From contig JAZTXG010000029.1 in NCBI GenBank assembly GCA_045636365.1, positions 22,086-86,085 of the forward strand: a stretch of 64,000 nt of DNA, in the 5' to 3' direction. The position numbers and the translations under genes are program-made. This stretch comes from Eubacteriales bacterium. Lineage in GTDB: Bacteria > Bacillota > Clostridia > Oscillospirales > QAKW01. How positions within the stretch are numbered: the first letter of the stretch is position 1; each line of letters opens with the position of its first letter. The notes under the pieces are model-generated. The model was not told the DNA's origin. It did not search any database and saw only the letters and a list, made by a program, of their open reading frames with translations. Below, in pieces: positions 1 to 64,000 of the stretch.

Positions 1-831
1 TCCGATCCCCGTCAGGGCGATTATACCGAAGAATATCAGGCCTATTACCATGAAGAGTTGATCAAGCAGTTATTTACCCGCAAATATATGTGGGCAACCC
101 ATGTCTGGAATATGTTTGATTTCGGCGCCGATGCGCGCGCCGAAGGCGGCGAAAACGGCCAGAACCATAAGGGTCTGATCACCTTCGACCGTAAGTATAT
201 GAAGGATTCCTTCTATGCTTATAAGGCATGGCTTTCCGAGGATCCCTTTGTTCATCTCTGCGGCAAGCGGTATATCGACCGCGTGGAAGAGGTGACCAAG
301 GTAACGGTCTATTCCAACCTGCCCGAAGTGGAACTGTTTGCCAACGGCGAAAGCTTGGGCAAAAAGGCAGCGGAAGATCATTTCTTCTATTTCGATGTAC
401 CCAATGTGGGCGAAACCAAGCTGGTGGCTGTCGCCGGTGATTTCAAGGACGAAAGTGTCATCCGCAAGGTCGAGACCTTCAACGAAGAATATCGCCTGAA
501 GGAAGAGGGCGCCATCCTCAATTGGTTTGATATTGAAGAAAAGCCCGGTCGCCTTTCGCTCAATAGCAAGATGGGCGATGTCATCTCCACCTTCCGCGGA
601 AAACTCTTCTTTATGAAGATGTTCTCCAAGATGATGGGCGGGAAAAAGAAGGGCGGTATGAAAGCCGCCGGCTTCGAGGTTACTACCGAAATGATGTCGA
701 TGATGAACGGATTTACTGTCCTGCGGCTCTTCACCATGATGGGCGGTATGATGGATGTGAAGTTCACCAAAGAGGATCTGCTGGCGATCAATGCCAAACT
801 CAGCAAGATCAAAGCCCCCAAGAAAAAGTAA
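1..831 (+). CDS. Glycoside hydrolase family 2 (beta-galactosidase-like), C-terminal part, truncated by window start
   Basis: Motifs WNMFDF, NHKGLITFDRK..KDSFYAYKAW and VTVYSNLPEVELFANG are typical of GH2; the reading frame is open from the window edge. Confidence 0.85.
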   Translation, partial: SDPRQGDYTEEYQAYYHEELIKQLFTRKYMWATHVWNMFDFGADARAEGGENGQNHKGLITFDRKYMKDSFYAYKAWLSEDPFVHLCGKRYIDRVEEVTKVTVYSNLPEVELFANGESLGKKAAEDHFFYFDVPNVGETKLVAVAGDFKDESVIRKVETFNEEYRLKEEGAILNWFDIEEKPGRLSLNSKMGDVISTFRGKLFFMKMFSKMMGGKKKGGMKAAGFEVTTEMMSMMNGFTVLRLFTMMGGMMDVKFTKEDLLAINAKLSKIKAPKKK

Positions 832-840
832 GAAAACAAA

Positions 841-887
841 CAATAAAAACTCCCGCAATGCGTTAGCATAACGGGAGTTTTTTATTG
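841..887. terminator. Bidirectional intrinsic terminator
   Basis: Inverted repeat caataaaaactcccg...cgggagttttttattg between convergent GH2 and glmM. Confidence 0.75.
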
Positions 888-894
888 GGATGAG

Positions 895-911
895 CGGTGT
901 AAATTTACACT
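895..911. repeat. 17-bp element, copy 1 (cggtgtaaatttacact; palindromic core GTGTAAATTTACAC)
   Basis: Exact reverse complement of 2437-2453. Confidence 0.8.
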
Positions 912-2316
912 ATTGAATGGATTGAATGGTCTTTGCAATCTCTTCGATGGTCTTTTGGCAAAGTTCGTCTGTTTCCGCCTCCACCATAATGCGAACCATT
1001 GGTTCGGTGCCGCTTTCCCGCAAGAGAATGCGCCCTGCATCACCGAGCCATTCGGTATTCTTTTGCAAAGCAGCCTGCACCGCAGGGTGGCGGATGACCG
1101 CGCTTTTATCAGCGGCGGGAATGTTCTTTTCCATTTGGGGGAGATAGGTGACCGGTTTGGCAAGAGCGGAAAGGGGGAGTTTTTCGTCCAGCATCTGTTC
1201 GGCGATCATAATGGCGGTGAGCAGACCATCGCCGGTGGTGGCATATTTGCGCAGAATGATATGCCCCGATTGTTCGCCGCCTAAGCGGTAGCCGCCCTTT
1301 TGCATTGCTTCATAGATGAAGCGGTCGCCCACATTGGTGCGGATGCAGCGGATGCCTTCCTGCGCCAAGGCGCGCTCCACGCCGGTGTTGGACATAATGG
1401 TCGCCACCACCGTATCTTGATCCAGCATCCCGCGCTTTTTCAGGCGGGTCGCCAGAATAAACAGCATGGTGTCGCCGTCGACAATGTTTCCTTGCTCGTC
1501 AACAGCAATACAACGGTCGGCATCGCCGTCGAAGGCAAAGCCGGCATCTAAATGCTGCTCGTTGACCAAGTTGCGCAGGTTTTCAATATGGGTGGAGCCG
1601 CAATCGCGGTTGATATTTAAGCCATCGGGAGAAGCACCGGTGAGGTAGACCTGCGCGCCCAGCGCTTCAAAGATGGATTTGGCGATGTTCCAAGCCGCGC
1701 CGTTGGCGCAGTCCAGCCCGATCCGCAGATTTTTATAGGAATGAGCCGCCACCGAAATGAGATATCCCATATAGCGGTTGCGCCCCGCCACATAGTCGAT
1801 GATTCCGCCCAGTTTTTCGCGGTGCGCCACCGGCAAGTCTTCTTCCTTTACACCCAATAAATCCAAATTGCCGTCCAAATAGGCTTCGATCAGCGCGGCG
1901 GTGGTGTTATCCAGCTTTTCGCCGAAGCGGTTGATAATCTTAATGCCGTTATCGTAAAAAGGATTATGGGAGGCAGTAATCATCACACCGCAGTCAAATT
2001 CGTCCTGCCGGGTCACATAGGTGACGCTGGGAGTGGTGGTCACATGCAGCATATAGGCATCCGCACCGGAAGCGGTAATGCCCGCTACAATGGAATATTC
2101 CAGCATATAGCTGGAGCGGCGGGTATCCTTGCCAATGACAATGCGGGGGCGGTAATTCTGCTTGGTGCAGCCCGAAATCGGATTAGCAAAATACCAACCT
2201 AAAAACCGCCCGATGCGGTAGGCGTGCATAGAGGTCAGCCCGACATTGGCTTCGCCGCGGAACCCGTCAGTCCCGAAATATTTATTCTCGGTGTGTCCGT
2301 TCAGATCGATGCTCAT
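910..2316 (-). CDS. glmM: Phosphoglucosamine mutase
   Basis: YFGTDGFRG, TASHNP (catalytic Ser), FDGDADR, GGEQSGH, RESGTEP motifs. Confidence 0.95.
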   Translation of the reverse strand: MSIDLNGHTENKYFGTDGFRGEANVGLTSMHAYRIGRFLGWYFANPISGCTKQNYRPRIVIGKDTRRSSYMLEYSIVAGITASGADAYMLHVTTTPSVTYVTRQDEFDCGVMITASHNPFYDNGIKIINRFGEKLDNTTAALIEAYLDGNLDLLGVKEEDLPVAHREKLGGIIDYVAGRNRYMGYLISVAAHSYKNLRIGLDCANGAAWNIAKSIFEALGAQVYLTGASPDGLNINRDCGSTHIENLRNLVNEQHLDAGFAFDGDADRCIAVDEQGNIVDGDTMLFILATRLKKRGMLDQDTVVATIMSNTGVERALAQEGIRCIRTNVGDRFIYEAMQKGGYRLGGEQSGHIILRKYATTGDGLLTAIMIAEQMLDEKLPLSALAKPVTYLPQMEKNIPAADKSAVIRHPAVQAALQKNTEWLGDAGRILLRESGTEPMVRIMVEAETDELCQKTIEEIAKTIQSIQ

Positions 2317-2436
2317 AATCTTCTCCCTTAAAAAAATAGTCTCTTTATTATATTACGCATCGATGCCGAAAAAATTATAGAACTTTGTATTGAATTCATA
2401 ACCGAAAACACATAAAACAGGGCGAGTTTTATTAAA

Positions 2437-2453
2437 AGTGTAAATTTACACCG
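2437..2453. repeat. 17-bp element, copy 2 (agtgtaaatttacaccg)
   Basis: Exact reverse complement of 895-911. Confidence 0.8.
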
Positions 2454-2527
2454 AGTTTAACATTGGTTTTCCTCTAAAAGAAAACAAAAAAGAGAGCCCA
2501 AAGACTCTCTTTAATGTAAAATTAAAA

Positions 2528-3622
2528 TTAGCGAGGACGGAAACCACCGCAATTTAATCCGGCAAGACTATTTTTGTGGTAGGCACCACAAGTACCATTG
2601 TTGACACAATGTCTACAACGATCACTAGCTAATTTTTGTTGTGCATAGTATTCTTTTCTTGCGTCATCTTCCGCCTTTCGTTGAGCTTGTGCCGCTTGGC
2701 GTTGCGCTTGTTCTGCTTGGCGAGCAGCCTGGCGAGCCTGTTCTGCTTGCTGGCGCTCCATCTGCTCATTATGGCGACGTTCTTCTGCAGCTTGGCGCTC
2801 CAAAATGGCGGTGCGGCGTTCCTCTTCGGCCTGCCGACGCGCTTCTGCCTCGCGGCGGGCAGCGGCCTCTTGTTCTTGCCGTTCCTCATCAATAGCCAAG
2901 TTTAAAGCTTCTTTGTAGGTATCGGCTCTCCCGCTCTTAAGAATGGTGATGATGGAGGAAACAAGGTGCAGATAATCTTCGGGAACAAGCTCGGATTGCC
3001 GAAGTTGTTCATTGACCTCTTGCCGCTTTTCAATAGCCGCTTGCTTATTTTCACCAAATTCATCCAATGTTTTGATATAATCATCGTAGGAAACGGCATG
3101 CAGTGCCCGGAAGATATCCATTTCGTTTAAAGCGGCTTCTTTTTCCTGCTCATAACGAGCAAGGCCGGCACGAAATTTTTCCATAGAGAGGTTGTATTCT
3201 TTTACCGAGCGATCATAAGCGTGCTTTTTATCAAAATAATCTTTTTTAGACTTGGAATAGCGGAACCAAAAGAAGATTGTGGCAAAAATGCCGAGGACAC
3301 TAAGCGTATTAAAAAAGTTGACATTGCTGAGAAAATAGATGATCAGCATCAGCGCGGTGAAACCCAGCACACCGAAGAAGACCAACTTTTTGCTATCCAA
3401 TCCTTTTTGCAAGGCAGCGTGCTTATTTTCCATCGGGAAGATCGGAGTGGTGGCAAAGACAGAAGGTGCCTTGGGCGGCTCGCCGCGGCAGGCGCGGATT
3501 TCTTTCACCTTTTCCAAAGCTTCCTGAGCCGCACCGTGTTCGATGTAATACAGCAGTTTGCCGCTTTCTTCATAAAGGGATTGGATTTGTTCCAATTGAC
3601 CGATCAATTGTTTATCGCTCAT
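2528..3622 (-). CDS. Hypothetical membrane protein: 2 TM helices, long coiled coil, C-terminal Cys cluster
   Basis: 364-aa ORF; two hydrophobic segments; E/Q/R/A-rich helix; CRHC..C...C tail; RBS ggagg. Confidence 0.75.
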   Translation of the reverse strand: MSDKQLIGQLEQIQSLYEESGKLLYYIEHGAAQEALEKVKEIRACRGEPPKAPSVFATTPIFPMENKHAALQKGLDSKKLVFFGVLGFTALMLIIYFLSNVNFFNTLSVLGIFATIFFWFRYSKSKKDYFDKKHAYDRSVKEYNLSMEKFRAGLARYEQEKEAALNEMDIFRALHAVSYDDYIKTLDEFGENKQAAIEKRQEVNEQLRQSELVPEDYLHLVSSIITILKSGRADTYKEALNLAIDEERQEQEAAARREAEARRQAEEERRTAILERQAAEERRHNEQMERQQAEQARQAARQAEQAQRQAAQAQRKAEDDARKEYYAQQKLASDRCRHCVNNGTCGAYHKNSLAGLNCGGFRPR

Positions 3623-4168
3623 TTATTTGCCCTCCTTTTCTGAAAGAATAAAGAGCCATGCAAGCTCGATCTGGATAAACCGAAGCTCTTGGTCGATATC
3701 GTAGAGCGCATCATCGGCAACCTCAGATATCCGCTCTTCGATGAAGCATTGATCCTTTTCTTTCATTTTCTCAATGTAGCCACCATTTTTAAAGAGGGTT
3801 TGGTCATAGATCCATTCGCTGGGGTTAAAGGGGTCTACAAATTCATGAAGGATCGATAAAAAGATGCAATATGTTGCTTGCGTATCGTAGATCTTTTTGG
3901 CATTCTTAACATAAGCAACAAAAGGATTTTTTGCCCCATCGAGCAGAGCGGGGAAGGATGCATAAGGTGCCTTGGAGGAATATACCGCATCCGCGAGCAA
4001 AAAGGCTACGCGGAATAGGAACTCCTCCTTATGCAACGATTCGCATGACACTGTTTTTAAATAGGAGTAAATAAAAACAGCTCGGTCCTCAATGCCTTTG
4101 CAGCCTTCAAAAACTTTTTGCCCCTCGGCTGATAAAAACCAATCGGCATTCTTTTTGATAAGTTCCAT
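3623..4168 (-). CDS. Hypothetical protein
   Basis: 181-aa ORF abutting the downstream gene; RBS present. Confidence 0.7.
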   Translation of the reverse strand: MELIKKNADWFLSAEGQKVFEGCKGIEDRAVFIYSYLKTVSCESLHKEEFLFRVAFLLADAVYSSKAPYASFPALLDGAKNPFVAYVKNAKKIYDTQATYCIFLSILHEFVDPFNPSEWIYDQTLFKNGGYIEKMKEKDQCFIEERISEVADDALYDIDQELRFIQIELAWLFILSEKEGK

Positions 4169-4190
4169 AATTCAACGGATCCCTTTCTGA

Positions 4191-4694
4191 TTATTTAAGC
4201 AGGCCGAGGCCCTTCAGGTAGGCGTGTACCTTCATCATCTCGTCATCATTGGCATAATTATCAATAAATGTCAGCAGGAAGGTTTTAATGTTATGATATT
4301 TAACGCTGTTGTCGGTTTCGGTAGTGCCGTTGGCATTGACCTTGGTGGCTGATTTAAGGCCGAAATTCTTTTTCAAAAGAGAAACGGCGGCATTATCTTC
4401 TTTGGGAGTGGTCAGAACGATAGTGCAGCTTTCGCCGTCGGCAAAATCGATGGCAACGGTGCAACTGTCGGCATCGTTGGCAAGGATGCGCAATGCTTTG
4501 GCTTCAATACCGATATCATAGCGGCCCATTGTTTCTTTGTTTTCTAAGAAGATGATCTGGGTAAACTTATTGCTGGTAGTAACCTTCTGATCCGGCGGAT
4601 TGCCCAGCGCAACAAGGCAGTCCTTGTGTTTGCCCTCGGTAACGCTGCCATACTTGGTCGCAATCGTTGCACCTAATTTTTCCATAAATCCCAT
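4191..4694 (-). CDS. Hypothetical protein
   Basis: 167-aa ORF with RBS agagg; first gene of a 3-gene operon. Confidence 0.7.
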   Translation of the reverse strand: MGFMEKLGATIATKYGSVTEGKHKDCLVALGNPPDQKVTTSNKFTQIIFLENKETMGRYDIGIEAKALRILANDADSCTVAIDFADGESCTIVLTTPKEDNAAVSLLKKNFGLKSATKVNANGTTETDNSVKYHNIKTFLLTFIDNYANDDEMMKVHAYLKGLGLLK

Positions 4695-4758
4695 TTTGTA
4701 CCTCTTTCTGCCGAATTGAATCGGCCATTAAATTTTTTTAGGAGTGTTCCCTCCAAAA

Positions 4759-4829
4759 TGGTGAATAGTATTCACCAAATTTACCATAATTTTAACATAT
4801 AATAAAATAAATGTAAATACTATTCAACA
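4759..4829. promoter_or_regulatory. Candidate XRE operator pair in divergent promoter region
   Basis: Perfect inverted repeat TGGTGAATA-G-TATTCACCA at 4759-4777 and a degenerate copy atgtaaatactattcaaca at 4811-4829. Confidence 0.6.
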
Positions 4830-4847
4830 AAAAATGAGGGATTTTTT

Positions 4848-5105
4848 ATGTTTAAGATTAAGGCCGCCGATGGCACAAACAACCTTTGCGGCAGGCGTAT
4901 TGCAGAAATACGCAAGAGCAAAAAACTATCCCAGCGAAAGCTGGCAGCAAAAATGCAGTTGCTCGGATTTGACGTGGATCATTATTTCATTCGTCGGGTG
5001 GAAAACGGTGAGAGGTTTGTCACCGACATTGATTTAGTGATCTTTTCGCGTGCGCTGGATGTGGCAATATCCGATATGCTATCGGCGGAGGACGCGGAGT
5101 TATAA
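4848..5105 (+). CDS. XRE/HTH_3 transcriptional regulator
   Basis: GRRIAEIRKSKKLSQRKLA...IRRVENGER HTH pattern. Confidence 0.85.
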   Translation: MFKIKAADGTNNLCGRRIAEIRKSKKLSQRKLAAKMQLLGFDVDHYFIRRVENGERFVTDIDLVIFSRALDVAISDMLSAEDAEL

Positions 5106-5220
5106 ATCCCTCATCCTCCGATTATTTTAATCTCTTTTTCGTCAAATTTCTTATGCTGCCAGCATAGTTGACAAATTTCTTGTTGTTTGCTATTCTTGAA
5201 GCAGAAAGAAGGGGATTATT

Positions 5221-5643
5221 TTGCAGAAGGATACATCAAGGATTTTAGAAGAGCTGGGATTGTGCCCGGATTTCAAATCGTTCTATAATGAAAATAAAAA
5301 CTATATGGTATCGGATTCCTTGTCGGCATTGCTGGAGCGGCTGCTCAAAGAAAAAGGATTAAAAAAATCCGTTGTTATCAAGAAAGCGGAGCTGGCAGAG
5401 GTCTATGGATATCAGATCTTTTCGGGATTGCGGGTACCGGAGCGTAAAAAACTGCTGTGTCTGGCAATCGGGATGGGTTTGAATCTTGAAGAAACCCAAA
5501 CATTGCTTAAATGCGCGGGATATTCAACACTGTATGTTAAAATTCCTTTCGACAGCATTGTTTTGTTTGGTGTTTGCAAAGGTCTTTCAGTGGTGGAGAT
5601 CAACGAACTTTTATATGAATATGGGTTGGAAACATTGGGATGA
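5221..5643 (+). CDS. XRE-like DNA-binding protein
   Basis: LLKEKGLKKSVVIKKA...YGYQIFSG.R.P.RKKLLCLAIGMGL..EETQTLL pattern; TTG start. Confidence 0.7.
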   Translation: MQKDTSRILEELGLCPDFKSFYNENKNYMVSDSLSALLERLLKEKGLKKSVVIKKAELAEVYGYQIFSGLRVPERKKLLCLAIGMGLNLEETQTLLKCAGYSTLYVKIPFDSIVLFGVCKGLSVVEINELLYEYGLETLG

Positions 5644-6821
5644 GTGTTGAAAATAAAAAATGCCCCCATTGCGGGGCAGAAATTGAAGAAAACGCGCGGT
5701 TTTGCCTTTATTGCATGACTTCGCTGGATGAAAAAGAAGCGCTTACATCACGCTTTTATGCCTATAAACGGTGGCTGATCCCGGCCGCTGTTTTTTTGGG
5801 GTTCTTGGTGGTTGGCGCAGTTCTTTGCTTGCTTCTTTGGAAACCGGAGCCTAAGGAACAAAAACCGAATCCGGAGAGTGTTGCAGGGGAGCAACTCGGT
5901 AATGAAAATGCAGATGGATCACCAAATCTTACACCGGAAACTTCGACCGATGGAGATGGTGCGGATGAGTCCGTTGGCAATTTTGCGGAAAACCCGAATG
6001 GGACCGGATCTTCGCAAGTCGGGGAAGAAACGAATCATGGCGCAGGAAACCCCGACGGATCCGCAGGAAACGGAACGCAGGGGCAGACTTCTTCACCGAA
6101 CGGCACGCAAACCAACCTTTCCGGAAATGGCGGGGAAACGGTGAAGAATCCATCGAACGGATCCAATTCTTCTTCGGAAAAGGGAACCGAAGAAAATGAG
6201 ACCGAAAAAACGCCGGAATCTTCCGAAAACAATTCGGATTCTGGGAACGATACCGAAGATAATACCGCAGATTCTTCTCAAAACTCGCAGCAACAACAGC
6301 AGCAACAGCAACCCGAGCAACAGGAGCCGGAGCAGGAAGAGCCTGCGCCGAAGCCTTCGGTGACCGAAGCGGTCTATACATATCGGCAAATGAAATACGG
6401 CGATGATTATCATACCAATGCGGCGGTTACCGATGATAAAATTGTTTTGACAGGGATTCAAACGCCCGCGGCAGACGGCATCTATCATATCCCCGCCACC
6501 ATCGACGGAAAAACAGTGATTGCGATTGAGTCGTCGGCGTTCTATAATAGCGGTCACGCTTTGACGATTAAAAAAGTCTATATTCCATCGACCCTTAAAA
6601 CGATTTGGGGATCCGCATTTGTCGGCTGCTATAATCTGACAGATGTATATTTATATGGTAAATCGATCTATATTGATCCATGGGCATTTCCTACGGTGGA
6701 CAAGCGGAACGGAACATTAACGATCCATTGCTCTTCCGATTGCAGCAATCGGGATTTTCGTTATTATAAAAATATCGCATCTTCGTATTACGATGCCAAA
6801 TATGTGGAATGGAACGGTTAA
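5640..6821 (+). CDS. Zinc-ribbon / single-TM / low-complexity linker / LRR_5 (BspA-like) membrane protein
   Basis: CPHC..FCLYC, one TM helix, S/G/N/E/Q-rich linker, IPATIDGKTVIAIESSAF...IPSTLKTIWGSAF repeats. Confidence 0.75.
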   Translation: MSVENKKCPHCGAEIEENARFCLYCMTSLDEKEALTSRFYAYKRWLIPAAVFLGFLVVGAVLCLLLWKPEPKEQKPNPESVAGEQLGNENADGSPNLTPETSTDGDGADESVGNFAENPNGTGSSQVGEETNHGAGNPDGSAGNGTQGQTSSPNGTQTNLSGNGGETVKNPSNGSNSSSEKGTEENETEKTPESSENNSDSGNDTEDNTADSSQNSQQQQQQQQPEQQEPEQEEPAPKPSVTEAVYTYRQMKYGDDYHTNAAVTDDKIVLTGIQTPAADGIYHIPATIDGKTVIAIESSAFYNSGHALTIKKVYIPSTLKTIWGSAFVGCYNLTDVYLYGKSIYIDPWAFPTVDKRNGTLTIHCSSDCSNRDFRYYKNIASSYYDAKYVEWNG

Positions 6822-7526
6822 ATGATGACCTGCGAACAGTACATAGAAAAAATATTTGAAACCTATCGCTTGGTGAATGTTTTGGCAGAAAAGAACGATT
6901 GCGTAGCCTATCGTATCCGCCATAAAACGCTGGAAAAGGATCTGGTGCTTCATCGATTCCCCAAAGCGGTGGTTGCCTATCAAAAACTCAGCGAGATTCG
7001 TTCGGAGCATCTTCCGCTGATCTATGATGTGATCGATCTGGAGGATGGACAGATCGTTTTGGAAGAGTATCTGGAAGGGCTGACGATCGCGGAGGTTATG
7101 ATCAGCGGGCGGTATCGCTATCGCGGTGCAGCGCGGGTACTGCGCGGGGTATGCAGCGGGCTGGAAATTTTGCATCGGTATGGTCTGGTCCATCGCGATG
7201 TTAAGCCTGAAAACGTGGTGATAACCAAGGATGGGCGAGTGGTTCTGATCGATTTCAATGCATCCCGCCAATGCTCCAAAGCGGAAAAAGATACGGTAAT
7301 TATGGGTACCGTAGGCTATGCCTCGCCCGAACAGATGGGGGTATCGCAAAGCGATGCCCGCGCCGATATTTATGCGGTCGGTGTGCTTTTGAATGTGATG
7401 CTCTCGGGCAAGCATCCCAGCGAGGAAATTGTTGGCGGCCGCGCAGGGCGCATTGTTCGCAGATGCACCGCAATGCATCCCGATGAACGGTTTCAATCGG
7501 CTCAAAAACTTGCTAAAGCATTATAA
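6822..7526 (+). CDS. Short soluble Ser/Thr (Hanks-type) protein kinase, atypical N-lobe
   Basis: HRDVKPEN, LIDFN, GTVGYASPEQ, DIYAVG motifs. Confidence 0.9.
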   Translation: MMTCEQYIEKIFETYRLVNVLAEKNDCVAYRIRHKTLEKDLVLHRFPKAVVAYQKLSEIRSEHLPLIYDVIDLEDGQIVLEEYLEGLTIAEVMISGRYRYRGAARVLRGVCSGLEILHRYGLVHRDVKPENVVITKDGRVVLIDFNASRQCSKAEKDTVIMGTVGYASPEQMGVSQSDARADIYAVGVLLNVMLSGKHPSEEIVGGRAGRIVRRCTAMHPDERFQSAQKLAKAL

Positions 7527-7528
7527 AA

Positions 7529-7560
7529 AAACCGACGGTTGCGAGTGCAACCGTCGGTTT
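7529..7560. terminator. Bidirectional intrinsic terminator
   Basis: aaaccgacggttgc-gagt-gcaaccgtcggttt hairpin between convergent genes. Confidence 0.8.
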
Positions 7561-7571
7561 GATTTTTATGA

Positions 7572-8429
7572 TTATTTTACCCAATAGGGTTGTTCGGGCA
7601 GAAGGGTATTGAAATAGGCGATATTGGCTTCTTCCTTTTCGCCGGCGTAGGTGCCTGCGAAAAAGGCGTCCATGCAATCGCCGAATTTTGCCCAGCTTTC
7701 TGCTTCTTTATCGGGGCAGATGGGGTAGAAGAGCGCGTCATTGGCCTTGGCGGCTTTGAGGTCGCCGGGGGCATCGCCGATCATCAGAACGTGGTCGGGA
7801 CCATATTGATCCTTCAGCGAGGCGATGATCTCGGTCTTATTGCCGCTTTCCTGCCCTTTGACTGCGGTGATGAGGTCCAGCAGACCATTTTCGCCCCATT
7901 CACGCTCCAGCGCTAATTGCTGGGTGGCGGAAACGATGACAATATCCGCTTGCTCATGCAGTTTTTCCAAGCACTCGCGTACATAGGGGAAGGGGGGCAC
8001 ACCGTGGACCAGCTCCGCCACCCGCTCATTGACGTTGACGGACCATTCTAAGGTGGTGCGGATCTCCTCGGCTTCGGGATGATCCTTGAGGTATTCCTCC
8101 AGACCTGCGTTGCTCAAGGGCAGGCCCGCGTCCACATAGGCGCGCAGTTCCTTGACTGCAGGCGGTGTAAAATTACGCTCTTTGACTTCCTCGCGTTCCT
8201 CCAAAACGTCCAGCGCTTTGAGCAGAGCAAGGATGCGATGGATGCCGCGATAGCGGGAATAAAGATTGGCAAAATCCCAAGCGTCGCGGGCATATTTGGA
8301 AACCGGCTGCAAGCCGAAATAGTTGATATAGGCGGGGCAGAAGCATTCCTTGTGCTTGACCTCCATGGTATCAAAGGCGCAGCCATCGGAATCGATGCAG
8401 ACTAAAAATTTCTTGCTCATTAGAGGCAC
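7572..8429 (-). CDS. HAD-family hydrolase
   Basis: IDSDGC motif I and MIGDAPGD motif IV. Confidence 0.85.
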   Translation of the reverse strand: MPLMSKKFLVCIDSDGCAFDTMEVKHKECFCPAYINYFGLQPVSKYARDAWDFANLYSRYRGIHRILALLKALDVLEEREEVKERNFTPPAVKELRAYVDAGLPLSNAGLEEYLKDHPEAEEIRTTLEWSVNVNERVAELVHGVPPFPYVRECLEKLHEQADIVIVSATQQLALEREWGENGLLDLITAVKGQESGNKTEIIASLKDQYGPDHVLMIGDAPGDLKAAKANDALFYPICPDKEAESWAKFGDCMDAFFAGTYAGEKEEANIAYFNTLLPEQPYWVK

Positions 8430-8432
8430 CTC

Positions 8433-9263
8433 TTAAAATATGTATTTTTCAAAGGCCTGAGCCAGACCGTCTTCGGTATTCAGACCGGTGACATCGTCGG
8501 CAGCGGCTTTGATATTATCGGGAGCGTTGCCCATCGCGATACCGACACCACTCTTCTGAATGATGGCATAGTCGCTGCTGCTATCGCCGATAGCAAGGCA
8601 CTCTTCCCATTTCAATCCCAATTTTTCCAAAACGACTTCGACTGCGTCCAGCTTATCCAAGCCTGCGTGCAAAAATTCCAGATTGGCGCCTGCGCCGGGG
8701 CGGGTATGGCCGATATAGTCGCAAGCGGTGATGGCATCGTAGATCTCCTGCTGCTCTTCGGCGGGGATGCCGTAGATGTTCATCTTCTCAACACGAACAT
8801 TGTTCTCAAGGAAATACTCGGAGGGCTTCTCCACTTCCTTATAGCAATGATCCCGCAGGTACCAGATATGATGCTCGGGAACAATAGCCATATCAAAGGG
8901 CTCGGTGACTGCCTTTTCAAAATAGATGGTAGCATCGGCAGCAATTTCGTTATAATAGCCCTTGCCCTCCAGCATCTTCATCAGCTCGGCGGATTGCTCG
9001 GCGGGGATGGTATCTTCATAGATGGTCTCGCCGGTCTCCCGATCGTAGACGCGGGCACCGTGGCAGGTGATATAATAGCGGATACCGGGATGGGTCAGCA
9101 GTTGGGGAGGCATCATATCAAAAACACGACCGGTACAGGGAATGATATGAATTCCCTCTTCGATTGCCTTTTGAATTGCCGCCATATTTTTCATCGAAAT
9201 GGCGACCTGGCCTTTGCCCAATGCGGTGCCGTCCATATCCATTAAAACAGCGCGAATCTTCAT
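8433..9263 (-). CDS. Cof-type HAD-IIB hydrolase
   Basis: MDMDGT, CTGR, IGDSSSD, AMGNA. Confidence 0.9.
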   Translation of the reverse strand: MKIRAVLMDMDGTALGKGQVAISMKNMAAIQKAIEEGIHIIPCTGRVFDMMPPQLLTHPGIRYYITCHGARVYDRETGETIYEDTIPAEQSAELMKMLEGKGYYNEIAADATIYFEKAVTEPFDMAIVPEHHIWYLRDHCYKEVEKPSEYFLENNVRVEKMNIYGIPAEEQQEIYDAITACDYIGHTRPGAGANLEFLHAGLDKLDAVEVVLEKLGLKWEECLAIGDSSSDYAIIQKSGVGIAMGNAPDNIKAAADDVTGLNTEDGLAQAFEKYIF

Positions 9264-9357
9264 TTTTTAGAATCTCCTTTGTTTATTTAATCAATTTTTA
9301 TCTTATTTATTATACAACTAATCAAGAATACTGTCAATCAATAATTGGTCCTTGCTT

Positions 9358-10593
9358 TTAATCTTGCTCGTTGATTTCCTTAATGGCTCTCAAGATGCCC
9401 AGCCGACCGCTCTCAAAGGTCAGCCCGCCCTGCAAAAAGACGATATAGGGCGGCTTGATGGGACCATCGGCGGAAAGCTCGATGGATGCGCCCATCACAA
9501 AAGCACCCGCTGCCATCACCACCGGTGCATCATAGCCCGGCATATCCCACGCTTCGGGGGTGACAAAGCTATCCACCGGAGAGCCTGCTTGAATTCCTTT
9601 GCAGAAAGCCAGCATCCGCTCGGGGGAGCCCACAGTCAGGGTCTGAATAATATCATAGCGGGGGGCATCGTGGGCAGGGGCGCACTCGCAACCCATCTGC
9701 TCCAGCATCGCTGCAGCGAACATCGCTGTCTTTTTCGCTTGCAGCACCACATGGGGCGCTAAAAACAGCCCTTGATACAGTTCTCTTAAAATGCTCAAAG
9801 TGCAGCCGCTTTCTCTGCCGATGCCGGCGGAGGTCAGCCGATAGGAGCAAAGCTCGATCAGGTCGGCGCGGCCTGCAATGTAGCCGCCGGTGGGGGCGAT
9901 ACCGCCGCCCGCATTTTTAATTAAGGAGCCTGCCATCAGGTCGGCGCCGTAGTAGGTGGGTTCGTGCCGTTCGCAGAACTCGCCGTAGCAGTTATCCACC
10001 ATCACGATGACATCGGAGCGGATCTCATGGACAAACTGCGCCACTCGCCCGATCTCCTTGGAGGATAAGGTGGGGCGCTCTTGATAGCCCTTGGATTTCT
10101 GCAAAAAGACCATCTTGACCTTGGGCTGCTCCAAGGCTTTTTCCAAGCCGGCATAATCGATCTCGCCGTCTTTAAGATTCAGCTGCTGATATTCAATGCC
10201 GAAATCCGCCAGCGAACCGTCGCCGTTGGGCTGCAGGCCGATGACTTCGTCTAATGTATCATAAGGCTTGCCGGTGGCCGCCAGCATAATATCGCCGGGG
10301 CGCAGAACACCGAAGAGCGCCACGGTGAGGGTATGGGTACCGGAAATGAAATGGGGGCGAACCAACGCGTCCTCCGCTTCCAGCGCGCGGGCGAAGACTT
10401 TATCTAAAGTATCGCGGCCGCGATCTCCGTAGCCATAGCCGGTGGAGCCGGCAAAATGGGCTTCGCTGACCCGCTCTTCCCGAAAGGCTTCCATCACCCG
10501 CTCAGTGGTAAAAAAGGAGATCTCTTCCGCTTCCTTCACCGCGGGGGCGATCATCTCCATTGCTTTTTGATCTGCTTTTTGAATATCAAACAT
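9358..10593 (-). CDS. Methionine gamma-lyase-family PLP enzyme (YnbB/aluminium-resistance type)
   Basis: STGYGY.D.GRD, VDNCYGEF, GSLIKNAGGG, SIELSADGP. Confidence 0.9.
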   Translation of the reverse strand: MFDIQKADQKAMEMIAPAVKEAEEISFFTTERVMEAFREERVSEAHFAGSTGYGYGDRGRDTLDKVFARALEAEDALVRPHFISGTHTLTVALFGVLRPGDIMLAATGKPYDTLDEVIGLQPNGDGSLADFGIEYQQLNLKDGEIDYAGLEKALEQPKVKMVFLQKSKGYQERPTLSSKEIGRVAQFVHEIRSDVIVMVDNCYGEFCERHEPTYYGADLMAGSLIKNAGGGIAPTGGYIAGRADLIELCSYRLTSAGIGRESGCTLSILRELYQGLFLAPHVVLQAKKTAMFAAAMLEQMGCECAPAHDAPRYDIIQTLTVGSPERMLAFCKGIQAGSPVDSFVTPEAWDMPGYDAPVVMAAGAFVMGASIELSADGPIKPPYIVFLQGGLTFESGRLGILRAIKEINEQD

Positions 10594-10695
10594 AGATATG
10601 CTCCTTCAATTTTCAATTCGACAAAATATATTATATACTTTTATGAAAAAAAGGTCAATAAAAATTCCGCAGTGCTTGGCCCTGCGGAATTTTCT

Positions 10696-10941
10696 TCAAT
10701 TGTCCAGATAGGATTTTACCAATTCGCCCAAAAGCTCATCCCGATCAATCTTGCGGATCAGGGCGCGGGCATTATTATGATTGGTAATGTAGGTGGGATC
10801 TTCGCTCAAAATATAACCAACGATCTGGTTCAGGGGGTTATATCCTTTTTCCTTCAGCGCATCATAAACGGTGGCGAGAATGTCGCGCATTTCTAATTGC
10901 TCGTCTTTTTTGATTTTAAAGGAAATCGTTTCTTGTCTCAT
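10696..10941 (-). CDS. ireB: IreB/ReoM (UPF0297) regulatory phosphoprotein
   Basis: [44 protein letters not shown]. Confidence 0.95.
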
Positions 10942-11001
10942 CGGTTCAAACCTCCTGCTCGATATATATTCATTATATACTGATTTTTGGAATAATACAA
11001 G

Positions 11002-13362
11002 TTATTTTTTCATCGGGATCCCTTGGGCATCCAGATCGGCGATCACTTGGTCGACCACCGCCATAACCTCGTCCTTGGTCAGGGTACGCTCGTTATTGGA
11101 GAAGAGGATGCGGATGGTGATGGATTTGCCGCTGGCGTCCTGATAGGTATCGTAGACCTTCACCGACTTGATCCAGGGGCAGTTTGCCTTGGCGATGGCA
11201 TCGCCGATGGGGGCAAATTTTTGGCTGATAAAGGTGACGTCGATCTCCATTTCGGGGTACTTGGAAGGCTCCTGATAGGTGATGGAAGCATTCTTTTGCT
11301 CGGCAAAGGTTGCCATATCGATCTCGGCAAAAACAATGGCTGCCTTTTTATCGATCTTCTTGGCAATGGTGGGATGGCAGATGCCCATCTCGCCCAGTTT
11401 GATGCCGTTCATATAAATCTCGTTGAGATTGCGGGGGTGCTGATAGGATTTGGTCGCCTGCGCGGCCTTGAAGGTCAGCGCGGTATGGCGCAGATCATCC
11501 GCCATAATTGCCAGAATATCCCGCAGTTCGTAGTAAAGGGCTTCCACGCTCTTGGTCTTATCAAAGAGGGTGATGCAAAGCTTTTTGCGCTCATCGCAGA
11601 ATCCGTCTTCCTTCAAGCCGTTGATAACCCGACCGATCTCGAAAACACCGAAGGACGGTGCATAAGCGGTGTTGGTCTTGACCTGGCAAAGCTGGGTGGG
11701 GATGATGGAGCGGCGGATGGTTTCGATGTTGGGGTTGGTGGCATTGACCAGCTTGATATTATCCTCTACCTCGATGCCCAATTCCTTATATTCATCGTAA
11801 TAAGCCCAGACATAAGAGTGCAGCTCGTGCAGAGAGAACCGCTTGACCAAAAGATCCTTGATCTTATCCTCCAAGGTCTTTTCTTCCGCGGCGCGCACCG
11901 GGTAGAGCGGCGCATTGGCGGTATGGATATCGAAGTTATCGTAGCCGTAGATGCGGGTGATTTCTTCGATGATATCCGCTTTCATGGTGACATCCTTGGT
12001 GGCGCGGTGGGAAGGAACGGTGACTTCAAAATCATCGCCCTTCATCGAAACGGTGAAGCCCAGCGCGGTCAAGGTCTTGGCGATGGTCTCGTTGGCAATT
12101 TCAATGCCGGTATAGCGATCGACAAATTTCTTATCAAAGGAAAGATGACGAACGGGATATTTGAATGCATATTCATCGGTCAGCGCGGAAACGACCTTGA
12201 CACCGCCATCGATCTCGGTCAAAAGCCGAACAAAGCGGGCGATGGCTGGAACGGTCATTTCGGGATCGAGGCACTTTTCGTAGCGCATCGAAGCATCGGT
12301 GCGGTGCGCCAAGCGAACGGTGCTCTTGCGGATGCTGACCGCGTCGAAGGTGGCCGATTCCAAAGTCAGGCGGGTGGTATCTTCCACAATTTCGCTGTCC
12401 AGACCGCCCATAATACCCGCGATGGCGACAGGAGTATCGCCGTTGCAGATCATCAGGGTGTTTTCGTCGCAGTTGCGATCGATGCCGTCTAAGGTGCGGA
12501 AGGTATGGGGCGCATCAAAGCGCTTGATGCGCAGCTTTTCCACCTTGCGGGAATCAAAAGCGTGCATCGGCTGGCCCATCTCCAGCATCAGGTAGTTGGT
12601 CAGGTCTGCCAGCAGATTGATGGCGCGCATTCCGCAGTAGAAAAGGCGGATCCGCATATTCATCGGGCTGACGGTCTTGGTGATATTTTCCACCTGCAAG
12701 CAGGAATAGCGCTGGCAGAGGGGATCTTCGATCTTCATATCTACCTTGGGCAGATGATCGTAGGCCGCCAGATCCACGCAATCGAGGGGCTTTAAGGGGC
12801 GGTCGATCAGCGCCGCAAATTCGCGGGCGATGCCGTAGTGACCCCAAAGGTCGGGGCGGTTGGTGAGGGATTTATTATCTACCTCGAAGATGATATCGTC
12901 GATATCGTAGATCTCCTTGATGGGAGTACCCAGCGGGAAATCTTCGGTGATGTCCATAATTCCTTCGTGGTCCTCGGAAATGCCCAACTCCCGCTCGGAG
13001 CAACACATACCATTAGAGGTATAGCCTGCCAAAGCGCGGGGGGCGATGGTGATCTCGCCGATTCTGGCACCCAAAGGAGCAAAGGCGGTTTTCATACCGA
13101 CCCGAACGTTGGGCGCACCGCAGACAACGTCTTGCAGCTCGCCGCTGCCCATATCCACCTTCAGAAGGTGCAGTTTCTTGGATTCGGGATGCTCGGCAAC
13201 CTCTTTGATCTCTGCCAGAACGATTCCCTCAATATCGCTGCCCTTGAAGAAGATCTCATTTTCAACCTCGGCGGTGGAAAGGGAAAATTGATTGATCAGC
13301 TTTAATTTATCCAATCCGGAAAAATCCACATAGTCGGATAACCAATTCATTGATAAAAACAT
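11002..13362 (-). CDS. pheT: Phenylalanine-tRNA ligase beta subunit
   Basis: VVCGAPN, GMCCSERELG, GQPMHAFD, DIIEEITRIYGY; FDX-ACB C-terminus; follows pheS. Confidence 0.95.
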   Translation of the reverse strand: MFLSMNWLSDYVDFSGLDKLKLINQFSLSTAEVENEIFFKGSDIEGIVLAEIKEVAEHPESKKLHLLKVDMGSGELQDVVCGAPNVRVGMKTAFAPLGARIGEITIAPRALAGYTSNGMCCSERELGISEDHEGIMDITEDFPLGTPIKEIYDIDDIIFEVDNKSLTNRPDLWGHYGIAREFAALIDRPLKPLDCVDLAAYDHLPKVDMKIEDPLCQRYSCLQVENITKTVSPMNMRIRLFYCGMRAINLLADLTNYLMLEMGQPMHAFDSRKVEKLRIKRFDAPHTFRTLDGIDRNCDENTLMICNGDTPVAIAGIMGGLDSEIVEDTTRLTLESATFDAVSIRKSTVRLAHRTDASMRYEKCLDPEMTVPAIARFVRLLTEIDGGVKVVSALTDEYAFKYPVRHLSFDKKFVDRYTGIEIANETIAKTLTALGFTVSMKGDDFEVTVPSHRATKDVTMKADIIEEITRIYGYDNFDIHTANAPLYPVRAAEEKTLEDKIKDLLVKRFSLHELHSYVWAYYDEYKELGIEVEDNIKLVNATNPNIETIRRSIIPTQLCQVKTNTAYAPSFGVFEIGRVINGLKEDGFCDERKKLCITLFDKTKSVEALYYELRDILAIMADDLRHTALTFKAAQATKSYQHPRNLNEIYMNGIKLGEMGICHPTIAKKIDKKAAIVFAEIDMATFAEQKNASITYQEPSKYPEMEIDVTFISQKFAPIGDAIAKANCPWIKSVKVYDTYQDASGKSITIRILFSNNERTLTKDEVMAVVDQVIADLDAQGIPMKK

Positions 13363-13383
13363 AGTTCTTTTCTCTCCTTTCCT

Positions 13384-14436
13384 TTATTCATCGTCGGTGA
13401 ACTGCGCCAGAGTTTTCAAACTGCCGGAGTTCAGGTCGCGGATGTCTTTGACGCCGTATTTCATCATGGCCAAGCGGGTAAGACCCAAGCCAAAGGCAAA
13501 GCCGGTATATTCTTCGGGATCAATGCCGCCGTCCTTCAAAACTTCGGGATGGATCATGCCGCAGGGGCAAAGCTCCAGCCAGCCGCTGTGTTTGCAGGAG
13601 GGGCAGCCTTCGCCGCCGCAGATCAGGCAGCTGATGTCCAGCTCGAATCCGGGCTCAACGAAGGGGAAGAAGCCGGGGCGCAGCCGAACATTGATGTCCT
13701 TTTGGAACACCTCCGAAAGCATCGTCTTCATAAAATAGATGAGGTTGGAGATGGAGATATTTTTATCCACCATCACGCCTTCCATCTGGAAGAAGGTGTT
13801 CTCGTGGCAAGCATCGGTGGCTTCGTTGCGGAAGCAGCGGCCGGGGAAGATCGCCTTGATGGGAACACCGTCGTTGATCAGCGCATCCTTATATTTGCGG
13901 TAGATGGCATTTTGCGCCGCGCTGGTCTGGCTCTTTAAAAGCTGACCGTTCTCCAGATAATAAGTGTCCTGCATATCGCGGGCAGGATGGTGCTTGGGAA
14001 TGTTCAGCGATTCAAAGCATTCGTAGTCGGTCACCACTTCGGCATAGTCTTCCACCGTGAAACCCATCGATTTGAAGATGGTCTCGCATTGGCGCTGCAC
14101 CAAGGTGATGGGATGATAACTGCCCCGCTGCAGATCGGCAGGGGTGGAGATATCAAATTCCGGCATCGCGTTGATTTCCGCTTCCAATTCCTTTTCTTTG
14201 ATCTCGGCTAATTTTTCGGTAATTTTCTGCGCCGCTTCGTTCTTGAGAATGTTCACCTTCTGACCGAAGTCCTTTTTCTCTTCGATCGAAAGATCCTTCA
14301 TACCCTTGAGCAGACCGGTAATGGAACCGTTCTTGCCCAGATAGTCCACGCGGATCTCTTCGGTCTCCTGCGCGTTCTGCGCTGCGGCGAGCTTTGCGAG
14401 AAATTCTTCCCGCAGTTGTTCAACCTTGTTGTTCAT
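13384..14436 (-). CDS. pheS: Phenylalanine-tRNA ligase alpha subunit
   Basis: HPARDMQDT, FRNE, FQMEG, FPFVEP, GFAFGLG. Confidence 0.97.
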   Translation of the reverse strand: MNNKVEQLREEFLAKLAAAQNAQETEEIRVDYLGKNGSITGLLKGMKDLSIEEKKDFGQKVNILKNEAAQKITEKLAEIKEKELEAEINAMPEFDISTPADLQRGSYHPITLVQRQCETIFKSMGFTVEDYAEVVTDYECFESLNIPKHHPARDMQDTYYLENGQLLKSQTSAAQNAIYRKYKDALINDGVPIKAIFPGRCFRNEATDACHENTFFQMEGVMVDKNISISNLIYFMKTMLSEVFQKDINVRLRPGFFPFVEPGFELDISCLICGGEGCPSCKHSGWLELCPCGMIHPEVLKDGGIDPEEYTGFAFGLGLTRLAMMKYGVKDIRDLNSGSLKTLAQFTDDE

Positions 14437-14469
14437 AACATCTATCCTTTCAAATTTTTAACTAAAAAT

Positions 14470-14715
14470 AAAAAATCCCGCCCCCAAATAGGGACGAGAT
14501 CAAAATAAACCCGTGTTACCACCCTGATTCCGAAAAACATTTTTCGGCACTCATTGACGCTTTTTTTAACGGGAAAGCCACCGTTGCTTTTTCCGAAAGC
14601 ACCGCTCCTGAGTTGAATATCAATGCCGCTCCTTCGCTCGGGTGCTTTCAGCCGGTGGCAACCCTTCTCTTCTCGCGGGAAATCAGCATCTTTTTACGCT
14701 CATTCATTGCGTTTT
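14470..14715 (-). ncRNA. T-box leader, Phe specifier (UUC)
   Basis: Minus strand has AGAGA and GCTGAAA stem-I motifs, TTC specifier at 14615-14617, T-box AATCAGGGTGGTAACACGG at 14511-14529, then a terminator; upstream of pheS. Confidence 0.9.
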
Positions 14716-14844
14716 CAATTATTCTATCACAAGCAATTTGAAAAATCAACACTTTTTTAAGATCGGTTAAAATATTATAATATTGAAATTATCATAAAAT
14801 TGTGATAAAATAATAAATTAGAAATGAATTCGGAGGTTTCAATT

Positions 14845-15327
14845 ATGGAAAATTTTATTGAATACAGCCTTCCTTATAAGATGACCATGAAGGATCGCGC
14901 GATGCAGATGGTCTATACCGTTGCGCCGATGGCGGCGGGCGTTGTTCTCATTATGAATCTTGGGTTGATAGGGATCGCCCTTTGCGCAGGCCTTTGCTAT
15001 CTTGCTTATCGACTGTATCTTTCCTTTTTTTATGAGTTGGAATATACCCTTTTGGAAGAAGAAATCAGCTTTGCTAAGATCATCAATCGGGAGCGCCGCA
15101 AGGAGCTTTTGAAGGCAAGCATTGCCAAGACCGAGTGCTACGGGCCCATTGCCAACCGCCCTGCGGTGCAATGCCAAACCCGCTCCTTCCTTTCCAATCA
15201 AGGGGAAGAACCGGAATATTATTGGATCACCTTTGATGAAAAGGGCAATAAGGTTTGCATTTTGTTCCAGCCTACTGAGGCTGTTTTAGAGGTCTTTGCT
15301 GTTCGCGCAAGGGGTAAATTGCGTTGA
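14845..15327 (+). CDS. Hypothetical membrane protein (DUF6106-like)
   Basis: Two TM helices then ELEYTL....ISFAKIINRERRK; RBS ggagg. Confidence 0.7.
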   Translation: MENFIEYSLPYKMTMKDRAMQMVYTVAPMAAGVVLIMNLGLIGIALCAGLCYLAYRLYLSFFYELEYTLLEEEISFAKIINRERRKELLKASIAKTECYGPIANRPAVQCQTRSFLSNQGEEPEYYWITFDEKGNKVCILFQPTEAVLEVFAVRARGKLR

Positions 15328-16718
15328 AGATCGTAACTCCTTCTCAAATGAAGAGGATGGATCAGCGGGCGGTGGAAGAAGGCTTGTTTTCTTCGCTGCG
15401 GCTGATGCAAAATGCCGCCGAAGCATTGTACCGTTCGGTTACTGCCTTGATGGAAGCGCAGGGATATTCCCGCGTTCTGTTGCTGGCGGGCAGCGGTAAT
15501 AATGGCGGCGATGCCTATGCGCATGCCTGCTTATTGCATCCGCTCTATCAGCCCGCCATTTTGCCGATCGATGCGCCCAAATCGGCCGATTGCATCTATT
15601 ATGCTAATCGCTGCAAAGAATTGGGTGTTCCCATCGTTTCAAGCCCTGCGGGCTTTGATTTGGTGGTAGATGGTGTCTTTGGCACCGGCTTTCGCGGGGA
15701 ACTGCCCCAAAAGGTGCAGGATATTTTTGCTCAAATCGATGCGCCGGTGGTGGCGATCGATCTCCCCAGCGGGATGGACGGCAATTCGGGGCTTTGCTCC
15801 CATGGGACCTTGCATCCGATTTTGACCATCACCTTTGCCTTTCAAAAACCCTGCCATCTGCTGGCCGATTGCGGCAAGGTGGAATTGGCGGATATCGGGA
15901 TTCCGCAAAGCTATGCGGATGAAATTGTTTTACAGGAACTGACCCCTGTCCTGCCCAAGCGCAGCCTTTGGGGGCATAAAAATTCCTATGGTGCGGTGGG
16001 GCTGACCGTCGGCTCTGCCGAATATAGTGGCGCGGCTGCTTTGGCGATCAAAGGCGCGCTGCAGAGCGGTGTTGGCTTGGTCTATGCCGATGTTCCGCAG
16101 GAGATTAAGCCTGCTTTGGCTAAAAAGTTTTACGGCCCGATTTTAAAGGATGGGGCTTGCGATGCCCGCCTGGTGGGCAGCGGCTTGGGAAGAAGCACCC
16201 AAGCGGAAAATATTTTGAAAGCGCGGTTGGAAGAATCCACTCCCTTGGTCATCGATGGGGACGGCTTATTCCATCTGCAAAAATTCCTTGCGCCTCGCAA
16301 GAGTTTAACTGTACTTACCCCGCATATTGGGGAGTTTGCCCGCTTGGTCGGGATGGAAAAAGAAACTCTTTTGCAAAATCGCATTGCGATCGCAATGGAA
16401 TTTGCAAAGAAATATAATGTTATTTTAGTTTTAAAAGATGCCGCCACCTTGGTTACCGATGGGGAGCGCGCCGAAATGTTATCGGCGCCCTGCTCGGCGC
16501 TGGGGAAAGGCGGCAGCGGCGATGTTCTGGCGGGTTTGATTGCGGGAATGTTGGCGGGGAAGGGTGAACCCTTCGATCTGGTCAAGACCGCGGTCTGGCT
16601 GCATAACCGCGCCGCGCATTTAGCGGCGGCGGAGCATAGCGTTCGCGCCCTGCAGCCGGAGCAGATTGCTGATTATATTGATAATGCTTGGATGGAGCTT
16701 GAAGATGGAACATTTTAA
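15324..16718 (+). CDS. nnr: Bifunctional NAD(P)HX epimerase/dehydratase (NnrE-NnrD)
   Basis: GSGNNGGD, DGVFGTG, DLPSG, TPHIGEF, GGSGDVLAG. Confidence 0.9.
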   Translation: MKIVTPSQMKRMDQRAVEEGLFSSLRLMQNAAEALYRSVTALMEAQGYSRVLLLAGSGNNGGDAYAHACLLHPLYQPAILPIDAPKSADCIYYANRCKELGVPIVSSPAGFDLVVDGVFGTGFRGELPQKVQDIFAQIDAPVVAIDLPSGMDGNSGLCSHGTLHPILTITFAFQKPCHLLADCGKVELADIGIPQSYADEIVLQELTPVLPKRSLWGHKNSYGAVGLTVGSAEYSGAAALAIKGALQSGVGLVYADVPQEIKPALAKKFYGPILKDGACDARLVGSGLGRSTQAENILKARLEESTPLVIDGDGLFHLQKFLAPRKSLTVLTPHIGEFARLVGMEKETLLQNRIAIAMEFAKKYNVILVLKDAATLVTDGERAEMLSAPCSALGKGGSGDVLAGLIAGMLAGKGEPFDLVKTAVWLHNRAAHLAAAEHSVRALQPEQIADYIDNAWMELEDGTF

Positions 16719-17814
16719 ACGAACCTGGGCGGAGATTGATCTTTCCGCCATCGGTGAAAACTATCATAAGGTCCGCGCGCAGGTAGGGAAAACCTGCAAG
16801 ATCATGGCGGTGGTCAAAGCCAATGCCTATGGGCATGGTGTGGACCATGTGGCCCCTTATCTGGCGCGGCTGGGCGCCGATTTCTTTGGGGTTTCCTGCC
16901 TGCAGGAAGCCATGGAGCTGAAGGAATTAGGCTTAAATCAACCTATTTTGATTTTGGGCTATACCCCGGAGCGGCATTTTGCTCAGCTGATTGCCGAGGG
17001 GATCAGCCAGGCGGTATTCAGCATGGAAGATGCCCGCGCCCTTTCCGCTGCGGCGGTGGCGCTGGGAAAGACCGCCAAGGTGCATATTGCGCTGGATACC
17101 GGCATGGGCAGAATCGGGTTTGATGCTTTTGATGCTTCGTCTGCTGCAAGAGATGCGCAGGCGGTGGCGGATCTGCCCAATATCGAAGCGGAAGGGTTGT
17201 TTACCCATTTTTCCGTTGCCGATACCAATGGGGAAGAAGCCTATACCGATGCGCAGTTTGAGCGGTTTATGCAGGTGCGCGAGCTGCTGCAGCAGCGGGG
17301 GCTGAATCCTATCTGCCATTGCGCCAACAGCGCGGGAACTTTTTTGAACCCCAAGTATCATCTGGATATGGTGCGGGCAGGGATTGTTCTTTATGGTCTG
17401 GAGCCGGGCGGCAGGGAAAATCCTTTCCAACCGGCAATGACGGTTAAGACATTGATTTCTTTCGTAAAGGATCTGCCTGCAGGGCGCGATCTCAGCTACG
17501 GGCGACGGTATACCACCGAAAAAACCTGCCGCGTCGCCACCCTGAGCGCAGGGTATGCCGATGGCTATCCCCGCAGCCTTTCGGGGAAAGGATATGTCTT
17601 GATCGGCGGTAAAAAAGCAAAGATTTTAGGAAACATTTGCATGGACCAGATGATGGTGGATGTTTCCGAAATCCCTTGCAAAGCAGGGGAGGAAGCCATC
17701 TTATTGGGCAGCGGCATTGATTTCAATGAGGTTGCCAAAGAGCTTGGCACCATTCATTATGAACTCATCTGCGGTATTGGCAAGCGCGTACCGCGGATTG
17801 TAAAGGAGAAATAA
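16705..17814 (+). CDS. alr: Alanine racemase
   Basis: AVVKANAYGHG, DTGMGRIG, GYADG, ICMDQ. Confidence 0.97.
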   Translation: MEHFKRTWAEIDLSAIGENYHKVRAQVGKTCKIMAVVKANAYGHGVDHVAPYLARLGADFFGVSCLQEAMELKELGLNQPILILGYTPERHFAQLIAEGISQAVFSMEDARALSAAAVALGKTAKVHIALDTGMGRIGFDAFDASSAARDAQAVADLPNIEAEGLFTHFSVADTNGEEAYTDAQFERFMQVRELLQQRGLNPICHCANSAGTFLNPKYHLDMVRAGIVLYGLEPGGRENPFQPAMTVKTLISFVKDLPAGRDLSYGRRYTTEKTCRVATLSAGYADGYPRSLSGKGYVLIGGKKAKILGNICMDQMMVDVSEIPCKAGEEAILLGSGIDFNEVAKELGTIHYELICGIGKRVPRIVKEK

Positions 17815-17815
17815 G

Positions 17816-18685
17816 ATGAATATTATCGAATTATTAAAGGTTGTGTTTCTCGGCATCGTGGAAGGCATCACCGAATGGCTGCCCATCAGCAGCACCGGTC
17901 ATATGCTTTTGGTGGATGCCTTTATGCAGCTGAAGGAAACCCCCGAATTTAAAGAGATGTTCTTCGTTGTCATCCAGCTGGGCGCCATTATGGCGGTGGT
18001 GCTGCTCTTTTGGAAGCGGATGTGGCCCTTTGGCATCAGCGAAAAGAAAGCGCCTATGATTAAAAAGGATATCTTTTCTATGTGGTTCAAGGTTGTGGCC
18101 GCCTGCATCCCCGGCGCGGTGATCACCATTGCTTTTGATGATATTATCGAAGAGTTTCTGAACGGAACCAAGGTCTTTGGCGGCAAAACCACGCTGATGG
18201 TCATCGTCATCGCGGTGGCATTGATTCTCTACGGTATCGGATTTATTCTGGTCGAAAAATGGAATAAAAAGCGTACCCCCCGCGTAAACTCCATCGAAGA
18301 ACTTACATATAAGGATGCCTTATTGATTGGCTTATTCCAAGTCCTTTCCATTATCCCCGGAACTTCCCGTTCCGGCTCCACCATCATCGGTGGGCTTTGC
18401 ATCGGTGTTTCCCGCGTGGCGGCAGCCGATTTCACCTTCTTCTTGGCGGTGCCTGTCATGCTGGGCTATTCGCTGCTGAAGGTGGCTAAATACTTCTTGG
18501 ATGGATTTTTCTTCTCGATGGCGCAGATCTGGATTCTTTTGATCGGTTGCTTGGTTGCCTTTGCGGTATCCATCGTGGTCATTAAGTTCCTGCTCAGCTA
18601 TATCAAGAAAAACGATTTCGCGGTCTTTGGTTGGTACCGCATCATTTTGGGTATCATCGTTTTAGGCTTTTTCCTAATCTTTTAA
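17816..18685 (+). CDS. uppP: Undecaprenyl-diphosphate phosphatase
   Basis: EGITEWLPISSTGH, PGTSRSG. Confidence 0.95.
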   Translation: MNIIELLKVVFLGIVEGITEWLPISSTGHMLLVDAFMQLKETPEFKEMFFVVIQLGAIMAVVLLFWKRMWPFGISEKKAPMIKKDIFSMWFKVVAACIPGAVITIAFDDIIEEFLNGTKVFGGKTTLMVIVIAVALILYGIGFILVEKWNKKRTPRVNSIEELTYKDALLIGLFQVLSIIPGTSRSGSTIIGGLCIGVSRVAAADFTFFLAVPVMLGYSLLKVAKYFLDGFFFSMAQIWILLIGCLVAFAVSIVVIKFLLSYIKKNDFAVFGWYRIILGIIVLGFFLIF

Positions 18686-18732
18686 GTAATAAAAAATGCG
18701 TAGTGCAAAAGCACTACGCATTTTTTTACACA

Positions 18733-19128
18733 TTAATCGTTGCAGCGGGCGCGGATCAGGCAGGCGGCAGAACTCAGCAGGAAAGCAAAGAAAAAGAGGA
18801 GCAAGCCGATAAAGATCGCGCCTACAACGCTGGTGGCGGCAAAGGTGACGCCCAAGAGAACGACAGCGATCAAAGCCGTCCCCAGCGCACCGACCAAAAG
18901 GCCGGAGAGAGCGAAGCATCCGCATCCGTCATCCCGACGGCAGCAGGGCGTAAGCAGACCGATCGCCAAAAAGCCGACAGCGACACCCAAAAGCACCCAA
19001 AGAAAAGCGGGAGCCACGGTGATGACCGCAGTGATCTGCAAAAACGCGGCGATGATGCCGATGATCAAGCTGGCAACAAACGCCAAAGGCGTGCAGTTGC
19101 ATCTACATTCACAATTCATAAATGCCAT
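18733..19128 (-). CDS. Small Cys-containing membrane protein, likely sporulation-expressed
   Basis: Four hydrophobic segments and Cys clusters; RBS ggaggtg; SigK-like promoter upstream. Confidence 0.7.
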   Translation of the reverse strand: MAFMNCECRCNCTPLAFVASLIIGIIAAFLQITAVITVAPAFLWVLLGVAVGFLAIGLLTPCCRRDDGCGCFALSGLLVGALGTALIAVVLLGVTFAATSVVGAIFIGLLLFFFAFLLSSAACLIRARCND

Positions 19129-19148
19129 ATTAATTTCACCTCCGATAC

Positions 19149-19181
19149 AGTATATGAAAACGGCGGCTGCGGGGTGTCGAA
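19149..19181 (-). promoter_or_regulatory. SigK/SigE-like promoter with overlapping 0A box
   Basis: CACC-N16-CATATACT on the minus strand; TGTCGAA at 19175-19181. Confidence 0.5.
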
Positions 19182-19247
19182 AAAGGGATGACAAATGAAA
19201 AATCCTATGATATAATCATTGGGTAATTTTTAAGAAAGAGCAATGCT

Positions 19248-20450
19248 ATGAAAAATAAGATCCATTTTAAAACGATAGTAATATATCTTCTTCGCTGGAC
19301 CGCCCTTGGTTTACTGATCGGCGGGATCTGCGGCGGCTTGGGTGCTTTGTTTTCCAAAGCGATCGTCGCGGCGACCGCCTTGCGCGGCGCCCATCCTTGG
19401 TTGCTTTGGTTGTTGCCCATCGGCGGTTTGCTCACCGTTTTGATCTATCGCTTGTGCAAGGTCGGCGATGTGGGAACCGTGCGGGTGATGGAAAGCGCGC
19501 GGCTGGAAAAGAGGGTTTCTTCGCTGCTGGTTCCCGCTATCTTTTGCGGGACAGTGCTGACCCATCTATTCGGCGGTTCGGCAGGGAAGGAAGGCGCGGC
19601 GTTGCAGCTGGGCGGAAGTATCGCCGCTTGGCTGAGCAAGATCTTCAAGCTGGAGGACAATCACCGCCGTTCGCTGATTGTGGCTGGAATGGGCGCTTTT
19701 TTCACCGCTTTGTTCGGCACTCCGTTGGGCGCCATCGTCTTTGTCTTGGAAGTGCTACGAATTGGGAGATATGCGTGGAACGCATCCCACCCCACAATTG
19801 TGGCAAGTTTCACTGCCTATGGGGTCGCCAAGCTTTTTGGTGCCCATTGGGAGCATTTTACCATCACGGTTCCGCCTTTGGATGGTAAGGTGGCGATGAT
19901 CGGTTTGTTGATCATCCTTGCGGCCTCCACCGCCGCAATGGTGTTTTGCTATTCTCTGCATTGGGGGGAGCATCTGTTCCATAGGCTATTTAAGAATGCG
20001 GTGGTGCGGATTCTTTTTGGCGCAGGGCTTATCATCCTGTTGACCCATCTGGTGGGAAGTTATGATTATAACGGCGGAGGGATGGATATTATCGAAAAGA
20101 CCTTCCATGGGCAGGTGCAGTATGAAGCCTTCGCGCTGAAGATGCTCTTCACCGTCATCACTGTAGCGGCAGGCTTTAAGGGCGGGGAGATCGTTCCTTC
20201 GCTCTTTATTGGGGCGACCTTGGGCGGAACCATCGCATCTCTGCTGGGGATGGAGATGGGCTTCGGCGCCGCCTTGGGAATGATCGCCATGCTGGGCGGG
20301 GTGACCAACTGCCCCATCGCCACCGCGCTGATCGGGCTGGAACTGTTCCGCGGGCAAGGCTTTATGTACTTAGCCATCGCAGCAACCCTTGGATTTTTGC
20401 TTACCTATCGCATCAGTTTTTATACCTATCCAACCAAAGAACATAAATAA
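19248..20450 (+). CDS. ClC-family chloride channel/transporter
   Basis: GGSAGKEGAALQ, GFKGGEIVP; multiple TM helices. Confidence 0.9.
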   Translation: MKNKIHFKTIVIYLLRWTALGLLIGGICGGLGALFSKAIVAATALRGAHPWLLWLLPIGGLLTVLIYRLCKVGDVGTVRVMESARLEKRVSSLLVPAIFCGTVLTHLFGGSAGKEGAALQLGGSIAAWLSKIFKLEDNHRRSLIVAGMGAFFTALFGTPLGAIVFVLEVLRIGRYAWNASHPTIVASFTAYGVAKLFGAHWEHFTITVPPLDGKVAMIGLLIILAASTAAMVFCYSLHWGEHLFHRLFKNAVVRILFGAGLIILLTHLVGSYDYNGGGMDIIEKTFHGQVQYEAFALKMLFTVITVAAGFKGGEIVPSLFIGATLGGTIASLLGMEMGFGAALGMIAMLGGVTNCPIATALIGLELFRGQGFMYLAIAATLGFLLTYRISFYTYPTKEHK

Positions 20451-20544
20451 AAGAGCCGCTTGCGGCTCTTTTTTATTGACATCATTTGGGTGTATATGGT
20501 ATTATGTATTAGTTATAATATAAAATAAGATAAAGGAGAATCTT

Positions 20545-22464
20545 ATGAGCGAGAAAAAAGAATTTAAGCCGTATATTCCCGCCTCCAAGATCACCCCTGA
20601 GCTGACAGTCACATCGATCGTCATGGGTATTCTTTTGGCGGTCATTTTCGGCGCCGCGAATGCCTATCTGGGTCTTCGCGTTGGTATGACGGTATCGGCC
20701 TCCATTCCGGCGGCGGTTATCGCCATGGGTGTCATCCGTGTTTTGATGCGGAAAAACTCTATTTTGGAAAGCAACATTGTCCAGACCATCGGCTCCGCCG
20801 GTGAATCTCTGGCCGCCGGTGCCATCTTCACCCTGCCCGCCTTGTTTATCTGGGCAAGAGAAGGTGTGATGGAAAAGCCCGGTTTGGTCGAGATTACCCT
20901 GATCGCCTTGATCGGCGGTCTGCTGGGTGTCTTCTTTATGGTCCCCTTGCGCAATGCGCTGATCGTTCGGGAGCATAATACCCTGCCGTATCCCGAAGGA
21001 AAGGCTTGCGCCGAAGTTCTTCTGGCGGGCGAAGAGGGCGGCTCCAATGCAGGAACTGTTTTTGCCGGTATGGGCTTTGCAGCGCTCTTTAAGTTTATCA
21101 TCGATGGCTTGAAGCTGGTTCCTTCCGAAGTGAATTGGAACGGCACCACCAAGAACTATCCCGGTTCCATCGGTACCCAGATCTATCCCGCTGTGATGAG
21201 CGTTGGCTATATCTGCGGTCCCCGCATCTCTTCCTATATGTTTGCGGGCGGTGTGTTGAGCTGGATGGTTCTGATTCCCATCATTGTCATTTTCGGAGCA
21301 GAGATCGTGATGTATCCCGAAGCCTCCAGAACCATCGGTGAGATTTTCGCAGCCGACGGTGCAGGCGGTATCTGGGGCAGCTATGTCCGCTATGTCGGCG
21401 CAGGTGCGCTGGCAGCGGGCGGTATCATCAGCCTGATCAAATCTCTGCCGCTGATCGTTCGTACCTTTGCCGATGCCATGAAGGGGATGAAGGGCGGCGC
21501 GAAAGCAGCCACCATCCGCACCGAGCAGGATCTCAATATGAAGATCGTTCTGGGTGCTATCCTGATTCTCACTCTGGCAGTATGGTTGGTTCCCGCCATT
21601 CCCGTTTCCTTTATCGGTGCGGTGATCGTTGTTATTTTCGGCTTCTTCTTTGCTACCGTATCTTCCCGTATGGTCGGTCTGGTCGGCAGCAGCAATAACC
21701 CTGTTTCCGGTATGTCCATCGCCACTCTGTTGATCGCTACCCTGATCCTGAAGCTGACCGGCTCGGTCGGTGCTGCAGGTATGCAGGCAGCCATCGCTAT
21801 CGGCTCCATCATCTGCATTATCGCCGCTATTTCCGGCGATACCTCTCAGGATCTGAAGACCGGTTATCTGCTGGGTGCTACCCCCAAAAAGCAGCAATAT
21901 GGCGAAATTATCGGTGTCGTCGCTTCCGCGTTGGCAATCGGTGCAACCCTCTATCTCTTGGATAGCGCTTGGGGCTTCGGCTCTGCGGAATTGGGCGCTC
22001 CTCAGGCAACCTTAATGAAGATGGTTATTGAAGGTATTATGGGCGGTAAGCTGCCTTGGGCGCTGATTTTGATCGGTGTCTTTATCGCGGTCATCGTTGA
22101 GGTGGTCGGCATCCCTGTCCTGCCCTTTGCGATCGGTGTTTATCTGCCGGTTCAGCTCAATGCTTGCATTATGGTGGGCGGTTTGATCCGCTTGTTCTTC
22201 GATAAGATGAAGGAAAGCGATAAGAAGAAGGGCATCATCAACAATGGTATTCTCTTCTGCTCCGGTATGATCGCGGGCGAAGGTCTGGTTGGTATTTTGC
22301 TGGCCATTCTGGCAGTCTTCGGTGTGGGCGAGTTGCTGGATCTCTCCGGCCTGCTCAATCTGCCCGGCTGGGCTTCCACCATCGGCAGCATCCTTGTCTT
22401 TGGTCTGATGATCTGCAGCCTGCTGCTCTTCACCATCTGGAAGAAAGAAAAGAAGAATAAGTAA
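20545..22464 (+). CDS. OPT-family oligopeptide transporter
   Basis: ANAYLGLRVG.TVSASIPAA, LPYPEG, SQDLKTG, APQATLM. Confidence 0.93.
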   Translation: MSEKKEFKPYIPASKITPELTVTSIVMGILLAVIFGAANAYLGLRVGMTVSASIPAAVIAMGVIRVLMRKNSILESNIVQTIGSAGESLAAGAIFTLPALFIWAREGVMEKPGLVEITLIALIGGLLGVFFMVPLRNALIVREHNTLPYPEGKACAEVLLAGEEGGSNAGTVFAGMGFAALFKFIIDGLKLVPSEVNWNGTTKNYPGSIGTQIYPAVMSVGYICGPRISSYMFAGGVLSWMVLIPIIVIFGAEIVMYPEASRTIGEIFAADGAGGIWGSYVRYVGAGALAAGGIISLIKSLPLIVRTFADAMKGMKGGAKAATIRTEQDLNMKIVLGAILILTLAVWLVPAIPVSFIGAVIVVIFGFFFATVSSRMVGLVGSSNNPVSGMSIATLLIATLILKLTGSVGAAGMQAAIAIGSIICIIAAISGDTSQDLKTGYLLGATPKKQQYGEIIGVVASALAIGATLYLLDSAWGFGSAELGAPQATLMKMVIEGIMGGKLPWALILIGVFIAVIVEVVGIPVLPFAIGVYLPVQLNACIMVGGLIRLFFDKMKESDKKKGIINNGILFCSGMIAGEGLVGILLAILAVFGVGELLDLSGLLNLPGWASTIGSILVFGLMICSLLLFTIWKKEKKNK

Positions 22465-22817
22465 TGAAAAAGAAAAAGATCGTGATCCCCGAAAACTATC
22501 TCGACCGGATCCCCGTTCGCGCGGATGCGATCGAATGGAAGGTTAGCAGCGAGGGAATGATTACCCTGCAGATTGAAAATGTCGGCTGGGCCAATCGCAT
22601 CGCGCAGGTTCTTTTCGGGCGTCCCAAATGCAGCTATATCCATCTGGATGAGCTGGGCAGCTTTGTCTGGCCGCTGCTGGACGGGCAAAAGGATATTACC
22701 GCCTTGGGCAAATTGGTCGAAGAAAAATTCGGCGAGGAGGCCCATCCGCTCTATGAGCGCTTGGCGCAGTATTTCCGCATTTTAGATAGTTACCATTTTA
22801 TAAAATGGGTCAAATAA
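22464..22817 (+). CDS. PqqD-family (RRE-like) protein
   Basis: LDELGSFVW.LLDG......LG..V.EKFG winged-helix pattern; translationally coupled to the OPT gene. Confidence 0.8.
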   Translation: MKKKKIVIPENYLDRIPVRADAIEWKVSSEGMITLQIENVGWANRIAQVLFGRPKCSYIHLDELGSFVWPLLDGQKDITALGKLVEEKFGEEAHPLYERLAQYFRILDSYHFIKWVK

Positions 22818-22851
22818 AAAAATGCCTTCGCATTGTGCGAAGGCATTTTTT

Positions 22852-23646
22852 TTAATAGGGAATTCCTGTATTGATGAATCCGACATGGCGAAAATCATCG
22901 GGGTTATGGCGAATAATATAGTCGATATAAGAATCCACCAATTTCGCGATATGCAGATATCCCGCAGGGCTCATATGCCCCAAGAGGAAATAATGCTCTT
23001 TAAATTTCTTATCATGAATAGGTCCGTAGGTAAAAAGGTCGATAAGATAAGTATTATCAAAATACGATGCCAGCTCGCGGATGACACGATTAACGCCCAG
23101 CATCTTGCGCTCCCGCTCTTCGGGAGTGTATGGCTTATCGTTATCGGGGCGGCAGACCAAAAAGAATTTAGCTTCGGGCGCGATCTTTTTATACCGCATA
23201 ATGATGGCGGCATAATAGCCCATAAAGGTGGGCTTATTTTTAGAAGGATCGGAGGGGTGGATATCTTCCAGAGTTCCGTGTTCTTCGATATGATTCATAT
23301 CGTTGACACCCAAGGCGATGACATAAGCCTGGCAGGCAAGGGCAGGGGACCAAAACCCATTTTTCTCCGCAAAGGATTCGATATATTCTTTGGTGCTCAT
23401 TCCGCCTCTGGAAAAATTATAGGCGGTCAGCCCGTTTTTGCGGGCAATATACTGCCCCCAGGAATATTCATACATATCGTAGTAGCCGGGGGATCCGTCG
23501 GGCTTTTCGGTTTGAAATTCTCCCGAAGATAAACTATCGCCGACAAAGGCGATCTTGCGGAAGATCGCGGTGTTGCTGTAGCCTTCCACCAGTCGATCCA
23601 GCGGTTTTTCATCGGCGGCAGGGTAGAGTTCTTTTTCCCAATCCAT
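22852..23646 (-). CDS. SGNH/GDSL hydrolase
   Basis: FVGDSLS, LGVND, GHMSPAG. Confidence 0.85.
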   Translation of the reverse strand: MDWEKELYPAADEKPLDRLVEGYSNTAIFRKIAFVGDSLSSGEFQTEKPDGSPGYYDMYEYSWGQYIARKNGLTAYNFSRGGMSTKEYIESFAEKNGFWSPALACQAYVIALGVNDMNHIEEHGTLEDIHPSDPSKNKPTFMGYYAAIIMRYKKIAPEAKFFLVCRPDNDKPYTPEERERKMLGVNRVIRELASYFDNTYLIDLFTYGPIHDKKFKEHYFLLGHMSPAGYLHIAKLVDSYIDYIIRHNPDDFRHVGFINTGIPY

Positions 23647-23663
23647 AGTGGGCCTCCTTTGAT

Positions 23664-24410
23664 TTATTCTTCGGTTTTCTTAATGAAATCGTAGATCATC
23701 TGACCAAAGACAGAAACGTCGTTTTCATCGAATTTGCCGACATATTCGGTGTGTTTGCCGTGCATAACGATGTGGTCGTAGTTCTCATACTTAAAGTGCT
23801 TGAGGGTGGATAAGACCAGCATGGTTTGCTCATAGCGGTTTTTCATATCGTTATCGGAAACAATGAACCGCATCGGCGGGTATTTTTCTTCCAGACCGAT
23901 ATGATAAAGCGGCGCCGTTTCGTCCACAATGATGCGGCGATGGTCGATGCCCTTATTCTTCAGAACAGTGAAGTGGGCGGTGGGCTGACCGGCATCGTGC
24001 AGATAGCCGGCAATGTTCTTATTGCTCAAACCGACTGTGCCGAGATATTTTTGATCGAAGCAGAGCATCATCGCAATATAACCGCCTGCCGAACTGCCGC
24101 CGACATAGATCTTATCGCAGTTGTGTTCCTTGGTCATATAGTCATAGGTCCAGCGGACCACATTCGCTGCGTCATAGAGAAAGTCGGGGTAGGCATAGTC
24201 GGGATACATACGGTAGTTGGCAGAAACGACCGCAATGTTGCGTTCGGAAAGATAGGGGGCAAATTTATAGGCACCCCGCTTACTTCCGTGGTCCAAGCCG
24301 CCACCGTGGAAAAAGACAAAGACGCCCTCGACCTTATCATCGGGCAGATATACATCCAAAAGATTGGCTTCGCCATATTCGCCGTAAACGATATCTTCTA
24401 ATTTTTTCAT
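23664..24410 (-). CDS. Alpha/beta hydrolase (esterase/lipase)
   Basis: HGGG oxyanion motif and GSSAGG nucleophile elbow. Confidence 0.88.
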   Translation of the reverse strand: MKKLEDIVYGEYGEANLLDVYLPDDKVEGVFVFFHGGGLDHGSKRGAYKFAPYLSERNIAVVSANYRMYPDYAYPDFLYDAANVVRWTYDYMTKEHNCDKIYVGGSSAGGYIAMMLCFDQKYLGTVGLSNKNIAGYLHDAGQPTAHFTVLKNKGIDHRRIIVDETAPLYHIGLEEKYPPMRFIVSDNDMKNRYEQTMLVLSTLKHFKYENYDHIVMHGKHTEYVGKFDENDVSVFGQMIYDFIKKTEE

Positions 24411-24478
24411 TGGTTGACTCCTTACGAATTGTTTTTTGAAATTATATCATAGTAAGTCCTATATTTCAAGGATAAGAC

Positions 24479-25510
24479 TTATTCAAAGGTGGGGACAGAA
24501 TAGTTGGAAGAAGCAAGGCAGACCCAGGTGTTGCCGGCGCTCATAACCAATTCCGAGCCGTCCTCATTGGTAAATTTCAGCGAAGAGGCGGAATCCCCCT
24601 TGCTCCATTTGATCTTTTGGAAGGTGCCGTTGGTGATATAATAGCCCTCGCCGCCTTCCAAGGCGATGTTGCGATGGATTTTATTGGGATAATCGACAAT
24701 CTTGGTCAGGCAGACGACGACATTTTTCACCTTGGTGGATTGCTTGGTGAGATATTCGGTGGGTACGCGGTCCTTGAAATTGCGTTCATATAATCCGGTC
24801 TGCTCATCATAGATAAAGACGGATTTAAAGTTACCGGAAAATGCCACCGTTACTTTATCGGCTTTGCCGCCTGCAAGGGTCACCTTTTCACCTTCCTTGG
24901 CAAAGGTCTGCCAAGGCTTTACGTTTTCCAGCGTGGTTTTAAATTTAGAGCTGACGCCGCTCCAAAGTTTTTCGCCTTTGGCATAAAGGGTATGCTCCAA
25001 AGCAAGGCCGTTGTTCGGTCGATATCCGTAGTTTCCTTCGTGGAGATCGATATAGTCCACACCGCCCAAATGGGGGCCTGCATATATCGAGTCGTACCCG
25101 CGGGAGACATAAACAGCATTATGCCCCATTGCCAGATCAATATAGGCATAGCGGCAGGAGCGGACGGTACCGATATTTTCTACCTTTTGCGCGTCTTGGA
25201 ACACCGCCATCAAGCGGGTTTCACCGCCTTCGATTTCGGTTTCATAGATAATATCCGCTTGGGGCAGACCGGCTTGGACATCCTGCGCCCGTACGTCGTT
25301 GTTGATCATCACCGCAACAGGGCGAATGTTTAAAATTCCATCATATTCATAAAGACCGGTCAGCGGGTTGAGAGCATTTGGGTTCTTCGCAGGCTCTTGC
25401 ACCTCATCCTTGGGCGCTTCCTCCTTGGGTTGCTCCACCGTTTTTTTGGAGCAGGATGCGCTTAGCAGCAAAAGTAAGCACAAACCAAAAGCAGTGATTT
25501 TTTTCAACAT
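24479..25510 (-). CDS. DUF3048 (YerB-like) lipoprotein
   Basis: Lipobox LSASC; NPLTG, RPVAVMINN, ADIIYE..EGGETR, IGTVRS. Confidence 0.85.
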   Translation of the reverse strand: MLKKITAFGLCLLLLLSASCSKKTVEQPKEEAPKDEVQEPAKNPNALNPLTGLYEYDGILNIRPVAVMINNDVRAQDVQAGLPQADIIYETEIEGGETRLMAVFQDAQKVENIGTVRSCRYAYIDLAMGHNAVYVSRGYDSIYAGPHLGGVDYIDLHEGNYGYRPNNGLALEHTLYAKGEKLWSGVSSKFKTTLENVKPWQTFAKEGEKVTLAGGKADKVTVAFSGNFKSVFIYDEQTGLYERNFKDRVPTEYLTKQSTKVKNVVVCLTKIVDYPNKIHRNIALEGGEGYYITNGTFQKIKWSKGDSASSLKFTNEDGSELVMSAGNTWVCLASSNYSVPTFE

Positions 25511-25536
25511 AGCAAAATACCTTCCTTATTCTTTAA

Positions 25537-26283
25537 TTATACATCGACGACCATGCCGTCGTGGGCAAGAAGGGTGGGAAATTCGCAAACATTGAGAAAT
25601 TCATAAGCGGAGGCGATCTTTTTCTTGGAGATGTGGTTGATGATCAGTTGCTTGGGCGGATTATCCTTAAAAATGATTCCATAGTTATCCGCTGTAAAGT
25701 GCCCCAACTCGCAAACCGCAAGATCCAGAGGTTCTTCCAGAATCTCGTAGTGGAATTCCGGCACAGGCTTGCTGCTAAAGTCGCCCGAGAAGAACACCCG
25801 CTTACCTTCGGCTTCCAGAAGGAAAGAATAGGCATCCAAAATGTCGGAATGCTTGGTGGGATAGGCGGTGACCTTCAGCACGCCGTCATCAAAGATGACA
25901 CCGGGCATGACCTGAGTAAATTTCACAGGGCGCTTAGGCGGATTTACCCCTGCGTTGCAAGCCCGCCAGGCGTTCAGCGCATCAATGATCGGCTCCATGG
26001 GGTTCTGGGGCAGAAAGATTTCGGGGGCGGGCTTTTCGGCAAAGCGTTGGTGGAGCAACCGCAGATAAAAGGACGGCAGACCGTCGGTATGGTCGCGGTG
26101 CATATGGGTGATAAAGAGCGCGTTGATATCAGTAATGTTAATGTTTCTGTTTGCTAATTGCTCTATAATAAGGGTGCCCGCATCGATGATGTATTTTTTC
26201 TCCCCGACCTCAATGAGTGTGCAGGAGCATCTCATATTGGGTGCAGGCGAGCCCGAGCTGGTTCCGAAAAAAGTAATTCGCAT
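25537..26283 (-). CDS. MBL-fold metallohydrolase (RNase Z/BN-like)
   Basis: FGTSSG.P, IDAG, THMHRDH, FSGD. Confidence 0.85.
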   Translation of the reverse strand: MRITFFGTSSGSPAPNMRCSCTLIEVGEKKYIIDAGTLIIEQLANRNINITDINALFITHMHRDHTDGLPSFYLRLLHQRFAEKPAPEIFLPQNPMEPIIDALNAWRACNAGVNPPKRPVKFTQVMPGVIFDDGVLKVTAYPTKHSDILDAYSFLLEAEGKRVFFSGDFSSKPVPEFHYEILEEPLDLAVCELGHFTADNYGIIFKDNPPKQLIINHISKKKIASAYEFLNVCEFPTLLAHDGMVVDV

Positions 26284-26444
26284 AATCAATCGTCCTTTCG
26301 AGTTTATATTTTATCTCATTATATCATAAATTTTATGTATTTGCCATATAATTATTGTTTTTTTAGCGAAAAGACCGAGGACGGTTTTTTTGCCGAGCTT
26401 TATTCACCCGACTTTTCTGCCAAGGCAGAAACTCAGTTCATGCG

Positions 26445-26486
26445 CCGAAGGTCGCCGATTCAAGTCCGTTCATTCCGCCGCGACCA
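26445..26486 (+). repeat. Degenerate inverted copy of the tRNA-fMet 3' half
   Basis: ccgaaggtcg-ccga-ttcaagtcc...ccgcgacca versus tRNA ccgaaggtcg-ttgg-ttcaagtcc...ccgcaacca. Confidence 0.7.
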
Positions 26487-26490
26487 AAAG

Positions 26491-26526
26491 AAAAATCCTC
26501 ATTCCCGATTGGGAATGAGGATTTTT
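26491..26526. terminator. Intrinsic terminator downstream of tRNA
   Basis: aaaaatcctcattccc-gatt-gggaatgaggattttt. Confidence 0.85.
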
Positions 26527-26602
<76 letters not shown>

Positions 26603-26606
26603 ATAT

Positions 26607-26797
26607 ATATAGAAAAAGCATTTCTGCTTGATCTATGCTTTTTGAAAAACGGCTCGTCGGTCTACGCCCGACGGCTTCCGTTTGCGGTAAACCCGAAATT
26701 TCAAAAGAAATTTCGACCGCGGCACCCGCTAACCTGCTCGCTTTATCTGCCACAGGCAGCGCTCACAGTCGCGACCAACTGCTCCACTCCGCGATAT
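26607..26797 (-). mobile_element. Putative miniature element at the tRNA 5' end, bounded by a 24-bp direct repeat
   Basis: accaactgctccactccgcgatat at 26583-26606 and 26774-26797; hairpin-rich non-coding interior. Confidence 0.55.
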
Positions 26798-26901
26798 CTG
26801 CACTTTTGAGTGCCTATATAGTATAGCAATGAAATTTGGTTTTGTCAACCCCTTTTTTATAGGATATGAAAAAGAGCAGTTTTTTATACTGCTCTTTTCG
26901 T

Positions 26902-28005
26902 TTATTTTTCAAAATGATCGATAATGGTATAGAGGTTTTCGGTCATCAGAGGGGTAAGGTTCTCATCCTTTTCCGCCAGCAGGGCTTTGGCGCCGTCGGC
27001 GATGAGGGCGTGGTCCAGCGGGCGTGGGTTTTCACCAAAGAGTCGAATGAAATTTTTTCGATAGATCTTATCTAAGATCTCGCCCGAAAAACCAAAGGGT
27101 TTAAGGGGGGCGTTTATGGTGGGTTCGGTAAAGACCTCGGTTTCTTCCAAAAAGCGGCGCACTAAGTTGACGCGTTTGCCGTTTTGCTCTTCAAGGGTTA
27201 CATCCTTGGGGCGCCAGTTATAGGAATCGGTGCCGTAGAGGATACGATCTTGATATTTCACAAAGAACGCACGGGCGGCATCCCAATGTTCGGTGAAGGG
27301 GATAAACATCTCGCCGCCGGGGGTGAGGTCGAAGCAGATGTTGGGATAGGTATCCATCATTTTGGCGGCGCGGTCCAGATCGTCGCCCATATAGTTGAAA
27401 TGGGCAAAGATGATCGGCAGGTTGGGGAATTTTTGCAGAACCTGATCGACCTCCTCCCGCAGGTCTTCGCGGGTGGGATCTTCGGGGCCGCAGTACCAGC
27501 CGTTCTTGAGGGCATAGTCGTTCATTTTGGTGATGTCCCAATTATCGAGGGGATCGCCCAGATGGAGGGTGATGGGGATCTGATGCTCTTCGCAATAACT
27601 ATAGAAAAGATCAAAGACAGGGTCGCAAAGTTTTTTGCCCAATTTGCGATGCAAAAAGACCTTGCCCTCAAACATTTTTACACCGTCGCAGCCCATTTCC
27701 CGATATTTTTTGATTTGATCGAGGTAATATTCTGCGGTATCTCGTTCATCGTAGTGATGATCTAGACCGACGGCAGTATAAATTTTAGGCGTGAGCTTAG
27801 ATTTGAGATAAAAATTACGATAGTTATCGGTGCGATCGTAATTGGGCAGAGAGCAGATCAGAGCACGCTCGTAGTTGAAATGCTCCATAAGCGCGCCGAT
27901 GACATAGTTTGTGGCATTGACCGGCATCTGCATTTTGATGTGAATATGGGCATCGCAGATCGGCTCAGGCGCATATCCGTGCAGCATATGATTTCTTCGA
28001 TCCAT
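26902..28005 (-). CDS. Amidohydrolase_2-family protein
   Basis: DAHIH, IIFAH, ILYGTD. Confidence 0.85.
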   Translation of the reverse strand: MDRRNHMLHGYAPEPICDAHIHIKMQMPVNATNYVIGALMEHFNYERALICSLPNYDRTDNYRNFYLKSKLTPKIYTAVGLDHHYDERDTAEYYLDQIKKYREMGCDGVKMFEGKVFLHRKLGKKLCDPVFDLFYSYCEEHQIPITLHLGDPLDNWDITKMNDYALKNGWYCGPEDPTREDLREEVDQVLQKFPNLPIIFAHFNYMGDDLDRAAKMMDTYPNICFDLTPGGEMFIPFTEHWDAARAFFVKYQDRILYGTDSYNWRPKDVTLEEQNGKRVNLVRRFLEETEVFTEPTINAPLKPFGFSGEILDKIYRKNFIRLFGENPRPLDHALIADGAKALLAEKDENLTPLMTENLYTIIDHFEK

Positions 28006-28027
28006 AAAAGAGTCCCCTTTTTGGTTT

Positions 28028-28459
28028 TTATTTTCTGCCGGTCGAGCCAAATCCACCGCTGCCGCGCTCGGTCTCTTCCAAAGAGGAGCAAGGCTCAAAG
28101 GTAGCCTGCGGGCAGGGGAGGAACACCATTTGGGCGATCCGCTCGCCTTTTAGCACAGTCTGAGGTTCGGCACTTTGGTTATAAAGTGCGACCATTACTT
28201 CGCCGCGATAATCGGCGTCCACCACACCAACCTTATTGGCAGGGGCTAAGCCGCGCTTGGTGGCAAGCCCGCTGCGGGCAAAGATAAATCCGCCAAAGCC
28301 TTGGGGGATTGCCATTGCCAACCCTGTATGCACCAGCTTGGTCTCGGCGGGGGCGATGGTGATTTCTTCCACACTGCAAAGATCGGCACCCGCCGCATCG
28401 GCAGAACCGTATTGGGGCAGGATGGCATCGTCGTGGAGTTTCTGAATCAAAATATTCAT
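28028..28459 (-). CDS. dut: dUTP diphosphatase
   Basis: AGADL, RSGL, GVVDADYRGE, RIAQ, RGSGGFGSTG. Confidence 0.95.
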   Translation of the reverse strand: MNILIQKLHDDAILPQYGSADAAGADLCSVEEITIAPAETKLVHTGLAMAIPQGFGGFIFARSGLATKRGLAPANKVGVVDADYRGEVMVALYNQSAEPQTVLKGERIAQMVFLPCPQATFEPCSSLEETERGSGGFGSTGRK

Positions 28460-28494
28460 AGCAGTTCCTTTCGCAGCCCTTTGGGGCTGCTTTT

Positions 28495-30027
28495 TTATTT
28501 TAAAAGATATTTTTCGCAATAAGAGATGATTCCCTTAGCAATGGCATCGGCCATGGCATTTTTATTATTGACGATCCATTGCGCCTTTTCGGCGATATCG
28601 TGGAATTCCACCTCGATATAGGCCATTTCTGCTTTGGGCACCCGAATTTCATGGAAGGGTTTGCTGGTCTTGGAATCATCTTTCAGGTATTTGGGGTCAT
28701 TGGAATTGGTCAGCGCACTCAGATGATTGAAAATGGCGGTAGAAAGCTCTTTGGAGCCTTGGATGGTGCTGTTATAGAAGATGCGGGTCCCTGTCCCGCC
28801 GCCGGCATTGGAATGGAGCGGGATATGAATATCCGCGCCCACCTCGTTGCTCAACGCGGCGCGCTGCTGATAGGTGGTATTGGAATCGGGGAGATAAACG
28901 CGGTAGCCCGCCGCCTCTAATTTTGCTTTAAGGATTTTGGCAAGCTCGTTCATCTGGATCCCTTCGGTGGTATTGACACCGGTATAGCGGTTATCAAACT
29001 GGCTGGAGGGGGAAAGGAAGATCAGCGGCATTACAGAAGGATTGGGGGTCGGTTTTACAGGCTCTTCGGGTTGGGGTATTTCGGGCGCGGTCCATTCATA
29101 TTCGTCAAAGAACAACCGTTTATAGATGGTGGCTGTCTCGGCACGCGTGATGGTATTTTTAGGATGGATATTACGGTTTTGATCTCCTTGGATGAGATCC
29201 CCCAATGCCAGAGCCATTGCGGGGGCGGCATAGTCGGAAACTTCATGGAAGTCCACGGGATTTACGCCGCTTTCGAGGATCGATTGGTCAATATTGACGG
29301 CAGCAAGCTGCTCCTCGGTATAGCGAATACGCATCAGCATCAAAACCGCATCCTGACGCGAAATTTTTTCATTCGGCAGGCAGGTTCCGTCTTCATATCC
29401 TCGCAGAATTCCTGCCTTGCGGCAGGCCTCTACTTCTTTATAGAACCAATCGGTGGGTTGCACATCTGTAAAGGGCTTTACCTTTTCATCGAAATCCTGC
29501 GTCATTACCTGCGGGGCGCTGCCCCAGGCGCGATAAATCAGCGCTGCAAATTCTGCGCGGGTGATGGGTGCGTCGGGACGCAGCGTGCCTGCGGCATCGC
29601 CTTGGAATAAACCTGCTTTCATGGTGATTCCGAAGGCTTCGAAAAACCATTGCGTTTTTTTGATATCCTTCATCGTTGTGATGGGTTCCTCTTCGCTCAT
29701 AACGATGATGGTGAAATATCCCTTGGGTGCTTCCTGCGCAAAGGAAACGGTGACAGTCTTAATGCCGGGGGTGGAGGTATCAAAACCGGTGCAATAACGG
29801 CCGGCGTCCACTGCGGGGTTCGATAGCTCAACCTTATATTCGGTCTGAGCCGTTGTATATCGGATGATTCCATCGGTGAAATCGGGCGCCTCGCCCACAG
29901 TATAGAACACCTTGGAAGGCGGGGTAAAAGAAAAGGTGGGTACGATGGGTGCTTCTTCGGCGTTTGCCGCCATCGGAAGGCTGCAAAGAAGCAGCAGAAC
30001 AAGGAATAGGGATAAAAACTTTTTCAT
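28495..30027 (-). CDS. Secreted SLH-domain N-acetylmuramoyl-L-alanine amidase (Ig-like + 3xSLH + Amidase_3)
   Basis: Signal peptide; ITRAEF / ISRQD / ITRAET SLH motifs; IPLHSNA and YIEVEFHD. Confidence 0.85.
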   Translation of the reverse strand: MKKFLSLFLVLLLLCSLPMAANAEEAPIVPTFSFTPPSKVFYTVGEAPDFTDGIIRYTTAQTEYKVELSNPAVDAGRYCTGFDTSTPGIKTVTVSFAQEAPKGYFTIIVMSEEEPITTMKDIKKTQWFFEAFGITMKAGLFQGDAAGTLRPDAPITRAEFAALIYRAWGSAPQVMTQDFDEKVKPFTDVQPTDWFYKEVEACRKAGILRGYEDGTCLPNEKISRQDAVLMLMRIRYTEEQLAAVNIDQSILESGVNPVDFHEVSDYAAPAMALALGDLIQGDQNRNIHPKNTITRAETATIYKRLFFDEYEWTAPEIPQPEEPVKPTPNPSVMPLIFLSPSSQFDNRYTGVNTTEGIQMNELAKILKAKLEAAGYRVYLPDSNTTYQQRAALSNEVGADIHIPLHSNAGGGTGTRIFYNSTIQGSKELSTAIFNHLSALTNSNDPKYLKDDSKTSKPFHEIRVPKAEMAYIEVEFHDIAEKAQWIVNNKNAMADAIAKGIISYCEKYLLK

Positions 30028-30045
30028 TGAAAACCTTTCATTAAA

Positions 30046-30951
30046 TTACATATGGATCGGAAGTGTGCGGGGAAGGATGGAAAATTCGCATTGGGGAAGA
30101 TCGCGGATCTCGCCGTCGATATTGATGCGCAAGGTTTCGCCTTCCCGCAACGGGGCGACCGAGACGGTATCGGCGCGGCAATGCACCACCGTATCTTTAA
30201 ATTGAAGGATCTTTCCGAGCAAAAGCCCCGGCAGATACCCGCACATTTGCAGGCGGGAGCAATCTTGAATGACGATCAATTCCAATTTTTCGCTTTCCAC
30301 ATCGGCCTTGGGGCTGATGGGAATACCGCCGCCGATATATTGCCCATTGGCTACCGAAAAGACCAGACAGTTGCCGCGGAACACTTCCTTACCGTCGGCT
30401 TGGATGACCATCGGCGCGGAGCGGTGGTGGAAAATGGCGGCAAGGACCCCCAAAAGATAGGAGGCTTTACCGCGGATTTTTTTGCGGTATTGGTTGGCAT
30501 AGTCCAGAACAGTGACATCAAAGCCTGCGCCGCACTCATTGGCAAAAAGAAGATCGTTGACTTTGCCGATATCGATATGGCGCACATTGGAATTTAAAAT
30601 ATGCTCCAGCGCCGCCATCGGCTCGGAGGGGACATGGAGGCTTTTGAGAAAATCATTCCCTGTCCCCGCGGGGAGGCTGGCGACAGGCAGGTCGCTTCCC
30701 AACGCGCCTTGGACGACCTCTAAAAAGGTGCCGTCGCCGCCGATGGAAAGGAGCATATTATCGTTTTGGGGATGTTCCTGATGCTCTTTGGCGGCTTTGA
30801 TTGCAAGCTCTTTTGCCTCATTGGGATAATGGGTTTCCCATACCCGATGGGGCAGATTTAATTCTTTGAGCCGTTCGACCACAGAAATTGCGACATTTTT
30901 CGCCTTTCCGCCCCCTGCCACAGGATTGACCAAAAGAGTAATCATTGGCAC
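30046..30951 (-). CDS. Diacylglycerol-kinase-family lipid kinase
   Basis: NPVAG, GGDGT, GTGNDF, NGQYIGGG, IDGE. Confidence 0.92.
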   Translation of the reverse strand: MPMITLLVNPVAGGGKAKNVAISVVERLKELNLPHRVWETHYPNEAKELAIKAAKEHQEHPQNDNMLLSIGGDGTFLEVVQGALGSDLPVASLPAGTGNDFLKSLHVPSEPMAALEHILNSNVRHIDIGKVNDLLFANECGAGFDVTVLDYANQYRKKIRGKASYLLGVLAAIFHHRSAPMVIQADGKEVFRGNCLVFSVANGQYIGGGIPISPKADVESEKLELIVIQDCSRLQMCGYLPGLLLGKILQFKDTVVHCRADTVSVAPLREGETLRINIDGEIRDLPQCEFSILPRTLPIHM

Positions 30952-31022
30952 ATTTCCTCCGAATTTCGATAAAAATCTACATTAGATTATAGCAAAACAC
31001 GCTTGAAATTGCAACCATAAAT

Positions 31023-31084
31023 CCTGTTCGGCCCTGTGCGGTAATTTTTTCCTATAATGGAAGCAAGAAAGGTTTTGTCGACAA
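31023..31084 (+). promoter_or_regulatory. Putative activator-dependent promoter of the virion operon
   Basis: Direct repeat CCTGTTCGG (31023-31031) / CCTGTGCGG (31033-31041) in place of a -35, TATAAT at 31053-31058, palindrome TTGTCGACAA at 31075-31084. Confidence 0.55.
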
Positions 31085-31112
31085 GTCTTTCAATCCAGGA
31101 GGTGAACCGAAG

Positions 31113-31367
31113 ATGAACTTCACAGAATGTATTGCCAAAGAGGTTTCCCGCGCCGCCTCCATGACCTTGCCCGAATTGGAGGAAGCGTTGGAGAGCGGGC
31201 AACATCGAACGGTCGGAGAACTCACTGCCCTTTCCTTGGCCAAGAAAGCGGCGGAGGGAGCGATGGATGCGGTGAAAATGATTCGGGAACTTGCCAAAGG
31301 GGAGCAAGCAACATCCGATCTCCCGCAGATCGAGATCCGTATTGTGGGGCAAGGCGCAGATGAGTAA
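31113..31367 (+). CDS. Putative small terminase subunit (short, no obvious HTH)
   Basis: 84 aa overlapping TerL start; helical LAKKAAEG..DAVKMIREL core and C-terminal beta strand IEIRIV; RBS ggaggtg. Confidence 0.6.
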   Translation: MNFTECIAKEVSRAASMTLPELEEALESGQHRTVGELTALSLAKKAAEGAMDAVKMIRELAKGEQATSDLPQIEIRIVGQGADE

Positions 31368-32679
31368 TCTCTGTTCCATAGATATTACCCCGCTCCAATA
31401 CCAATTTCTTTCTGCCGCAGAGGATGAGATCCTCTTTGGCGGCGCCGCCGGAGGCGGGAAGAGCTTTGGGCAGCTGGTGGATGCGCTGCATTATGCGCTG
31501 ACCTATGCAGGCTCGCGGCAGTTATTATTGCGGCGGACTCTGCCGGAATTGGAAAATTCGCTGATTCGCACCGCATTGGAATTATATCCCTCTTCCATAT
31601 ACCATTATGTATCCTCCAAGCATACCGGGGTCTTTGCCAACGGCTCGTTGCTGGATTTCGGGTATTGCGATAGCGAGCGGGATGTATTTCGCTATCAATC
31701 GTCGGAATACGATGTCATTCGCTTTGACGAGCTGACGCATTTCTCCGAATCAATGTATCTTTACCTGATGTCCCGCTTGCGGGGTGCCAAGCCCTTTCCC
31801 CGCCAAATGAAAAGCACCACCAACCCCGGCGGGGTCGGGCACGATTGGGTCAAGCGCCGATTTATCGATCCCGCGCCGCCCAATACCCCGATCTCCGATC
31901 CGCTGGGAACCCGCAGGTTCATTCCGGCGCGGGTGCAGGATAACCGCTTTTTAATGGAGGGGGATCCTCAATATATCAACCGCCTTTTGCGGTTGCCGGA
32001 GCAGGAGCGCAAAGCCCTTCTGGAGGGGGATTGGGATCTTTGCGAAGGACGCTTTTTTGCCGATTGGCAGCGGGAGAAGCACGTCTGCGCGCCCTTTGAA
32101 ATCCCCGACCATTGGCGGCGCTATTGCGCGCTGGACTATGGCTTGGATATGCTGGCGGGCTTGTTTATCGCCGAGGATGAGCAGGGCTTTTTCTATGTAT
32201 ACCGCGAGGTATATGAATCGGGTCTGATCGTATCCCGCGCGGCATCCAGGCTGAAGGCGGCATCTCCCGCCCAATGCCCCTATTATGCACCGCCCGATCT
32301 ATGGAGCCGGCAAAAGGATTCGGGGAAATCCATTGTCGACCTGTTTCGGGAGAACGGAGTTCCGCTCACCAGAGTCAGCCCTGCCCGCTCGGCAGGCTGG
32401 GCGGTGCTGCAGGAGTGGTTGCTCGACCGTATGGATCGGGATGGAAATCTACGCCCCAGGCTGAAGATTTTTTCCACTTGTGTCAACCTGATCCGTTGCC
32501 TGCCGATGCTGCAATGGGACCCCGAGACCATCGGCGATTGCCGAACAACGCCCCACGAGCTGACTCACGCGCCGGATGCTCTGCGTTATTTTGCCATGGG
32601 CTATCCCGGTGTATCGAAACCCCGAACCATCAAGCCTCCATCCATACTCGGAGGCAACAGAAAGGAATTGATCATATGA
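31360..32679 (+). CDS. terL: Phage terminase large subunit (Terminase_6 type)
   Basis: Walker A GGAAGGGKS, Walker B IRFDE, STTNPGG motif III, nuclease ALDYG and HAPDALRY. Confidence 0.95.
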   Translation: MSNLCSIDITPLQYQFLSAAEDEILFGGAAGGGKSFGQLVDALHYALTYAGSRQLLLRRTLPELENSLIRTALELYPSSIYHYVSSKHTGVFANGSLLDFGYCDSERDVFRYQSSEYDVIRFDELTHFSESMYLYLMSRLRGAKPFPRQMKSTTNPGGVGHDWVKRRFIDPAPPNTPISDPLGTRRFIPARVQDNRFLMEGDPQYINRLLRLPEQERKALLEGDWDLCEGRFFADWQREKHVCAPFEIPDHWRRYCALDYGLDMLAGLFIAEDEQGFFYVYREVYESGLIVSRAASRLKAASPAQCPYYAPPDLWSRQKDSGKSIVDLFRENGVPLTRVSPARSAGWAVLQEWLLDRMDRDGNLRPRLKIFSTCVNLIRCLPMLQWDPETIGDCRTTPHELTHAPDALRYFAMGYPGVSKPRTIKPPSILGGNRKELII

Positions 32680-32873
32680 CGATTTGGATGCTGATGTTAT
32701 CTGTTTTATGGATGCTGCTTGCAGTCGCTGCCTATCGATTGGGGATGGCCGACGGTCTTTCCGCCGCCCGCCGCGGTCGATTGGCAGGCGGCAAAGATCC
32801 GATGAAGGATCAGCTGCTCCGCCGCATCGAGGCCTACGACGGCAGAAAGGATTCTTATGCAAAACACGAGTGA
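32676..32873 (+). CDS. Small single-TM phage protein
   Basis: MTIWMLMLSVLWMLLAVAAYRLG...IEAYDG; RBS aaagga; ATGA overlap with terL stop. Confidence 0.65.
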   Translation: MTIWMLMLSVLWMLLAVAAYRLGMADGLSAARRGRLAGGKDPMKDQLLRRIEAYDGRKDSYAKHE

Positions 32874-34380
32874 ACAAATCTGGAAAGAATATCAAGAAGG
32901 CTGCGCACTGCTGACCCGCGACGGTTTTTACGACCGAAGCGAAGAATGTCATAGCTTTTATGCCGGCGATCAGTGGCGCTATCTGCAGACCGATGGGGAA
33001 CGACTGCCGGTCTACAACATGATCGAACCGATTGTGAAATATAAGACCGCGGTGGTCGCTCAAAACAATCTGACGGTGAATTATAGCTTTGATACCTCGG
33101 ACCACCCTGCATTATCCACCATTGCCCATCAGGCGGCGCGATTGCTCAATCGCAATGCGCGCTTGCTTTGGGAGCAAAACCAAATGGACCAAAAATGCTG
33201 GGAAGCGGTGGAGGATGGCTGTGTCACCGGCGCATCCTACCTCTATTTCTATATGCACAACGGTAGGGTACAGGCGGAAGTGCTGGACGGTGTCAACCTG
33301 ATTTTCGGCGACGAACAAGAGCAGGATATCAACGAACAGCCGTATATTTTGATTGTGCAGCGCCGCTCGGTCCGTCAGGTCCAAAAAGAGGCGCGTGCCA
33401 ATGGCATCGATGAGCAGGAAATTGCACAAATTTTTCCCGATACCGACCTGCTTTGCCAAAGCGGAATGGATCGGTTGCATGAAAATGCATTGGAGGAAAA
33501 CCGCAAATGTATTTCCATCCTGAAATTTTATAAAAAGGACGGCAATGTCTGCTTTACCCAATCCACAAAGAACTGCGTTTATCATCCCGAAACGGTATTG
33601 GCAGGGCTTTCCCGCTACCCCATCGCGCCTTTTATTTGGGCGCGCCGCAAGGGGAGCTGCCGCGGCAGAGGCGCGGTGGAAGGGCTGATCGCCAATCAGA
33701 TCGCCGTCAATAAAAACCTTGCCCGTATGGATATCGCCATCCGCCGCTTTGCGTTTCCCAAGCTGGTGTATAACGCGCCGCGGATTCAGAATGTGGAGGA
33801 TATCGAAAAGATCGGTGCTTCCATCGCGGTGGATGATCCCAATGTTCGCATCGGGGACCTGATCTCCTATGTGCAGCCGGCAGGAATCAATACCCTTGCC
33901 TATAACTTTATGGGCAATATGATTTCCACCACCCGCGAGCTTTGCGGCGCGGGCGATGCGGTGACCGGTCAGATCAACCCCGAGCAGGCCAGCGGCGCCG
34001 CCATTGTGGCGGTGCGGGAGGCGGCCACCTTGAACTTAAATTTCGCGGTGGCGCAGTTGACACGCTTTATCGAGGATGTGGCATTGATTTGGTATGACCT
34101 GCTGCGGGCATATCATCCTGCAGGGCTGACGGTGGAATCGGAATTGATTCCCGGCAAGCTGCTGCAGGTATTGGAGCCGCGGGTGCGGATCGATCTTTCG
34201 CCCGCCAACCCCTTTTCCAAATTTGCGCAGGAGCAATCGCTGCAAAATCTTCTCAATGCAGGATATATCTCCTTTGCAGAATATGTGGAGGCATTGGATG
34301 AGGATGCCAATGCGCCCAAAGAAAAGCTGCGCTCTATTCTGGCGGCGCGCCCGCCGATGGAAGCGGTAGTGCAAGAATAA
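32857..34380 (+). CDS. Portal protein (P22/podovirus-like)
   Basis: 507 aa after TerL; FY.GDQW, N.I.PIV, G.G.VE.LI.NQ..VNK, ASGAAI patterns. Confidence 0.85.
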   Translation: MQNTSEQIWKEYQEGCALLTRDGFYDRSEECHSFYAGDQWRYLQTDGERLPVYNMIEPIVKYKTAVVAQNNLTVNYSFDTSDHPALSTIAHQAARLLNRNARLLWEQNQMDQKCWEAVEDGCVTGASYLYFYMHNGRVQAEVLDGVNLIFGDEQEQDINEQPYILIVQRRSVRQVQKEARANGIDEQEIAQIFPDTDLLCQSGMDRLHENALEENRKCISILKFYKKDGNVCFTQSTKNCVYHPETVLAGLSRYPIAPFIWARRKGSCRGRGAVEGLIANQIAVNKNLARMDIAIRRFAFPKLVYNAPRIQNVEDIEKIGASIAVDDPNVRIGDLISYVQPAGINTLAYNFMGNMISTTRELCGAGDAVTGQINPEQASGAAIVAVREAATLNLNFAVAQLTRFIEDVALIWYDLLRAYHPAGLTVESELIPGKLLQVLEPRVRIDLSPANPFSKFAQEQSLQNLLNAGYISFAEYVEALDEDANAPKEKLRSILAARPPMEAVVQE

Positions 34381-34384
34381 AAAA

Positions 34385-34445
34385 TCGCAGGTGAACAGCG
34401 CAAAAATCGCAAAATGATTCGCAGGTGAAGAGCGTAAAAATCACA
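34385..34445 (+). repeat. Two 27-bp tandem repeats in the scaffold gene leader
   Basis: tcgcaggtgaacagcgcaaaaatcgca (34385-34411) and tcgcaggtgaagagcgtaaaaatcaca (34419-34445). Confidence 0.85.
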
Positions 34446-34458
34446 GAAAGGTTCATAT

Positions 34459-35022
34459 ATGAGCGAATTGAATACCGCGGTGGAAACCGCACCGGAGCAG
34501 GAAACTGCTCCTCAAACAACCTCGGAAGAAAAGACAGCCGAGAAAGAAGAAATGTCTAAAGAAGAACGGAGCAAGCAGGCCTCTCGCCGACGCGCGCTGG
34601 AGCAGAAAGCCGAAGAACTGCGTGCCGATGCTCGCCAGGAACAATTGCGGCAGGAGGTTATGAACCATCCTTTGGTGAAGGAAGCCATGACCTTGCTGGA
34701 GGAGAACCGTTTTAAGCAGGATCTGGACCGTGTGCGCGCGGCCTATCCGAGCCTGACCGCCCAAAGCCCCCAAGAAGTAGGGGAAATCTATTGCCGATTA
34801 ATGGCAAGCGGGCAGGTGGATCCGGTGGTTGCCTATGAAGCGCAAGCCGCCGCCGATCGCCGCAGGGAACCGATCCCCGAAAACATGGTGAGCGCAAAAT
34901 CGGCCGGAGGAGCCGCGCTCTATTATTCCTCTCAGGAGCTGGATCGGCTGACCGAAAAGGATCTTAAGGATCCCGATGTTTTTCGGAAAGCCATCGCTTC
35001 ATTATCAAAATTAAGGAGTTAA
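34459..35022 (+). CDS. Putative capsid scaffolding protein
   Basis: Acidic N-terminus, coiled coil, C-terminal helix-loop-helix; lies between portal and capsid. Confidence 0.7.
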   Translation: MSELNTAVETAPEQETAPQTTSEEKTAEKEEMSKEERSKQASRRRALEQKAEELRADARQEQLRQEVMNHPLVKEAMTLLEENRFKQDLDRVRAAYPSLTAQSPQEVGEIYCRLMASGQVDPVVAYEAQAAADRRREPIPENMVSAKSAGGAALYYSSQELDRLTEKDLKDPDVFRKAIASLSKLRS

Positions 35023-35026
35023 AACT

Positions 35027-35842
35027 ATGTCTTTTTCTAATTTTAAACCCACCATTTGGAGCCGTTTTATTCAAACCGAGCTGGAAAAGAAATGCAAGCT
35101 GGTGGATGATTGCAACCGCCAGTTTGAAGGGGAAGCCCGCCTGGGTGGCAGAGTCAAGATTTTAGGCGCGATCGCCCCCGAAATCTTCGATTATAAAGCC
35201 GCTACAGGTATGGATGCTCCCCAGACCTTGCAGGGTGTCAGCGTCTATTTGGATCTGGATCAGGCAAAGGCGTTCAATTTTATGGTGGATGATCTGGATC
35301 GTTTGCAGTCCAATCCCGAGCTGATGCCCATCGTCTTGGAGGAGGCCAGCCGCAAGATGGCGGTCGCCCGCGATACTTATGTGGCATCCATTGCCAAAGA
35401 GAGCGGATTTTTCACCAATTCGACCAAGGTAACCACCCCCGCGCAGGCAAAGGCGTTGGTCGATGAAGCATTGCTTACTCTGCGTGAGCATGATGTGGAT
35501 ATTGCTGATAATGTATCGATCACCGTATCCCCCTTCTTCTATCAACTGCTGCGTGATGCCTTGACCGAACTCAAGACCAATAATGATGAGCTGATCGCCC
35601 GCGGTGTGGTCGGTATGTACGACTGCGCTAAGGTGGTATTGAGCAACAATCTTTATAACGACGGTACCGATGATTATATGATGGTTCGTACCAATAAGGC
35701 GATTGCTTTTGCATCTGCCATTGATGAAACCGAGGCCTATCGCCCCGAGAAGTATTTCTCCGATGCGGTCAAGGGTCTCAATGTCTTTGGCGGTAAATTG
35801 GTTCGTCCCAAGGAACTTGTTGTCATCAAGGCTCATAAATAA
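35027..35842 (+). CDS. Major capsid protein (P22 coat/gp5-like, HK97 fold)
   Basis: NFKPTIWS, NRQFEGE, L.LDQAK.F.F.VDD.D..Q, FSDAVKGL.VFG.K.VRP; strong RBS. Confidence 0.9.
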   Translation: MSFSNFKPTIWSRFIQTELEKKCKLVDDCNRQFEGEARLGGRVKILGAIAPEIFDYKAATGMDAPQTLQGVSVYLDLDQAKAFNFMVDDLDRLQSNPELMPIVLEEASRKMAVARDTYVASIAKESGFFTNSTKVTTPAQAKALVDEALLTLREHDVDIADNVSITVSPFFYQLLRDALTELKTNNDELIARGVVGMYDCAKVVLSNNLYNDGTDDYMMVRTNKAIAFASAIDETEAYRPEKYFSDAVKGLNVFGGKLVRPKELVVIKAHK

Positions 35843-35868
35843 TAATTGGAAAGAAAGGAATTTGAAGT

Positions 35869-36204
35869 ATGACTTATTTTGATGCTACTCACAATAAAAA
35901 TTACGTATATTTTGACACCGACGTGTTAAATCGTTGCCCAAAAGTAGTGGCATATCGTGTTCCGGAGGATGCGGAATATGCGCTTCTTTTGTTAGGCATT
36001 GAAGACCCTTCTACAATCACTATTAAAGCAGCAGATTCTGTTTTGGGCGGAAAAGATCAGATATTTCCGTGCGAGTGTGGTTATAACGGTGTATTTCTGG
36101 AATTAAGCACCTTTATTCAGCGTTCCGGTGAGCACAAGGGGTGCGTTTTGATCGAATGTGCCGAGGATTCGTTTGAGAGCGATTTGTTCATTTGCTCAAA
36201 ATAA
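35869..36204 (+). CDS. Putative head decoration/cement protein
   Basis: 111-aa beta-rich ORF directly after the capsid gene; strong RBS. Confidence 0.5.
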   Translation: MTYFDATHNKNYVYFDTDVLNRCPKVVAYRVPEDAEYALLLLGIEDPSTITIKAADSVLGGKDQIFPCECGYNGVFLELSTFIQRSGEHKGCVLIECAEDSFESDLFICSK

Positions 36205-36226
36205 AATATACATCCCGGAGGTAATG

Positions 36227-36745
36227 ATGATGACAATTCAAGCGATTTTAAAATGTGCCGCGGTGCTGTTGGGTGTGCCGGAGGGGGCGGTGGAGCAAGA
36301 TGCTGTCTATGAGCGGTTGCTTTCTGCCTTGGATAGCGCATTAGGGGAACTGGCACGATGTTTTCCTCTGCAGGCGCGGTGCAGAATTACTGTGGTCGAT
36401 GGTGCGGTGGCGCTTCCTGCCGCAGTGCTGACTCCGCGTGCGCTGCTTCGGGATGGAAAAAGAGTGCCATTGCAATTGGATGAAGGAAAGCTGATGGCAG
36501 AGGATGGGGACTATACCTTGGTGTATTACCGTGTCCCGCCGATGGCATCGGCGATGGATCGTTCTGCGATCCTGCCCTATCCCGAAGATCTTTTGCGTGC
36601 CTTGCCCTTTTATTGCGCCGCTCTTTGCGTCATGGGGGAGGATCAGGCATTATATCTGCGCTTAATGGAGCAGTATAACACCAAATTGGCGGCAGCGCTG
36701 GGCTATCGCCCTGCGGCGGCGGTGGAAGCGGAGGGATCGATGTGA
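36227..36745 (+). CDS. Putative head-tail adaptor (tail tubular protein A-like)
   Basis: Position; YYRVP...LP.Y.AA pattern of podoviral adaptors. Confidence 0.6.
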   Translation: MMTIQAILKCAAVLLGVPEGAVEQDAVYERLLSALDSALGELARCFPLQARCRITVVDGAVALPAAVLTPRALLRDGKRVPLQLDEGKLMAEDGDYTLVYYRVPPMASAMDRSAILPYPEDLLRALPFYCAALCVMGEDQALYLRLMEQYNTKLAAALGYRPAAAVEAEGSM

Positions 36746-38805
36746 GTTATCCGTTCCATTCGTTAAATCGTGCGTCTGCAGGACGGACCGTTTGTTCGGA
36801 GATCGGTTTTTCCGGCTTGGATGTTGCAGGTGGCGCATTTAAGATGCCCATCTCCCGTGCCTTTGATACCGAAAACTTAATCTGGGAAGGGTCCGCACTC
36901 AAGCGCCGCCCCGGCTATCGCCTTATGGAAAATTACAGTAAAAAGATCAACGGCATCTATTTTGTCGGAGAGCATAAAATCGTCCATGCCGGAACAAATC
37001 TGTATATGCAAGCAGGGGATAATGTACCAAAACTGCTGTTTGACCGGATGAACGATGCCGCCTCCTTTGGTGTGGTGCGTAAGCAAGAGGTGGAGCATCG
37101 CTGGTGCAATTCCTCGGAAATGTATGGCTGGAGCCGTGAAAGAAAGGTTGGAGATTTTCTCTTTATCAACGATGGTAAAAACTATCTGTTTTTCGATGGA
37201 GAGCAGGTCCACTCGGTGGCTGATACCCATTGGGGTGAATCGCTGCGGGTCGATCTGCATGGCGGAATGGTCTATTCTACTTATGCGAAAGTTCCCATCA
37301 GCATTACCGGTAAACTTCCCAACGGGGACCACGGCGACGTGGATCCCCGCGGGGATAACCGCCTAAGCCAGTTCCGTTGCGAAAGCTTTTATGTGGACGA
37401 TAAAAAGGACTATACCGAGTTTGTTTTGGATCGCTACTATAAAGATTGCAATGATGGAATCCCCACCGAGATCCAGATCCGCGACAGCAACGGTGTCTGG
37501 CGCAACTACTGCTGCATCAGTGTGGATTTTTATTTAAACTATGATGATGTCCGTACCAAGCTTCAGATCGATACCCCCATCAAGGGCGGGATGCCCTTTT
37601 CCTTTGATACCGCAAGCGGGAAGATTGTGAACCTTGGCTACGGCAGCTCCTATATCGCCAACGACGGTATGGACAATCTGCGGATCACCTATGCAGTGCA
37701 TAAAGAGGCTCCCACCGCCTTGACCGGAGCAACGGTGCAGGGGCTTTATGGCACCGATGGGGCGGATAATGTCTTGTTTCTTGGCGGAAGCGAGCAATCC
37801 CCCGGCATCGATGCCTTCAGCGCCCGCGATGATTTCTTTTGCTTTTATGCCACCTCGGTCGAGCGGCTGGGCAACGAGCAGGTGCCCATCACAGGCTATA
37901 CCCGATTAAGCGATGGGCGGATCGCGGTCCTGAAAAACGATCCCAACGATTCCAATGTCTATTTTCGGACCCATAAGACTGTTTCGGTGGGCGCGACCCA
38001 AAGCGGAGAGGCGTATCAGGTGGATGCCTTCCCTTCCAAAGCGGGAGCTGCGGTGGAAGGCTGCATTTCCCCTCATTCAGTCGGAATTGCAGGGAATGAA
38101 CCGATTTTCTTGGCCGAATCGGGGTTATACAGTGTCCGCAGTGTCTCCAATGAATTAATTAATCTGGATGAGACCGTGCGGCGCAGCCTGCCTATCGACC
38201 CCTTGCTTTGCAAGCAGAATGCTGCCGATGCGCGCAGTATTCGTTGGCGCGAATATTATCTTTTGGTTTTCGGGAACCTTGCATTGCTCACAGACGGTCG
38301 GAGAGACACCGGCGGAATGCTTCGCTTTTTGAAATGGCGATTCGGTCATAAAATTACCGCCTTGGGCAAGAACGGAAACACGCTGTATTTGGGCGATGCG
38401 GAAGGGAAGGTCTTTGAATTCGGCGGCGCGGAAACGGATGCCGATTTGGAGAACGAAGCGTTCTGGCAGACCAATCTTTCCGAAGATTCCCGCGGCGCCC
38501 GCCAGATCCTCAAGCAGCTTTTGGTGGCCGTCAGTCCGGATTACAAGGGCAAGATCAAAGCGGTTCTTTATCGCGAGCAGGTACCCTGCCCGCAGGTGTC
38601 CATGGCATTGAATCGTGTGGATTTTTCCGCATGGGATTTTGATGCACTCACCTTCGACGGCACCGATGCGATGCGTTGGGTGCAACTCCCTGTGGGTTCA
38701 TTGGCGGCGGATCGATATGCGATCCGCATCGATCTGTGTTCAGGGCAGAATCTGTTGCTCTGGGGAATGCGGATGGTGTATGAAAAAGGAGGAACGGTAC
38801 GATGA
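36742..38805 (+). CDS. Putative tail nozzle/stabilisation protein (P22 gp10 / tail tubular B-like)
   Basis: 687 aa, beta-rich; F.GLD, N......L.RRPGY N-terminus and GCIS..S motif; position after adaptor. Confidence 0.7.
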   Translation: MSYPFHSLNRASAGRTVCSEIGFSGLDVAGGAFKMPISRAFDTENLIWEGSALKRRPGYRLMENYSKKINGIYFVGEHKIVHAGTNLYMQAGDNVPKLLFDRMNDAASFGVVRKQEVEHRWCNSSEMYGWSRERKVGDFLFINDGKNYLFFDGEQVHSVADTHWGESLRVDLHGGMVYSTYAKVPISITGKLPNGDHGDVDPRGDNRLSQFRCESFYVDDKKDYTEFVLDRYYKDCNDGIPTEIQIRDSNGVWRNYCCISVDFYLNYDDVRTKLQIDTPIKGGMPFSFDTASGKIVNLGYGSSYIANDGMDNLRITYAVHKEAPTALTGATVQGLYGTDGADNVLFLGGSEQSPGIDAFSARDDFFCFYATSVERLGNEQVPITGYTRLSDGRIAVLKNDPNDSNVYFRTHKTVSVGATQSGEAYQVDAFPSKAGAAVEGCISPHSVGIAGNEPIFLAESGLYSVRSVSNELINLDETVRRSLPIDPLLCKQNAADARSIRWREYYLLVFGNLALLTDGRRDTGGMLRFLKWRFGHKITALGKNGNTLYLGDAEGKVFEFGGAETDADLENEAFWQTNLSEDSRGARQILKQLLVAVSPDYKGKIKAVLYREQVPCPQVSMALNRVDFSAWDFDALTFDGTDAMRWVQLPVGSLAADRYAIRIDLCSGQNLLLWGMRMVYEKGGTVR

Positions 38806-38984
38806 GTATCTGGAACAATTTAAAATTCGGTCCACAGGAGATGGAGGCCAAAAGCGTTTCAACTCTTGCAGATCGCCCGAACATCTCGGCAGAAGAGCTG
38901 AAGACACGGTTGGATAGCACCGATATTCGCTTACGCTTTAATCAACTGCTGGACCGATTGGAAGAAAAATTCAGCGAGGAATAA
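38802..38984 (+). CDS. Small protein resembling the N-terminal anchor of tail fibres/spikes
   Basis: 60 aa; V.TLADRP..SAEELK.RLD......FN.L; RBS ggagg; ATGA overlap. Confidence 0.55.
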   Translation: MSIWNNLKFGPQEMEAKSVSTLADRPNISAEELKTRLDSTDIRLRFNQLLDRLEEKFSEE

Positions 38985-38988
38985 TATT

Positions 38989-39807
38989 ATGATCAGTACA
39001 GTAGATAAACTGTTGCTCAGTTCCGACCAACAAGCGGAATTGGCAGAATATACGCGGGCTTATAATGCCGCGCAGGCCGCCGGTGACCAAGCCGGAATGG
39101 AGCTTGCTCATCGGCGCGCCGAAGCGTTGCGCGCCTCGGCGGGCTATTCCGGCGGCGATGCGGGAGATCGCTTTATGCTGCTGACCAACGCGCAAAATGC
39201 CCCCGATGGCTATAGTGGCTATAAAAAGCTCATCAATGATGTGGCAACCGGCGGAATGAACGCCATCGCTGCGGGATATCAGCAGCAGATGGCGCAGCTG
39301 GATCAGCAACGTGCCGCGCTGGAAGCCCAAGGGGCTCAAAATCAGGCGGCGGCACGCTCAGCGGCTTGGAACACCCAGCGGTTGGCGGCCGATGGTTTGC
39401 TGACCCGCGGGCTTGAAAATACAGGGATCGCCGATGTCATTACCGCCACAGCCCTGAATCAGGCGGCGGCAAATGCCTATCGGGCATTGCTGGATCAGCA
39501 GCAGGATCTTCAGGAAAATGATACTGCCCGCCTGGATGCCCGCGCCGATGCTATGGAGGATGCCGCTCAACTTCAAGGGGAGCTCGGAACACTTTTGGCC
39601 GATGCCTACCAATCTTTTTATGAAAAGGATGCCGAACGAAAGCAAGAGCAGCTACTTCGCCAGTGGAGTACCAACACCGATCTTGCGCTGCAGGATATGA
39701 AAAATCAGGCGGCGGAAAAGAAGCAGGAGAAGGATTATTACTATACTCTGGCATTGCAGCAGCTCAAGCGCCAATGGGAATTGGAAGATCAGGCAAAGGG
39801 CCGATGA
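38989..39807 (+). CDS. Putative internal virion (DNA ejection/pilot) protein
   Basis: Ala/Gln-rich helical 272-aa protein (AH..AE..RA..GYSGG..G) at the ejection-protein position. Confidence 0.55.
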   Translation: MISTVDKLLLSSDQQAELAEYTRAYNAAQAAGDQAGMELAHRRAEALRASAGYSGGDAGDRFMLLTNAQNAPDGYSGYKKLINDVATGGMNAIAAGYQQQMAQLDQQRAALEAQGAQNQAAARSAAWNTQRLAADGLLTRGLENTGIADVITATALNQAAANAYRALLDQQQDLQENDTARLDARADAMEDAAQLQGELGTLLADAYQSFYEKDAERKQEQLLRQWSTNTDLALQDMKNQAAEKKQEKDYYYTLALQQLKRQWELEDQAKGR

Positions 39808-40145
39808 TTCCCGAGGAGCATATTTCTAAGGAATATTGCGCCGCCCGCAGCGGCGGGATCGAGCGGGTGCAAAGAATGGCGGAACGCCGCCTGGACGGGC
39901 ACGGTCAGAAGCTGGATGATCTGACCGGCGCCTGCATCCGCCTGACCGCCGCTGTGGAGCGGGTGACGCTGATTCTGGAGCGGCAGGATCAGCGATTGGA
40001 TCGGCTGGAAAGCCGAGGTATTTTAGCGTTTTTGGAAAGTTCTGCAGGAAAAGCGATGATTCGTTTTATCGGCATCGGCGCGCTGGTGCTGCTTTCGGCA
40101 GGGCTTGGTATCAATGTTGTTCAATTATTAAAGGAGGTCTTTTAA
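39804..40145 (+). CDS. Coiled-coil + C-terminal TM protein (XhlA-like lysis accessory)
   Basis: RRLDGHGQKLD...RLDRLE coiled coil then TM helix; precedes holin. Confidence 0.6.
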   Translation: MIPEEHISKEYCAARSGGIERVQRMAERRLDGHGQKLDDLTGACIRLTAAVERVTLILERQDQRLDRLESRGILAFLESSAGKAMIRFIGIGALVLLSAGLGINVVQLLKEVF

Positions 40146-40403
40146 ATGCATTGCACAAAACAAACGATCATCCGAACGGTGGTTCTTTTGATCGCATTAT
40201 TGAATCAGATCCTTCTTTTCATCGGCAAAAATCCGTTGCCGTTCAGTGAGGAAGGAATCTATGAAGCGGTGTCTTTGGTGGTAACCGTCGGCGCAAGCCT
40301 TTGGGCATGGTGGAAAAACAACAGCTTTTCCATCCAAGCCGCGGAAGCGGATCGCTATCTGGCGGCGCTTCGGTCCATCGATGAAACGGAGGGAGAAGAA
40401 TGA
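40146..40403 (+). CDS. SPP1-family phage holin
   Basis: TIIRTVVLLIALLNQIL...G.NPLP...WAWWKNNS.S..A. Confidence 0.9.
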   Translation: MHCTKQTIIRTVVLLIALLNQILLFIGKNPLPFSEEGIYEAVSLVVTVGASLWAWWKNNSFSIQAAEADRYLAALRSIDETEGEE

Positions 40404-40993
40404 CCAACTTACCCATCACCGGTGCCTTTCGGGTCACCGCGGTCTATGGTCAGCAGGGGAAATACTGGGCAAATGGTCATAAGGGCATCGATCTGGTGGC
40501 CGATGATCATCGCATCTATTCCACCTGCGAGGGCGTGGTCAAAACCGTTGCCTTCGATGCGGATGGCTGGGGGCAGTATATCGTCGTGGAAGATCAAGCG
40601 GGGCTGCGCCATTATTTTTGCCATCTGGTCCGCGGCAGTGCCAAGGTCAAGGTGGGGCAGGCGGTCAATCCGCTGACTGTTATCGGTACCATGGGCGCCA
40701 CCGGCAATGTGACCGGCTTGCATCTTCATTATGAACTGCGCAAAGGCTCCACTGTTTTGGACCCTGCCGCTTGGCTGGGGATTCCCAATCAAGTCGGCAG
40801 CTATCATTCTTCTGATTTTGAGGTGAAAGAAATGCTTTATAAAGACCAAGCAGAGATCCCTGCATGGGCGAAAGAGGCTGTGGAAAAGGTGACCGAAAAG
40901 GGCTGGATGGAGGGCGATACACAGGGCAATTTCCGACCCAACGACCCCATCACCCGCGCCGAAATGGCGATGATCCTTTCCCGCCTGAATTAA
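40400..40993 (+). CDS. Endolysin: M23 peptidase + C-terminal SLH domain
   Basis: HKGID, CHL, TG.VTGLHLHYE; WAKEAV...FRPNDPITRAEMA; no signal peptide. Confidence 0.88.
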   Translation: MTNLPITGAFRVTAVYGQQGKYWANGHKGIDLVADDHRIYSTCEGVVKTVAFDADGWGQYIVVEDQAGLRHYFCHLVRGSAKVKVGQAVNPLTVIGTMGATGNVTGLHLHYELRKGSTVLDPAAWLGIPNQVGSYHSSDFEVKEMLYKDQAEIPAWAKEAVEKVTEKGWMEGDTQGNFRPNDPITRAEMAMILSRLN

Positions 40994-41021
40994 AAAGCCG
41001 CTCTGCATCGGCAGAGCGGTT
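40994..41021. terminator. Hairpin between endolysin and convergent NUDIX gene
   Basis: agccgctctgc-atcg-gcagagcggtt. Confidence 0.65.
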
Positions 41022-41030
41022 GAGAAAAAC

Positions 41031-41567
41031 TTATTTTTTTAATAAAGCGGCGGCTTTGAGGATGGCGTTTTGGGTCTTGCCGTCGGTGATTTCACCATCG
41101 AGCACCATCTGAAGCGCCTGCTCAAAGGGCAGGGAGACGACCTCTAAAAATTCATCGTCATCAAGATTATTTTTTTGAGGGATCAGGTTGCGCCCCAGAT
41201 AAAGATATGTCAATTCCCCGAGATATGCAGGGGAGAGTTCCATATAACCCAGAGGAGTTACCTCTTGGGGCAGAAACCCGACCTCTTCGGTCAGCTCCCG
41301 CACCGCGGTCTTCATCGGATCCTCGCCGGGCTCCAATTTTCCGGCGGGGATCTCTAAAAGAGTTTTATCCACCCCATAGCGGTATTGGCGCACCAGATAA
41401 GTCCTTCCGTTTTCATCGATGGGCAAGATGCCTGCACCGCCGCTATGGGCGATACGGTCGCGGGACGCAGTCTTTCCGTCGGGAAGTTCCACCGTTCCGC
41501 TGTATACCTGAAAGATCGGTCCGTCATAAAGGATGCGTTCTTCCAACTTTTTTTCGACAATAGACAT
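41031..41567 (-). CDS. NUDIX hydrolase (ADP-ribose pyrophosphatase, NudF-like)
   Basis: RQYRY, EIPAGKLE.GE....AVRELTEEVG Nudix box, DGKT. Confidence 0.92.
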   Translation of the reverse strand: MSIVEKKLEERILYDGPIFQVYSGTVELPDGKTASRDRIAHSGGAGILPIDENGRTYLVRQYRYGVDKTLLEIPAGKLEPGEDPMKTAVRELTEEVGFLPQEVTPLGYMELSPAYLGELTYLYLGRNLIPQKNNLDDDEFLEVVSLPFEQALQMVLDGEITDGKTQNAILKAAALLKK

Positions 41568-41706
41568 AGTAATCTTCACCTCACATCTATTATTTTAAAA
41601 GCCTTGTCGATTTTTGTCAAACGATTTCTCTTTACATTTTTGTCGAAATATGTTTTGATGAGAGTACTCCTTCGACGAAAACCGACACTGCTTCACGGAT
41701 GTCGAC
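41553..41706. promoter_or_regulatory. Cluster of Spo0A-box-like heptamers upstream of the XRE/activator cassette
   Basis: TTCGACA 41553-59, TGTCGAT 41605-11, TGTCAAA 41615-21, TGTCGAA 41641-47, TTCGACG 41671-77, TGTCGAC 41700-06. Confidence 0.55.
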
Positions 41707-41731
41707 CCCCGTATATAGAGGAGTAAAAAGG

Positions 41732-41926
41732 ATGTTTAATTATCTTTATATGAATCGGGTCCGTAGCGGACTCACCCAGCAGGAATTGGCGGCGCGCGCC
41801 GGCATTTCCAGACGCACAGTCTGCAGGCTGGAGCAAAGCGGCGCTTATCCGTCGCTGCGGGTAGGCTTGCAAATCAGCCGAGCGCTGCAATGCAGCTTTG
41901 AGGAGGTGTTTCCTCTTGGCTTGTAA
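41732..41926 (+). CDS. Small XRE/Cro-like HTH regulator
   Basis: R.RSGLTQQELAARAGISRRTVCRLE.....PSL....ISRAL.CSFEEVF. Confidence 0.85.
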   Translation: MFNYLYMNRVRSGLTQQELAARAGISRRTVCRLEQSGAYPSLRVGLQISRALQCSFEEVFPLGL

Positions 41927-42080
41927 ATGCAGAAACTGCGCTGCGGTATTTGCCGCTCCCGCGATTGCAATGGAACGCCACGGTTGCGATGGCCCGTGGT
42001 ATGAGCGGGTGGAGATCTGCCCTTATTGCCGTATTTCCGGTATGCTGGAGGTTCAGGACGATGCAGGTCTCACATATTAA
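41916..42080 (+). CDS. Small zinc-ribbon protein
   Basis: TTG start after gaggaggtg; CRNC..F..P ... CPYC. Confidence 0.65.
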   Translation: MACKCRNCAAVFAAPAIAMERHGCDGPWYERVEICPYCRISGMLEVQDDAGLTY

Positions 42081-42429
42081 ATATCTACGTAAAGAATTGG
42101 AAGAATACCGCTTGCTATTGGCATCCTTCCCCGAAGGGGGCGGCTGGCAGGCGCAGGTCTTTCGCAAAAAACTGCAAAAAGCCGCCGAGCATCTGGCGGC
42201 TGAATTATGGGAAATTTCCAAGGTGATCGGCGCAATCGACGATTCGGAATTAAGGTTGATTTTCCAACTGCGGTATTTCAGAGGTTATACCTGGGCAAGG
42301 GTGGCGGAAGAGCTTCCCACCACCCTTTCTGCCGATGGCGCTCGGATGAAACACGATCGGTATCTAAAAAAGGTTCAATCGGTCAAAAAGGAAGGCGCGA
42401 CAGGCTTGTCTTCGCTCCATAGTTCATAA
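42061..42429 (+). CDS. Phage late-gene activator-like protein (RinA/ArpU/DUF1492-like, sigma-region-4 HTH)
   Basis: I..IDDSELRLIFQLRYFRGYTWARVA........A..ARMKHDRYL. Confidence 0.75.
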   Translation: MQVSHIKYLRKELEEYRLLLASFPEGGGWQAQVFRKKLQKAAEHLAAELWEISKVIGAIDDSELRLIFQLRYFRGYTWARVAEELPTTLSADGARMKHDRYLKKVQSVKKEGATGLSSLHSS

Positions 42430-43022
42430 TGGAGATGGTCGGTCTCGCCGCATTCCAGAAGCATTGATTTTCCCACCGTTCCGATGATGTCGCCACGCTT
42501 TAATAACTGACCTTCCTTGACAGCAACGGTTGCTAAAGAAGCGTAGCGCGAAACCTTGCCGTCGGTATGGCGAACAGTGACCATATTTCCCATCAGGTCA
42601 TCCTGCTCCACCGTTTCTGCCACCCCTTCACATACATTGGCAACTTCGGTTCCGGCCGCGGCAGCGATATCGATGCCGTTATGGGTACGCCAATCCTTCA
42701 ATGTATAGGAATAGAGGGGCTTTTCAGGGGAATACTGAGCAATGATCTCTCCATTTTCGATGGGAGCGGAATATTCTGCGGCGGCAGCCTGCGGTGCTTT
42801 GGTTTCTTCCTTGTTTTCCAAAGGTTCTTCCCGTTCGTCGGGGATGTTTTCTTCTACCTTTTCTACCCCTTGGGTATTGGGTGTATCCAGCGGGGTTTCG
42901 GCCAGTTTTCGTTGGGAAGCGCGATAGGAAAGAAAGCTGACGCAGCCCACGGTCAGAACACATAAACCCAATACCAAATAATAGCCTTTGGATTTCAGAA
43001 AATTCAAAATCTTATCTTTCAT
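42375..43022 (-). CDS. spoIIQ: SpoIIQ-like M23 membrane protein
   Basis: KGYY.VL.LC N-terminal TM, YS.TL.DWRTHNGID, HLHYE; downstream of spoIID; SigF/G-type promoter. Confidence 0.8.
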   Translation of the reverse strand: MKDKILNFLKSKGYYLVLGLCVLTVGCVSFLSYRASQRKLAETPLDTPNTQGVEKVEENIPDEREEPLENKEETKAPQAAAAEYSAPIENGEIIAQYSPEKPLYSYTLKDWRTHNGIDIAAAAGTEVANVCEGVAETVEQDDLMGNMVTVRHTDGKVSRYASLATVAVKEGQLLKRGDIIGTVGKSMLLECGETDHLHYELWSEDKPVAPSFLTD

Positions 43023-43055
43023 TTTTCGGATCCTCTCATCAAATGGTTTTGTTGT

Positions 43056-43085
43056 TAATATGAGCAGGATCCGATCGGATTATTC
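43056..43085 (-). promoter_or_regulatory. SigF/SigG-type promoter of spoIIQ
   Basis: GAATA-N15-GCTCATATTA. Confidence 0.65.
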
Positions 43086-44036
43086 ATCGAAATGATATTT
43101 TTCCAGAGTGGTATGCGGATAATAATAAGCCAGAATTTCCTGATAAGTATATCCCTCTTCGGCGAGGACGCAGGCGCCGTGTTGGCTCATACCCACCTGA
43201 TGGCCATAGCCGCAGACCTTGAAAATGGCTTGGTCTTTTTTGAATTCCAAGGTGAATCGCGTGCTGCGTAAGCCAAAAAGGGTGCGGATTTCTTGACCGG
43301 TGTAGGTCTTATTACCCAAGCGGATGGTTTTTACCGAGCCTCCGTTTGTATGGGTAATTTCACCGAGGGTGCAATCTTCTTGATTCAAAATGTTTGAAAA
43401 TTCTTCTAAAGGCAGTGTCACTTCGGAACGGAAGTCTTTTGCCTGCTGGTCCCAAGAGGAATCTAATGATTGAAGATAGGGAATATCGGCGCCCCAAATA
43501 TCCTTTGCCGATTCGGTCTTTCCGCCGGAGATGGCATGAAATACGGTGTTTGCCGGCGCGTTATCATAAAGAACAGCGGTCCCTAATACCGCTTCGACTG
43601 CGAAATTTAAAATCGGCTCGGAAGATTCCAGCCAATCGTTGCCCCATTTTTCGGCGGCATCGGCAGGGGAAAGATAGGCTTTGCAATGGGCAGGGTTATC
43701 GCAGACATCGCCGCTATGCCCGAAATCGCTTTCGGGATGGCTTTGGATGCTTGCTTTGCGATGCAAGAGATAACTATAGGATGCCACCACCTGCGCCTTT
43801 AATGCTTCCTGCGGATAGGAGGCGGGCATTTCTCCCGCCAGAACACCCCATAAATAGTCCTTGAGCGGGAGTGTTTGGGTGGTTTGGCTCTCGGTGCAGT
43901 ATAAGGTGACGATGGAGCCTTTGGGTGGCTCGGGGATTGGCTCTTCTTCGAAAAAACCGACCTTTCCCAATATTAAAACAGCTATAAACGGCAAAAACAA
44001 AACGATAAAATATAAAACAATCCATTTTTTCTTCAT
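43080..44036 (-). CDS. spoIID: Stage II sporulation protein D
   Basis: YL.GVLAGEMPAS...EALKAQ, HCKAY, GYGH.VGMSQ.GA, ILAYYY. Confidence 0.93.
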   Translation of the reverse strand: MKKKWIVLYFIVLFLPFIAVLILGKVGFFEEEPIPEPPKGSIVTLYCTESQTTQTLPLKDYLWGVLAGEMPASYPQEALKAQVVASYSYLLHRKASIQSHPESDFGHSGDVCDNPAHCKAYLSPADAAEKWGNDWLESSEPILNFAVEAVLGTAVLYDNAPANTVFHAISGGKTESAKDIWGADIPYLQSLDSSWDQQAKDFRSEVTLPLEEFSNILNQEDCTLGEITHTNGGSVKTIRLGNKTYTGQEIRTLFGLRSTRFTLEFKKDQAIFKVCGYGHQVGMSQHGACVLAEEGYTYQEILAYYYPHTTLEKYHFDE

Positions 44037-44059
44037 TGGCGTTGATCTCCTTTGGTACA

Positions 44060-44088
44060 AGCCTATGAATCGTATCCGGAAAAAATGA
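44060..44088 (-). promoter_or_regulatory. SigE-type promoter of spoIID
   Basis: TCATT-N16-CATAGGCT. Confidence 0.6.
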
Positions 44089-44140
44089 ATAAAAAAACAC
44101 CCGAATGCATCGCATTCGGGTGTTTTGAATTTGGCTGAAA

Positions 44141-45004
44141 TTATGCCTTATTGACAGAACCGAACAGTTCCATCTTTTCCTTAACGGTGGCTTTGATTGC
44201 CTCGAAACCATCTGCCAAAAGCTTTCTGGGGTCAAAGCCCTTGCCCTGCAGATCCTTGCCTGCTTCCACATAAGCGCGGGTAGCAGCAGCAAAGGAGAGC
44301 TGGCATTCGGTGTTGACATTGATTTTTGCAACGCCCAGAGAAATGGCTTTCTGCACCATCTCGGCGGGGATACCGGTACCGCCATGGAGAACCAGAGGCA
44401 TTCCCTCGGTAGCGGCCTGAATCTTTGCCAGCGCGTCGAAGTCAAGACCTGCCCAGTTGGCGGGATATTTGCCGTGGATGTTGCCGATACCTGCGGCGAG
44501 GAAATCTACGCCCAGATCAGCAATCTTCTTGCACTCATCGGGATCGGCGACTTCGCCGCGGCCGACAACACCGTCCTCTTCGCCGCCGATGGAGCCGACT
44601 TCGGCTTCGACCGACATACCCTTTGCATTGGCAAGAGCGATAATTTCTTTGGTCTTTTCGATATTTTCTTCGATTTCATAGTGAGAACCGTCGAACATAA
44701 CGGAGGAGAAACCGTCGGCAATGACCTTTTTGGCGCCTTCATAAGAACCGTGGTCCAGATGAACGGCAACAGGGACGGTGATGTTCAGATCTTCGATCAT
44801 ACCCTTGACCATACCCATAACTGTCTTGTAGCCGCACATATACTTGCCGGCGCCTTCGGAAACACCGAGGATGACAGGGGAGCGGTTTTCTTCAGCAGTC
44901 AGAAGAATTGCCTTAGTCCATTCCAAATTGTTGATGTTGAACTGGCCCACAGCGTAATGACCTTCATACGCCTTGCGAACCATCTCTTTTGCAGAAACGA
45001 GCAT
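44141..45004 (-). CDS. fba: Class II fructose-bisphosphate aldolase
   Basis: HLDHG, SVMFDGS, GNIHG, LVLHGGTG, KINVNT. Confidence 0.95.
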   Translation of the reverse strand: MLVSAKEMVRKAYEGHYAVGQFNINNLEWTKAILLTAEENRSPVILGVSEGAGKYMCGYKTVMGMVKGMIEDLNITVPVAVHLDHGSYEGAKKVIADGFSSVMFDGSHYEIEENIEKTKEIIALANAKGMSVEAEVGSIGGEEDGVVGRGEVADPDECKKIADLGVDFLAAGIGNIHGKYPANWAGLDFDALAKIQAATEGMPLVLHGGTGIPAEMVQKAISLGVAKINVNTECQLSFAAATRAYVEAGKDLQGKGFDPRKLLADGFEAIKATVKEKMELFGSVNKA

Positions 45005-45149
45005 ATTTTTATAGCCTCCTAAAAAATTTTCATTAACGTTATTATAATTCAACCAAATAAAAAAATCAATATTTTCTTTGACTTTTTACATAATATGCGG
45101 TATATTATATCTATATAAATATAACTAGAATTTTGAAAGGAAATTTATA

Positions 45150-46004
45150 ATGAATAAAGTGATTATTTCTGCAGACAGCACTTGTGACCTGCCTGCCGAG
45201 CTGAAAGAGCGCTATGGAGTAAAGATTATTCCCTTATATGTCAATTTGGGGGACGATTCTTTAAAGGATGGGGAAGAGATCAACCCCGATATGATTTATA
45301 CGTTTGTGGCGGAAAAGAATCAGCTGCCCAAGACTTCTGCTGCCACCATTCCCGATTATCAAGAGTGGTTTGAAGGCTTTGTCAAGGAAGGCTATGATGT
45401 TCTGCATTTCAATATTTCTTCCACCATGTCGGTGACCCATCAGAATGCAAAGATGGCAGCCGAAGAAGTGGATGGAAATGTCTATGTCATCGATAGCGGA
45501 AATCTTTCCACAGGAATGTCTTTGCTGATTGCGGATGCCGCGGATATGATCGCGGAAGGCAAATCCGCTGAAGAGATTCATCAGGAAATTTTGAAGCGTA
45601 TTCCTTTGGTACGCGCCAGCTTTGTTGTGGATACGCTGGATTATCTCAAAATGGGCGGCCGCTGCTCTTCGGTGGCGGCATTGGGCGCCAACCTGCTCAA
45701 GCTGCATCCCCGCATCGCGGTTGTCGATGGTAAGATGGGTGTGGCGGAAAAATATCGCGGCGCCATTGATGGTGTAATCATCAAATATGCCCAGCAGATG
45801 TTGGAGCAAAATAAAGATAAGATTGTGGGCAAACGTTGCTTTGTCACCCATACCAAGTATAACCCCGAGGCCGTTCAAAAGGTCTACGATCTGGTGAAGG
45901 AATCGGGCTTGTTTGAAGAAGTGATTGAAAACACCGCAGGCTGCGTCATCACCAGCCATTGCGGTCCCGGCACCTTGGGTGTCTTGTTTGAGGTAACCGA
46001 ATGA
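45150..46004 (+). CDS. DegV-family fatty-acid-binding protein
   Basis: DSTCDL, PKTSA, IDS.NLS.G, L.MGGR, SHCGPG. Confidence 0.92.
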   Translation: MNKVIISADSTCDLPAELKERYGVKIIPLYVNLGDDSLKDGEEINPDMIYTFVAEKNQLPKTSAATIPDYQEWFEGFVKEGYDVLHFNISSTMSVTHQNAKMAAEEVDGNVYVIDSGNLSTGMSLLIADAADMIAEGKSAEEIHQEILKRIPLVRASFVVDTLDYLKMGGRCSSVAALGANLLKLHPRIAVVDGKMGVAEKYRGAIDGVIIKYAQQMLEQNKDKIVGKRCFVTHTKYNPEAVQKVYDLVKESGLFEEVIENTAGCVITSHCGPGTLGVLFEVTE

Positions 46005-47032
46005 CCAAAGTTGCCGTCGGATTAAGCGGCGGTGTCGATAGCGCGGTCAGTGTGTTGCTGCTGCAGCAGGCGGGATACGAGCCGATCGGCGTCTTTTTAA
46101 GGATGCATCAGGCGGAGCAAGAGGCCGAAGCCGCGCGTAAAGCGGCGGAGGAATTGGGAATCGAATTTTATGAGCGGGATATGCGGGCGCAGTTTGAGCA
46201 ATATGTTCTGCGCCCCTTTGCCGAGCTTTATAAAAGAGGAGAGACCCCCAACCCCTGCCTGCTATGCAACCCTTCGGTCAAGTTCCGCGGCCTTTTGGAG
46301 GCGGCGGATGCATTGGGCTGCGAAAAAATCGCCACAGGGCATTATGCCGCGGTGGCGGAATTGGAAGGGAAGCATCTGATCTGTAGATTGCCCGATTCTG
46401 CCAAGGATCAAAGCTATATGCTTTATGGTTTGGGAGAAGAGGTGCTTTCTCGGTTGATCTTGCCGTTGGGCGAATGGGGGGATAAGTCTCAAATCCGCGC
46501 CATGGCAAAAGAAAAAGGGCTCTCTAATGCCCAGAAGAAGGATTCTCTGGACCTTTGCTTTTTGCAGCCGGAGGATTCCCACGCTGCATTTATCGAAACC
46601 TATACCGGTTCGGCGCCCAAAGCGGGGAAAATTATCAATCTTCACGGCAAGGTCCTCGGCACCCATGCGGGAATCTGCAATTATACCGTCGGTCAGCGCC
46701 GCGGCTTGGGGGTGGCGTCGGATCAGCGCCTTTATGTTTGCGCCTTGGATCCGCAGGAAAATACCGTTACTCTTGGTCCGAAATCCTCGGTGGAGACCCA
46801 AGAGGTTTTTATCAAAGATCTGATTTTGCATCTGCCCTTGCGGCAGGGGTTATCGGCGAAGATTCGTTATCATGATAAAGATACCGCTGTCTGCGTCGAG
46901 CTGCTGGAAAAGGAGCGGGCGGTTTTGCATTTTGAAGCCCCTAAATCCGCGGCTGCGCCGGGGCAAAGCGCGGTGATTTATTGGCAAGATTGGGTGCTGG
47001 GCGGCGGAATTATCGAGAAGTTAGATAAATAA
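46001..47032 (+). CDS. mnmA: tRNA 2-thiouridine synthase
   Basis: SGGVDS, TPNPC, ATGHY, KDQSY, YTVGQRRG, PGQ. Confidence 0.93.
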   Translation: MTKVAVGLSGGVDSAVSVLLLQQAGYEPIGVFLRMHQAEQEAEAARKAAEELGIEFYERDMRAQFEQYVLRPFAELYKRGETPNPCLLCNPSVKFRGLLEAADALGCEKIATGHYAAVAELEGKHLICRLPDSAKDQSYMLYGLGEEVLSRLILPLGEWGDKSQIRAMAKEKGLSNAQKKDSLDLCFLQPEDSHAAFIETYTGSAPKAGKIINLHGKVLGTHAGICNYTVGQRRGLGVASDQRLYVCALDPQENTVTLGPKSSVETQEVFIKDLILHLPLRQGLSAKIRYHDKDTAVCVELLEKERAVLHFEAPKSAAAPGQSAVIYWQDWVLGGGIIEKLDK

Positions 47033-47124
47033 AGAAAAAATATATGAAATCCACTTGAAATTTTATATATTTTATAGTAATATTATTGTATGTATATATC
47101 CTTTATTGGACGAGGAGGTCGCAT

Positions 47125-48657
47125 ATGTCTGAGTTTGAAAAGATGGAAGGCTTGCAAGAGGCTATCGAGCTGGATGAATTAGAGGCTTTAGTCGGCGAAT
47201 TCACCCTGAGCGATTTGGCGGAATTCGATGAAGAATTGGAATTCGATGCAGCCGATCTTGATTTAATTAAACCGGCCTATACAACCAAAGAAAAGATGAA
47301 GTTCCTGCTGATGAACAATACGGTGTTCTCCATCATTAAATGGTGTTTTGCAGGGCTGGGTCTGGTTGGATTGGTTTTATATATTCTGGCGATGGTCGAT
47401 GTCGGGATCAGCGAAGGCCTTTCCCAGACACTTGCGGCAGGAGTCAGCAATGCACTTGCTTCTGTATCCAATCTGCTGTCCATCTCCCTGCTGGAGATCT
47501 TGGCAGCGGTTGTTATCGTCGGTGTCTTGGGCTATGCCGGATTTTTGGTGTATAAGACCATCAAAGAAAAAGAAGGCATCAAGATCGCCGGTTTCTGGGT
47601 GCAGTTCGCTTATGTTCTGCTCGCCATTTTCGGTACCGGTTTCTTGATCTATACCATGGCATACGGTGTCACTACCAACCGTGCCCGTCTGTACAATAAA
47701 GAAGAATTTGAATATAAGCCGAATTTATTCTATGAGCAGTCTTTGCACAGCGGCACCATCTACTATGTAGATCAGGTAAACGATGCCGCGGTAGACGGTA
47801 TTCAGAATCAGACCATTTTCTATACCGAAACAGGCCATTCTCGTTATGCTTCCACCGGTTCCTCTTTGGCAGATATCAGCAAAGCAGTGAATGCTTGCTA
47901 TATGCTGGCCGCGGAAGATTATCCCTTCCTGAAGGGTGAAGTTGTCGATGCAAAGCCTTTGCTGCTTTCTCCGATGTATACCGCAATGGGTATCGGCAGT
48001 ATGTATAGCCCCCTCACCGGTGAAATCCTTGTCAACACCGATTATCCCGAATTGGCAATCCCCATGCAGGTTGCCCGCGCGATTGCAAAGCAACGCGGTA
48101 TTACAAACGATGCCGATGCAAAGTTCATCGCCTTCTTGGTTTGCTCCAAGTATGCCGATCAGCTTTCCCAGATGAACACACCGTACAATTTCGACTATAT
48201 TAAATATTCCGCTTATATGGATGCTTATATGGAAGTTGGTTCGGTTTCTTATGATGTAAATAAGAATATTCACCTTTATTGCTCTGCGCCGTTGAAAGAG
48301 ACCGCGAAGAAAGATTTTATCGCTTATGTGGATCAAATCGATGCGCTGTATGGCAATATCAACACCTTGGAATTCATCGCCGCCGGCTCCAAGACCAGCA
48401 CTGCGGCTTATCAGGATCTTCCCAAGCTGTTGTATGTCGATTTCAATACCCGTGTCAATTCCAATAAACTGGCGTTACATTGGGTTGCAGGAGAAGGCAA
48501 GCCCGGTGCAGTTCCGTTGCAATCGGCGAAATATCAATATGCCAGATACCTGATCTCCTATTTCCATAATGTGGAAAAAGAATTCGCCGGTGAAGCGAGC
48601 GATCTTTATGAGGAGTATAATCCCGAGGTTCCTGTAAACGACGGCTCTTTAGTTTAA
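47125..48657 (+). CDS. DUF3810-like membrane protein with degenerate zincin motif
   Basis: 3 TM helices; YSPLTGEILVN; ARAIAKQRG at the HExxH position; acidic N-terminus. Confidence 0.65.
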   Translation: MSEFEKMEGLQEAIELDELEALVGEFTLSDLAEFDEELEFDAADLDLIKPAYTTKEKMKFLLMNNTVFSIIKWCFAGLGLVGLVLYILAMVDVGISEGLSQTLAAGVSNALASVSNLLSISLLEILAAVVIVGVLGYAGFLVYKTIKEKEGIKIAGFWVQFAYVLLAIFGTGFLIYTMAYGVTTNRARLYNKEEFEYKPNLFYEQSLHSGTIYYVDQVNDAAVDGIQNQTIFYTETGHSRYASTGSSLADISKAVNACYMLAAEDYPFLKGEVVDAKPLLLSPMYTAMGIGSMYSPLTGEILVNTDYPELAIPMQVARAIAKQRGITNDADAKFIAFLVCSKYADQLSQMNTPYNFDYIKYSAYMDAYMEVGSVSYDVNKNIHLYCSAPLKETAKKDFIAYVDQIDALYGNINTLEFIAAGSKTSTAAYQDLPKLLYVDFNTRVNSNKLALHWVAGEGKPGAVPLQSAKYQYARYLISYFHNVEKEFAGEASDLYEEYNPEVPVNDGSLV

Positions 48658-48770
48658 AAAATAAAAAGTTCCCTTCGATGGCGAAGGGAACTTTTTTTCA
48701 GGCCTATATATAAATATAAGAAGAAAAAGCGATCCTCCATGGAGGATCGCTTTTAACTTGCATGATAGGA

Positions 48771-48995
48771 TTAGTCCAAATTCATAGAATTCAGAAGATC
48801 GCGCAGGGCCTTGAGTTCTTCGTCGGTAAAGGAAACACCTTTGTTCATCTTGGTGCCGTCCGGAGACCATTCGCGCAGATCATACTTGGGGGCACGCTCC
48901 ATCCAGCTGATCTTATTGAGCTGCTTTGCCCAACCGCTGGCGTTTTCGGGAAGATCGCCGAAGTGCTCGGTAATTTCGTATTTGAATTCTGCCAC
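48771..48995 (-). CDS. PC4/YdbC-family ssDNA-binding protein
   Basis: GWAKQLN.ISW....KYDLREW.PD..KM.KGVS. Confidence 0.9.
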   Translation of the reverse strand: MAEFKYEITEHFGDLPENASGWAKQLNKISWMERAPKYDLREWSPDGTKMNKGVSFTDEELKALRDLLNSMNLD

Positions 48996-49116
48996 TTTAA
49001 CCACTCCTTCTTTTAATTAATAGTATATATGTACTATTAATAATATTATATAAGGTAAGGATATGAAATGTCAAGAATAATTCACATTATATTTACAAAA
49101 AAATGTATTTTAGGTG

Positions 49117-49179
49117 TTGACAATGGGTATAAAAAGTGTTAAAGTATGGTTGTTAGCACTCGTAAGTCGAGAGTGCTAA
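49117..49179 (+). promoter_or_regulatory. SigA promoter and CIRCE element
   Basis: TTGACA 49117-22; TTAGCACTC-N9-GAGTGCTAA at 49153-49179. Confidence 0.95.
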
Positions 49180-49202
49180 AAATTGAAAAGGCAGGTAAGA
49201 GG

Positions 49203-50228
49203 ATGAAGGATCGGCTGAATATTATCTTAAAATCGGCAGTAGAAGCCTATGTGGATACAGGCGAACCGGTTTCCTCCAAATTGATATTAGCGCGGGAAGG
49301 CTTGGATGTTTCCTCTGCGACCATTCGTAATGACCTTGCGGAATTGGAGCGGGAAGGCTATCTGGAGCAGCCCCATACCAGCGCAGGAAGAATCCCCACC
49401 GAGAAAGGGTATCGGTATTATGTGGACCACCTGCTGCAATCCACCGGTCTTTCGGTGGAGCGGGCGGCCATCTTAGATGAAGTGGTGGGGGATCCCGCCG
49501 GCAATGTGGATGAGTTTTTAAAACACGCATTGTCCCGCTTCTCGGAGATTACAGGCTATACCGCCGCCGCGGTCATCAGCCATTCCGATGAAGATCGCAT
49601 CATTAAGGTGGAGCTGGTCAAGACCGCGGATAACTGCTTAAATCTTGTCGCCATCACCCGCAGCGGAACGGTGAAAAATAGTTTCTGCCGCTTTTATTTC
49701 TTGGCAGACGATGATGAAATAGCAACCCTTTCGGAAATGCTCAATTCCTTTTTGGGCGATGTCAGCTTCACGCGTCTGACCGATGAGGATTTTGAAGAAT
49801 TGGAAACCAAGCTTTCCACCCTCCATTCCAATTGGAATTTTCTGGCGGGTGTGGTCAAGAATATGGTCAATTCCATTCGCAACCCCAAGGTGTTTGTATC
49901 GGGGCAGAGCAACCTGCTCTCGCATCCCGAATTTTATGAAGTGCATAAGGTGCAGAATGTGATGCGCTTTTTAAGCCACGAAGAAGAGATCCGCAACCTT
50001 TTGAGCGTGCAGGGTGGGGAAGAGCTTTCCATCGCCATCGGCAGCGAGATCGCGGGGATGGATTTCGGCGATATGGGCCTCATTGTCCGTAAGTATGGAA
50101 GCCGATCGGGCTTTGGCGCGATCAGTCTGCTGGGCCCCAAGCGGATGGACTATGGTGCCAACGCTTCCCAGGTGGAATATTTCGCCAAATGCATTGAGCA
50201 ATATTTGAAAGACAGAGAGGGATCCTGA
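49203..50228 (+). CDS. hrcA: Heat-inducible transcription repressor
   Basis: SSATIRNDLA.LE..GYL.QPHTSAGRIPT.KGYR.YV, GPKRMDY. Confidence 0.96.
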   Translation: MKDRLNIILKSAVEAYVDTGEPVSSKLILAREGLDVSSATIRNDLAELEREGYLEQPHTSAGRIPTEKGYRYYVDHLLQSTGLSVERAAILDEVVGDPAGNVDEFLKHALSRFSEITGYTAAAVISHSDEDRIIKVELVKTADNCLNLVAITRSGTVKNSFCRFYFLADDDEIATLSEMLNSFLGDVSFTRLTDEDFEELETKLSTLHSNWNFLAGVVKNMVNSIRNPKVFVSGQSNLLSHPEFYEVHKVQNVMRFLSHEEEIRNLLSVQGGEELSIAIGSEIAGMDFGDMGLIVRKYGSRSGFGAISLLGPKRMDYGANASQVEYFAKCIEQYLKDREGS

Positions 50229-50752
50229 TGGACGAAAATCAAAAAGCAGCGGCTGCCGAGCAGGCAACCGAAGCGAAAGTAGAAGAAAAAGCAAAGACTC
50301 CCAAAAAGAAGAAAAAGAACGAATGGGAAGAAAAATATAACGCGGAACACGATCAATACCTGCGTTTATATGCAGAATATGATAATTTCCGCAAGCGAAC
50401 CGCGCGGGAGCGGGACCGCTTGGTGGGCGACGGAGTATCCAAAGCCATCGAAGCGATTTTGCCCGCCATCGATAATTTGGAGCGCGCCATTGCGGCGGCG
50501 CCCGAAGGGGAAGAAGGAATGAAGAACGGTGTGGAGATGGTTCTGCGCCAACTGCTGGACGCCCTGAAAAATATTGGGGTGACCCCCATCGGCGAAAAGG
50601 GTGAAAAATTCGATCCCAATCGCCATGAAGCCATTATGCACATAGAAGATCCCGAGCTGGGCGAGGACGAAATCGTCGAAGTCTTTCAGCGGGGCTATGT
50701 ATATAAAGAAGAAACTGTGATCCGACCGGCGGTCGTGAAGACAGCAAACTAA
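50228..50752 (+). CDS. grpE: Nucleotide exchange factor
   Basis: AEYDNFRKR, FDPNRHEA, RPAVV. Confidence 0.96.
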   Translation: MDENQKAAAAEQATEAKVEEKAKTPKKKKKNEWEEKYNAEHDQYLRLYAEYDNFRKRTARERDRLVGDGVSKAIEAILPAIDNLERAIAAAPEGEEGMKNGVEMVLRQLLDALKNIGVTPIGEKGEKFDPNRHEAIMHIEDPELGEDEIVEVFQRGYVYKEETVIRPAVVKTAN

Positions 50753-50779
50753 TTAATAATCAAAAGGAGATAGAAGATT

Positions 50780-52609
50780 ATGAGTAAGATTATCGGAATT
50801 GACTTAGGTACAACCAATAGCTGCGTCGCTGTTATGGAAGGCGGCGAGCCTACTGTTATTACCAATAGCGAAGGCGCCCGCACCACCCCCTCTGTTGTCG
50901 CATTCAGCAAGGCCGGTGAGCGGATGGTCGGCCAGCCCGCAAAGCGTCAGGCAGTAACCAACCCTGACCGCACCATCGCTTCCATCAAGCGCGATATGGG
51001 TTCTGCCCGCAGAATCAATATCGATGGCAAGGATTATTCCCCCGAAGAGATCTCTGCATTCACCCTGATGAAGCTGAAGGCGGATGCCGAAGCCTTTTTG
51101 GGCGAGCCGGTCACCGAAGCGGTCATCACCGTTCCCGCTTATTTCAGCGATTCCCAACGCCAAGCCACCAAGGATGCCGGTCGCATCGCAGGCTTGGAAG
51201 TAAAGAGAATTATCAACGAGCCCACCGCAGCCGCTTTGGCTTATGGTGTGGATAAAGAAGGCGACCAGAAGATTATGGTCTACGACTTGGGCGGCGGTAC
51301 CTTCGACGTTTCCATTCTGGAAATCGGCGACGGTGTCTGCGAAGTTCTGGCAACCGCCGGTAATAACCGCCTGGGCGGCGATGATTTCGATGAGCGCATC
51401 ATCGATTGGATGGCTGCCGACTTTAAAGCGGCTAACGGCATCGACCTGAAGGCCGATAATATGGCCAACCAGCGCTTGAAAGAAGCGGCTGAAAAAGCCA
51501 AGATCGAGCTTTCCAGCGGTATGTCCACCAATATCAACCTGCCCTTCATCAGCGGCGGCCCTGCAGGTCCTCTCCATCTGGATATGACTCTGACTCGTGC
51601 CAAGTTCAACGAACTGACTGCCGATCTGGTGGAAGGCACCATGGGCCCTGTCCGTCAAGCTTTGCAGGATTCCGGCCTGACTCCTTCTGAGATCAAGAAA
51701 GTTCTGCTGGTCGGCGGTTCCACCCGTATCCCCGCGGTTGCCGAAGCCATCAGCAAGTTTATGGGTCAGGAAGCCCATAAGGGCATCAACCCCGATGAAT
51801 GTGTTGCTTGCGGCGCTGCCATCCAAGGCGGTGTTCTGGGCGGCGACGTCAAGGGCGTTGTCCTGCTGGATGTCACCCCGCTTTCTTTGGGTCTGGAGAC
51901 TCTGGGCGGTGTGTTCACCAAATTGATCGAAAGAAATACCACCATCCCCACCAAGAAGAGCCAGATCTTCTCCACTGCGGCAGATAATCAGCCCAGCGTT
52001 GAGATCCATGTTCTGCAGGGTGAGCGCGAGATGGCGGCCGCCAATAAGACCTTGGGCAGATTCCAGCTCACCGGTATTGCTCCCGCTCCCCGCGGTGTGC
52101 CCCAGATCGAAGTAACCTTCGATATCGATGCCAACGGTATCGTTAATGTATCTGCGAAGGACCTGGGTACCGGTCAGGAGCAGAAGATCACCATTACCGC
52201 TTCCACCAACCTCTCCAAGGAAGAGATCGAAAAAGCAGTGAAGGATGCCGAAGCTTGCGCAGCCGAGGATAAGAAACTGAAGGAATCCATCGAGATCCGC
52301 AATAATGCCGACCAGATGGTTTACCAGACCGAGAAATTGATGAAGGATGCCGGCGATAAGCTGGATGAATCCGATAAGACCGCGGTCAATGCCGAGCTGG
52401 ATAAGGTGAAGGAAGCCCTGAAGGGTACCGATACCGATGCTATCAAAGCAGCCACCGAAGGTTTGCAGAATAAGCTGTATGAACTTTCTTCCAAGATCTA
52501 TGCTCAAAACCCTGAAGCAGCCGCTGCAGCCGGCGCCGATGCCGGTGCCGCAGGCAATGCCGAGGGTGTCTATGATGCCGATTTCAAGGATGTAGACGAA
52601 AATAAATAA
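50780..52609 (+). CDS. dnaK: Chaperone DnaK
   Basis: [25 protein letters not shown]. Confidence 0.99.
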
Positions 52610-52656
52610 TTTAATATCGGGCAGGGGAACCTGCCCGATTCCCTATGGAGATTAGA

Positions 52657-53805
52657 ATGGCAGATAAAAGAGATTACTATGAGGTGCTTGGTCTATCCAA
52701 AGGCGCATCCGATGATGAGATCAAAAAATCCTTCCGCAAACTCGCCAAAAAATACCATCCCGACCTGAACCCCGGCGATAAAAGCGCCGAAGAAAAGTTC
52801 AAGGAAGTCAACGAAGCCTATGGTGTTCTTTCCGATCCGGAAAAGAAATCCCGCTACGATCAGTTTGGTCATGCAGGGGTGGATCCTTCCTATGGCGGCG
52901 GCGCAGGCGGCTTTGGCGGTATGGGCGGCATGGGCGATTTCGGCGATGTATTCAGTTCGTTCTTTGGCGGCATGGGCGGCTTTGGCGGATTCGGCGGCGG
53001 TGGTCGCCGCACCAATGCGCCCCGCAAAGGCGAAGATATTGAAACGATGGTCACCATCTCCTTCGAAGAAGCCGCGTTCGGCTGCGAAAAGGAGATTCAT
53101 CTTCGCCGCCGCAAGAGCTGTAAGCAATGCAACGGCACCGGCGCGAAGGGCGGGGTAGAGCTGGAGACCTGCCCCCAATGTAAAGGCAGCGGTGTGGTCA
53201 CCAGCGTTCAGCGCACCATTTTAGGCAATATTCAATCCCAAAGCACCTGCCCCACCTGCGGCGGGCGCGGGAAAAAGATTAAAGTTCCTTGCCCCCATTG
53301 TCAGGGCGGGATCATCACCGAAGATAAAAAGATCAAGGTCACCATCCCTGCGGGTATTGATAACGATCAGACCTTAACAATGCGGAATCAAGCCCACGCG
53401 GGCAGTAATGGCGGCCCCGATGGCGATGTCTATATCGGCATCCGTGTCCGCCCCCACGCATTGTTTGAGCGGCGGGGTACCGATCTTTATTGCAAGATCC
53501 CCGTCAGCTTCACCGATGCCACCTTGGGCACCAAATTGCAGGTCCCCACATTGGATGGCAAGGTGGAATATGACCTGCCCGAAGGAACCCAGACCGGCAG
53601 CACCTTCCGCTTCCGCGGCAAGGGTGTCACCCGCATCAATTCCAAGGCGAAGGGCGATCTTTATGTCACCGTGGAGGTGGAAATCCCCCGCGGTCTTTCC
53701 AAAAAGCAAAAGGAACTGCTCAAGGAATTTGCCAAAACCCTCGACCATAAGAATTTTGAAAAACGTAATACATTTATGGAAAAGCTTTCCAAATTATTCA
53801 AATGA
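52657..53805 (+). CDS. dnaJ: Chaperone DnaJ
   Basis: J-domain HPD, G/F region, CxxCxGxG repeats. Confidence 0.98.
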
Positions 53806-53898
53806 TAAATGCCCAACCAATTCGGTTGGGCATTTATTATTTTTAATGTATAAAAATCCATTCTTTCCCCCAAAATAGAAGAAAAAGGAGGAAGAAGA

Positions 53899-55200
53899 AT
53901 GAAACGTATTTTATCAATTCTTTGTATTGCACTATTGATTTTAGGCTGCCTTTCGGGCTGCGCCCGCGGCGGCGGGGAAGGCGCGGTTTATTATCTCAAT
54001 TTTAAGCCGGAGCAGGATGCCCAATGGAAGGCATTGGCGAAGACTTATACCGAAGAGACCGGTGTGAAGGTGACGGTGGTCACCGCAGCGGCAGGCACCT
54101 ATGAAGATACCTTGGCGGCGGAGATTGTTAAAAGTACACCGCCGACCATGTTCCAAGTCAACGGCCCTGTGGGCTTGGCGGGCTGGAAGGACTATTGCTA
54201 TGACCTTTCCGATTCCGCGGTTTATAATCAACTGACCGATGACGACTTTGTTCTGGAAGAAGACGATAAAATCTATGGTATCGCCTATGTTCTGGAAACC
54301 TATGGATTGATTTATAATAAGAAACTGCTGGACCGCTATTTTGCGCTGGATAACGCGAAGGTGAAAGCGCTGAATGATGTTCGGTCTTTTGATACTTTTA
54401 AAGCGCTGGTGGAGGATATTCAGGCCAATAAGGAGACGCTGGGCATCCAAGGCGCCTTCACCTCGGCAGGCATGGATTCTTCCTCCGATTGGCGGTTTAA
54501 GACCCATCTGGCGAACCTGCCCATTTATTATGAATATGAACAGGAGGATATCGATCTTTCTCCCGCCATTAAAGGCACTTATCTCAAAGAATATCGGGCG
54601 ATTTGGGATCTTTACCTGAAGAATGCCACCTGCGCTCCTGGCGAGATCGGCGCCAAGACCGCCGATGACGCAACCAACGAATTTAATAACGGTGAAGCGG
54701 TCTTTTATCAAAACGGAACCTGGGCATGGGGCGAAGCCATGGAGCAAAAGATCGGCGCAGAAAATGTTGGGATGCTGCCCATCTATATCGGTGCAGAAGG
54801 CGAAGAAGACCAAGGCTTATGCACCGGCAGTGAAAACTATTGGTGCGTCAATAAAACCGCCTCCGAGCAGGATATCCAAGCCACCTTGGACTTTATGGAA
54901 TGGGTGGTCACCTCCGAAGCAGGGACCAAAGCATTGGCGGAAGAGATGGGCTTTGTCAGCCCCTTTAAAAATGCCAAAAAATCCACCAACCCCTTAATCA
55001 AAGCGGCAGATCAACTGCTCAGCGAGGGGAAAACGCCGGTCTCCTGGGATTTTTCCACCATCCCTTCGGATCAATGGAAGGATGGCGTGGGTGCCGCGTT
55101 GCTTGCCTATGCTCAAGGCGGGATGACCGATGCCCTTTGGAAGAATGTGGAAACCGCTTTTGTGGATGGCTGGCGGAAAGAGTATAACGCCGCCCACTGA
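53899..55200 (+). CDS. Sugar ABC transporter substrate-binding lipoprotein
   Basis: Lipobox LSGC; YYLNFKPE; FYQNGTW. Confidence 0.9.
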   Translation: MKRILSILCIALLILGCLSGCARGGGEGAVYYLNFKPEQDAQWKALAKTYTEETGVKVTVVTAAAGTYEDTLAAEIVKSTPPTMFQVNGPVGLAGWKDYCYDLSDSAVYNQLTDDDFVLEEDDKIYGIAYVLETYGLIYNKKLLDRYFALDNAKVKALNDVRSFDTFKALVEDIQANKETLGIQGAFTSAGMDSSSDWRFKTHLANLPIYYEYEQEDIDLSPAIKGTYLKEYRAIWDLYLKNATCAPGEIGAKTADDATNEFNNGEAVFYQNGTWAWGEAMEQKIGAENVGMLPIYIGAEGEEDQGLCTGSENYWCVNKTASEQDIQATLDFMEWVVTSEAGTKALAEEMGFVSPFKNAKKSTNPLIKAADQLLSEGKTPVSWDFSTIPSDQWKDGVGAALLAYAQGGMTDALWKNVETAFVDGWRKEYNAAH

Positions 55201-55201
55201 T

Positions 55202-56053
55202 ATGAATAGAACACTCAAGCGGTGGTTCCCGCTCTTTCTGCTCCCCACGCTGATTGCCTTTGTGATCGGCTTTGTGGTCCCCTTTTTTGTGGGGCTGTAT
55301 CTTTCCTTTTGTGAATTTGCCACCATTGAAAATCCCACCTTTGTGGGCTTTGCCAATTACCTGCGGGTGTTTACCGCCGATAGCAATTTTTGGTATTCCT
55401 TCGGATTCACCGCGCTGTTTACCTTGGTCTCGGTGGTGCTGATCAATCTTTGCGCCTTTGCGGTGGCGCTGGCGCTTACCCGCGGCATCCGCGGAACCAA
55501 TCTCTTCCGAACCTTGTTTTTTATGCCCAATCTCATCGGCGGCATTGTTCTGGGCTATATCTGGAAAATGATTTTGAACTATGGTGTTTTGATCCCCTTA
55601 TTCGGCAAGGATCTCAGCTATAATTCCGCCTTCGGTTTTTGGGGCTTGGTGGTGGTGTTGGCTTGGCAACAGATCGGTTATATGATGATTATCTATATTT
55701 CAGGCCTGCAGTCGGTCCCCGAAGAACTCAACGAAGCGGCAAAGATCGACGGTGCAGGGCGGTGGCAGATCTTAAGGCACGTCACCATCCCGATGGTGAT
55801 GCCCTCCATCACCATCTGCATCTTTCTGACCCTGACCAATTCCTTTAAACTCTATGACCAGAATTTGGCGCTGACCGACGGCAAACCCGGAAGAACGACC
55901 GAGATGCTGGCGATGGCGATTCGAAACACCTATGGGGTCACCCCCAAATCCCATGGTACTGCGCAGGCAATGGCGGTCATCTTCTTTTTGATCGTTGCCG
56001 CAATCGCCCTTTTTCAGCTCCGTAGCACCCATAAAAGGGAGGTGCAGCAATGA
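55202..56053 (+). CDS. Sugar ABC transporter permease
   Basis: EAAKIDGA (EAA loop); TM helices. Confidence 0.92.
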   Translation: MNRTLKRWFPLFLLPTLIAFVIGFVVPFFVGLYLSFCEFATIENPTFVGFANYLRVFTADSNFWYSFGFTALFTLVSVVLINLCAFAVALALTRGIRGTNLFRTLFFMPNLIGGIVLGYIWKMILNYGVLIPLFGKDLSYNSAFGFWGLVVVLAWQQIGYMMIIYISGLQSVPEELNEAAKIDGAGRWQILRHVTIPMVMPSITICIFLTLTNSFKLYDQNLALTDGKPGRTTEMLAMAIRNTYGVTPKSHGTAQAMAVIFFLIVAAIALFQLRSTHKREVQQ

Positions 56054-56889
56054 TGGAGAAGAAACGAAATCGATGGCTTACAGCGTTGTTTTCGGTCATC
56101 TGCGCCGTTTATATTTTCCCGCTTTTTGTATTGCTTTTTAATTCTTTTAAAACAAAAGAGAGTATCACCGGTCAGGTATTCGGTTTGCCTACCGCTCAAA
56201 GCTTTGTCGGATTGGAAAATTATCTTCGTGGAATCCGGTCCATCGACTTTTTCAGTTCGGTGGGGTACAGCTTGGTGGTGACGGTCGGCTCGGTGGCGCT
56301 GATTTTGATCTGCACCTCGATGTGCGCTTGGTATCTCAATCGGGTCGGCACCCGCTGGTGCAACGGCATCTATTATCTCTTTGTCTTCTCAATGGTGGTG
56401 CCGTTCCAGATGGTGATGTTTACTCTGCCGTATCTGGCGGATCGGCTGGGGTTGACCTCTCCTTGGACCATTCCGCTGGTGTATTTGGGCTTTGGTGCGG
56501 GGTTGGCGGTGTTTATGTTCACCGGCTTTGTCAAATCCATCCCCATCTCCATCGAAGAAGCGGCGATGATCGATGGCTGCAACCCGCTTGCCACCTTTTT
56601 TCGCGTGGTATTGCCGATTATGAAGCCCACCTATATCTCGGTGGCGATTTTGCAAACCATGTGGATCTGGAACGATTATCTGCTTCCCACGCTGGTGCTG
56701 GATAAAACCAAGGGGTATTATACCATCCCGATGGCGATCCAATCGGCGGTCACCGATAGCTACGGCTCGGTAGACTACGGCGCTTTTATGGCCTTGCTGG
56801 TGCTGGCGATCATCCCCATTGTCGTCTTTTATGCGTTGGCGCAAAAGCAGATCATCCGCGGGGTCATCTCCGGCGCGGTCAAAGGGTAA
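56050..56889 (+). CDS. Sugar ABC transporter permease
   Basis: EEAAMIDG, WNDYL, GAVKG. Confidence 0.92.
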   Translation: MMEKKRNRWLTALFSVICAVYIFPLFVLLFNSFKTKESITGQVFGLPTAQSFVGLENYLRGIRSIDFFSSVGYSLVVTVGSVALILICTSMCAWYLNRVGTRWCNGIYYLFVFSMVVPFQMVMFTLPYLADRLGLTSPWTIPLVYLGFGAGLAVFMFTGFVKSIPISIEEAAMIDGCNPLATFFRVVLPIMKPTYISVAILQTMWIWNDYLLPTLVLDKTKGYYTIPMAIQSAVTDSYGSVDYGAFMALLVLAIIPIVVFYALAQKQIIRGVISGAVKG

Positions 56890-56941
56890 AGTAAAAAAAT
56901 AAGACGGCAGAGAAGAAGTTCTCTGCCGTCAAAATATTTTA

Positions 56942-58498
56942 TTAGTCCGCGTCGATAACGCGTTCCATTTCCTGCTTTTGGGTTTCGGGATCGAAGTTAT
57001 ACATAGGCTCGATATCTTCGCCCTTCTTGACTCTCTTCAAGTAGTTGTTGGTAATCTTCAAAACCAAGGGGGACAATGCAAGAACACCGATCAAGTTGGG
57101 AATCATCATCAGACCGTTGAAGGTATCCGAGATATCCCAAGCAAGGGAAGAGGTGAGGACAGCGCCGAAGATAACGGTGCAAACATGGATAATACGGAAG
57201 ATAAAGGTAGTCTTAGCACCAAAGAGGTATTCCCATGCCTTGGAACCGTAGTGAGACCAGCCCAAAACGGTGGTGAAAGCAAAGAGGAACATGGCAATAG
57301 CGATAAACTTTTCGCCGATATTGCCCCAAGAGAATACCGAGTTAAAAGCACCGCCGACAAGGGTTGCATCGGTGTAGCCAGTAGCGATCTCACCGGTCAA
57401 GGCGTTGAACACACCGCCGTTCAGACCGCCGGCAGTAAGGATAACAAGAGCAGTCATGGTGCAGACGACCATGGTATCGGCAAATACTTCAAAGATACCC
57501 CACATACCCTGCTTTACAGGCTCCTTAATGTTGGAGTTGGAGTGGACCATAACCGAAGAACCGAGACCGGCTTCGTTGGAGAAAACACCGCGCTTGAAAC
57601 CTTGAGTAACGACCTTGCCGATGACCGCGCCGATTCCGCCGCCGACAAAGGCTTCGGGCTTAAAGGCATTGACAAAGATGGCCTTGAATGCGGGAAGAAT
57701 GTTGGCATAATTGATGCCGATGATGGCAAGGCTTCCGACAACGAAAAGGACAACCATAAAGGGAACAATCTTTTCGGCAACGTTAGCAATTCTCTTCAGA
57801 CCGCCAAGGGTAATAAGCGCAGTAAGTAACATAATGATTGCGCCGAGGATGATGTTGTAGAGAGAAACACCGCTAAACACTTCAATCGAAGAAAGAGCAG
57901 ATACGTCAAATGCTTGGGCTACGTTTGTAACGATTTTGTTGACCTGACCCATGCTGCCGATACCGAAAGAAGCCAGCATTGCGAAGATACAGAAAAGAAT
58001 GGCCAGGATTTTGCCAACATATTTCATACCCTTTTTCTTACCCAGACCGTCGGCAAGATAATACATAGCACCGCCGGACCATTCGTCGCTGTCATTCTTG
58101 CGGCGGAAATAGATACCGAGTACATTTTCTGCATAGTTGGTCATCATACCAAAGAATGCGGCCAGCCACATCCAGAACACAGCGCCGGCACCGCCGATGC
58201 TGATCGCTGCGGCAACACCTGCAATATTACCGGTACCGACCGTTGCGGCAAGCGCAGTGCAAAGGGCCTGGAAGGGAGAGATGGAACCCTTTTCATTGCT
58301 GTGCTTGATAACATCCTTGTTGAAAAGGCTGCCAAGAGTTTGCTTGAACCACAGGCCGATATGAGAAACCTGAAAGAACTTTGTCAGAACAGTAATGATG
58401 ATGCCTGTGCCGACTAGAAGAAGTAGACCGAAAGCACCCCAAACAACGCCGTTAATGTCGCCGTTGATGCTTTCAATCGTTTGCAAGATTTTGTCCAT
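56942..58498 (-). CDS. Alanine/glycine:cation symporter (AGCS family)
   Basis: ALAATVGTGNIAGVA, RGVFSNEAGLGS, EVFADT. Confidence 0.95.
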   Translation of the reverse strand: MDKILQTIESINGDINGVVWGAFGLLLLVGTGIIITVLTKFFQVSHIGLWFKQTLGSLFNKDVIKHSNEKGSISPFQALCTALAATVGTGNIAGVAAAISIGGAGAVFWMWLAAFFGMMTNYAENVLGIYFRRKNDSDEWSGGAMYYLADGLGKKKGMKYVGKILAILFCIFAMLASFGIGSMGQVNKIVTNVAQAFDVSALSSIEVFSGVSLYNIILGAIIMLLTALITLGGLKRIANVAEKIVPFMVVLFVVGSLAIIGINYANILPAFKAIFVNAFKPEAFVGGGIGAVIGKVVTQGFKRGVFSNEAGLGSSVMVHSNSNIKEPVKQGMWGIFEVFADTMVVCTMTALVILTAGGLNGGVFNALTGEIATGYTDATLVGGAFNSVFSWGNIGEKFIAIAMFLFAFTTVLGWSHYGSKAWEYLFGAKTTFIFRIIHVCTVIFGAVLTSSLAWDISDTFNGLMMIPNLIGVLALSPLVLKITNNYLKRVKKGEDIEPMYNFDPETQKQEMERVIDAD

Positions 58499-58606
58499 TG
58501 TCGATGAACCTCCTATAAATATTTTTACAAAATAAAAAAACGCCGCGATTTCTCGCAGCGAACTCTGTTGATAGAATATAAAAAGAGCATAAGGCCATTT
58601 TATATA

Positions 58607-58684
58607 ACTCTATCCTTTTGCCTGAGAGATTCGGCATCGCTGCCTTGCACCTTCGGCACCCAATTGAATGGGATTCTCCAGAGT
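58607..58684 (-). ncRNA. Glycine riboswitch (single aptamer)
   Basis: actctGGAGA...gCCGAAGGTGCAA...aaTCTCTCAGGcaaaaggatagagt upstream of the AGCS gene. Confidence 0.88.
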
Positions 58685-58856
58685 CCCCTCCACGTTCGGT
58701 TTTTACATCCCAAACGCTTCATCGAGAAATTATGGTATTCACTATAGCACACTAAAGCGATGATTTCAAGCCCTCTTTTGGATTTTGTCGAAATAACCAA
58801 AAGAATTCAAGGAAACCTTTATAGTTTATCCAATTTATATAGAAAAAAGGCAGAAA

Positions 58857-59861
58857 TCAATCTGCCTTTATTTTTTTAACTTTTCCTTTTTCATTTAATA
58901 TATATACCGCTTGATTTTCATAGGTGACCGCGATGGCCTTCTTTTCGCTGAGGAACGCGGCTTCTTTGGTTTCCGGTCGGTACCGCATCGGTAAGCCGAA
59001 ATCGTTGATATAGTATAGGCATCCGTCTTCGCCGCCGAAGATGGAAAGCGCCGGAGAGGGGAGAACCATCGAAGCGCCACCCGCTTTGTCGAGGGCAAGA
59101 ACCCCCATCGCCGCGCCGCTCTCGTCGTTGCAGGCGGCATAAAGCGTATCGGGGGTGGCGGCAAGGGCGCGAACCTTATGCTCTGTTTTGATTTTCGTTC
59201 CGTTGCAATAGAGCTCATTGTTTGTATCGATGATCCAGAGCGCATCCTCGAAGAAAGCAAAACTGATCGCGTCCAGCGGCGAAAGGGTCTCGATCTTATG
59301 CCCATCTTGCGCAATGTATTGCACCTTCCGTTGGGTATCGTTTAAATAATAAAGCCCACTCTCTGCAGCAATCAAGTTGCTGGCGTCGATGGCGGCGATC
59401 CGCTGCTTTAATCCGCGATAATCGGCATAGATGCCCTCTTCGGTCGCATAGTATGTCGTATCTGCTCCTTGCGCCACCGAATAGGCCTCTTTGTATTTTG
59501 GCATCCCCGCAATCCCGCCTCGATTCAAAAGAGCGCCCGCTTCTTCCGGAGTAGGTTGCGCGGTGGGTTCGGCTTGGATGCTGTATTTCTGCTCCAAAGC
59601 ATAAATGGTCAAGGGGTCGGCGCCCAAGGCGGCGTAGTTTGCCAAAAGTTGCTTTTGATAGGTGGTGTTGTCGGGTTCTTCTTCCAAAAGCGCCAAAAGG
59701 CAAAGATTTTGCTTGGAAAGGGAGTCTGCCTGCGCCAGGAGCGCTTTGGCATCGGGTGCTTTGGAGCGCAGTAAAAAGAAGGCTATGGTTGCGAGCCCTG
59801 CCAAAATTACCCCGATCAGGCACCCTAAAAATATGCGGTTTTTTCCATTTATCATAGTCAT
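58857..59861 (-). CDS. Membrane-anchored hypothetical protein (beta-propeller, DUF5050-like)
   Basis: N-terminal TM; repeated LYY[LI]N beta motifs. Confidence 0.65.
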   Translation of the reverse strand: MTMINGKNRIFLGCLIGVILAGLATIAFFLLRSKAPDAKALLAQADSLSKQNLCLLALLEEEPDNTTYQKQLLANYAALGADPLTIYALEQKYSIQAEPTAQPTPEEAGALLNRGGIAGMPKYKEAYSVAQGADTTYYATEEGIYADYRGLKQRIAAIDASNLIAAESGLYYLNDTQRKVQYIAQDGHKIETLSPLDAISFAFFEDALWIIDTNNELYCNGTKIKTEHKVRALAATPDTLYAACNDESGAAMGVLALDKAGGASMVLPSPALSIFGGEDGCLYYINDFGLPMRYRPETKEAAFLSEKKAIAVTYENQAVYILNEKGKVKKIKAD

Positions 59862-59976
59862 AGCAATATCATATCATAAAAATTTCGCGAATTAAAGTGT
59901 AAAATTGAAATTTTTTATTGACAATTTTTTTCTCTGGTGCTAAAATTTTTTTATTCTAATATAGGAGTGATGAAAG

Positions 59977-61329
59977 ATGGCATTGAAAAATGCGTACCTC
60001 AACGATCTTTATGCACGCGTTGAGAAGAGAAATGCCGGCGAGAGCGAATTCTTGCAGGCGGTTTATGAAGTTTTAGAATCTTTGGAGCCCGTTGCCGAGC
60101 AACGCCCCGACCTGATCGAAGCCGGTGTCTTCGAGCGGATGGTCGAGCCCGAAAGAATGGTCAGCTTCCGTGTACCTTGGATGGACGATAACGGTAAGGT
60201 TCAGGTCAACCGCGGCTATCGCGTTCAGTTCAATTCTGCAATCGGCCCTTATAAGGGTGGTATCCGTTTCCATCCCACTGTGAATGCGTCTATTATGAAG
60301 TTCCTCGGCTTTGAGCAGACCTTTAAGAACAGCCTCACCAGCCTGCCCATGGGCGGCGGTAAGGGCGGCGCAGATTTCGATCCCAGCGGCAAGTCCGATG
60401 CGGAAGTAATGCGCTTCTGCCAGAGCTTTATGACTGAGCTTTCCCGCCATATCGGCGCGGATACCGACGTTCCTGCCGGTGATATCGGTGTCGGTGCGCG
60501 TGAAGTTGGCTATATGTTTGGTCAGTATACGCGCCTGCGCAATGAATTTACCGGCGTTCTCACCGGTAAGGGCATTCCCTTCGGCGGTTCTCTGATCCGC
60601 CCCGAAGCCACCGGTTACGGCGCAGTATATTATGTGGTTGAATTGCTGAAATCCTTCGGCGATACCATCGAAGGCAAGACCTTTGCGGTCTCCGGCTTCG
60701 GTAACGTTGCTTGGGGTACCGTGAAGAAGGTTACCGAGCTGGGCGGTAAGGTGGTTGCTATCTCCGGCCCCGATGGATACGTCTACGATGCCGATGGTGT
60801 AAACACCGAAGAGAAGATCGAGTTTATGCTGGAAATGCGTGCCTCCGGCCGCAATAAGGTGCAGGATTATGCCGATAAGTTCGGCGTTCCCTTCTATGCA
60901 GGCAAGCGCCCCTGGGAGCAGAAGGTAGATATCATTATGCCTTGCGCCACCCAGAACGAAGTTGAAATCGCCGACGCGAAGAACATCGTTGCCAATAACG
61001 TAAAATATTACGTTGAAGTTTCCAATATGCCCACCACCGCCGAAGCGGTTGCCTATTTGAAGGAAAATGGCGTTGTCATCGCTCCTTCCAAGGCTGTTAA
61101 CGCAGGTGGCGTTGCTGTTTCCGGTCTGGAAATGAGCCAGAACTCCATGCGCTATAGCTGGACTGCTGAAGAAGTAGACGCGAAATTGCATCAGATCATG
61201 ACCAATATTTTCAAAGCATCCTATGAGGCTGCCGAGAAGTATGGTATGAAGGGCGATCTCATCGCCGGAGCCAACATTGCAGGCTTCCTGAAGGTAGCAG
61301 AAGCTATGAAGGCCCAAGGCGTAGTATAA
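59977..61329 (+). CDS. gdhA: NADP-specific glutamate dehydrogenase
   Basis: GPYKGGIRFHP, GGGKGG, PAGDIG, EATGYG, GFGNV. Confidence 0.97.
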   Translation: MALKNAYLNDLYARVEKRNAGESEFLQAVYEVLESLEPVAEQRPDLIEAGVFERMVEPERMVSFRVPWMDDNGKVQVNRGYRVQFNSAIGPYKGGIRFHPTVNASIMKFLGFEQTFKNSLTSLPMGGGKGGADFDPSGKSDAEVMRFCQSFMTELSRHIGADTDVPAGDIGVGAREVGYMFGQYTRLRNEFTGVLTGKGIPFGGSLIRPEATGYGAVYYVVELLKSFGDTIEGKTFAVSGFGNVAWGTVKKVTELGGKVVAISGPDGYVYDADGVNTEEKIEFMLEMRASGRNKVQDYADKFGVPFYAGKRPWEQKVDIIMPCATQNEVEIADAKNIVANNVKYYVEVSNMPTTAEAVAYLKENGVVIAPSKAVNAGGVAVSGLEMSQNSMRYSWTAEEVDAKLHQIMTNIFKASYEAAEKYGMKGDLIAGANIAGFLKVAEAMKAQGVV

Positions 61330-61605
61330 GAAACGCAGAATCGGCGCAGACCGAAAAATGCAAAAAGAGAAGAAATAGAAAATATGGAATCTCTACATAT
61401 ACTGTAATAAGGTGCAACCGCATCCCTCGGGATGCGGTTGTATTTTTGTTTTTTGCATTTTTCTATCGATTTTTTTCACCATCGACGTATCCATATACGC
61501 CTGATGGTGAAAGAAAATCGATTCTGCATCCAATTCTCCGTTTCTTATGTTCGTCTTTTTGCAATTAAAAAAGCGCCTGCAAAAGCAGGCGCTTTGAAGT
61601 TGCGC

Positions 61606-61785
61606 TTATTCTTCGGTAACGGTTTCCTCGGCTTCTTCTTCGGTGAAATCGGTCTCGAAAGAAAGGTTGGCAGGGGCGATGGTAGCCTTTTTCTTCATAT
61701 GTTTAATTACCAGAACAGCGGCGGTAACCGCAGCGGCAACGCTCAGAATTACAGAAATTAAAATAATAATATGGCTCTTTTTCAT
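61606..61785 (-). CDS. Small single-TM hypothetical protein
   Basis: MKKSHIIILISVILSVAAAV... with acidic tail; RBS. Confidence 0.6.
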   Translation of the reverse strand: MKKSHIIILISVILSVAAAVTAAVLVIKHMKKKATIAPANLSFETDFTEEEAEETVTEE

Positions 61786-61841
61786 CCTTTTTCCCCTTTC
61801 GGTTATTACTTTTATTATAATACCACAATTCGCGGCAAAAA

Positions 61842-62285
61842 TCAATCATTTTTCTCTTTGAAAATCCAAAATTGAAAGATGAGGAAATATAAAACCTCCG
61901 CAAGAGCGCGGCAGATATAATTCATAATAATCGGATGGCCGGTAATGTTTGCCAAGAAGATGGTGATATAATTGATAGCAAACTGCGCCATCACCACCGC
62001 CATGACCATGATCATCCCTTGCTTGAGGACAACGAAGATCTCCTGCTTGAATTGGCGATAGACCCAATATTTCAAAATAGGGAAGAGCAGGGCAAACCGC
62101 AGCAGAAAGGGCGCCATTGCCGCTTCGGGAGCGGTGAATAAAAACCGCTTTAAAAAGAACTCCGCCAGAGCAGTGACCAAAATGGCGGCGGTATAGCGCA
62201 AAATTTGCCCTTTGCGCCCGATCAGGTAATCATAAAACTGATCGGCTCGTTGATTCAGATTCTTTTTTTCTTTTCTTTTCGCCAT
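61842..62285 (-). CDS. GtrA-like membrane protein
   Basis: Four TM helices; QILRY N-terminus and FWIF C-terminus. Confidence 0.55.
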   Translation of the reverse strand: MAKRKEKKNLNQRADQFYDYLIGRKGQILRYTAAILVTALAEFFLKRFLFTAPEAAMAPFLLRFALLFPILKYWVYRQFKQEIFVVLKQGMIMVMAVVMAQFAINYITIFLANITGHPIIMNYICRALAEVLYFLIFQFWIFKEKND

Positions 62286-62530
62286 AGTATTCTCTCCTTT
62301 GTTCCGTATCAGTATATCATAAATTTGGGCAGATGAAAAGGGCTATGCGAAAAAAACATAGCCCTTCTCACCCAAACAAAAGAGAAATATGAAAAGTGCG
62401 GCATCTACCACGCTTTTTATTATAGCGATCAAATATGAAAATGGTGTGAACTGCATATGAATAAAGTTGACATTTTTTAATGAAAGGGGTATACTAATCC
62501 AAGTATCATTTATTGAAGGAAGTGTTATCA

Positions 62531-63352
62531 ATGGGATGCACCCATAATTGTGAATCCTGCTCTTCCAACTGCTCCGGTAAGAATACTCCCGAGAGTATGA
62601 TGGAAAAGCCCCATGAATTAAGTAATGTTAAAAAGATCATCGGCGTTGTCAGCGGCAAGGGCGGTGTCGGCAAAAGTATGATCACCTCCCTTTCGGCGGT
62701 GGCGATGCAGCGCCGCGGGTTCCGCACCGCGATTTTAGATGCGGATATCACCGGCCCCTCCATCCCCAAATCCTTCGGCTTGCAGGGCAGAGCCGAGTCC
62801 GACGGAAATACCCTGTATCCCGTCCATTCCAAGATGGGTACCCAAATTATGAGCCTCAATCTGCTGGTGGAGGATGAAGAATCTCCGGTGGTCTGGCGCG
62901 GTCCCATCATCGCAGGCGCGGTCAAGCAGTTCTGGACCGATGTCATCTGGAACGATGTGGACTATATGTTTGTCGATATGCCGCCGGGTACCGGCGATGT
63001 CCCCCTTACTGTTTTTCAATCCCTGCCGGTGGATGGCATCATTGTGGTGACCTCTCCGCAGGATCTGGTGTCGATGATCGTCGCTAAAGCGGTCAAGATG
63101 GCAAAGATGATGAATATCCCCATTTTGGGTATTGTCGAGAACTATAGCTACCTGCGCTGCCCCGATTGCGGCAAGGAGATCAAGGTCTTCGGCGAAAGCA
63201 AGCTGGAAGAGATCGCGAAAAAGAACGAGCTGAAGATTTTGGCAAGATTGCCCATCGATCCCGAGCTGGCATCTCTTTGCGATAAGGGAATGATCGAGCT
63301 TTTCGAAGGCGATTATGTAGAAACCATCGCCGATGCTTTGAGTCCTCAATAA
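62531..63352 (+). CDS. mrp: Mrp/NBP35 Fe-S carrier ATPase
   Basis: SGKGGVGKS, DADITGPS, DMPPGTGD, CPDC. Confidence 0.93.
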   Translation: MGCTHNCESCSSNCSGKNTPESMMEKPHELSNVKKIIGVVSGKGGVGKSMITSLSAVAMQRRGFRTAILDADITGPSIPKSFGLQGRAESDGNTLYPVHSKMGTQIMSLNLLVEDEESPVVWRGPIIAGAVKQFWTDVIWNDVDYMFVDMPPGTGDVPLTVFQSLPVDGIIVVTSPQDLVSMIVAKAVKMAKMMNIPILGIVENYSYLRCPDCGKEIKVFGESKLEEIAKKNELKILARLPIDPELASLCDKGMIELFEGDYVETIADALSPQ

Positions 63353-63370
63353 TTGAATTAAAACCGAGAT

Positions 63371-63400
63371 GCATTGCATCTCGGTTTTTTGTTCATACTA
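63371..63400 (+). promoter_or_regulatory. SigF/SigG-type promoter of gpr, overlapping the mrp terminator hairpin
   Basis: GCATT-N18-CATACTA. Confidence 0.6.
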
Positions 63401-63418
63401 CCTTTTGAGGTGATATCA

Positions 63419-64000
63419 ATGAAAAATCTTCCATCGGATCTGATGATCGAGCAGCTGGAAATGGCGCAAATAGAGCTTCCTCAGGGGGTTCGAAACCAAA
63501 CAACCCGACTGAATTATTGCACCGTTTGCGAGGTTTGTATTGAAAATGAGAGTGGCTCAAAAGCGTTGGGTCGAGAGATGGGGCGGTATATTACCATCGA
63601 AACCGAAAAGAGCTATCAGATCGGCGAGCCGGCTTTTGAAGAGATTGCATCTGCCTTGGCAGATCAACTGCGGCTGATGCTTGGCACGCGCAAACGGATC
63701 TTGATTTTAGGGATCGGCAATCCCAATATTACCCCCGATAGCTTGGGCTCCAAGGCGGTGGACCGCTTGATGGTCACCCGCCCTTTGAAGGAGCGCCCGA
63801 AGCAATATGCCTCAGTCAGCGCGATGGCAGCATCGGTCTTTGGTGTCAGCGGGATCGAAAGCGCCGAACTGGCGCAAGGGCTGGTTCATTCCATCGCACC
63901 CGAAGCAGTTATATTAATTGACGCGATGGCGACAGCCCGCTTGGAGCGGCTTTGCAAAACCATTCAGCTTTCGGATGCGGGCTTGACCCCCGGCGGCGGA
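63419..64000 (+). CDS. gpr: Germination protease GPR, truncated by window end
   Basis: Own translation: G.YITIE, LGIGNPNITPDSLG, G.SGIES, IDAMA.....RL..TIQLSD.G..PG.G. Confidence 0.88.
   Translation, partial: MKNLPSDLMIEQLEMAQIELPQGVRNQTTRLNYCTVCEVCIENESGSKALGREMGRYITIETEKSYQIGEPAFEEIASALADQLRLMLGTRKRILILGIGNPNITPDSLGSKAVDRLMVTRPLKERPKQYASVSAMAASVFGVSGIESAELAQGLVHSIAPEAVILIDAMATARLERLCKTIQLSDAGLTPGGG

What the first reader, a model, noticed from the sequence alone, without database searches (positions are those of the whole stretch)
31023..42429. Candidate domesticated podovirus-type gene transfer agent in a spore-forming clostridium
Seen: a ~9.9 kb single operon with every core step of short-tailed virion assembly and lysis (TerS, TerL with intact Walker A/B and nuclease motifs, portal, scaffold, capsid, adaptor, nozzle, one ejection-like protein, holin, endolysin). 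ORFs are uninterrupted and translationally coupled. There is no integrase, excisionase, CI/Cro switch, replication or recombination gene, no att-like repeat I could see, and no debris at either border: the DAG kinase starts ~160 bp upstream and the NUDIX gene ends ~40 bp downstream. Base composition looks host-like by eye. Established: structural genes only, host-style control and a dispersed regulator is the architecture of GTAs (RcGTA, BaGTA, VSH-1) and of the host-DNA-packaging element PBSX. Inference: this is a vertically kept, host-controlled DNA-packaging particle of P22-like type, which I do not know to be characterised in this group.
Basis: partly seen in the sequence, partly recalled or inferred. 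Interest (0 to 1): 0.92.

Follow-up and report, generated by a model that had tools for sequence, protein, structure and literature searches.

The report
Domesticated short-tailed phage particle locus
An uncultured family of gut Clostridia has kept, in a fixed chromosomal place and under strong selection, a 10 kb set of phage genes for a DNA-filled short-tailed particle plus cell lysis, with no means to copy or move itself, which makes it a strong candidate gene transfer agent like the one recently found in Faecalibacterium.

Summary
Window 31113-40993 is one 14-gene plus-strand operon: short TerS-position gene, TerL, small membrane ORF, portal, scaffold, capsid, hypervariable 111-aa gene, adaptor, nozzle, 60-aa ORF, coiled-coil 272-aa protein, and a three-gene lysis set. 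No recombinase lies on its contig.

- The capsid gene is in 47 of 48 other family genomes.
- In the window's genus the operon lies between the same host genes. DAG kinase is upstream in 20 of 21 loci and NUDIX downstream in 15 of 17.
- No core gene is interrupted.
- dN/dS is 0.02-0.13, with dS like the flanks.
- The fixed copies form one clade, apart from recombinase-linked prophage relatives.
- A Zn-ribbon/sigma-r4-like activator beside NUDIX and a promoter motif unique in the genome are conserved in two genera.

Host-DNA packaging and transfer are untested.

It is not the first of its kind. FpGTA of Faecalibacterium (PMC12946183, 2026) is a described podovirus-like GTA in gut Clostridia. I could not test homology to it. 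Verdict: new member of a known kind.

The parts
31025..31058 (+). Operon promoter: TGTTCG-N4-TGTGCG direct repeat, 11-13 nt, then TATAAT with no sigma-70-type -35. This is the presumed activator-dependent late promoter.
   Evidence: Conserved in 22 aligned genus loci. It is the only match in the 1.5 Mb genome. The sister genus g19 has TGTTCG-N4-TGTTCG ... TAAAAT upstream of its TerS-like gene in 9 of 9 loci.
31075..31084 (.). Palindrome TTGTCGACAA in the TerS leader, a candidate operator.
   Evidence: Unique in the genome. It is present in the window and its three closest relatives only (L022, L055, L056). Other species have other palindromes or no leader insert.
31113..31367 (+). TerS-position gene, 84 aa, helical, with no recognisable DNA-binding domain.
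   Evidence: No Pfam, PHROG or NCBIfam match. The family has only 93 members, all from this lineage. Recombinase-linked relatives instead carry a 142-162 aa Terminase_2 TerS, with no profile similarity to it. The modelled complex with TerL scored 0.42 against a best control of 0.00, which is weak support.
31360..32679 (+). Large terminase, 439 aa.
   Evidence: phrog_979 2.9e-48, Terminase_6N. GGAAGGGKS, DE and several acidic residues are invariant in 20 orthologues; the motif names are recalled. It is the only match in the genome among the three TerL Pfam families searched.
32676..32873 (+). 65-aa ORF with an N-terminal membrane helix.
   Evidence: ATGA overlap with the TerL stop. A like-shaped 76-aa ORF sits at the same place in the prophage relative L133. 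No family match.
32857..34380 (+). Portal, 507 aa.
   Evidence: P22_portal 6.5e-14, phrog_156 4e-24. The start is confirmed by the orthologue alignment.
34385..34452 (+). Two tandem 34-nt units TCGCAGGTGAAnAGCGyAAAAATC in the portal-scaffold spacer. Role unknown; an internal promoter is possible.
   Evidence: (D5). The motif is readable in 23 of the 25 other genus loci printed. The spacer is missing in L035 and L036. No Rfam match.
34459..35022 (+). Scaffold, by position, 187 aa.
   Evidence: Lies between portal and capsid. No family match. Conserved at 63-98% in the genus.
35027..35842 (+). Major capsid protein, 271 aa.
   Evidence: phrog_267 5.4e-36. It is 78-97% identical across the genus and has the lowest dN of the element genes.
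35869..36204 (+). Fast-evolving 111-aa protein, possibly surface-exposed on the head or neck.
   Evidence: An intact 107-120 aa homologue is present in 26 of 26 loci. It is only 41% identical between the window and G004, where neighbouring genes are above 90%. dN/dS is 0.43.
36227..36745 (+). Head-to-tail adaptor, 172 aa. The ORF is open from 36158.
   Evidence: SU10_adaptor 2.9e-6. Orthologue alignments begin near the ATG at 36227.
36742..38805 (+). Tail nozzle, 687 aa.
   Evidence: Model pLDDT 81.8, pTM 0.84. Foldseek top 24 hits are A4, Pa223, GP4, E1004, P22 gp10, SU10, T7 gp12 and similar chains. No sequence-family match.
38802..38984 (+). 60-aa ORF, weakly like the N-terminus of a tail fibre.
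   Evidence: phrog_14469 6e-4. Detected in 10 of the first 20 genus loci.
38989..39807 (+). 272-aa all-helical coiled-coil protein after the nozzle. It may be a needle, plug or fibre; the role is uncertain.
   Evidence: The model shows three helices of 55-63 residues, but pLDDT is only 66.7. The middle part varies in length. It shows weak similarity to the gene after the nozzle in g19.
39804..40145 (+). 113-aa coiled-coil protein with a C-terminal membrane helix. It is the first gene of the lysis set and has an XhlA-like topology (recalled).
   Evidence: Orthologue alignment. No family match.
40146..40403 (+). Holin.
   Evidence: Holin_SPP1 3.1e-28, phrog_263 5e-26.
40400..40993 (+). Endolysin: M23 peptidase plus an SLH wall-binding domain.
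   Evidence: In G005 the catalytic half reads as an amidase-like domain (judged by eye, no family search) in an intact ORF with the same SLH end; G018 matches over the SLH end only, as G005 does.
41031..41579 (-). NUDIX hydrolase, a host gene between the structural operon and its regulators.
   Evidence: NUDIX 3.5e-16, NudE-like 8e-24. It is absent from this position in G019 and G023, where the regulators follow the lysin directly.
41606..41647 (+). Regulator promoter region with GTCGA-N5-TGTCAA and a TGTCGAA box.
   Evidence: The consensus tGTCGAAAAATGTCAA lies just upstream of a -35-like TTTAC in 16 of 17 loci. A strict TGTCGAA stands at that position in 8 of them. TGTCGAA as the Spo0A box is recalled. 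A strict box also lies upstream of a SpoIIGA-like ORF in this genome.
41732..41926 (+). Xre-type HTH regulator, 64 aa.
   Evidence: HTH_3 6e-11. Best PHROG hits are phage repressors and regulators. It is 57-100% identical in the genus.
41916..42080 (+). Zn-ribbon ORF of about 54 aa (CxxC ... CxxC).
   Evidence: Read from the sequence. In g19 it is fused in frame to the activator.
42061..42429 (+). Activator candidate, 122 aa, sigma-70 region-4-like.
   Evidence: phrog_36 7.2e-12, phrog_248 'transcriptional activator' 0.005, Sigma70_r4 0.0066 which is below the cut-off. One copy is present in 27 of 29 other genus genomes and 12 of 12 g19 genomes.

Best explanation
This is a domesticated remnant of a small short-tailed (podovirus-type) phage. 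It is inherited vertically by a family of uncultured gut Clostridia and kept because the cell benefits from the particles it makes.

Proposed mechanism, step by step:
1. A signal acts on the promoter of the three-gene regulator operon beside NUDIX. The signal is possibly entry into stationary phase or sporulation.
2. The Zn-ribbon and sigma-r4-like activator binds the TGTTCG direct repeats that replace a -35 box. It switches on the single late promoter in front of the 14-gene operon.
3. Scaffold and capsid build procapsids on the portal.
4. TerL fills them with DNA, helped by an 84-aa partner that has no recognisable DNA-binding domain. With no site-specific TerS, no replication and no excision, the substrate should be the chromosome at large.
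5. The adaptor, the nozzle and the coiled-coil protein close the head as a stub tail.
6. The membrane protein, the holin and the SLH-anchored lysin burst the cell.

Shown here: gene identities, absence of mobility genes, fixed position, purifying selection, co-divergence with the host, and conserved promoter and regulator. Inferred: particle formation, random host-DNA packaging, delivery to recipients, and the inducing signal. The likeliest role is a gene transfer agent of the FpGTA kind.
For: Gene content: see the family matches and the nozzle fold.

No recombinase on the contig. Only three recombinases are in the genome, all on other contigs. It is the only terminase match in the genome among the three TerL Pfam families searched.

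Presence: the capsid gene is in 24 of 24 genus genomes first drawn and in 47 of 48 family genomes. By genus that is g1 29/29 (one of these only a 50% copy), g19 12/12 and g18 6/7.

Synteny in g1:
- DAG kinase lies directly upstream in 20 of 21 loci that reach TerS.
- NUDIX lies directly downstream in 15 of 17 loci that extend past the lysin.
- In the other two loci the regulators follow the lysin directly.
- 17 loci hold the whole TerS-to-lysin string on one contig.

Intactness: no internal stop or internal truncation in TerS, TerL, portal, capsid, adaptor, nozzle, g272 or holin in any of 28 loci. Partial matches lie at contig ends.

Selection: window against G004 gives dN/dS 0.019-0.134 for 12 element genes, with dS 0.17-0.70. 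The 8 flanking host genes give 0.036-0.171, with dS 0.20-0.60. In g19 the values are 0.005-0.21.

Trees:
- The 29 fixed g1 copies form one clade (support 100/99).
- The g19 and g18 copies each form their own clade.
- Recombinase-linked paralogues fall outside the g1 clade.
- Element and flank trees share the strongly supported clades (G050,(G000,G004)) and (G010,(G013,G022)), with like branch lengths.

Contrast with real prophage relatives in the same genus. They have a recombinase within 6.6-24 kb, a Terminase_2 TerS of 142-162 aa, a 1041-aa protein with a peptidase M14 domain, and an arm of small genes on the other strand.

Regulation:
- The promoter is conserved and unique in the genome.
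- The same repeat is used in g19.
- The activator is conserved.
- The activator lies about 0.6-1.1 kb from NUDIX in 6 of 6 g19 genomes checked, while their capsid genes lie on other contigs.

Precedent: FpGTA (PMC12946183, section 9).
Against: - No particle, packaged DNA or transcript has been seen for this organism.
- Capsid size is unknown. Relatives of this capsid family in isolated phages package 38-59 kb. The particle might therefore hold its whole 10-11 kb locus, and the GTA criterion 'cannot carry itself' is unproven.
- No tail fibre, spike or receptor-binding protein was identified. The only fibre-like piece is a 60-aa ORF that half of the species lack.
- The TerS label rests on position and a weak complex score.
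- GC is 5 points above the genome mean.
- Pairwise distances of element and flanks correlate only moderately: Pearson 0.50, Spearman 0.10 over 78 pairs.
- One supported conflict exists between the trees. G019 groups with G006 in the element tree (support 97) but with G003 in the flank tree (support 83, with half of the G019 flank data missing). Some exchange within the genus is therefore not excluded.
- An Xre-type HTH with a possible operator in the TerS leader is a phage-like switch, not clearly host control.
Confidence: 0.6

Rival explanations
1. A PBSX-like defective-phage particle. The cell makes and releases DNA-containing particles that kill or inhibit competitors, or serve another extracellular role, but do not deliver DNA productively.
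For: It shares the signatures of domestication: fixed place, purifying selection, no mobility genes. The lysis set has the same layout as PBSX's xhlA-xhlB-xlyA: a membrane protein, an SPP1-type holin and a wall-anchored lysin (the PBSX layout is recalled). The fast-evolving 111-aa protein could mark an arms race at a cell surface.
Against: PBSX kills through a long contractile tail. Here there is no sheath, tube or tape-measure gene, only an adaptor and a nozzle. No receptor-binding or killing module was found.
Confidence: 0.15
2. Domesticated mainly for timed cell lysis or DNA release (biofilm matrix, release of cell contents or spores). The head genes would be retained for a reason other than gene transfer.
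For: A complete lysis set ends the operon. The lysin's catalytic domain was swapped while staying intact, which suggests selection on lysis itself. The regulators lie next to spoIIQ and spoIID, with Spo0A-box-like motifs.
Against: Capsid, portal and TerL are the most conserved genes of the locus, with dN/dS 0.02-0.08. Selection therefore acts on DNA-filled heads, not only on lysis.
Confidence: 0.08
3. A still-mobile element: a satellite or prophage that re-inserts at one preferred site with a helper's integrase and replication genes.
For: Related prophages with recombinases exist in some genomes of the genus. The g19 copies lie beside a tRNA remnant in 3 loci, a typical old integration site. 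One tree conflict exists within the genus.
Against: There is no recombinase, replication gene or att repeat. dS equals that of the flanking host genes. The fixed copies form one clade that excludes the prophages. Of 2.9 million IMG/VR viral contigs, only 3 hold a relative, and none is above 72% capsid identity (the pattern scan has limited reach). G000 has no other terminase match among the three TerL Pfam families searched, so no helper was detected.
Confidence: 0.04
4. A decaying prophage remnant with no function, conserved only through shared ancestry.
For: All lysogeny, replication and early genes are gone. The possible tail-fibre gene is reduced to 60 aa or lost.
Against: The 14 ORFs stay open across species whose synonymous sites are saturated. 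dN/dS is 0.02-0.13. The promoter and its activator are conserved across two genera.
Confidence: 0.03

Closest known systems
FpGTA of Faecalibacterium prausnitzii (Borodovich et al., Nat Commun 2026, PMC12946183; sections 9 and 26 and other passages read, supplements not seen)
   Same: Both are gene clusters of about 10 kb in gut Clostridia with TerS (no DNA-binding domain), TerL, portal, scaffold, capsid and short-tail genes. Both lack replication and integration genes and are present in all species of the host genus examined. FpGTA was shown to make tail-less-looking heads of about 40 nm holding about 8.5-9 kb of host DNA, released by lysis in late stationary phase.
   Different: FpGTA is split into two operons 125 kb apart. 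Its tail fibre, receptor-binding and lysis genes are in the second operon. Here head, stub tail and lysis form one operon, no fibre or receptor-binding gene was found, and the regulators form a separate unit. The host is a different, uncultured family. Sequence homology could not be tested because I had no way to fetch FpGTA proteins. A profile search with the TerS-like protein found 93 relatives, all from this lineage. Nothing is known here about particles or packaged DNA.
RcGTA-type gene transfer agents of Alphaproteobacteria (recalled; reviews PMC9662315 and PMC11841831 seen as search listings and abstract openings only)
   Same: A phage-derived head-tail cluster, vertically inherited, under purifying selection, with no replication or integration genes. 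TerS has no DNA-binding domain, regulators are encoded elsewhere, and particles are released by lysis.
   Different: RcGTA is siphovirus-like with a long tail and its genes are dispersed over several loci. It is controlled by CtrA and quorum sensing. There is no sequence relationship. Here the tail is a podovirus-type adaptor plus nozzle.
PBSX of Bacillus subtilis (recalled; named in PMC12946183 as packaging 13.4 kb chromosomal fragments)
   Same: A Firmicute defective phage kept in the chromosome that packages host DNA. It has an Xre-type repressor, a sigma-like late activator and a lysis set of membrane protein, SPP1-type holin and lysin.
   Different: PBSX is about 28 kb with a contractile tail and acts as a killer particle. 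Here there are no tail tube, sheath or tape-measure genes.
P22-, T7- and SU10-type podovirus portal-adaptor-nozzle tails
   Same: The portal matches the P22-like family, the adaptor matches the SU10 adaptor family, and the 687-aa protein has the nozzle fold.
   Different: No tailspike, fibre or recognisable ejection proteins. No genome replication or lysogeny modules. The capsid family's isolated-phage relatives (33-36% identical) are mostly long-tailed phages (their tail morphology is recalled).
Recombinase-linked prophage relatives in the same genus (G007:C11, G019:C180, G018:C38)
   Same: The same capsid (54-67%), TerL, portal, adaptor, nozzle, holin and M23-SLH lysin families.
   Different: In two of them (G007:C11, G019:C180) a Terminase_2 TerS of 142-162 aa was identified. 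G007:C11 has a 1041-aa protein with a peptidase M14 domain; the other two have two ORFs at that place. All three have the lysis set between portal and scaffold and an arm of small genes on the other strand. A recombinase lies nearby in G007:C11 and G018:C38; G019 was not searched for recombinases. Their locations vary.

Membership tests
Gene transfer agent (viriform) | Phage-derived particle genes without genes for own replication, integration or excision | tested here: met
   The 14-gene operon is structural and lytic only. No recombinase is on the contig.
Gene transfer agent (viriform) | Vertical inheritance with the host lineage, kept intact by purifying selection | tested here: met
   The locus is fixed in the genus. 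dN/dS is 0.02-0.13 and dS is like the flanks. The fixed copies form one clade. No broken orthologue was found. The deep branching order is unresolved and there is one supported conflict.
Gene transfer agent (viriform) | Production controlled by cellular regulators | tested here: inconclusive
   A dedicated phage-type activator and an Xre HTH are conserved. Spo0A-box-like repeats lie upstream of their promoter, but no binding was shown.
Gene transfer agent (viriform) | Packages essentially random host DNA, not preferentially its own locus | not testable with these tools
   No sequencing run held more than 13% of the locus's sampled words, and none was on record as RNA. Indirect evidence only: the TerS-position protein has no DNA-binding domain.
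Gene transfer agent (viriform) | Head capacity smaller than the encoding locus | not testable with these tools
   The capsid triangulation number cannot be read from the sequence.
Gene transfer agent (viriform) | Delivers DNA to recipient cells | not testable with these tools
   The organism is uncultured. No receptor-binding protein was identified.
FpGTA-like element | Sequence homology of capsid, portal and TerL to FpGTA proteins | not tested
   FpGTA sequences could not be fetched with the tools at hand. The paper's supplements are closed.
FpGTA-like element | Two-operon layout with tail fibre, receptor-binding and lysis genes in a distant second operon | tested here: not met
   The lysis genes end the same operon. 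The late-promoter motif occurs once in the genome.
Podovirus-type (P22/T7/SU10-like) tail | Portal, adaptor and nozzle, with no tube, sheath or tape measure | tested here: met
   Only 4.3 kb lies between the capsid gene and the holin.
Podovirus-type (P22/T7/SU10-like) tail | Tailspikes or fibres for adsorption | tested here: not met
   No match except a 60-aa ORF with a weak hit to a fibre N-terminus, 6e-4.
Temperate prophage | Integrase or recombinase, att repeats, repressor switch and replication genes | tested here: not met
   No recombinase is on the contig. No flanking repeat beyond two 15-nt chance-level matches inside coding genes. Only a small Xre HTH remains.
PBSX-like phage-derived killer particle | Contractile tail genes | tested here: not met
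   No sheath, tube or tape-measure match in any ORF of the operon.
Capsid-forming phage satellite (cfPICI-like) | Own integrase and replication module, dependence on a helper phage | tested here: not met
   No integrase or replication gene. No second terminase, and so no helper, was detected in G000 among the three TerL Pfam families searched.

The most novel reading that the evidence does not exclude
Particle production is wired to the Spo0A decision to enter stationary phase or sporulation. The conserved tGTCGAAAAATGTCAA repeats in front of the regulator operon, which sits beside spoIIQ and spoIID, would be Spo0A boxes. If the particles are made in cells already committed to die, for instance the mother cell that lyses to free the spore, the element would be a gene transfer agent whose 'altruistic' lysis costs the lineage almost nothing. 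That would answer the long-standing puzzle of how GTAs are maintained.
Probability: 0.1. Interest if true: 0.9.

Novelty: new member of a known kind. Interest (0 to 1): 0.62.

Why it matters
Very few gene transfer agents are known, and nearly all are in Alphaproteobacteria. The first one from gut Clostridia, and the first with a short tail, was reported only in 2026. The same paper saw GTA-like packaging of whole genomes from other gut Clostridia, including Christensenellaceae, without finding the loci responsible.

This finding gives a concrete, well-bounded candidate locus that is conserved across a whole uncultured family living in herbivore, rodent and human guts. It comes with three things that can be tested directly:
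- its likely activator;
- its promoter motif;
- a set of related true phages that show what was lost on domestication: a TerS with a DNA-binding domain, a large virion protein and the early genes.

If these particles move host DNA, capsid-mediated gene flow in gut Firmicutes is broader and older than one genus. The possible link to Spo0A offers a testable idea about how such costly systems persist.

Tried and rejected
- Sequencing runs: 20 runs held parts of the locus, the best with 13% of its sampled words. All are kept as contigs and no RNA holder was listed. I did not lay reads, because contigs with so small a share could show neither packaging nor expression.
- Homology to FpGTA: I found no way to fetch its proteins. 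The TerS-like profile search found only this lineage. The paper's supplements, which list FpGTA proteins, are closed.
- TerS as a truncated Terminase_2: the profile comparison found nothing (probability 0.3%). The PDB sequence search found nothing meaningful.
- TerS-TerL complex: score 0.42, best control 0.00. That mark was reached by 58 of 80 solved complexes and 2 of 110 mismatched pairs. At 0.60 or under it was reached by only 7 of those 80 and by both mismatches. The runs agree in at least 87% of contacts and the partner's pLDDT is at least 71. The tool's verdict is weak support.
- g272 fold: the model was too uncertain (pLDDT 66.7) to search with.
- Atlas search of the nozzle gave only unnamed phage clusters.
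- Rfam found nothing in 30000-43200.
- att sites: only two exact 15-nt repeats, both inside coding genes (DAG kinase/NUDIX and TerL/HTH). I judged them chance.
- Empty-site test: G048, the one genus genome without the fixed copy, also lacks the NUDIX orthologue and has only a 28% DAG kinase match. It gives no informative empty junction.
- Distance correlation between element and flanks was weak in rank terms (Spearman 0.10). Most species pairs are nearly equidistant, so I relied on trees instead.
- Second locus: the strict late-promoter pattern occurs once in the genome. The bare repeat occurs at one other place (C17:3137), which I did not examine.
- Spo0A idea: the tandem motif as written for other species has no match in G000. 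A looser form is intergenic only at this locus.

Full report
**What is there.** The window is contig C29 (22086-86085) of a 1.50 Mb, 38-contig genome rated 98% complete. Between a minus-strand DAG kinase (30046-30951) and a minus-strand NUDIX hydrolase (41031-41579) lies one plus-strand string of ORFs, 31113-40993.
- Family searches identify TerL, a P22-like portal, a major capsid protein, an SU10-type adaptor, an SPP1-type holin and an M23-SLH endolysin.
- The 687-aa protein has no sequence match. Folded with 22 orthologues it gives a confident all-beta model (pLDDT 81.8, pTM 0.84). Its 24 best PDB matches are all nozzle or tail chains of podoviruses, including A4, Pa223, GP4, P22 gp10, SU10 and T7 gp12, with E 4e-14 to 1e-8.
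- The 84-aa 'TerS', the scaffold, the 111-aa, 60-aa and 272-aa proteins and the 113-aa protein before the holin have no family match.
- I added a 65-aa membrane ORF (32676-32873) that overlaps the TerL stop.
- The protein before the holin is a coiled coil with a C-terminal membrane helix. I read it as part of the lysis set.
- The 272-aa protein is made of very long helices, but its model is of low confidence.

**No means of moving.** The whole genome has two tyrosine recombinases, both on contig C13, and one serine recombinase on C3. None is on C29.
- This TerL is the only match in the genome among the three Pfam TerL families searched.
- No convincing flanking repeat exists. The only tRNA in the window is 4.5 kb upstream.
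- GC is 53.1% against 48.2% for the genome, the 94th percentile of windows. Tetranucleotide usage is unremarkable, at the 70th percentile.

**Distribution and synteny.** The capsid gene was found in 24 of 24 genomes of the same genus in a first draw, and in 5 of 16 genomes of other families of the order at only 31-40% identity. In the whole family it was found in 47 of 48 other genomes: g1 29 of 29, g19 12 of 12, g18 6 of 7. In g1, 28 genomes have a copy at 78-97% identity. One (G048, 2.6 Mb) has only a 50% copy.

I fetched up to 20 kb around the g1 copies: 20 loci and 8 more. I then mapped the window's proteins on them.
- The gene order TerS to lysin is the same everywhere.
- DAG kinase is the upstream neighbour in 20 of the 21 loci that reach TerS. 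The exception is G012.
- NUDIX is the downstream neighbour in 15 of the 17 loci that extend beyond the lysin. In G019 and G023 the regulator genes follow the lysin directly.
- Further downstream, SpoIIQ, SpoIID, aldolase, DegV and MnmA follow in most loci whose contig reaches that far. The right flank beyond the regulators differs in G011, G014 and G023.
- In 28 loci no core gene has an internal stop or internal truncation. Partial matches sit at contig ends.
- In G005 the lysin has an amidase-like catalytic half (read by eye) instead of M23, in an intact ORF with the same SLH end; the G018 locus matches the window's lysin over the SLH end only, as G005 does.

**Selection and co-divergence.**
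- For the closest pair with full data (window against G004), Nei-Gojobori dN/dS is 0.019-0.134 for twelve element genes, with dS 0.17-0.70. The eight flanking host genes give 0.036-0.171 and dS 0.20-0.60. The element is thus as old as its surroundings and equally constrained.
- Across all pairs with unsaturated dS, the medians are 0.085 (capsid) to 0.29 (nozzle).
- The exception is the 111-aa gene between capsid and adaptor. It is intact in 26 of 26 loci but only 41% identical between the window and G004, with dN/dS 0.43.
- In a capsid tree of 60 copies, the 29 fixed g1 copies form one clade (100/99). Nine g19 copies form another (100/98) and the g18 copies a third (100/100). Copies from second loci fall outside the g1 clade.
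- Concatenated element and flank trees for 13 species share the well-supported clades (G050,(G000,G004)) and (G010,(G013,G022)), with similar branch lengths. The backbone is short and unresolved. One supported conflict exists in the place of G019, whose flank data are half missing.
- Pairwise distances correlate only moderately (Pearson 0.50, Spearman 0.10). Some exchange within the genus cannot be excluded.

**What it came from.** Eight second loci in g1 genomes carry capsids 45-67% identical.
- In the three examined (G007:C11, G019:C180, G018:C38), the lysis set lies between portal and scaffold, and a run of small genes lies on the opposite strand.
- In G007:C11 and G019:C180 a true Terminase_2 TerS of 142-162 aa was identified.
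- G007:C11 has a 1041-aa protein with a peptidase M14 domain after the portal. The other two have two ORFs at that place.
- A recombinase lies 24 kb from the capsid gene in G007:C11 and 18 kb in G018:C38. In a further paralogue locus, G007:C5, it lies 6.6 kb away.
- These are real prophages of the same phage group. Against them the fixed element has lost the early arm, the large virion protein and the DNA-binding TerS, and it carries its lysis genes at the end.
- IMG/VR holds only three relatives, at 72%, 50% and 34% capsid identity. Isolated phages reach 33-36%.

**The sister genera.**
- The g19 copies keep the prophage-like gene order, but no recombinase lies near in the two g19 genomes searched. 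G057's 94 kb contig has none, and in G062 the nearest is 65 kb away.
- They have a 76-aa TerS-position gene that aligns with the window's.
- They share the same two right-flank host genes in at least 9 of the 11 loci compared (the membrane-protein gene in 10, the kinase-like gene in 9).
- They evolve under dN/dS 0.005-0.21.
- Their left flank varies and in three loci is a tRNA remnant.
- Two g18 loci share right-flank genes.
- The domesticated state therefore seems to span the family, either from one old event followed by rearrangement or from a few events.

**Regulation.**
- The DAG kinase-TerS spacer is variable except for one block: TGCAA(C/T), then TGTTCG-N4-TGTGCG, 11-13 nt, then TATAAT, with no -35 hexamer. 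This pattern occurs once in the genome.
- All 9 g19 loci examined have TGTTCG-N4-TGTTCG followed by TAAAAT before their TerS-like gene.
- Beyond NUDIX lies a coupled three-gene operon: a 64-aa Xre-type HTH, a Zn-ribbon ORF and a 122-aa protein. The last matches phage transcription regulators (phrog_36, 7e-12) and, weakly, sigma-70 region 4.
- A profile of that protein finds one copy in 27 of 29 other g1 genomes and 12 of 12 g19 genomes. In 5 of 7 g18 genomes it gives only weak hits.
- In g19 the Zn ribbon and this domain are one fused ORF.
- The fused ORF lies about 0.6-1.1 kb from NUDIX in 6 of 6 g19 genomes checked, while the capsid gene is on another contig. In G062 an ImmA-like and an ImmR-like gene lie between them; I read these by eye and did not search them.
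- A regulator that keeps its place while the structural operon sits elsewhere, together with a matching conserved promoter, is what one expects of an activator-late promoter pair.
- In the window and its three nearest relatives the TerS leader holds the palindrome TTGTCGACAA, which is unique in the genome. Half-sites recur before the HTH gene, so the HTH may repress both.
- In front of the regulator operon, 16 of 17 loci have tGTCGAAAAATGTCAA just upstream of a -35-like TTTAC. TGTCGAA is, from memory, the Spo0A box. A strict box also lies before a SpoIIGA-like ORF in this genome. This is a lead, not a result.

**How it most likely works.** A cellular signal turns on the regulator operon. The activator drives the single late promoter. 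Procapsids form on the portal. TerL, with a small partner that lacks a DNA-binding domain, fills them by the headful from whatever DNA is at hand, which without replication or excision is the chromosome. Adaptor, nozzle and the coiled-coil protein close the head. The membrane protein, holin and wall-anchored lysin release the particles. The modelled TerS-like/TerL complex gives only weak support (0.42 against a best control of 0.00).

**Comparison with what is known.** Borodovich et al. (PMC12946183; I read sections 9 and 26 and passages of the introduction, results and discussion) describe FpGTA of Faecalibacterium.
- Operon I is 10.5 kb (TerS without a DNA-binding domain, TerL, portal, scaffold, capsid and others). 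Operon II is 5.5 kb with fibre, receptor-binding and lysis genes.
- The heads are about 40 nm and hold about 8.5-9 kb of host DNA. [quoted passage not shown]
- They also saw GTA-like packaging for Christensenellaceae and other Clostridia without naming loci.
- A 2026 preprint (10.64898/2026.07.08.737213; passages read) proposes further candidates in Coprocola.
- My searches for 'FpGTA' and for GTA terms combined with Clostridia, podovirus, Christensenellales, Bacillota, small terminase and domesticated found no paper on this family or this locus.

The present element is therefore a new member of a known, very recently opened kind. It differs from FpGTA in its one-operon layout and its regulator unit. 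Homology to FpGTA is untested.

**Limits.**
- All genomes are metagenome bins of uncultured Clostridia or Eubacteriales from animal and human guts. One bin (G024) holds two fixed-type copies on separate short contigs, probably two strains.
- No particle, transcript or packaged DNA has been observed.
- Capsid capacity and any receptor-binding protein are unknown.
- The names of motifs (Walker A and B, nuclease residues, Spo0A box, XhlA-like topology) are recalled, not computed.

Noticed in passing
window 34385-34452: A tandem pair of 34-nt units (TCGCAGGTGAAnAGCGyAAAAATC) fills the portal-scaffold spacer. It is readable in 23 of the 25 other genus loci printed; the spacer is absent in G023 and G011. 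It may be an internal promoter or RNA signal that raises scaffold and capsid output. No Rfam match.
   Followed up: partly
window 35869-36204: The 111-aa gene between capsid and adaptor is intact in 26 of 26 loci but evolves far faster than its neighbours. It is 41% identical where they are above 90%, with dN/dS 0.43. It is a candidate for a surface-exposed protein under diversifying selection.
   Followed up: partly
L025 11370-12092 (G005); also L026 (G018): In G005 the lysin's M23 catalytic half is replaced by a domain that reads as an N-acetylmuramoyl-alanine amidase (by eye, no family search), with the same SLH end, in an intact ORF. G018 was not inspected directly; its locus matches the window's lysin over the SLH end only, as G005's does.
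   Followed up: partly
L144 11159-11659 (G062, genus g19) against window 41916-42429: The Zn-ribbon ORF and the activator are two overlapping genes in the window's genus but one fused 166-aa ORF in g19. In G062 an ImmA-like peptidase gene and an ImmR-like HTH gene (read by eye) lie between NUDIX and this ORF.
   Followed up: partly
L116, L114, L108 (genus g19), just upstream of the TerS-like gene: The g19 elements lie next to what reads like the end of a tRNA gene, a typical old phage integration site. I did not run a tRNA search on these loci.
   Followed up: no
window 28028-30027: A dUTPase gene and an SLH-Amidase_3 wall hydrolase gene lie just beyond the DAG kinase. Both kinds of gene are common in phages. 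They are syntenic in most genus loci at 41-85% identity. I treated them as host genes without testing that.
   Followed up: no
window 30712-30726 and 41136-41150: An exact 15-nt direct repeat lies inside the DAG kinase and NUDIX coding regions, 10.4 kb apart, bracketing the operon. I judged it chance because both genes are intact and conserved. Its conservation in other species was not checked.
   Followed up: no
G024 contigs C78 and C29 (L071, L072): This bin holds two fixed-type capsid copies (78% and 80% to the window) that are sisters in the tree and sit on short contigs. This is probably a mix of two strains in one bin.
   Followed up: no
G000 contig C17, near 3137 (minus strand): This is the only other place in the genome with the bare TGTTCG-N4-TGTGCG repeat, here without the TATAAT spacing. 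Its neighbouring genes were not examined.
   Followed up: no
L148 (IMGVR_UViG_3300042258_000418, 23.3 kb): A viral contig of 23 kb has a capsid 50% identical to the window's. It may be a near-complete small podovirus of the ancestral type and could give the ancestral genome size.
   Followed up: no

Follow-up and report, generated by a model that had tools for sequence, protein, structure and literature searches.

How a chromosomally fixed, phage-derived particle cluster is switched on is the question raised by this locus, in which three small regulator genes lie downstream of a virion operon in the 64,000-nucleotide stretch of DNA analyzed here (the window). The presumed target operon runs from terS to a lysin gene over ~10 kb of the + strand (31113-40993; Pfam and PHROG assignments), in the order terS (31113-31367), TerL (31363, an ATG, to 32679), P22-like portal, scaffold-like gene, capsid (35027-35842), SU10-adaptor-like gene, genes for a 687-aa and a 272-aa protein, and an M23+SLH lysin (40400-40993). 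With a P22-type portal and an SU10 adaptor, the virion genes are podovirus-like. DAGK and nudF flank the operon directly, replication and integration genes are missing from it, and its order and locus are identical in all 11 same-contig genomes of the genus. No att-like flanking repeats were found, no Rfam family was matched in 28000-46000, and the sole tRNA is at 26527-26602. We conclude that the terS-to-lysin cluster is not a recent prophage; the gene data support a vertically inherited cluster of phage origin.

Open reading frames, synteny and selection agree with the preliminary description of the window, which had placed three small overlapping genes between nudF and spoIIQ. All three are + strand ORFs joined by head-to-tail overlaps, and both flanking genes are on the minus strand: a nudF-like NUDIX hydrolase (41031-41579; NUDIX 3.5e-16, NudE 8e-24 and below cut-off), which is the host gene separating operon and cassette, and a SpoIIQ-like M23 gene (42375-43022). 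The first gene of the cassette, XRE (41732-41926), encodes 64 aa with a pI of 9.8, matches Pfam HTH_3 (3.8e-11) and passes the criterion for a Cro/C1-type helix-turn-helix (HTH; 43.3 bits vs a cut-off of 23). The second encodes a zinc ribbon (Znr, CxxC...CPxC; 41917-42080) of ~54 aa. Its likely start is the TTG at 41917, with GAGGAGG just ahead, which is preferred over a TTG at 41898 that would give 60 aa; the overlap with XRE is 10 nt from the former and 29 nt from the latter. The third, ACT (42061-42429), overlaps Znr by 20 nt and encodes a basic, helical protein of 122 aa (14.0 kDa, pI 9.5) with a C-terminal sigma-region-4-like HTH, and its tail extends by a convergent overlap of 55 nt into the 3′ end of spoIIQ.

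At each of 19 short loci from the genus, orthologues of XRE, Znr and ACT are colinear, apart from two loci that lack Znr (no Znr ORF was found in G017 or G023). Of 29 other genomes of the genus, 26 keep the cassette intact. Two of the three genomes without an ACT match have a contig that ends at the cassette; in the third, G048, nudF, DAGK and spoIID are missing too, and its sole capsid match is a 50% paralogue. XRE is 53-100% identical across 19/19 genus loci. Znr matched no family in Pfam, PHROG or NCBIfam, and its four Cys, N10, G26 and P39 are invariant in 17/17 orthologues. For XRE, Znr and ACT, dN/dS was 0-0.35 in all computable pairs, similar to neighboring housekeeping genes; a TerL value for the window against G004 (dN 2.15) was a misalignment artefact and was left out. 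We conclude that XRE, Znr and ACT are real genes under purifying selection.

ACT had been described as carrying a sigma-region-4 HTH of the RinA/ArpU/DUF1492 type, for which the evidence is weaker than that wording suggests: phrog_36 and fold matches point this way, and the curated models give matches below threshold or none. ACT matched no Pfam or NCBIfam model above threshold: the models for RinA (TIGR01636), ArpU (TIGR01637) and DUF1492 gave no match, and Pfam Sigma70_r4 stayed below threshold (E 0.0066, 16.4 bits vs a cut-off of 24.1). It did match phrog_36 (7.2e-12), a PHROG family whose members include late activators of the DUF1492 type. All eight ACT relatives tested, which come from sister genera, from a resident prophage and from two viral contigs, matched phrog_36 as well; of the viral ones, one was above the Pfam DUF1492 cut-off (28.8 bits vs 21.5). 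Among 61 remote profile matches, 11 matched DUF1492 at E<=1e-3 and six were above its cut-off. An alignment put the conserved core at residues 1-105, and the AF2 model (pLDDT 84) has a helical hairpin and a three-helix HTH. Its fold matches in BFVD were phage proteins named 'Sigma70', 'DUF1492' and 'sigma-70 region 4', with TM up to 0.74. Foldseek against solved structures returned nothing at E<=1e-3, the best being ECF sigma region-4 chains, and the best match of the ACT profile among PDB sequences was SigK region 4 (E 0.012). A wide VIA-align search was uninformative, aligning only the N-terminal hairpin to generic coiled coils, and GenBank phage records yielded two weak, unannotated matches only. 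Sigma70_r2 had no match in ACT and ECF models reached E 0.008-0.08 over the C-terminal part only; because region 2 is absent, ACT is no sigma factor of the Xpf kind, Xpf having been named earlier as an analogue of its role.

Relatives of ACT occur in phages. A true prophage in G010 has a phrog_36 protein, a distant ACT relative, immediately upstream of terS-TerL. Viral contig L101 carries immA and immR, then a divergent small xre and an ACT-like gene, which is followed by ORFs of 435 aa (sheath-like) and 159 aa (tube-like), both named by size and order alone. No ACT relative was found in the paralogous phage-like elements of the genus (L032-L040; best E 1.5, profile against six-frame ORFs, nine loci).

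The closest comparison is the Ltr superfamily of Bacillota siphophages, which comprises RinA, ArpU, LtrA (Sigma70_r4), LtrB (DUF1492) and LtrC (PMC3753634, PMC3152322). According to PMC3753634, Ltr proteins are small, basic and under cI control; their C-terminal part binds direct repeats that precede terS, and no other phage protein is required to turn on the packaging and lysis genes. ACT is likewise small and basic with a predicted C-terminal DNA-reading part, adjoins a cI/XRE-type module (XRE here, ImmR/ImmA in sister genera), and belongs to phrog_36 together with a DUF1492-positive phage protein; the terS promoter here likewise has direct repeats immediately ahead of it. It differs in scoring below threshold or not at all with the RinA, ArpU, DUF1492 and Sigma70_r4 models, in lying 11.0 kb downstream past nudF, and unlinked in the sister genus, instead of before terS, and in being paired or fused with a zinc ribbon. 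In contrast to the Ltr phages, the cluster that ACT would serve is chromosomally fixed, has no replication genes and is podovirus-like, not siphovirus-like.

The terS promoter (31026-31058, + strand) consists of box 1 GTTCG (31026-31030), box 2 GTGCG (31036-31040), a 12-nt spacer and a good -10, TATAAT (31053-31058), with no -35 hexamer at 17 bp. Measured from the ACT start to this -10 (31053), the distance is 11.0 kb, matching the ~11 kb given in the preliminary description. Direct GT(T/G)CG boxes, at about -38 and -28 and with centers near -36 and -26, are found in all three genera. The footprint common to 13 species of the genus is CTGTTCG-N5-GTGCG, ~12 nt and TATAAT with no -35; six of seven sister-genus loci have TGTTCGTTTTGTTCG, 11 nt and a -10, the seventh having diverged copies, and the one locus of a third genus has GTCCG-N4-GTCCG, 11 nt and TACAAT. 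Since it has no -35, the terS promoter looks activator-dependent, and its architecture agrees with the reported mode of action of Ltr activators.

Genome-wide, G000, the genome of the window, has one box-plus--10 site, at terS, for a loose pattern that yields 0-2 sites in shuffled genomes. In the sister genus, 14 box sites with up to one mismatch compare with 14 for a reversed-pattern control, leaving position and exactness as the only signal; an exact copy is at the terS promoter in 5/5 genomes. Two of these five have a second exact box-plus--10 promoter before non-virion genes (DUF3800; DUF4417/DUF2247), so the regulon may extend past the operon, or a different factor may use these boxes. 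It could also be a host protein, and not ACT, that binds them. The boxes are absent from the terS promoters of the paralogous elements L032-L040. Two other candidates were rejected. The leader palindrome TTGTCGACAA (31075-31084) is not a shared operator, as nothing beyond the window and its closest relative has it, and the terS leaders of other species have different hairpins or are missing. A LexA (Cheo) box at terS was discarded because the boxes are direct, not inverted; the window holds no Cheo-like site and seven sister-genus loci hold one, unrelated.

The cassette has its own control region (41580-41731), in which a promoter scan placed two divergent promoters, that of nudF (TTGACA-17-TAAAAT, 41620..41592, minus strand) and that of the cassette (+ strand, with its -35 TTTACA near 41631). 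The region has three GTCGA-N5-GT boxes (41606-41617, 41642-41653 and 41701-41712), and 21 loci contain 30 such boxes vs a shuffle mean of 0.6, a contrast that relatedness inflates. We suggest that these boxes may be operators, and XRE is presumed to be a repressor or autoregulator of the cassette. ImmR/ImmA pairs are the repressor-protease switches of ICEBs1 and of temperate Bacillota phages, and in sister genera an HTH_3 repressor and a Peptidase_M78 gene of this kind (sister-genus pair: HTH_3 2.3e-10, Peptidase_M78 3.4e-8) are oriented divergently to the gene for ACT, and inverted AACAAC/GTTGTT repeats flank a TTGACA promoter. An ImmR/ImmA pair with a strong TTGACA promoter before ACT is the layout of a gene switched on at induction. 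The sister genus also has Znr fused to ACT in one protein of 151-174 aa, with Znr colinear with its N-terminus (E 0.002). The window, in contrast, has neither ImmA nor ImmR; the 64-aa XRE, whose gene points the same way as that of ACT, takes their place. XRE has no significant similarity to the sister-genus ImmR and the two are not orthologues, and PF06114 (Peptidase_M78/ImmA) has no match anywhere in G000 (98.4% complete). The cassette, put forward earlier as a minimal remnant of a phage early region, is a rewired module and more than a plain remnant.

We examined the distribution of the cassette and the operon in 48 other genomes of the family. The capsid gene is present in 47 and ACT in 42: both occur in 42, the capsid gene only in five, neither in one (a class of a single genome) and ACT only in none. 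Two of the five capsid-only genomes have assembly gaps at the cassette, one has a 50% paralogue, and two are at 84-86% completeness. The co-occurrence that the preliminary description set as a check is thus seen, with no genome among the 48 carrying ACT without the capsid gene, although this table discriminates little because both partners are near-universal and the genomes are kin.

Gene order gives a different view of the cassette's origin. The order operon-nudF-cassette is fixed in the genus. In the sister genus the fused Znr-ACT gene adjoins ImmR/ImmA and nudF, ACT and the capsid gene are on separate contigs in 12/12 genomes, and the 17-20 kb fetched around ACT held no virion genes at any of seven loci. 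This shows that the sister-genus regulator acts from an unlinked place, if it acts on the operon at all. Linkage of nudF and ACT is common to the two genera and linkage to the operon is not; the cassette was thus linked to nudF before the operon was, so the earlier proposal that the cassette was split off from the operon is not shown. That a host gene parts the two holds here and in most species and fails in G019 and G021, where nudF is deleted down to a 5′ remnant and the retained cassette abuts the operon. Outside the family, 12 of 16 genomes have single-copy homologues of nudF with 38-46% identity, and synteny around nudF is not conserved at 9/9 loci there. A family scan found no conjugation or integration genes near the cassette.

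From these comparisons we favor, with moderate confidence, the reading that the cassette is a dedicated regulatory module of the virion cluster and that ACT is an Ltr-type activator of the terS operon. The three regulator genes are probably the on-switch for the phage-derived particle cluster. That ACT is a late activator working in trans is supported by comparison, through the phyletic pattern, the sister-genus location and the terS promoter architecture, with binding and activation themselves inferred. ACT would be a small, basic Ltr-type activator nearest to the DUF1492 and Sigma70_r4 kinds, with a predicted helical hairpin at its N-terminus and a sigma-region-4-like HTH at its C-terminus. 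Expressed from its own promoter 11 kb away, it would diffuse to the terS promoter, bind both direct GT(T/G)CG boxes and replace the missing -35 contact, and RNA polymerase would thereby start the terS-to-lysin operon. XRE, as the first gene of the cassette transcript, may set the cassette level via the GTCGA-N5-GT boxes at its own promoter, and Znr may be a partner domain of ACT, to which it is fused in the sister genus.

Two known systems are instructive here. The regulators of PBSX lie inside the element, upstream of the late genes, and its Xpf positive control factor was reportedly the subject of a study by McDonnell in 1994. Like the arrangement proposed here, PBSX is a domesticated defective phage with a terminase-first late operon that depends on one sigma-related positive factor, with an XRE-family repressor as a check. 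However, Xpf of Bacillus subtilis PBSX is a 20-kDa group IV sigma factor with regions 2 and 4 (PMC10141391), whereas ACT has a region-4-like domain only. GafA is a direct activator of the Rhodobacter capsulatus gene transfer agent (GTA) that is encoded away from the particle cluster (PMC6363796, PMC9638019). It is modular, a single protein in certain clades and the product of two genes in one operon elsewhere, and it acts via the polymerase omega subunit in Alphaproteobacteria. Both systems would thus have a regulator distant from its particle genes, and Znr-ACT, fused or split, parallels the modularity of GafA. The fold is Ltr-like here and the host belongs to the Clostridia, and a sequence relation to GafA is not expected.

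Could ACT instead be a regulator co-opted by the host, with its main targets elsewhere (for example accessory or defence-like genes, nudF or neighboring sporulation genes) and its proximity to the operon an accident of rearrangement? The nudF-ACT linkage shared by two genera, the exact box promoters before DUF3800 and DUF4417/DUF2247, the back-to-back cassette and nudF promoters and the convergence on spoIIQ would all fit. We nevertheless consider this unlikely: the terS promoter is the only conserved box site (13/13 genus and 7/7 sister-genus loci) and the sole site in G000, phage relatives of ACT precede terS or structural genes, and nudF proved dispensable in G019 and G021 while the cassette stayed.

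It is decidedly improbable that the cassette is the decaying leftover of the early region of a prophage or integrative element, akin to the XRE/small protein/sigma-like trio of Tn916, and that it controls nothing while host factors drive the operon. Decay might account for the missing ImmA in G000, the loss of Znr in two species, the ACT tail that enters spoIIQ and the lack of a match above any curated family threshold, but the genes are intact in most of the genus and kept in another form in sister genera, their dN/dS is that of neighboring housekeeping genes, conjugation and integration genes are missing nearby, and a terS promoter without a -35 looks activator-dependent. The boxes overlap the site of the would-be -35 contact, ACT has a region-4-like domain and no region 2, and an operon that causes lysis needs tight repression; one might therefore picture ACT as a negative factor, an anti-activator or a mimic of region 4 that covers the boxes or ties up a surface of the polymerase until XRE or another signal relieves it. 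This is very improbable, since a promoter without a -35 wants help and not a block, an ImmR/ImmA switch and a strong TTGACA promoter precede ACT in the sister genus, and the tested members of the related Ltr families are all activators (PMC3753634).

Returning to ACT as an activator of the terS operon, we tentatively propose a wider picture: a podovirus-derived, GTA-like or lysis-particle cluster kept across the family, whose sole dedicated regulator is a trans-acting Ltr-type region-4 activator and whose input was rewired, from ImmR/ImmA (a damage-type input) in two genera, where zinc ribbon and activator form one protein, to an XRE/Zn-ribbon/activator operon that lacks the protease in this genus. 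The genera would then form a natural series in which one output module receives varied inputs, through a fused or split activator and through ImmR/ImmA or XRE. Ltr-type late activators are familiar as genes that phages carry before terS, and here one seems to have outlived its phage, with a chromosomal particle cluster seemingly controlled from a distance across some 48 species-level genomes. If true, this would be the first Ltr activator to serve a domesticated element from outside, and it would parallel the logic of GafA in alphaproteobacterial GTAs. One small gene, a 35-bp promoter element and a predicted on-switch offer a handle on the question of GTA-like particles, and make the control of a possible new GTA-like element in uncultured gut Clostridia testable.

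Coordinates confirm that, as the preliminary description had it, three small plus-strand open reading frames (ORFs) lie head to tail and overlapping between nudF, a minus-strand NUDIX gene (41031-41579; Pfam NUDIX, 3.5e-16), and a minus-strand SpoIIQ-like M23 gene (42375-43022). The first encodes a 64-aa XRE-type HTH protein (XRE; 41732-41926; HTH_3, 3.8e-11). The second is a zinc-ribbon ORF with two CxxC pairs that ends at 42080 and has its likelier start at TTG 41917, because GAGGAGG precedes that codon by nine bases; scans of Pfam, PHROGs and NCBIfam gave no family match for it. The third, the presumed late activator ACT (42061-42429; 122 aa, pI 9.5), starts with its own GGAGG and ATG within the 3′ end of the zinc-ribbon gene. 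ACT was present in 22 of 24 other genomes of the window's genus and in none of the 16 genomes from other families of the order in which it was sought. XRE precedes ACT in all 19 short loci of the genus, and the zinc-ribbon ORF was detected in 17 of them (not in G017 or G023), with all four cysteines invariant in the 17 sequences. The dN/dS ratios (Nei-Gojobori, nine species pairs) were 0-0.35 for XRE, zinc ribbon and ACT, comparable to the flanking host genes; this range covers only cells with unsaturated dS, and one TerL value comes from a misalignment. The cassette genes are real. In the alignment of orthologues the conserved core of ACT stops near residue 105; the variable tail beyond it is where the reading frame runs on into the spoIIQ 3′ end. 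The two genes are convergent and overlap by 55 nt (42375-42429) with no terminator between them, and a tail motif, GS.GLSS.QSS, that seems conserved is actually the end of spoIIQ read in the reverse frame. Transcriptional interference between ACT and this sporulation gene is possible.

The third gene had been described as a RinA/ArpU/DUF1492-like protein with a sigma-region-4 HTH, a placement that phage protein groups and folds point towards but curated models do not bear out. In Pfam its sole match was Sigma70_r4 at E 0.0066, under the cut-off, and NCBIfam gave weak ECF-sigma matches only, with no match to the RinA and ArpU models. In PHROGs, ACT matched phrog_36 ("transcriptional regulator", 7.2e-12) and phrog_248 ("transcriptional activator", 0.005), and phrog_36 was also matched by all eight more distant relatives tested. 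Its close relatives, 45 proteins each with at least 50% identity plus two weak ones, include none that is named or carries a Pfam domain. Searching 1.84 billion representatives with a profile built from 23 ACT relatives gave 1729 proteins at E ≤ 1e-3 and just 47 at 1e-10, the remote matches being mostly 100-150 aa and aligned at the C-terminal end. Among 61 remote relatives scanned, 11 had DUF1492 matches at E ≤ 1e-3, of which 6 exceeded the cut-off; about 12 gave sub-threshold Sigma70_r4 or r4_2 matches, and one matched DUF722. In the AlphaFold model (pLDDT 84), three helices come after a long helical hairpin. Compared with solved structures it matched nothing at E 1e-3, the best partial matches being ECF sigma region 4; among predicted viral structures the top matches (TM up to 0.74, E 1e-3 to 4e-2) were phage proteins labelled Sigma70, DUF1492 domain-containing, sigma-70 region 4 or transcriptional activator. 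We conclude that ACT is a divergent protein of the phrog_36 group, to which DUF1492-type proteins also belong; it falls within no curated model, and its lack of region 2 means that it is no sigma factor.

The virion operon reads on the plus strand from terS (31113-31367; 84 aa) and TerL (real start ATG 31363) through a P22-like portal and then a scaffold-like gene, the capsid gene (phrog_267, 5e-36), an SU10-adaptor-like gene and genes for a 687-aa and a 272-aa protein to an M23+SLH lysin ending at 40993. It is directly adjoined by a diacylglycerol-kinase-like (DAGK) gene and by nudF, and no integrase or replication genes were found in it. Homologues of TerL (71-94% identical) and capsid (78-92%) occur in 24/24 genomes of the genus, and the order DAGK, terS to lysin, nudF, XRE-(zinc ribbon)-ACT is kept in all 11 genomes with one spanning contig, nine of which have spoIIQ-spoIID next. 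The cluster is not a recent prophage. At 10 kb, with a P22-type portal and SU10-adaptor-like gene, it is podovirus-like and occupies a single fixed locus in the genus; in contrast, the compact cluster of the sister genus (g19; about 11 kb) has flanking genes that vary by species, one pair alone sharing a flank (L066-L071, L077). G018, G007, G019, G006, G024, G011 and G002 (L032-L035, L037-L039) carry, in addition, a larger relative of this cluster, with TerL 48-53% and capsid 49-67% identical (tblastn), a long terS and genes ordered as in the sister genera, where the lysin lies between portal and scaffold. The genus' paralogous phage-like elements have another terS and another promoter, and no ACT relative. 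Within the window's cluster, a 199-aa ORF (32274-32873) lies out of frame over the last 400 nt of TerL and has tblastn matches at 45-85% identity over almost its entire length at each of the 11 genus loci. This ORF is an overprinted gene or else an artefact of frame in a conserved region. Between the portal and scaffold-like genes (34385-34452) lie two tandem 34-nt copies, 82% alike.

The gene that separates cassette from operon is a host gene. Of 16 genomes from other families, 12 have a single nudF homologue (38-46% identical) with unrelated genes around it, and a genome of the third genus (g18) that has neither cassette nor operon has nudF 1.3 kb away from spoIIQ. Searches for nudF in G001, G007, G015, G019 and G021 found none. 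The cassette of G019 and G021 comes straight after the lysin gene, and the whole nudF promoter and first few codons remain; the nudF-less state is therefore a derived deletion. There (L049 6545-6600; L009) a strong stem-loop and T run closes the lysin gene, abutting the nudF 5′ remnant.

In all seven g19 loci the ACT homologue is a single protein of 151-174 aa. Its N-terminal part aligns colinearly with the zinc ribbon of the window (E 0.002, 27% identity, with both CxxC pairs in register) and its C-terminal part with ACT (44%, 7e-14); in its predicted model the five helices seen in ACT come after a beta-rich ribbon. The gene is divergent from an HTH_3 repressor gene (2.3e-10) and a Peptidase_M78 ImmA/IrrE gene (3.4e-8) that run into nudF and rlmH, and inverted AACAAC/GTTGTT repeats surround its TTGACA promoter. 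No virion genes were found within the 17-20 kb fetched around it (7/7 loci), ACT and capsid lie on separate contigs in 12/12 genomes, and in G053 ACT is at least 88 kb from both ends of its contig. In g18 an ImmR-ImmA module faces separate zinc-ribbon and ACT genes, between which G041 carries a 242-aa gene (L063, 9140-10382). Ribbon and ACT thus form one fused protein in one genus and separate genes in the other two. This arrangement indicates that regulator and operon are not linked outside the window's genus, that linkage to nudF predates linkage to the operon, and that ribbon and ACT belong together. The cassette had been called detached from the virion operon, but the older linkage is the one to nudF. 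ImmR/ImmA are gone from the window's genus, with no Peptidase_M78 match anywhere in the window's genome, and relatedness between the 64-aa XRE and ImmR was not detectable.

We tabulated the ACT profile and capsid gene in 48 other genomes of the family's three genera, all metagenome-assembled and titled as uncultured Clostridia or Eubacteriales bacteria, several naming animal gut samples. ACT and capsid were found in 26 and 29 of 29 genomes of the window's genus, in 12 (E about 1e-14) and 12 (68-72% identical) of 12 in g19, and in 4 (weakly) and 6 of 7 in g18. Capsid was found in 47 of the 48, with ACT in 42 genomes and alone in five; no genome had ACT only, and one had neither (G046, 94% complete). 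The capsid-only genomes comprise G015 and G001, whose contigs end exactly at the cassette; G048, which is also without nudF, DAGK and spoIID and has only a 50% capsid paralogue; and G045 and G047, which are 84-86% complete and belong to a genus where ACT is very diverged. The expected co-occurrence is not refuted, but it proves little because the genomes are kin and both genes nearly universal.

Upstream of terS, past the divergent DAGK promoter, an alignment of 13 species shows a conserved AAATCCTGTTCGcc-N3-GTGCG, a T-rich 12 nt and then cTATAATg (in the window, GTTCG 31026-31030, GTGCG 31036-31040 and TATAAT 31053-31058), with no TTGACA-like element 17 bp from the -10. In g19, TGTTCGTTTTGTTCG is followed by 11 nt and the -10 in six of seven loci, with diverged copies in the seventh. 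The g18 genome G041 has GTCCG-N4-GTCCG, 11 nt and TACAAT, and G043 and G044 have differently spaced GTCCC boxes. The box-plus--10 pattern occurs once in the window's genome, at terS, compared with 0-2 times in shuffled genomes. An exact copy of the box pair stands at terS in all five g19 genomes scanned, where two more exact copies with the same -10 spacing lie upstream of DUF3800 and DUF4417/DUF2247 genes; with one mismatch allowed, the g19 pattern gave 14 sites against 14 for a reversed-pattern control. These sets (DUF3800, L078, G057:C72, about 4009; DUF4417/small/DUF2247, L079, G054:C29, about 794) are possible extra regulon members. A perfect palindrome in the terS leader, TTGTCGACAA (31075-31084), was set aside: it is found only in the window and G004, the others having unrelated hairpins or no leader.

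Quiles-Puchalt et al. (PMC3753634) describe Ltr proteins (RinA, ArpU, LtrA with Sigma70_r4, LtrB with DUF1492, and LtrC), whose C-terminal part binds direct repeats upstream of terS and which are enough to turn on the genes for packaging and lysis. ACT resembles these in size, charge, fold type, repressor neighbour and the direct repeats at a -35-less terS promoter, but differs in where it is encoded and what it serves. In a true prophage of G010 a distant ACT relative lies directly in front of terS-TerL, and in a viral contig (L101) immA and immR are followed by a divergent small xre and ACT-like gene leading into sheath- and tube-like ORFs, so named by size and order only. From these layouts, the cassette is a normal phage switch reduced to a minimum. 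The proposed analogy to GafA of RcGTA and to Xre/Xpf of PBSX holds for their roles, but Xpf has regions 2 and 4 (PMC10141391) and ACT has no region 2. GafA is encoded away from the RcGTA cluster (PMC9638019; PMC6363796); depending on the clade, it is a single protein or a two-gene operon (PMC9638019). The order terS to lysin, nudF, regulators is a circular permutation of nudF, regulators, terS to lysin, and an ancestral element with the activator before terS that acquired nudF could yield the present order, an origin to which we give little weight.

The observation itself is confirmed, and its interpretation as a trans-acting activator is partly supported. The cassette promoter is sigma-A-type by sequence and back to back with that of nudF. 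It carries GTCGA-N5-GT boxes, one of which, box A, doubles as the nudF -35; 30 such boxes occur in 21 loci against 0.6 in shuffles, a contrast inflated by relatedness. We favor, with moderate confidence in the whole, a mechanism in which the cassette would be transcribed from this promoter, XRE would bind its boxes, and ACT, perhaps with the ribbon protein, would bind the two GT(T/G)CG boxes and supply the missing -35 contact at terS. The operon, which ends in the lysin gene, would then be expressed; the cluster is a candidate gene-transfer-agent-like or lysis-particle element.
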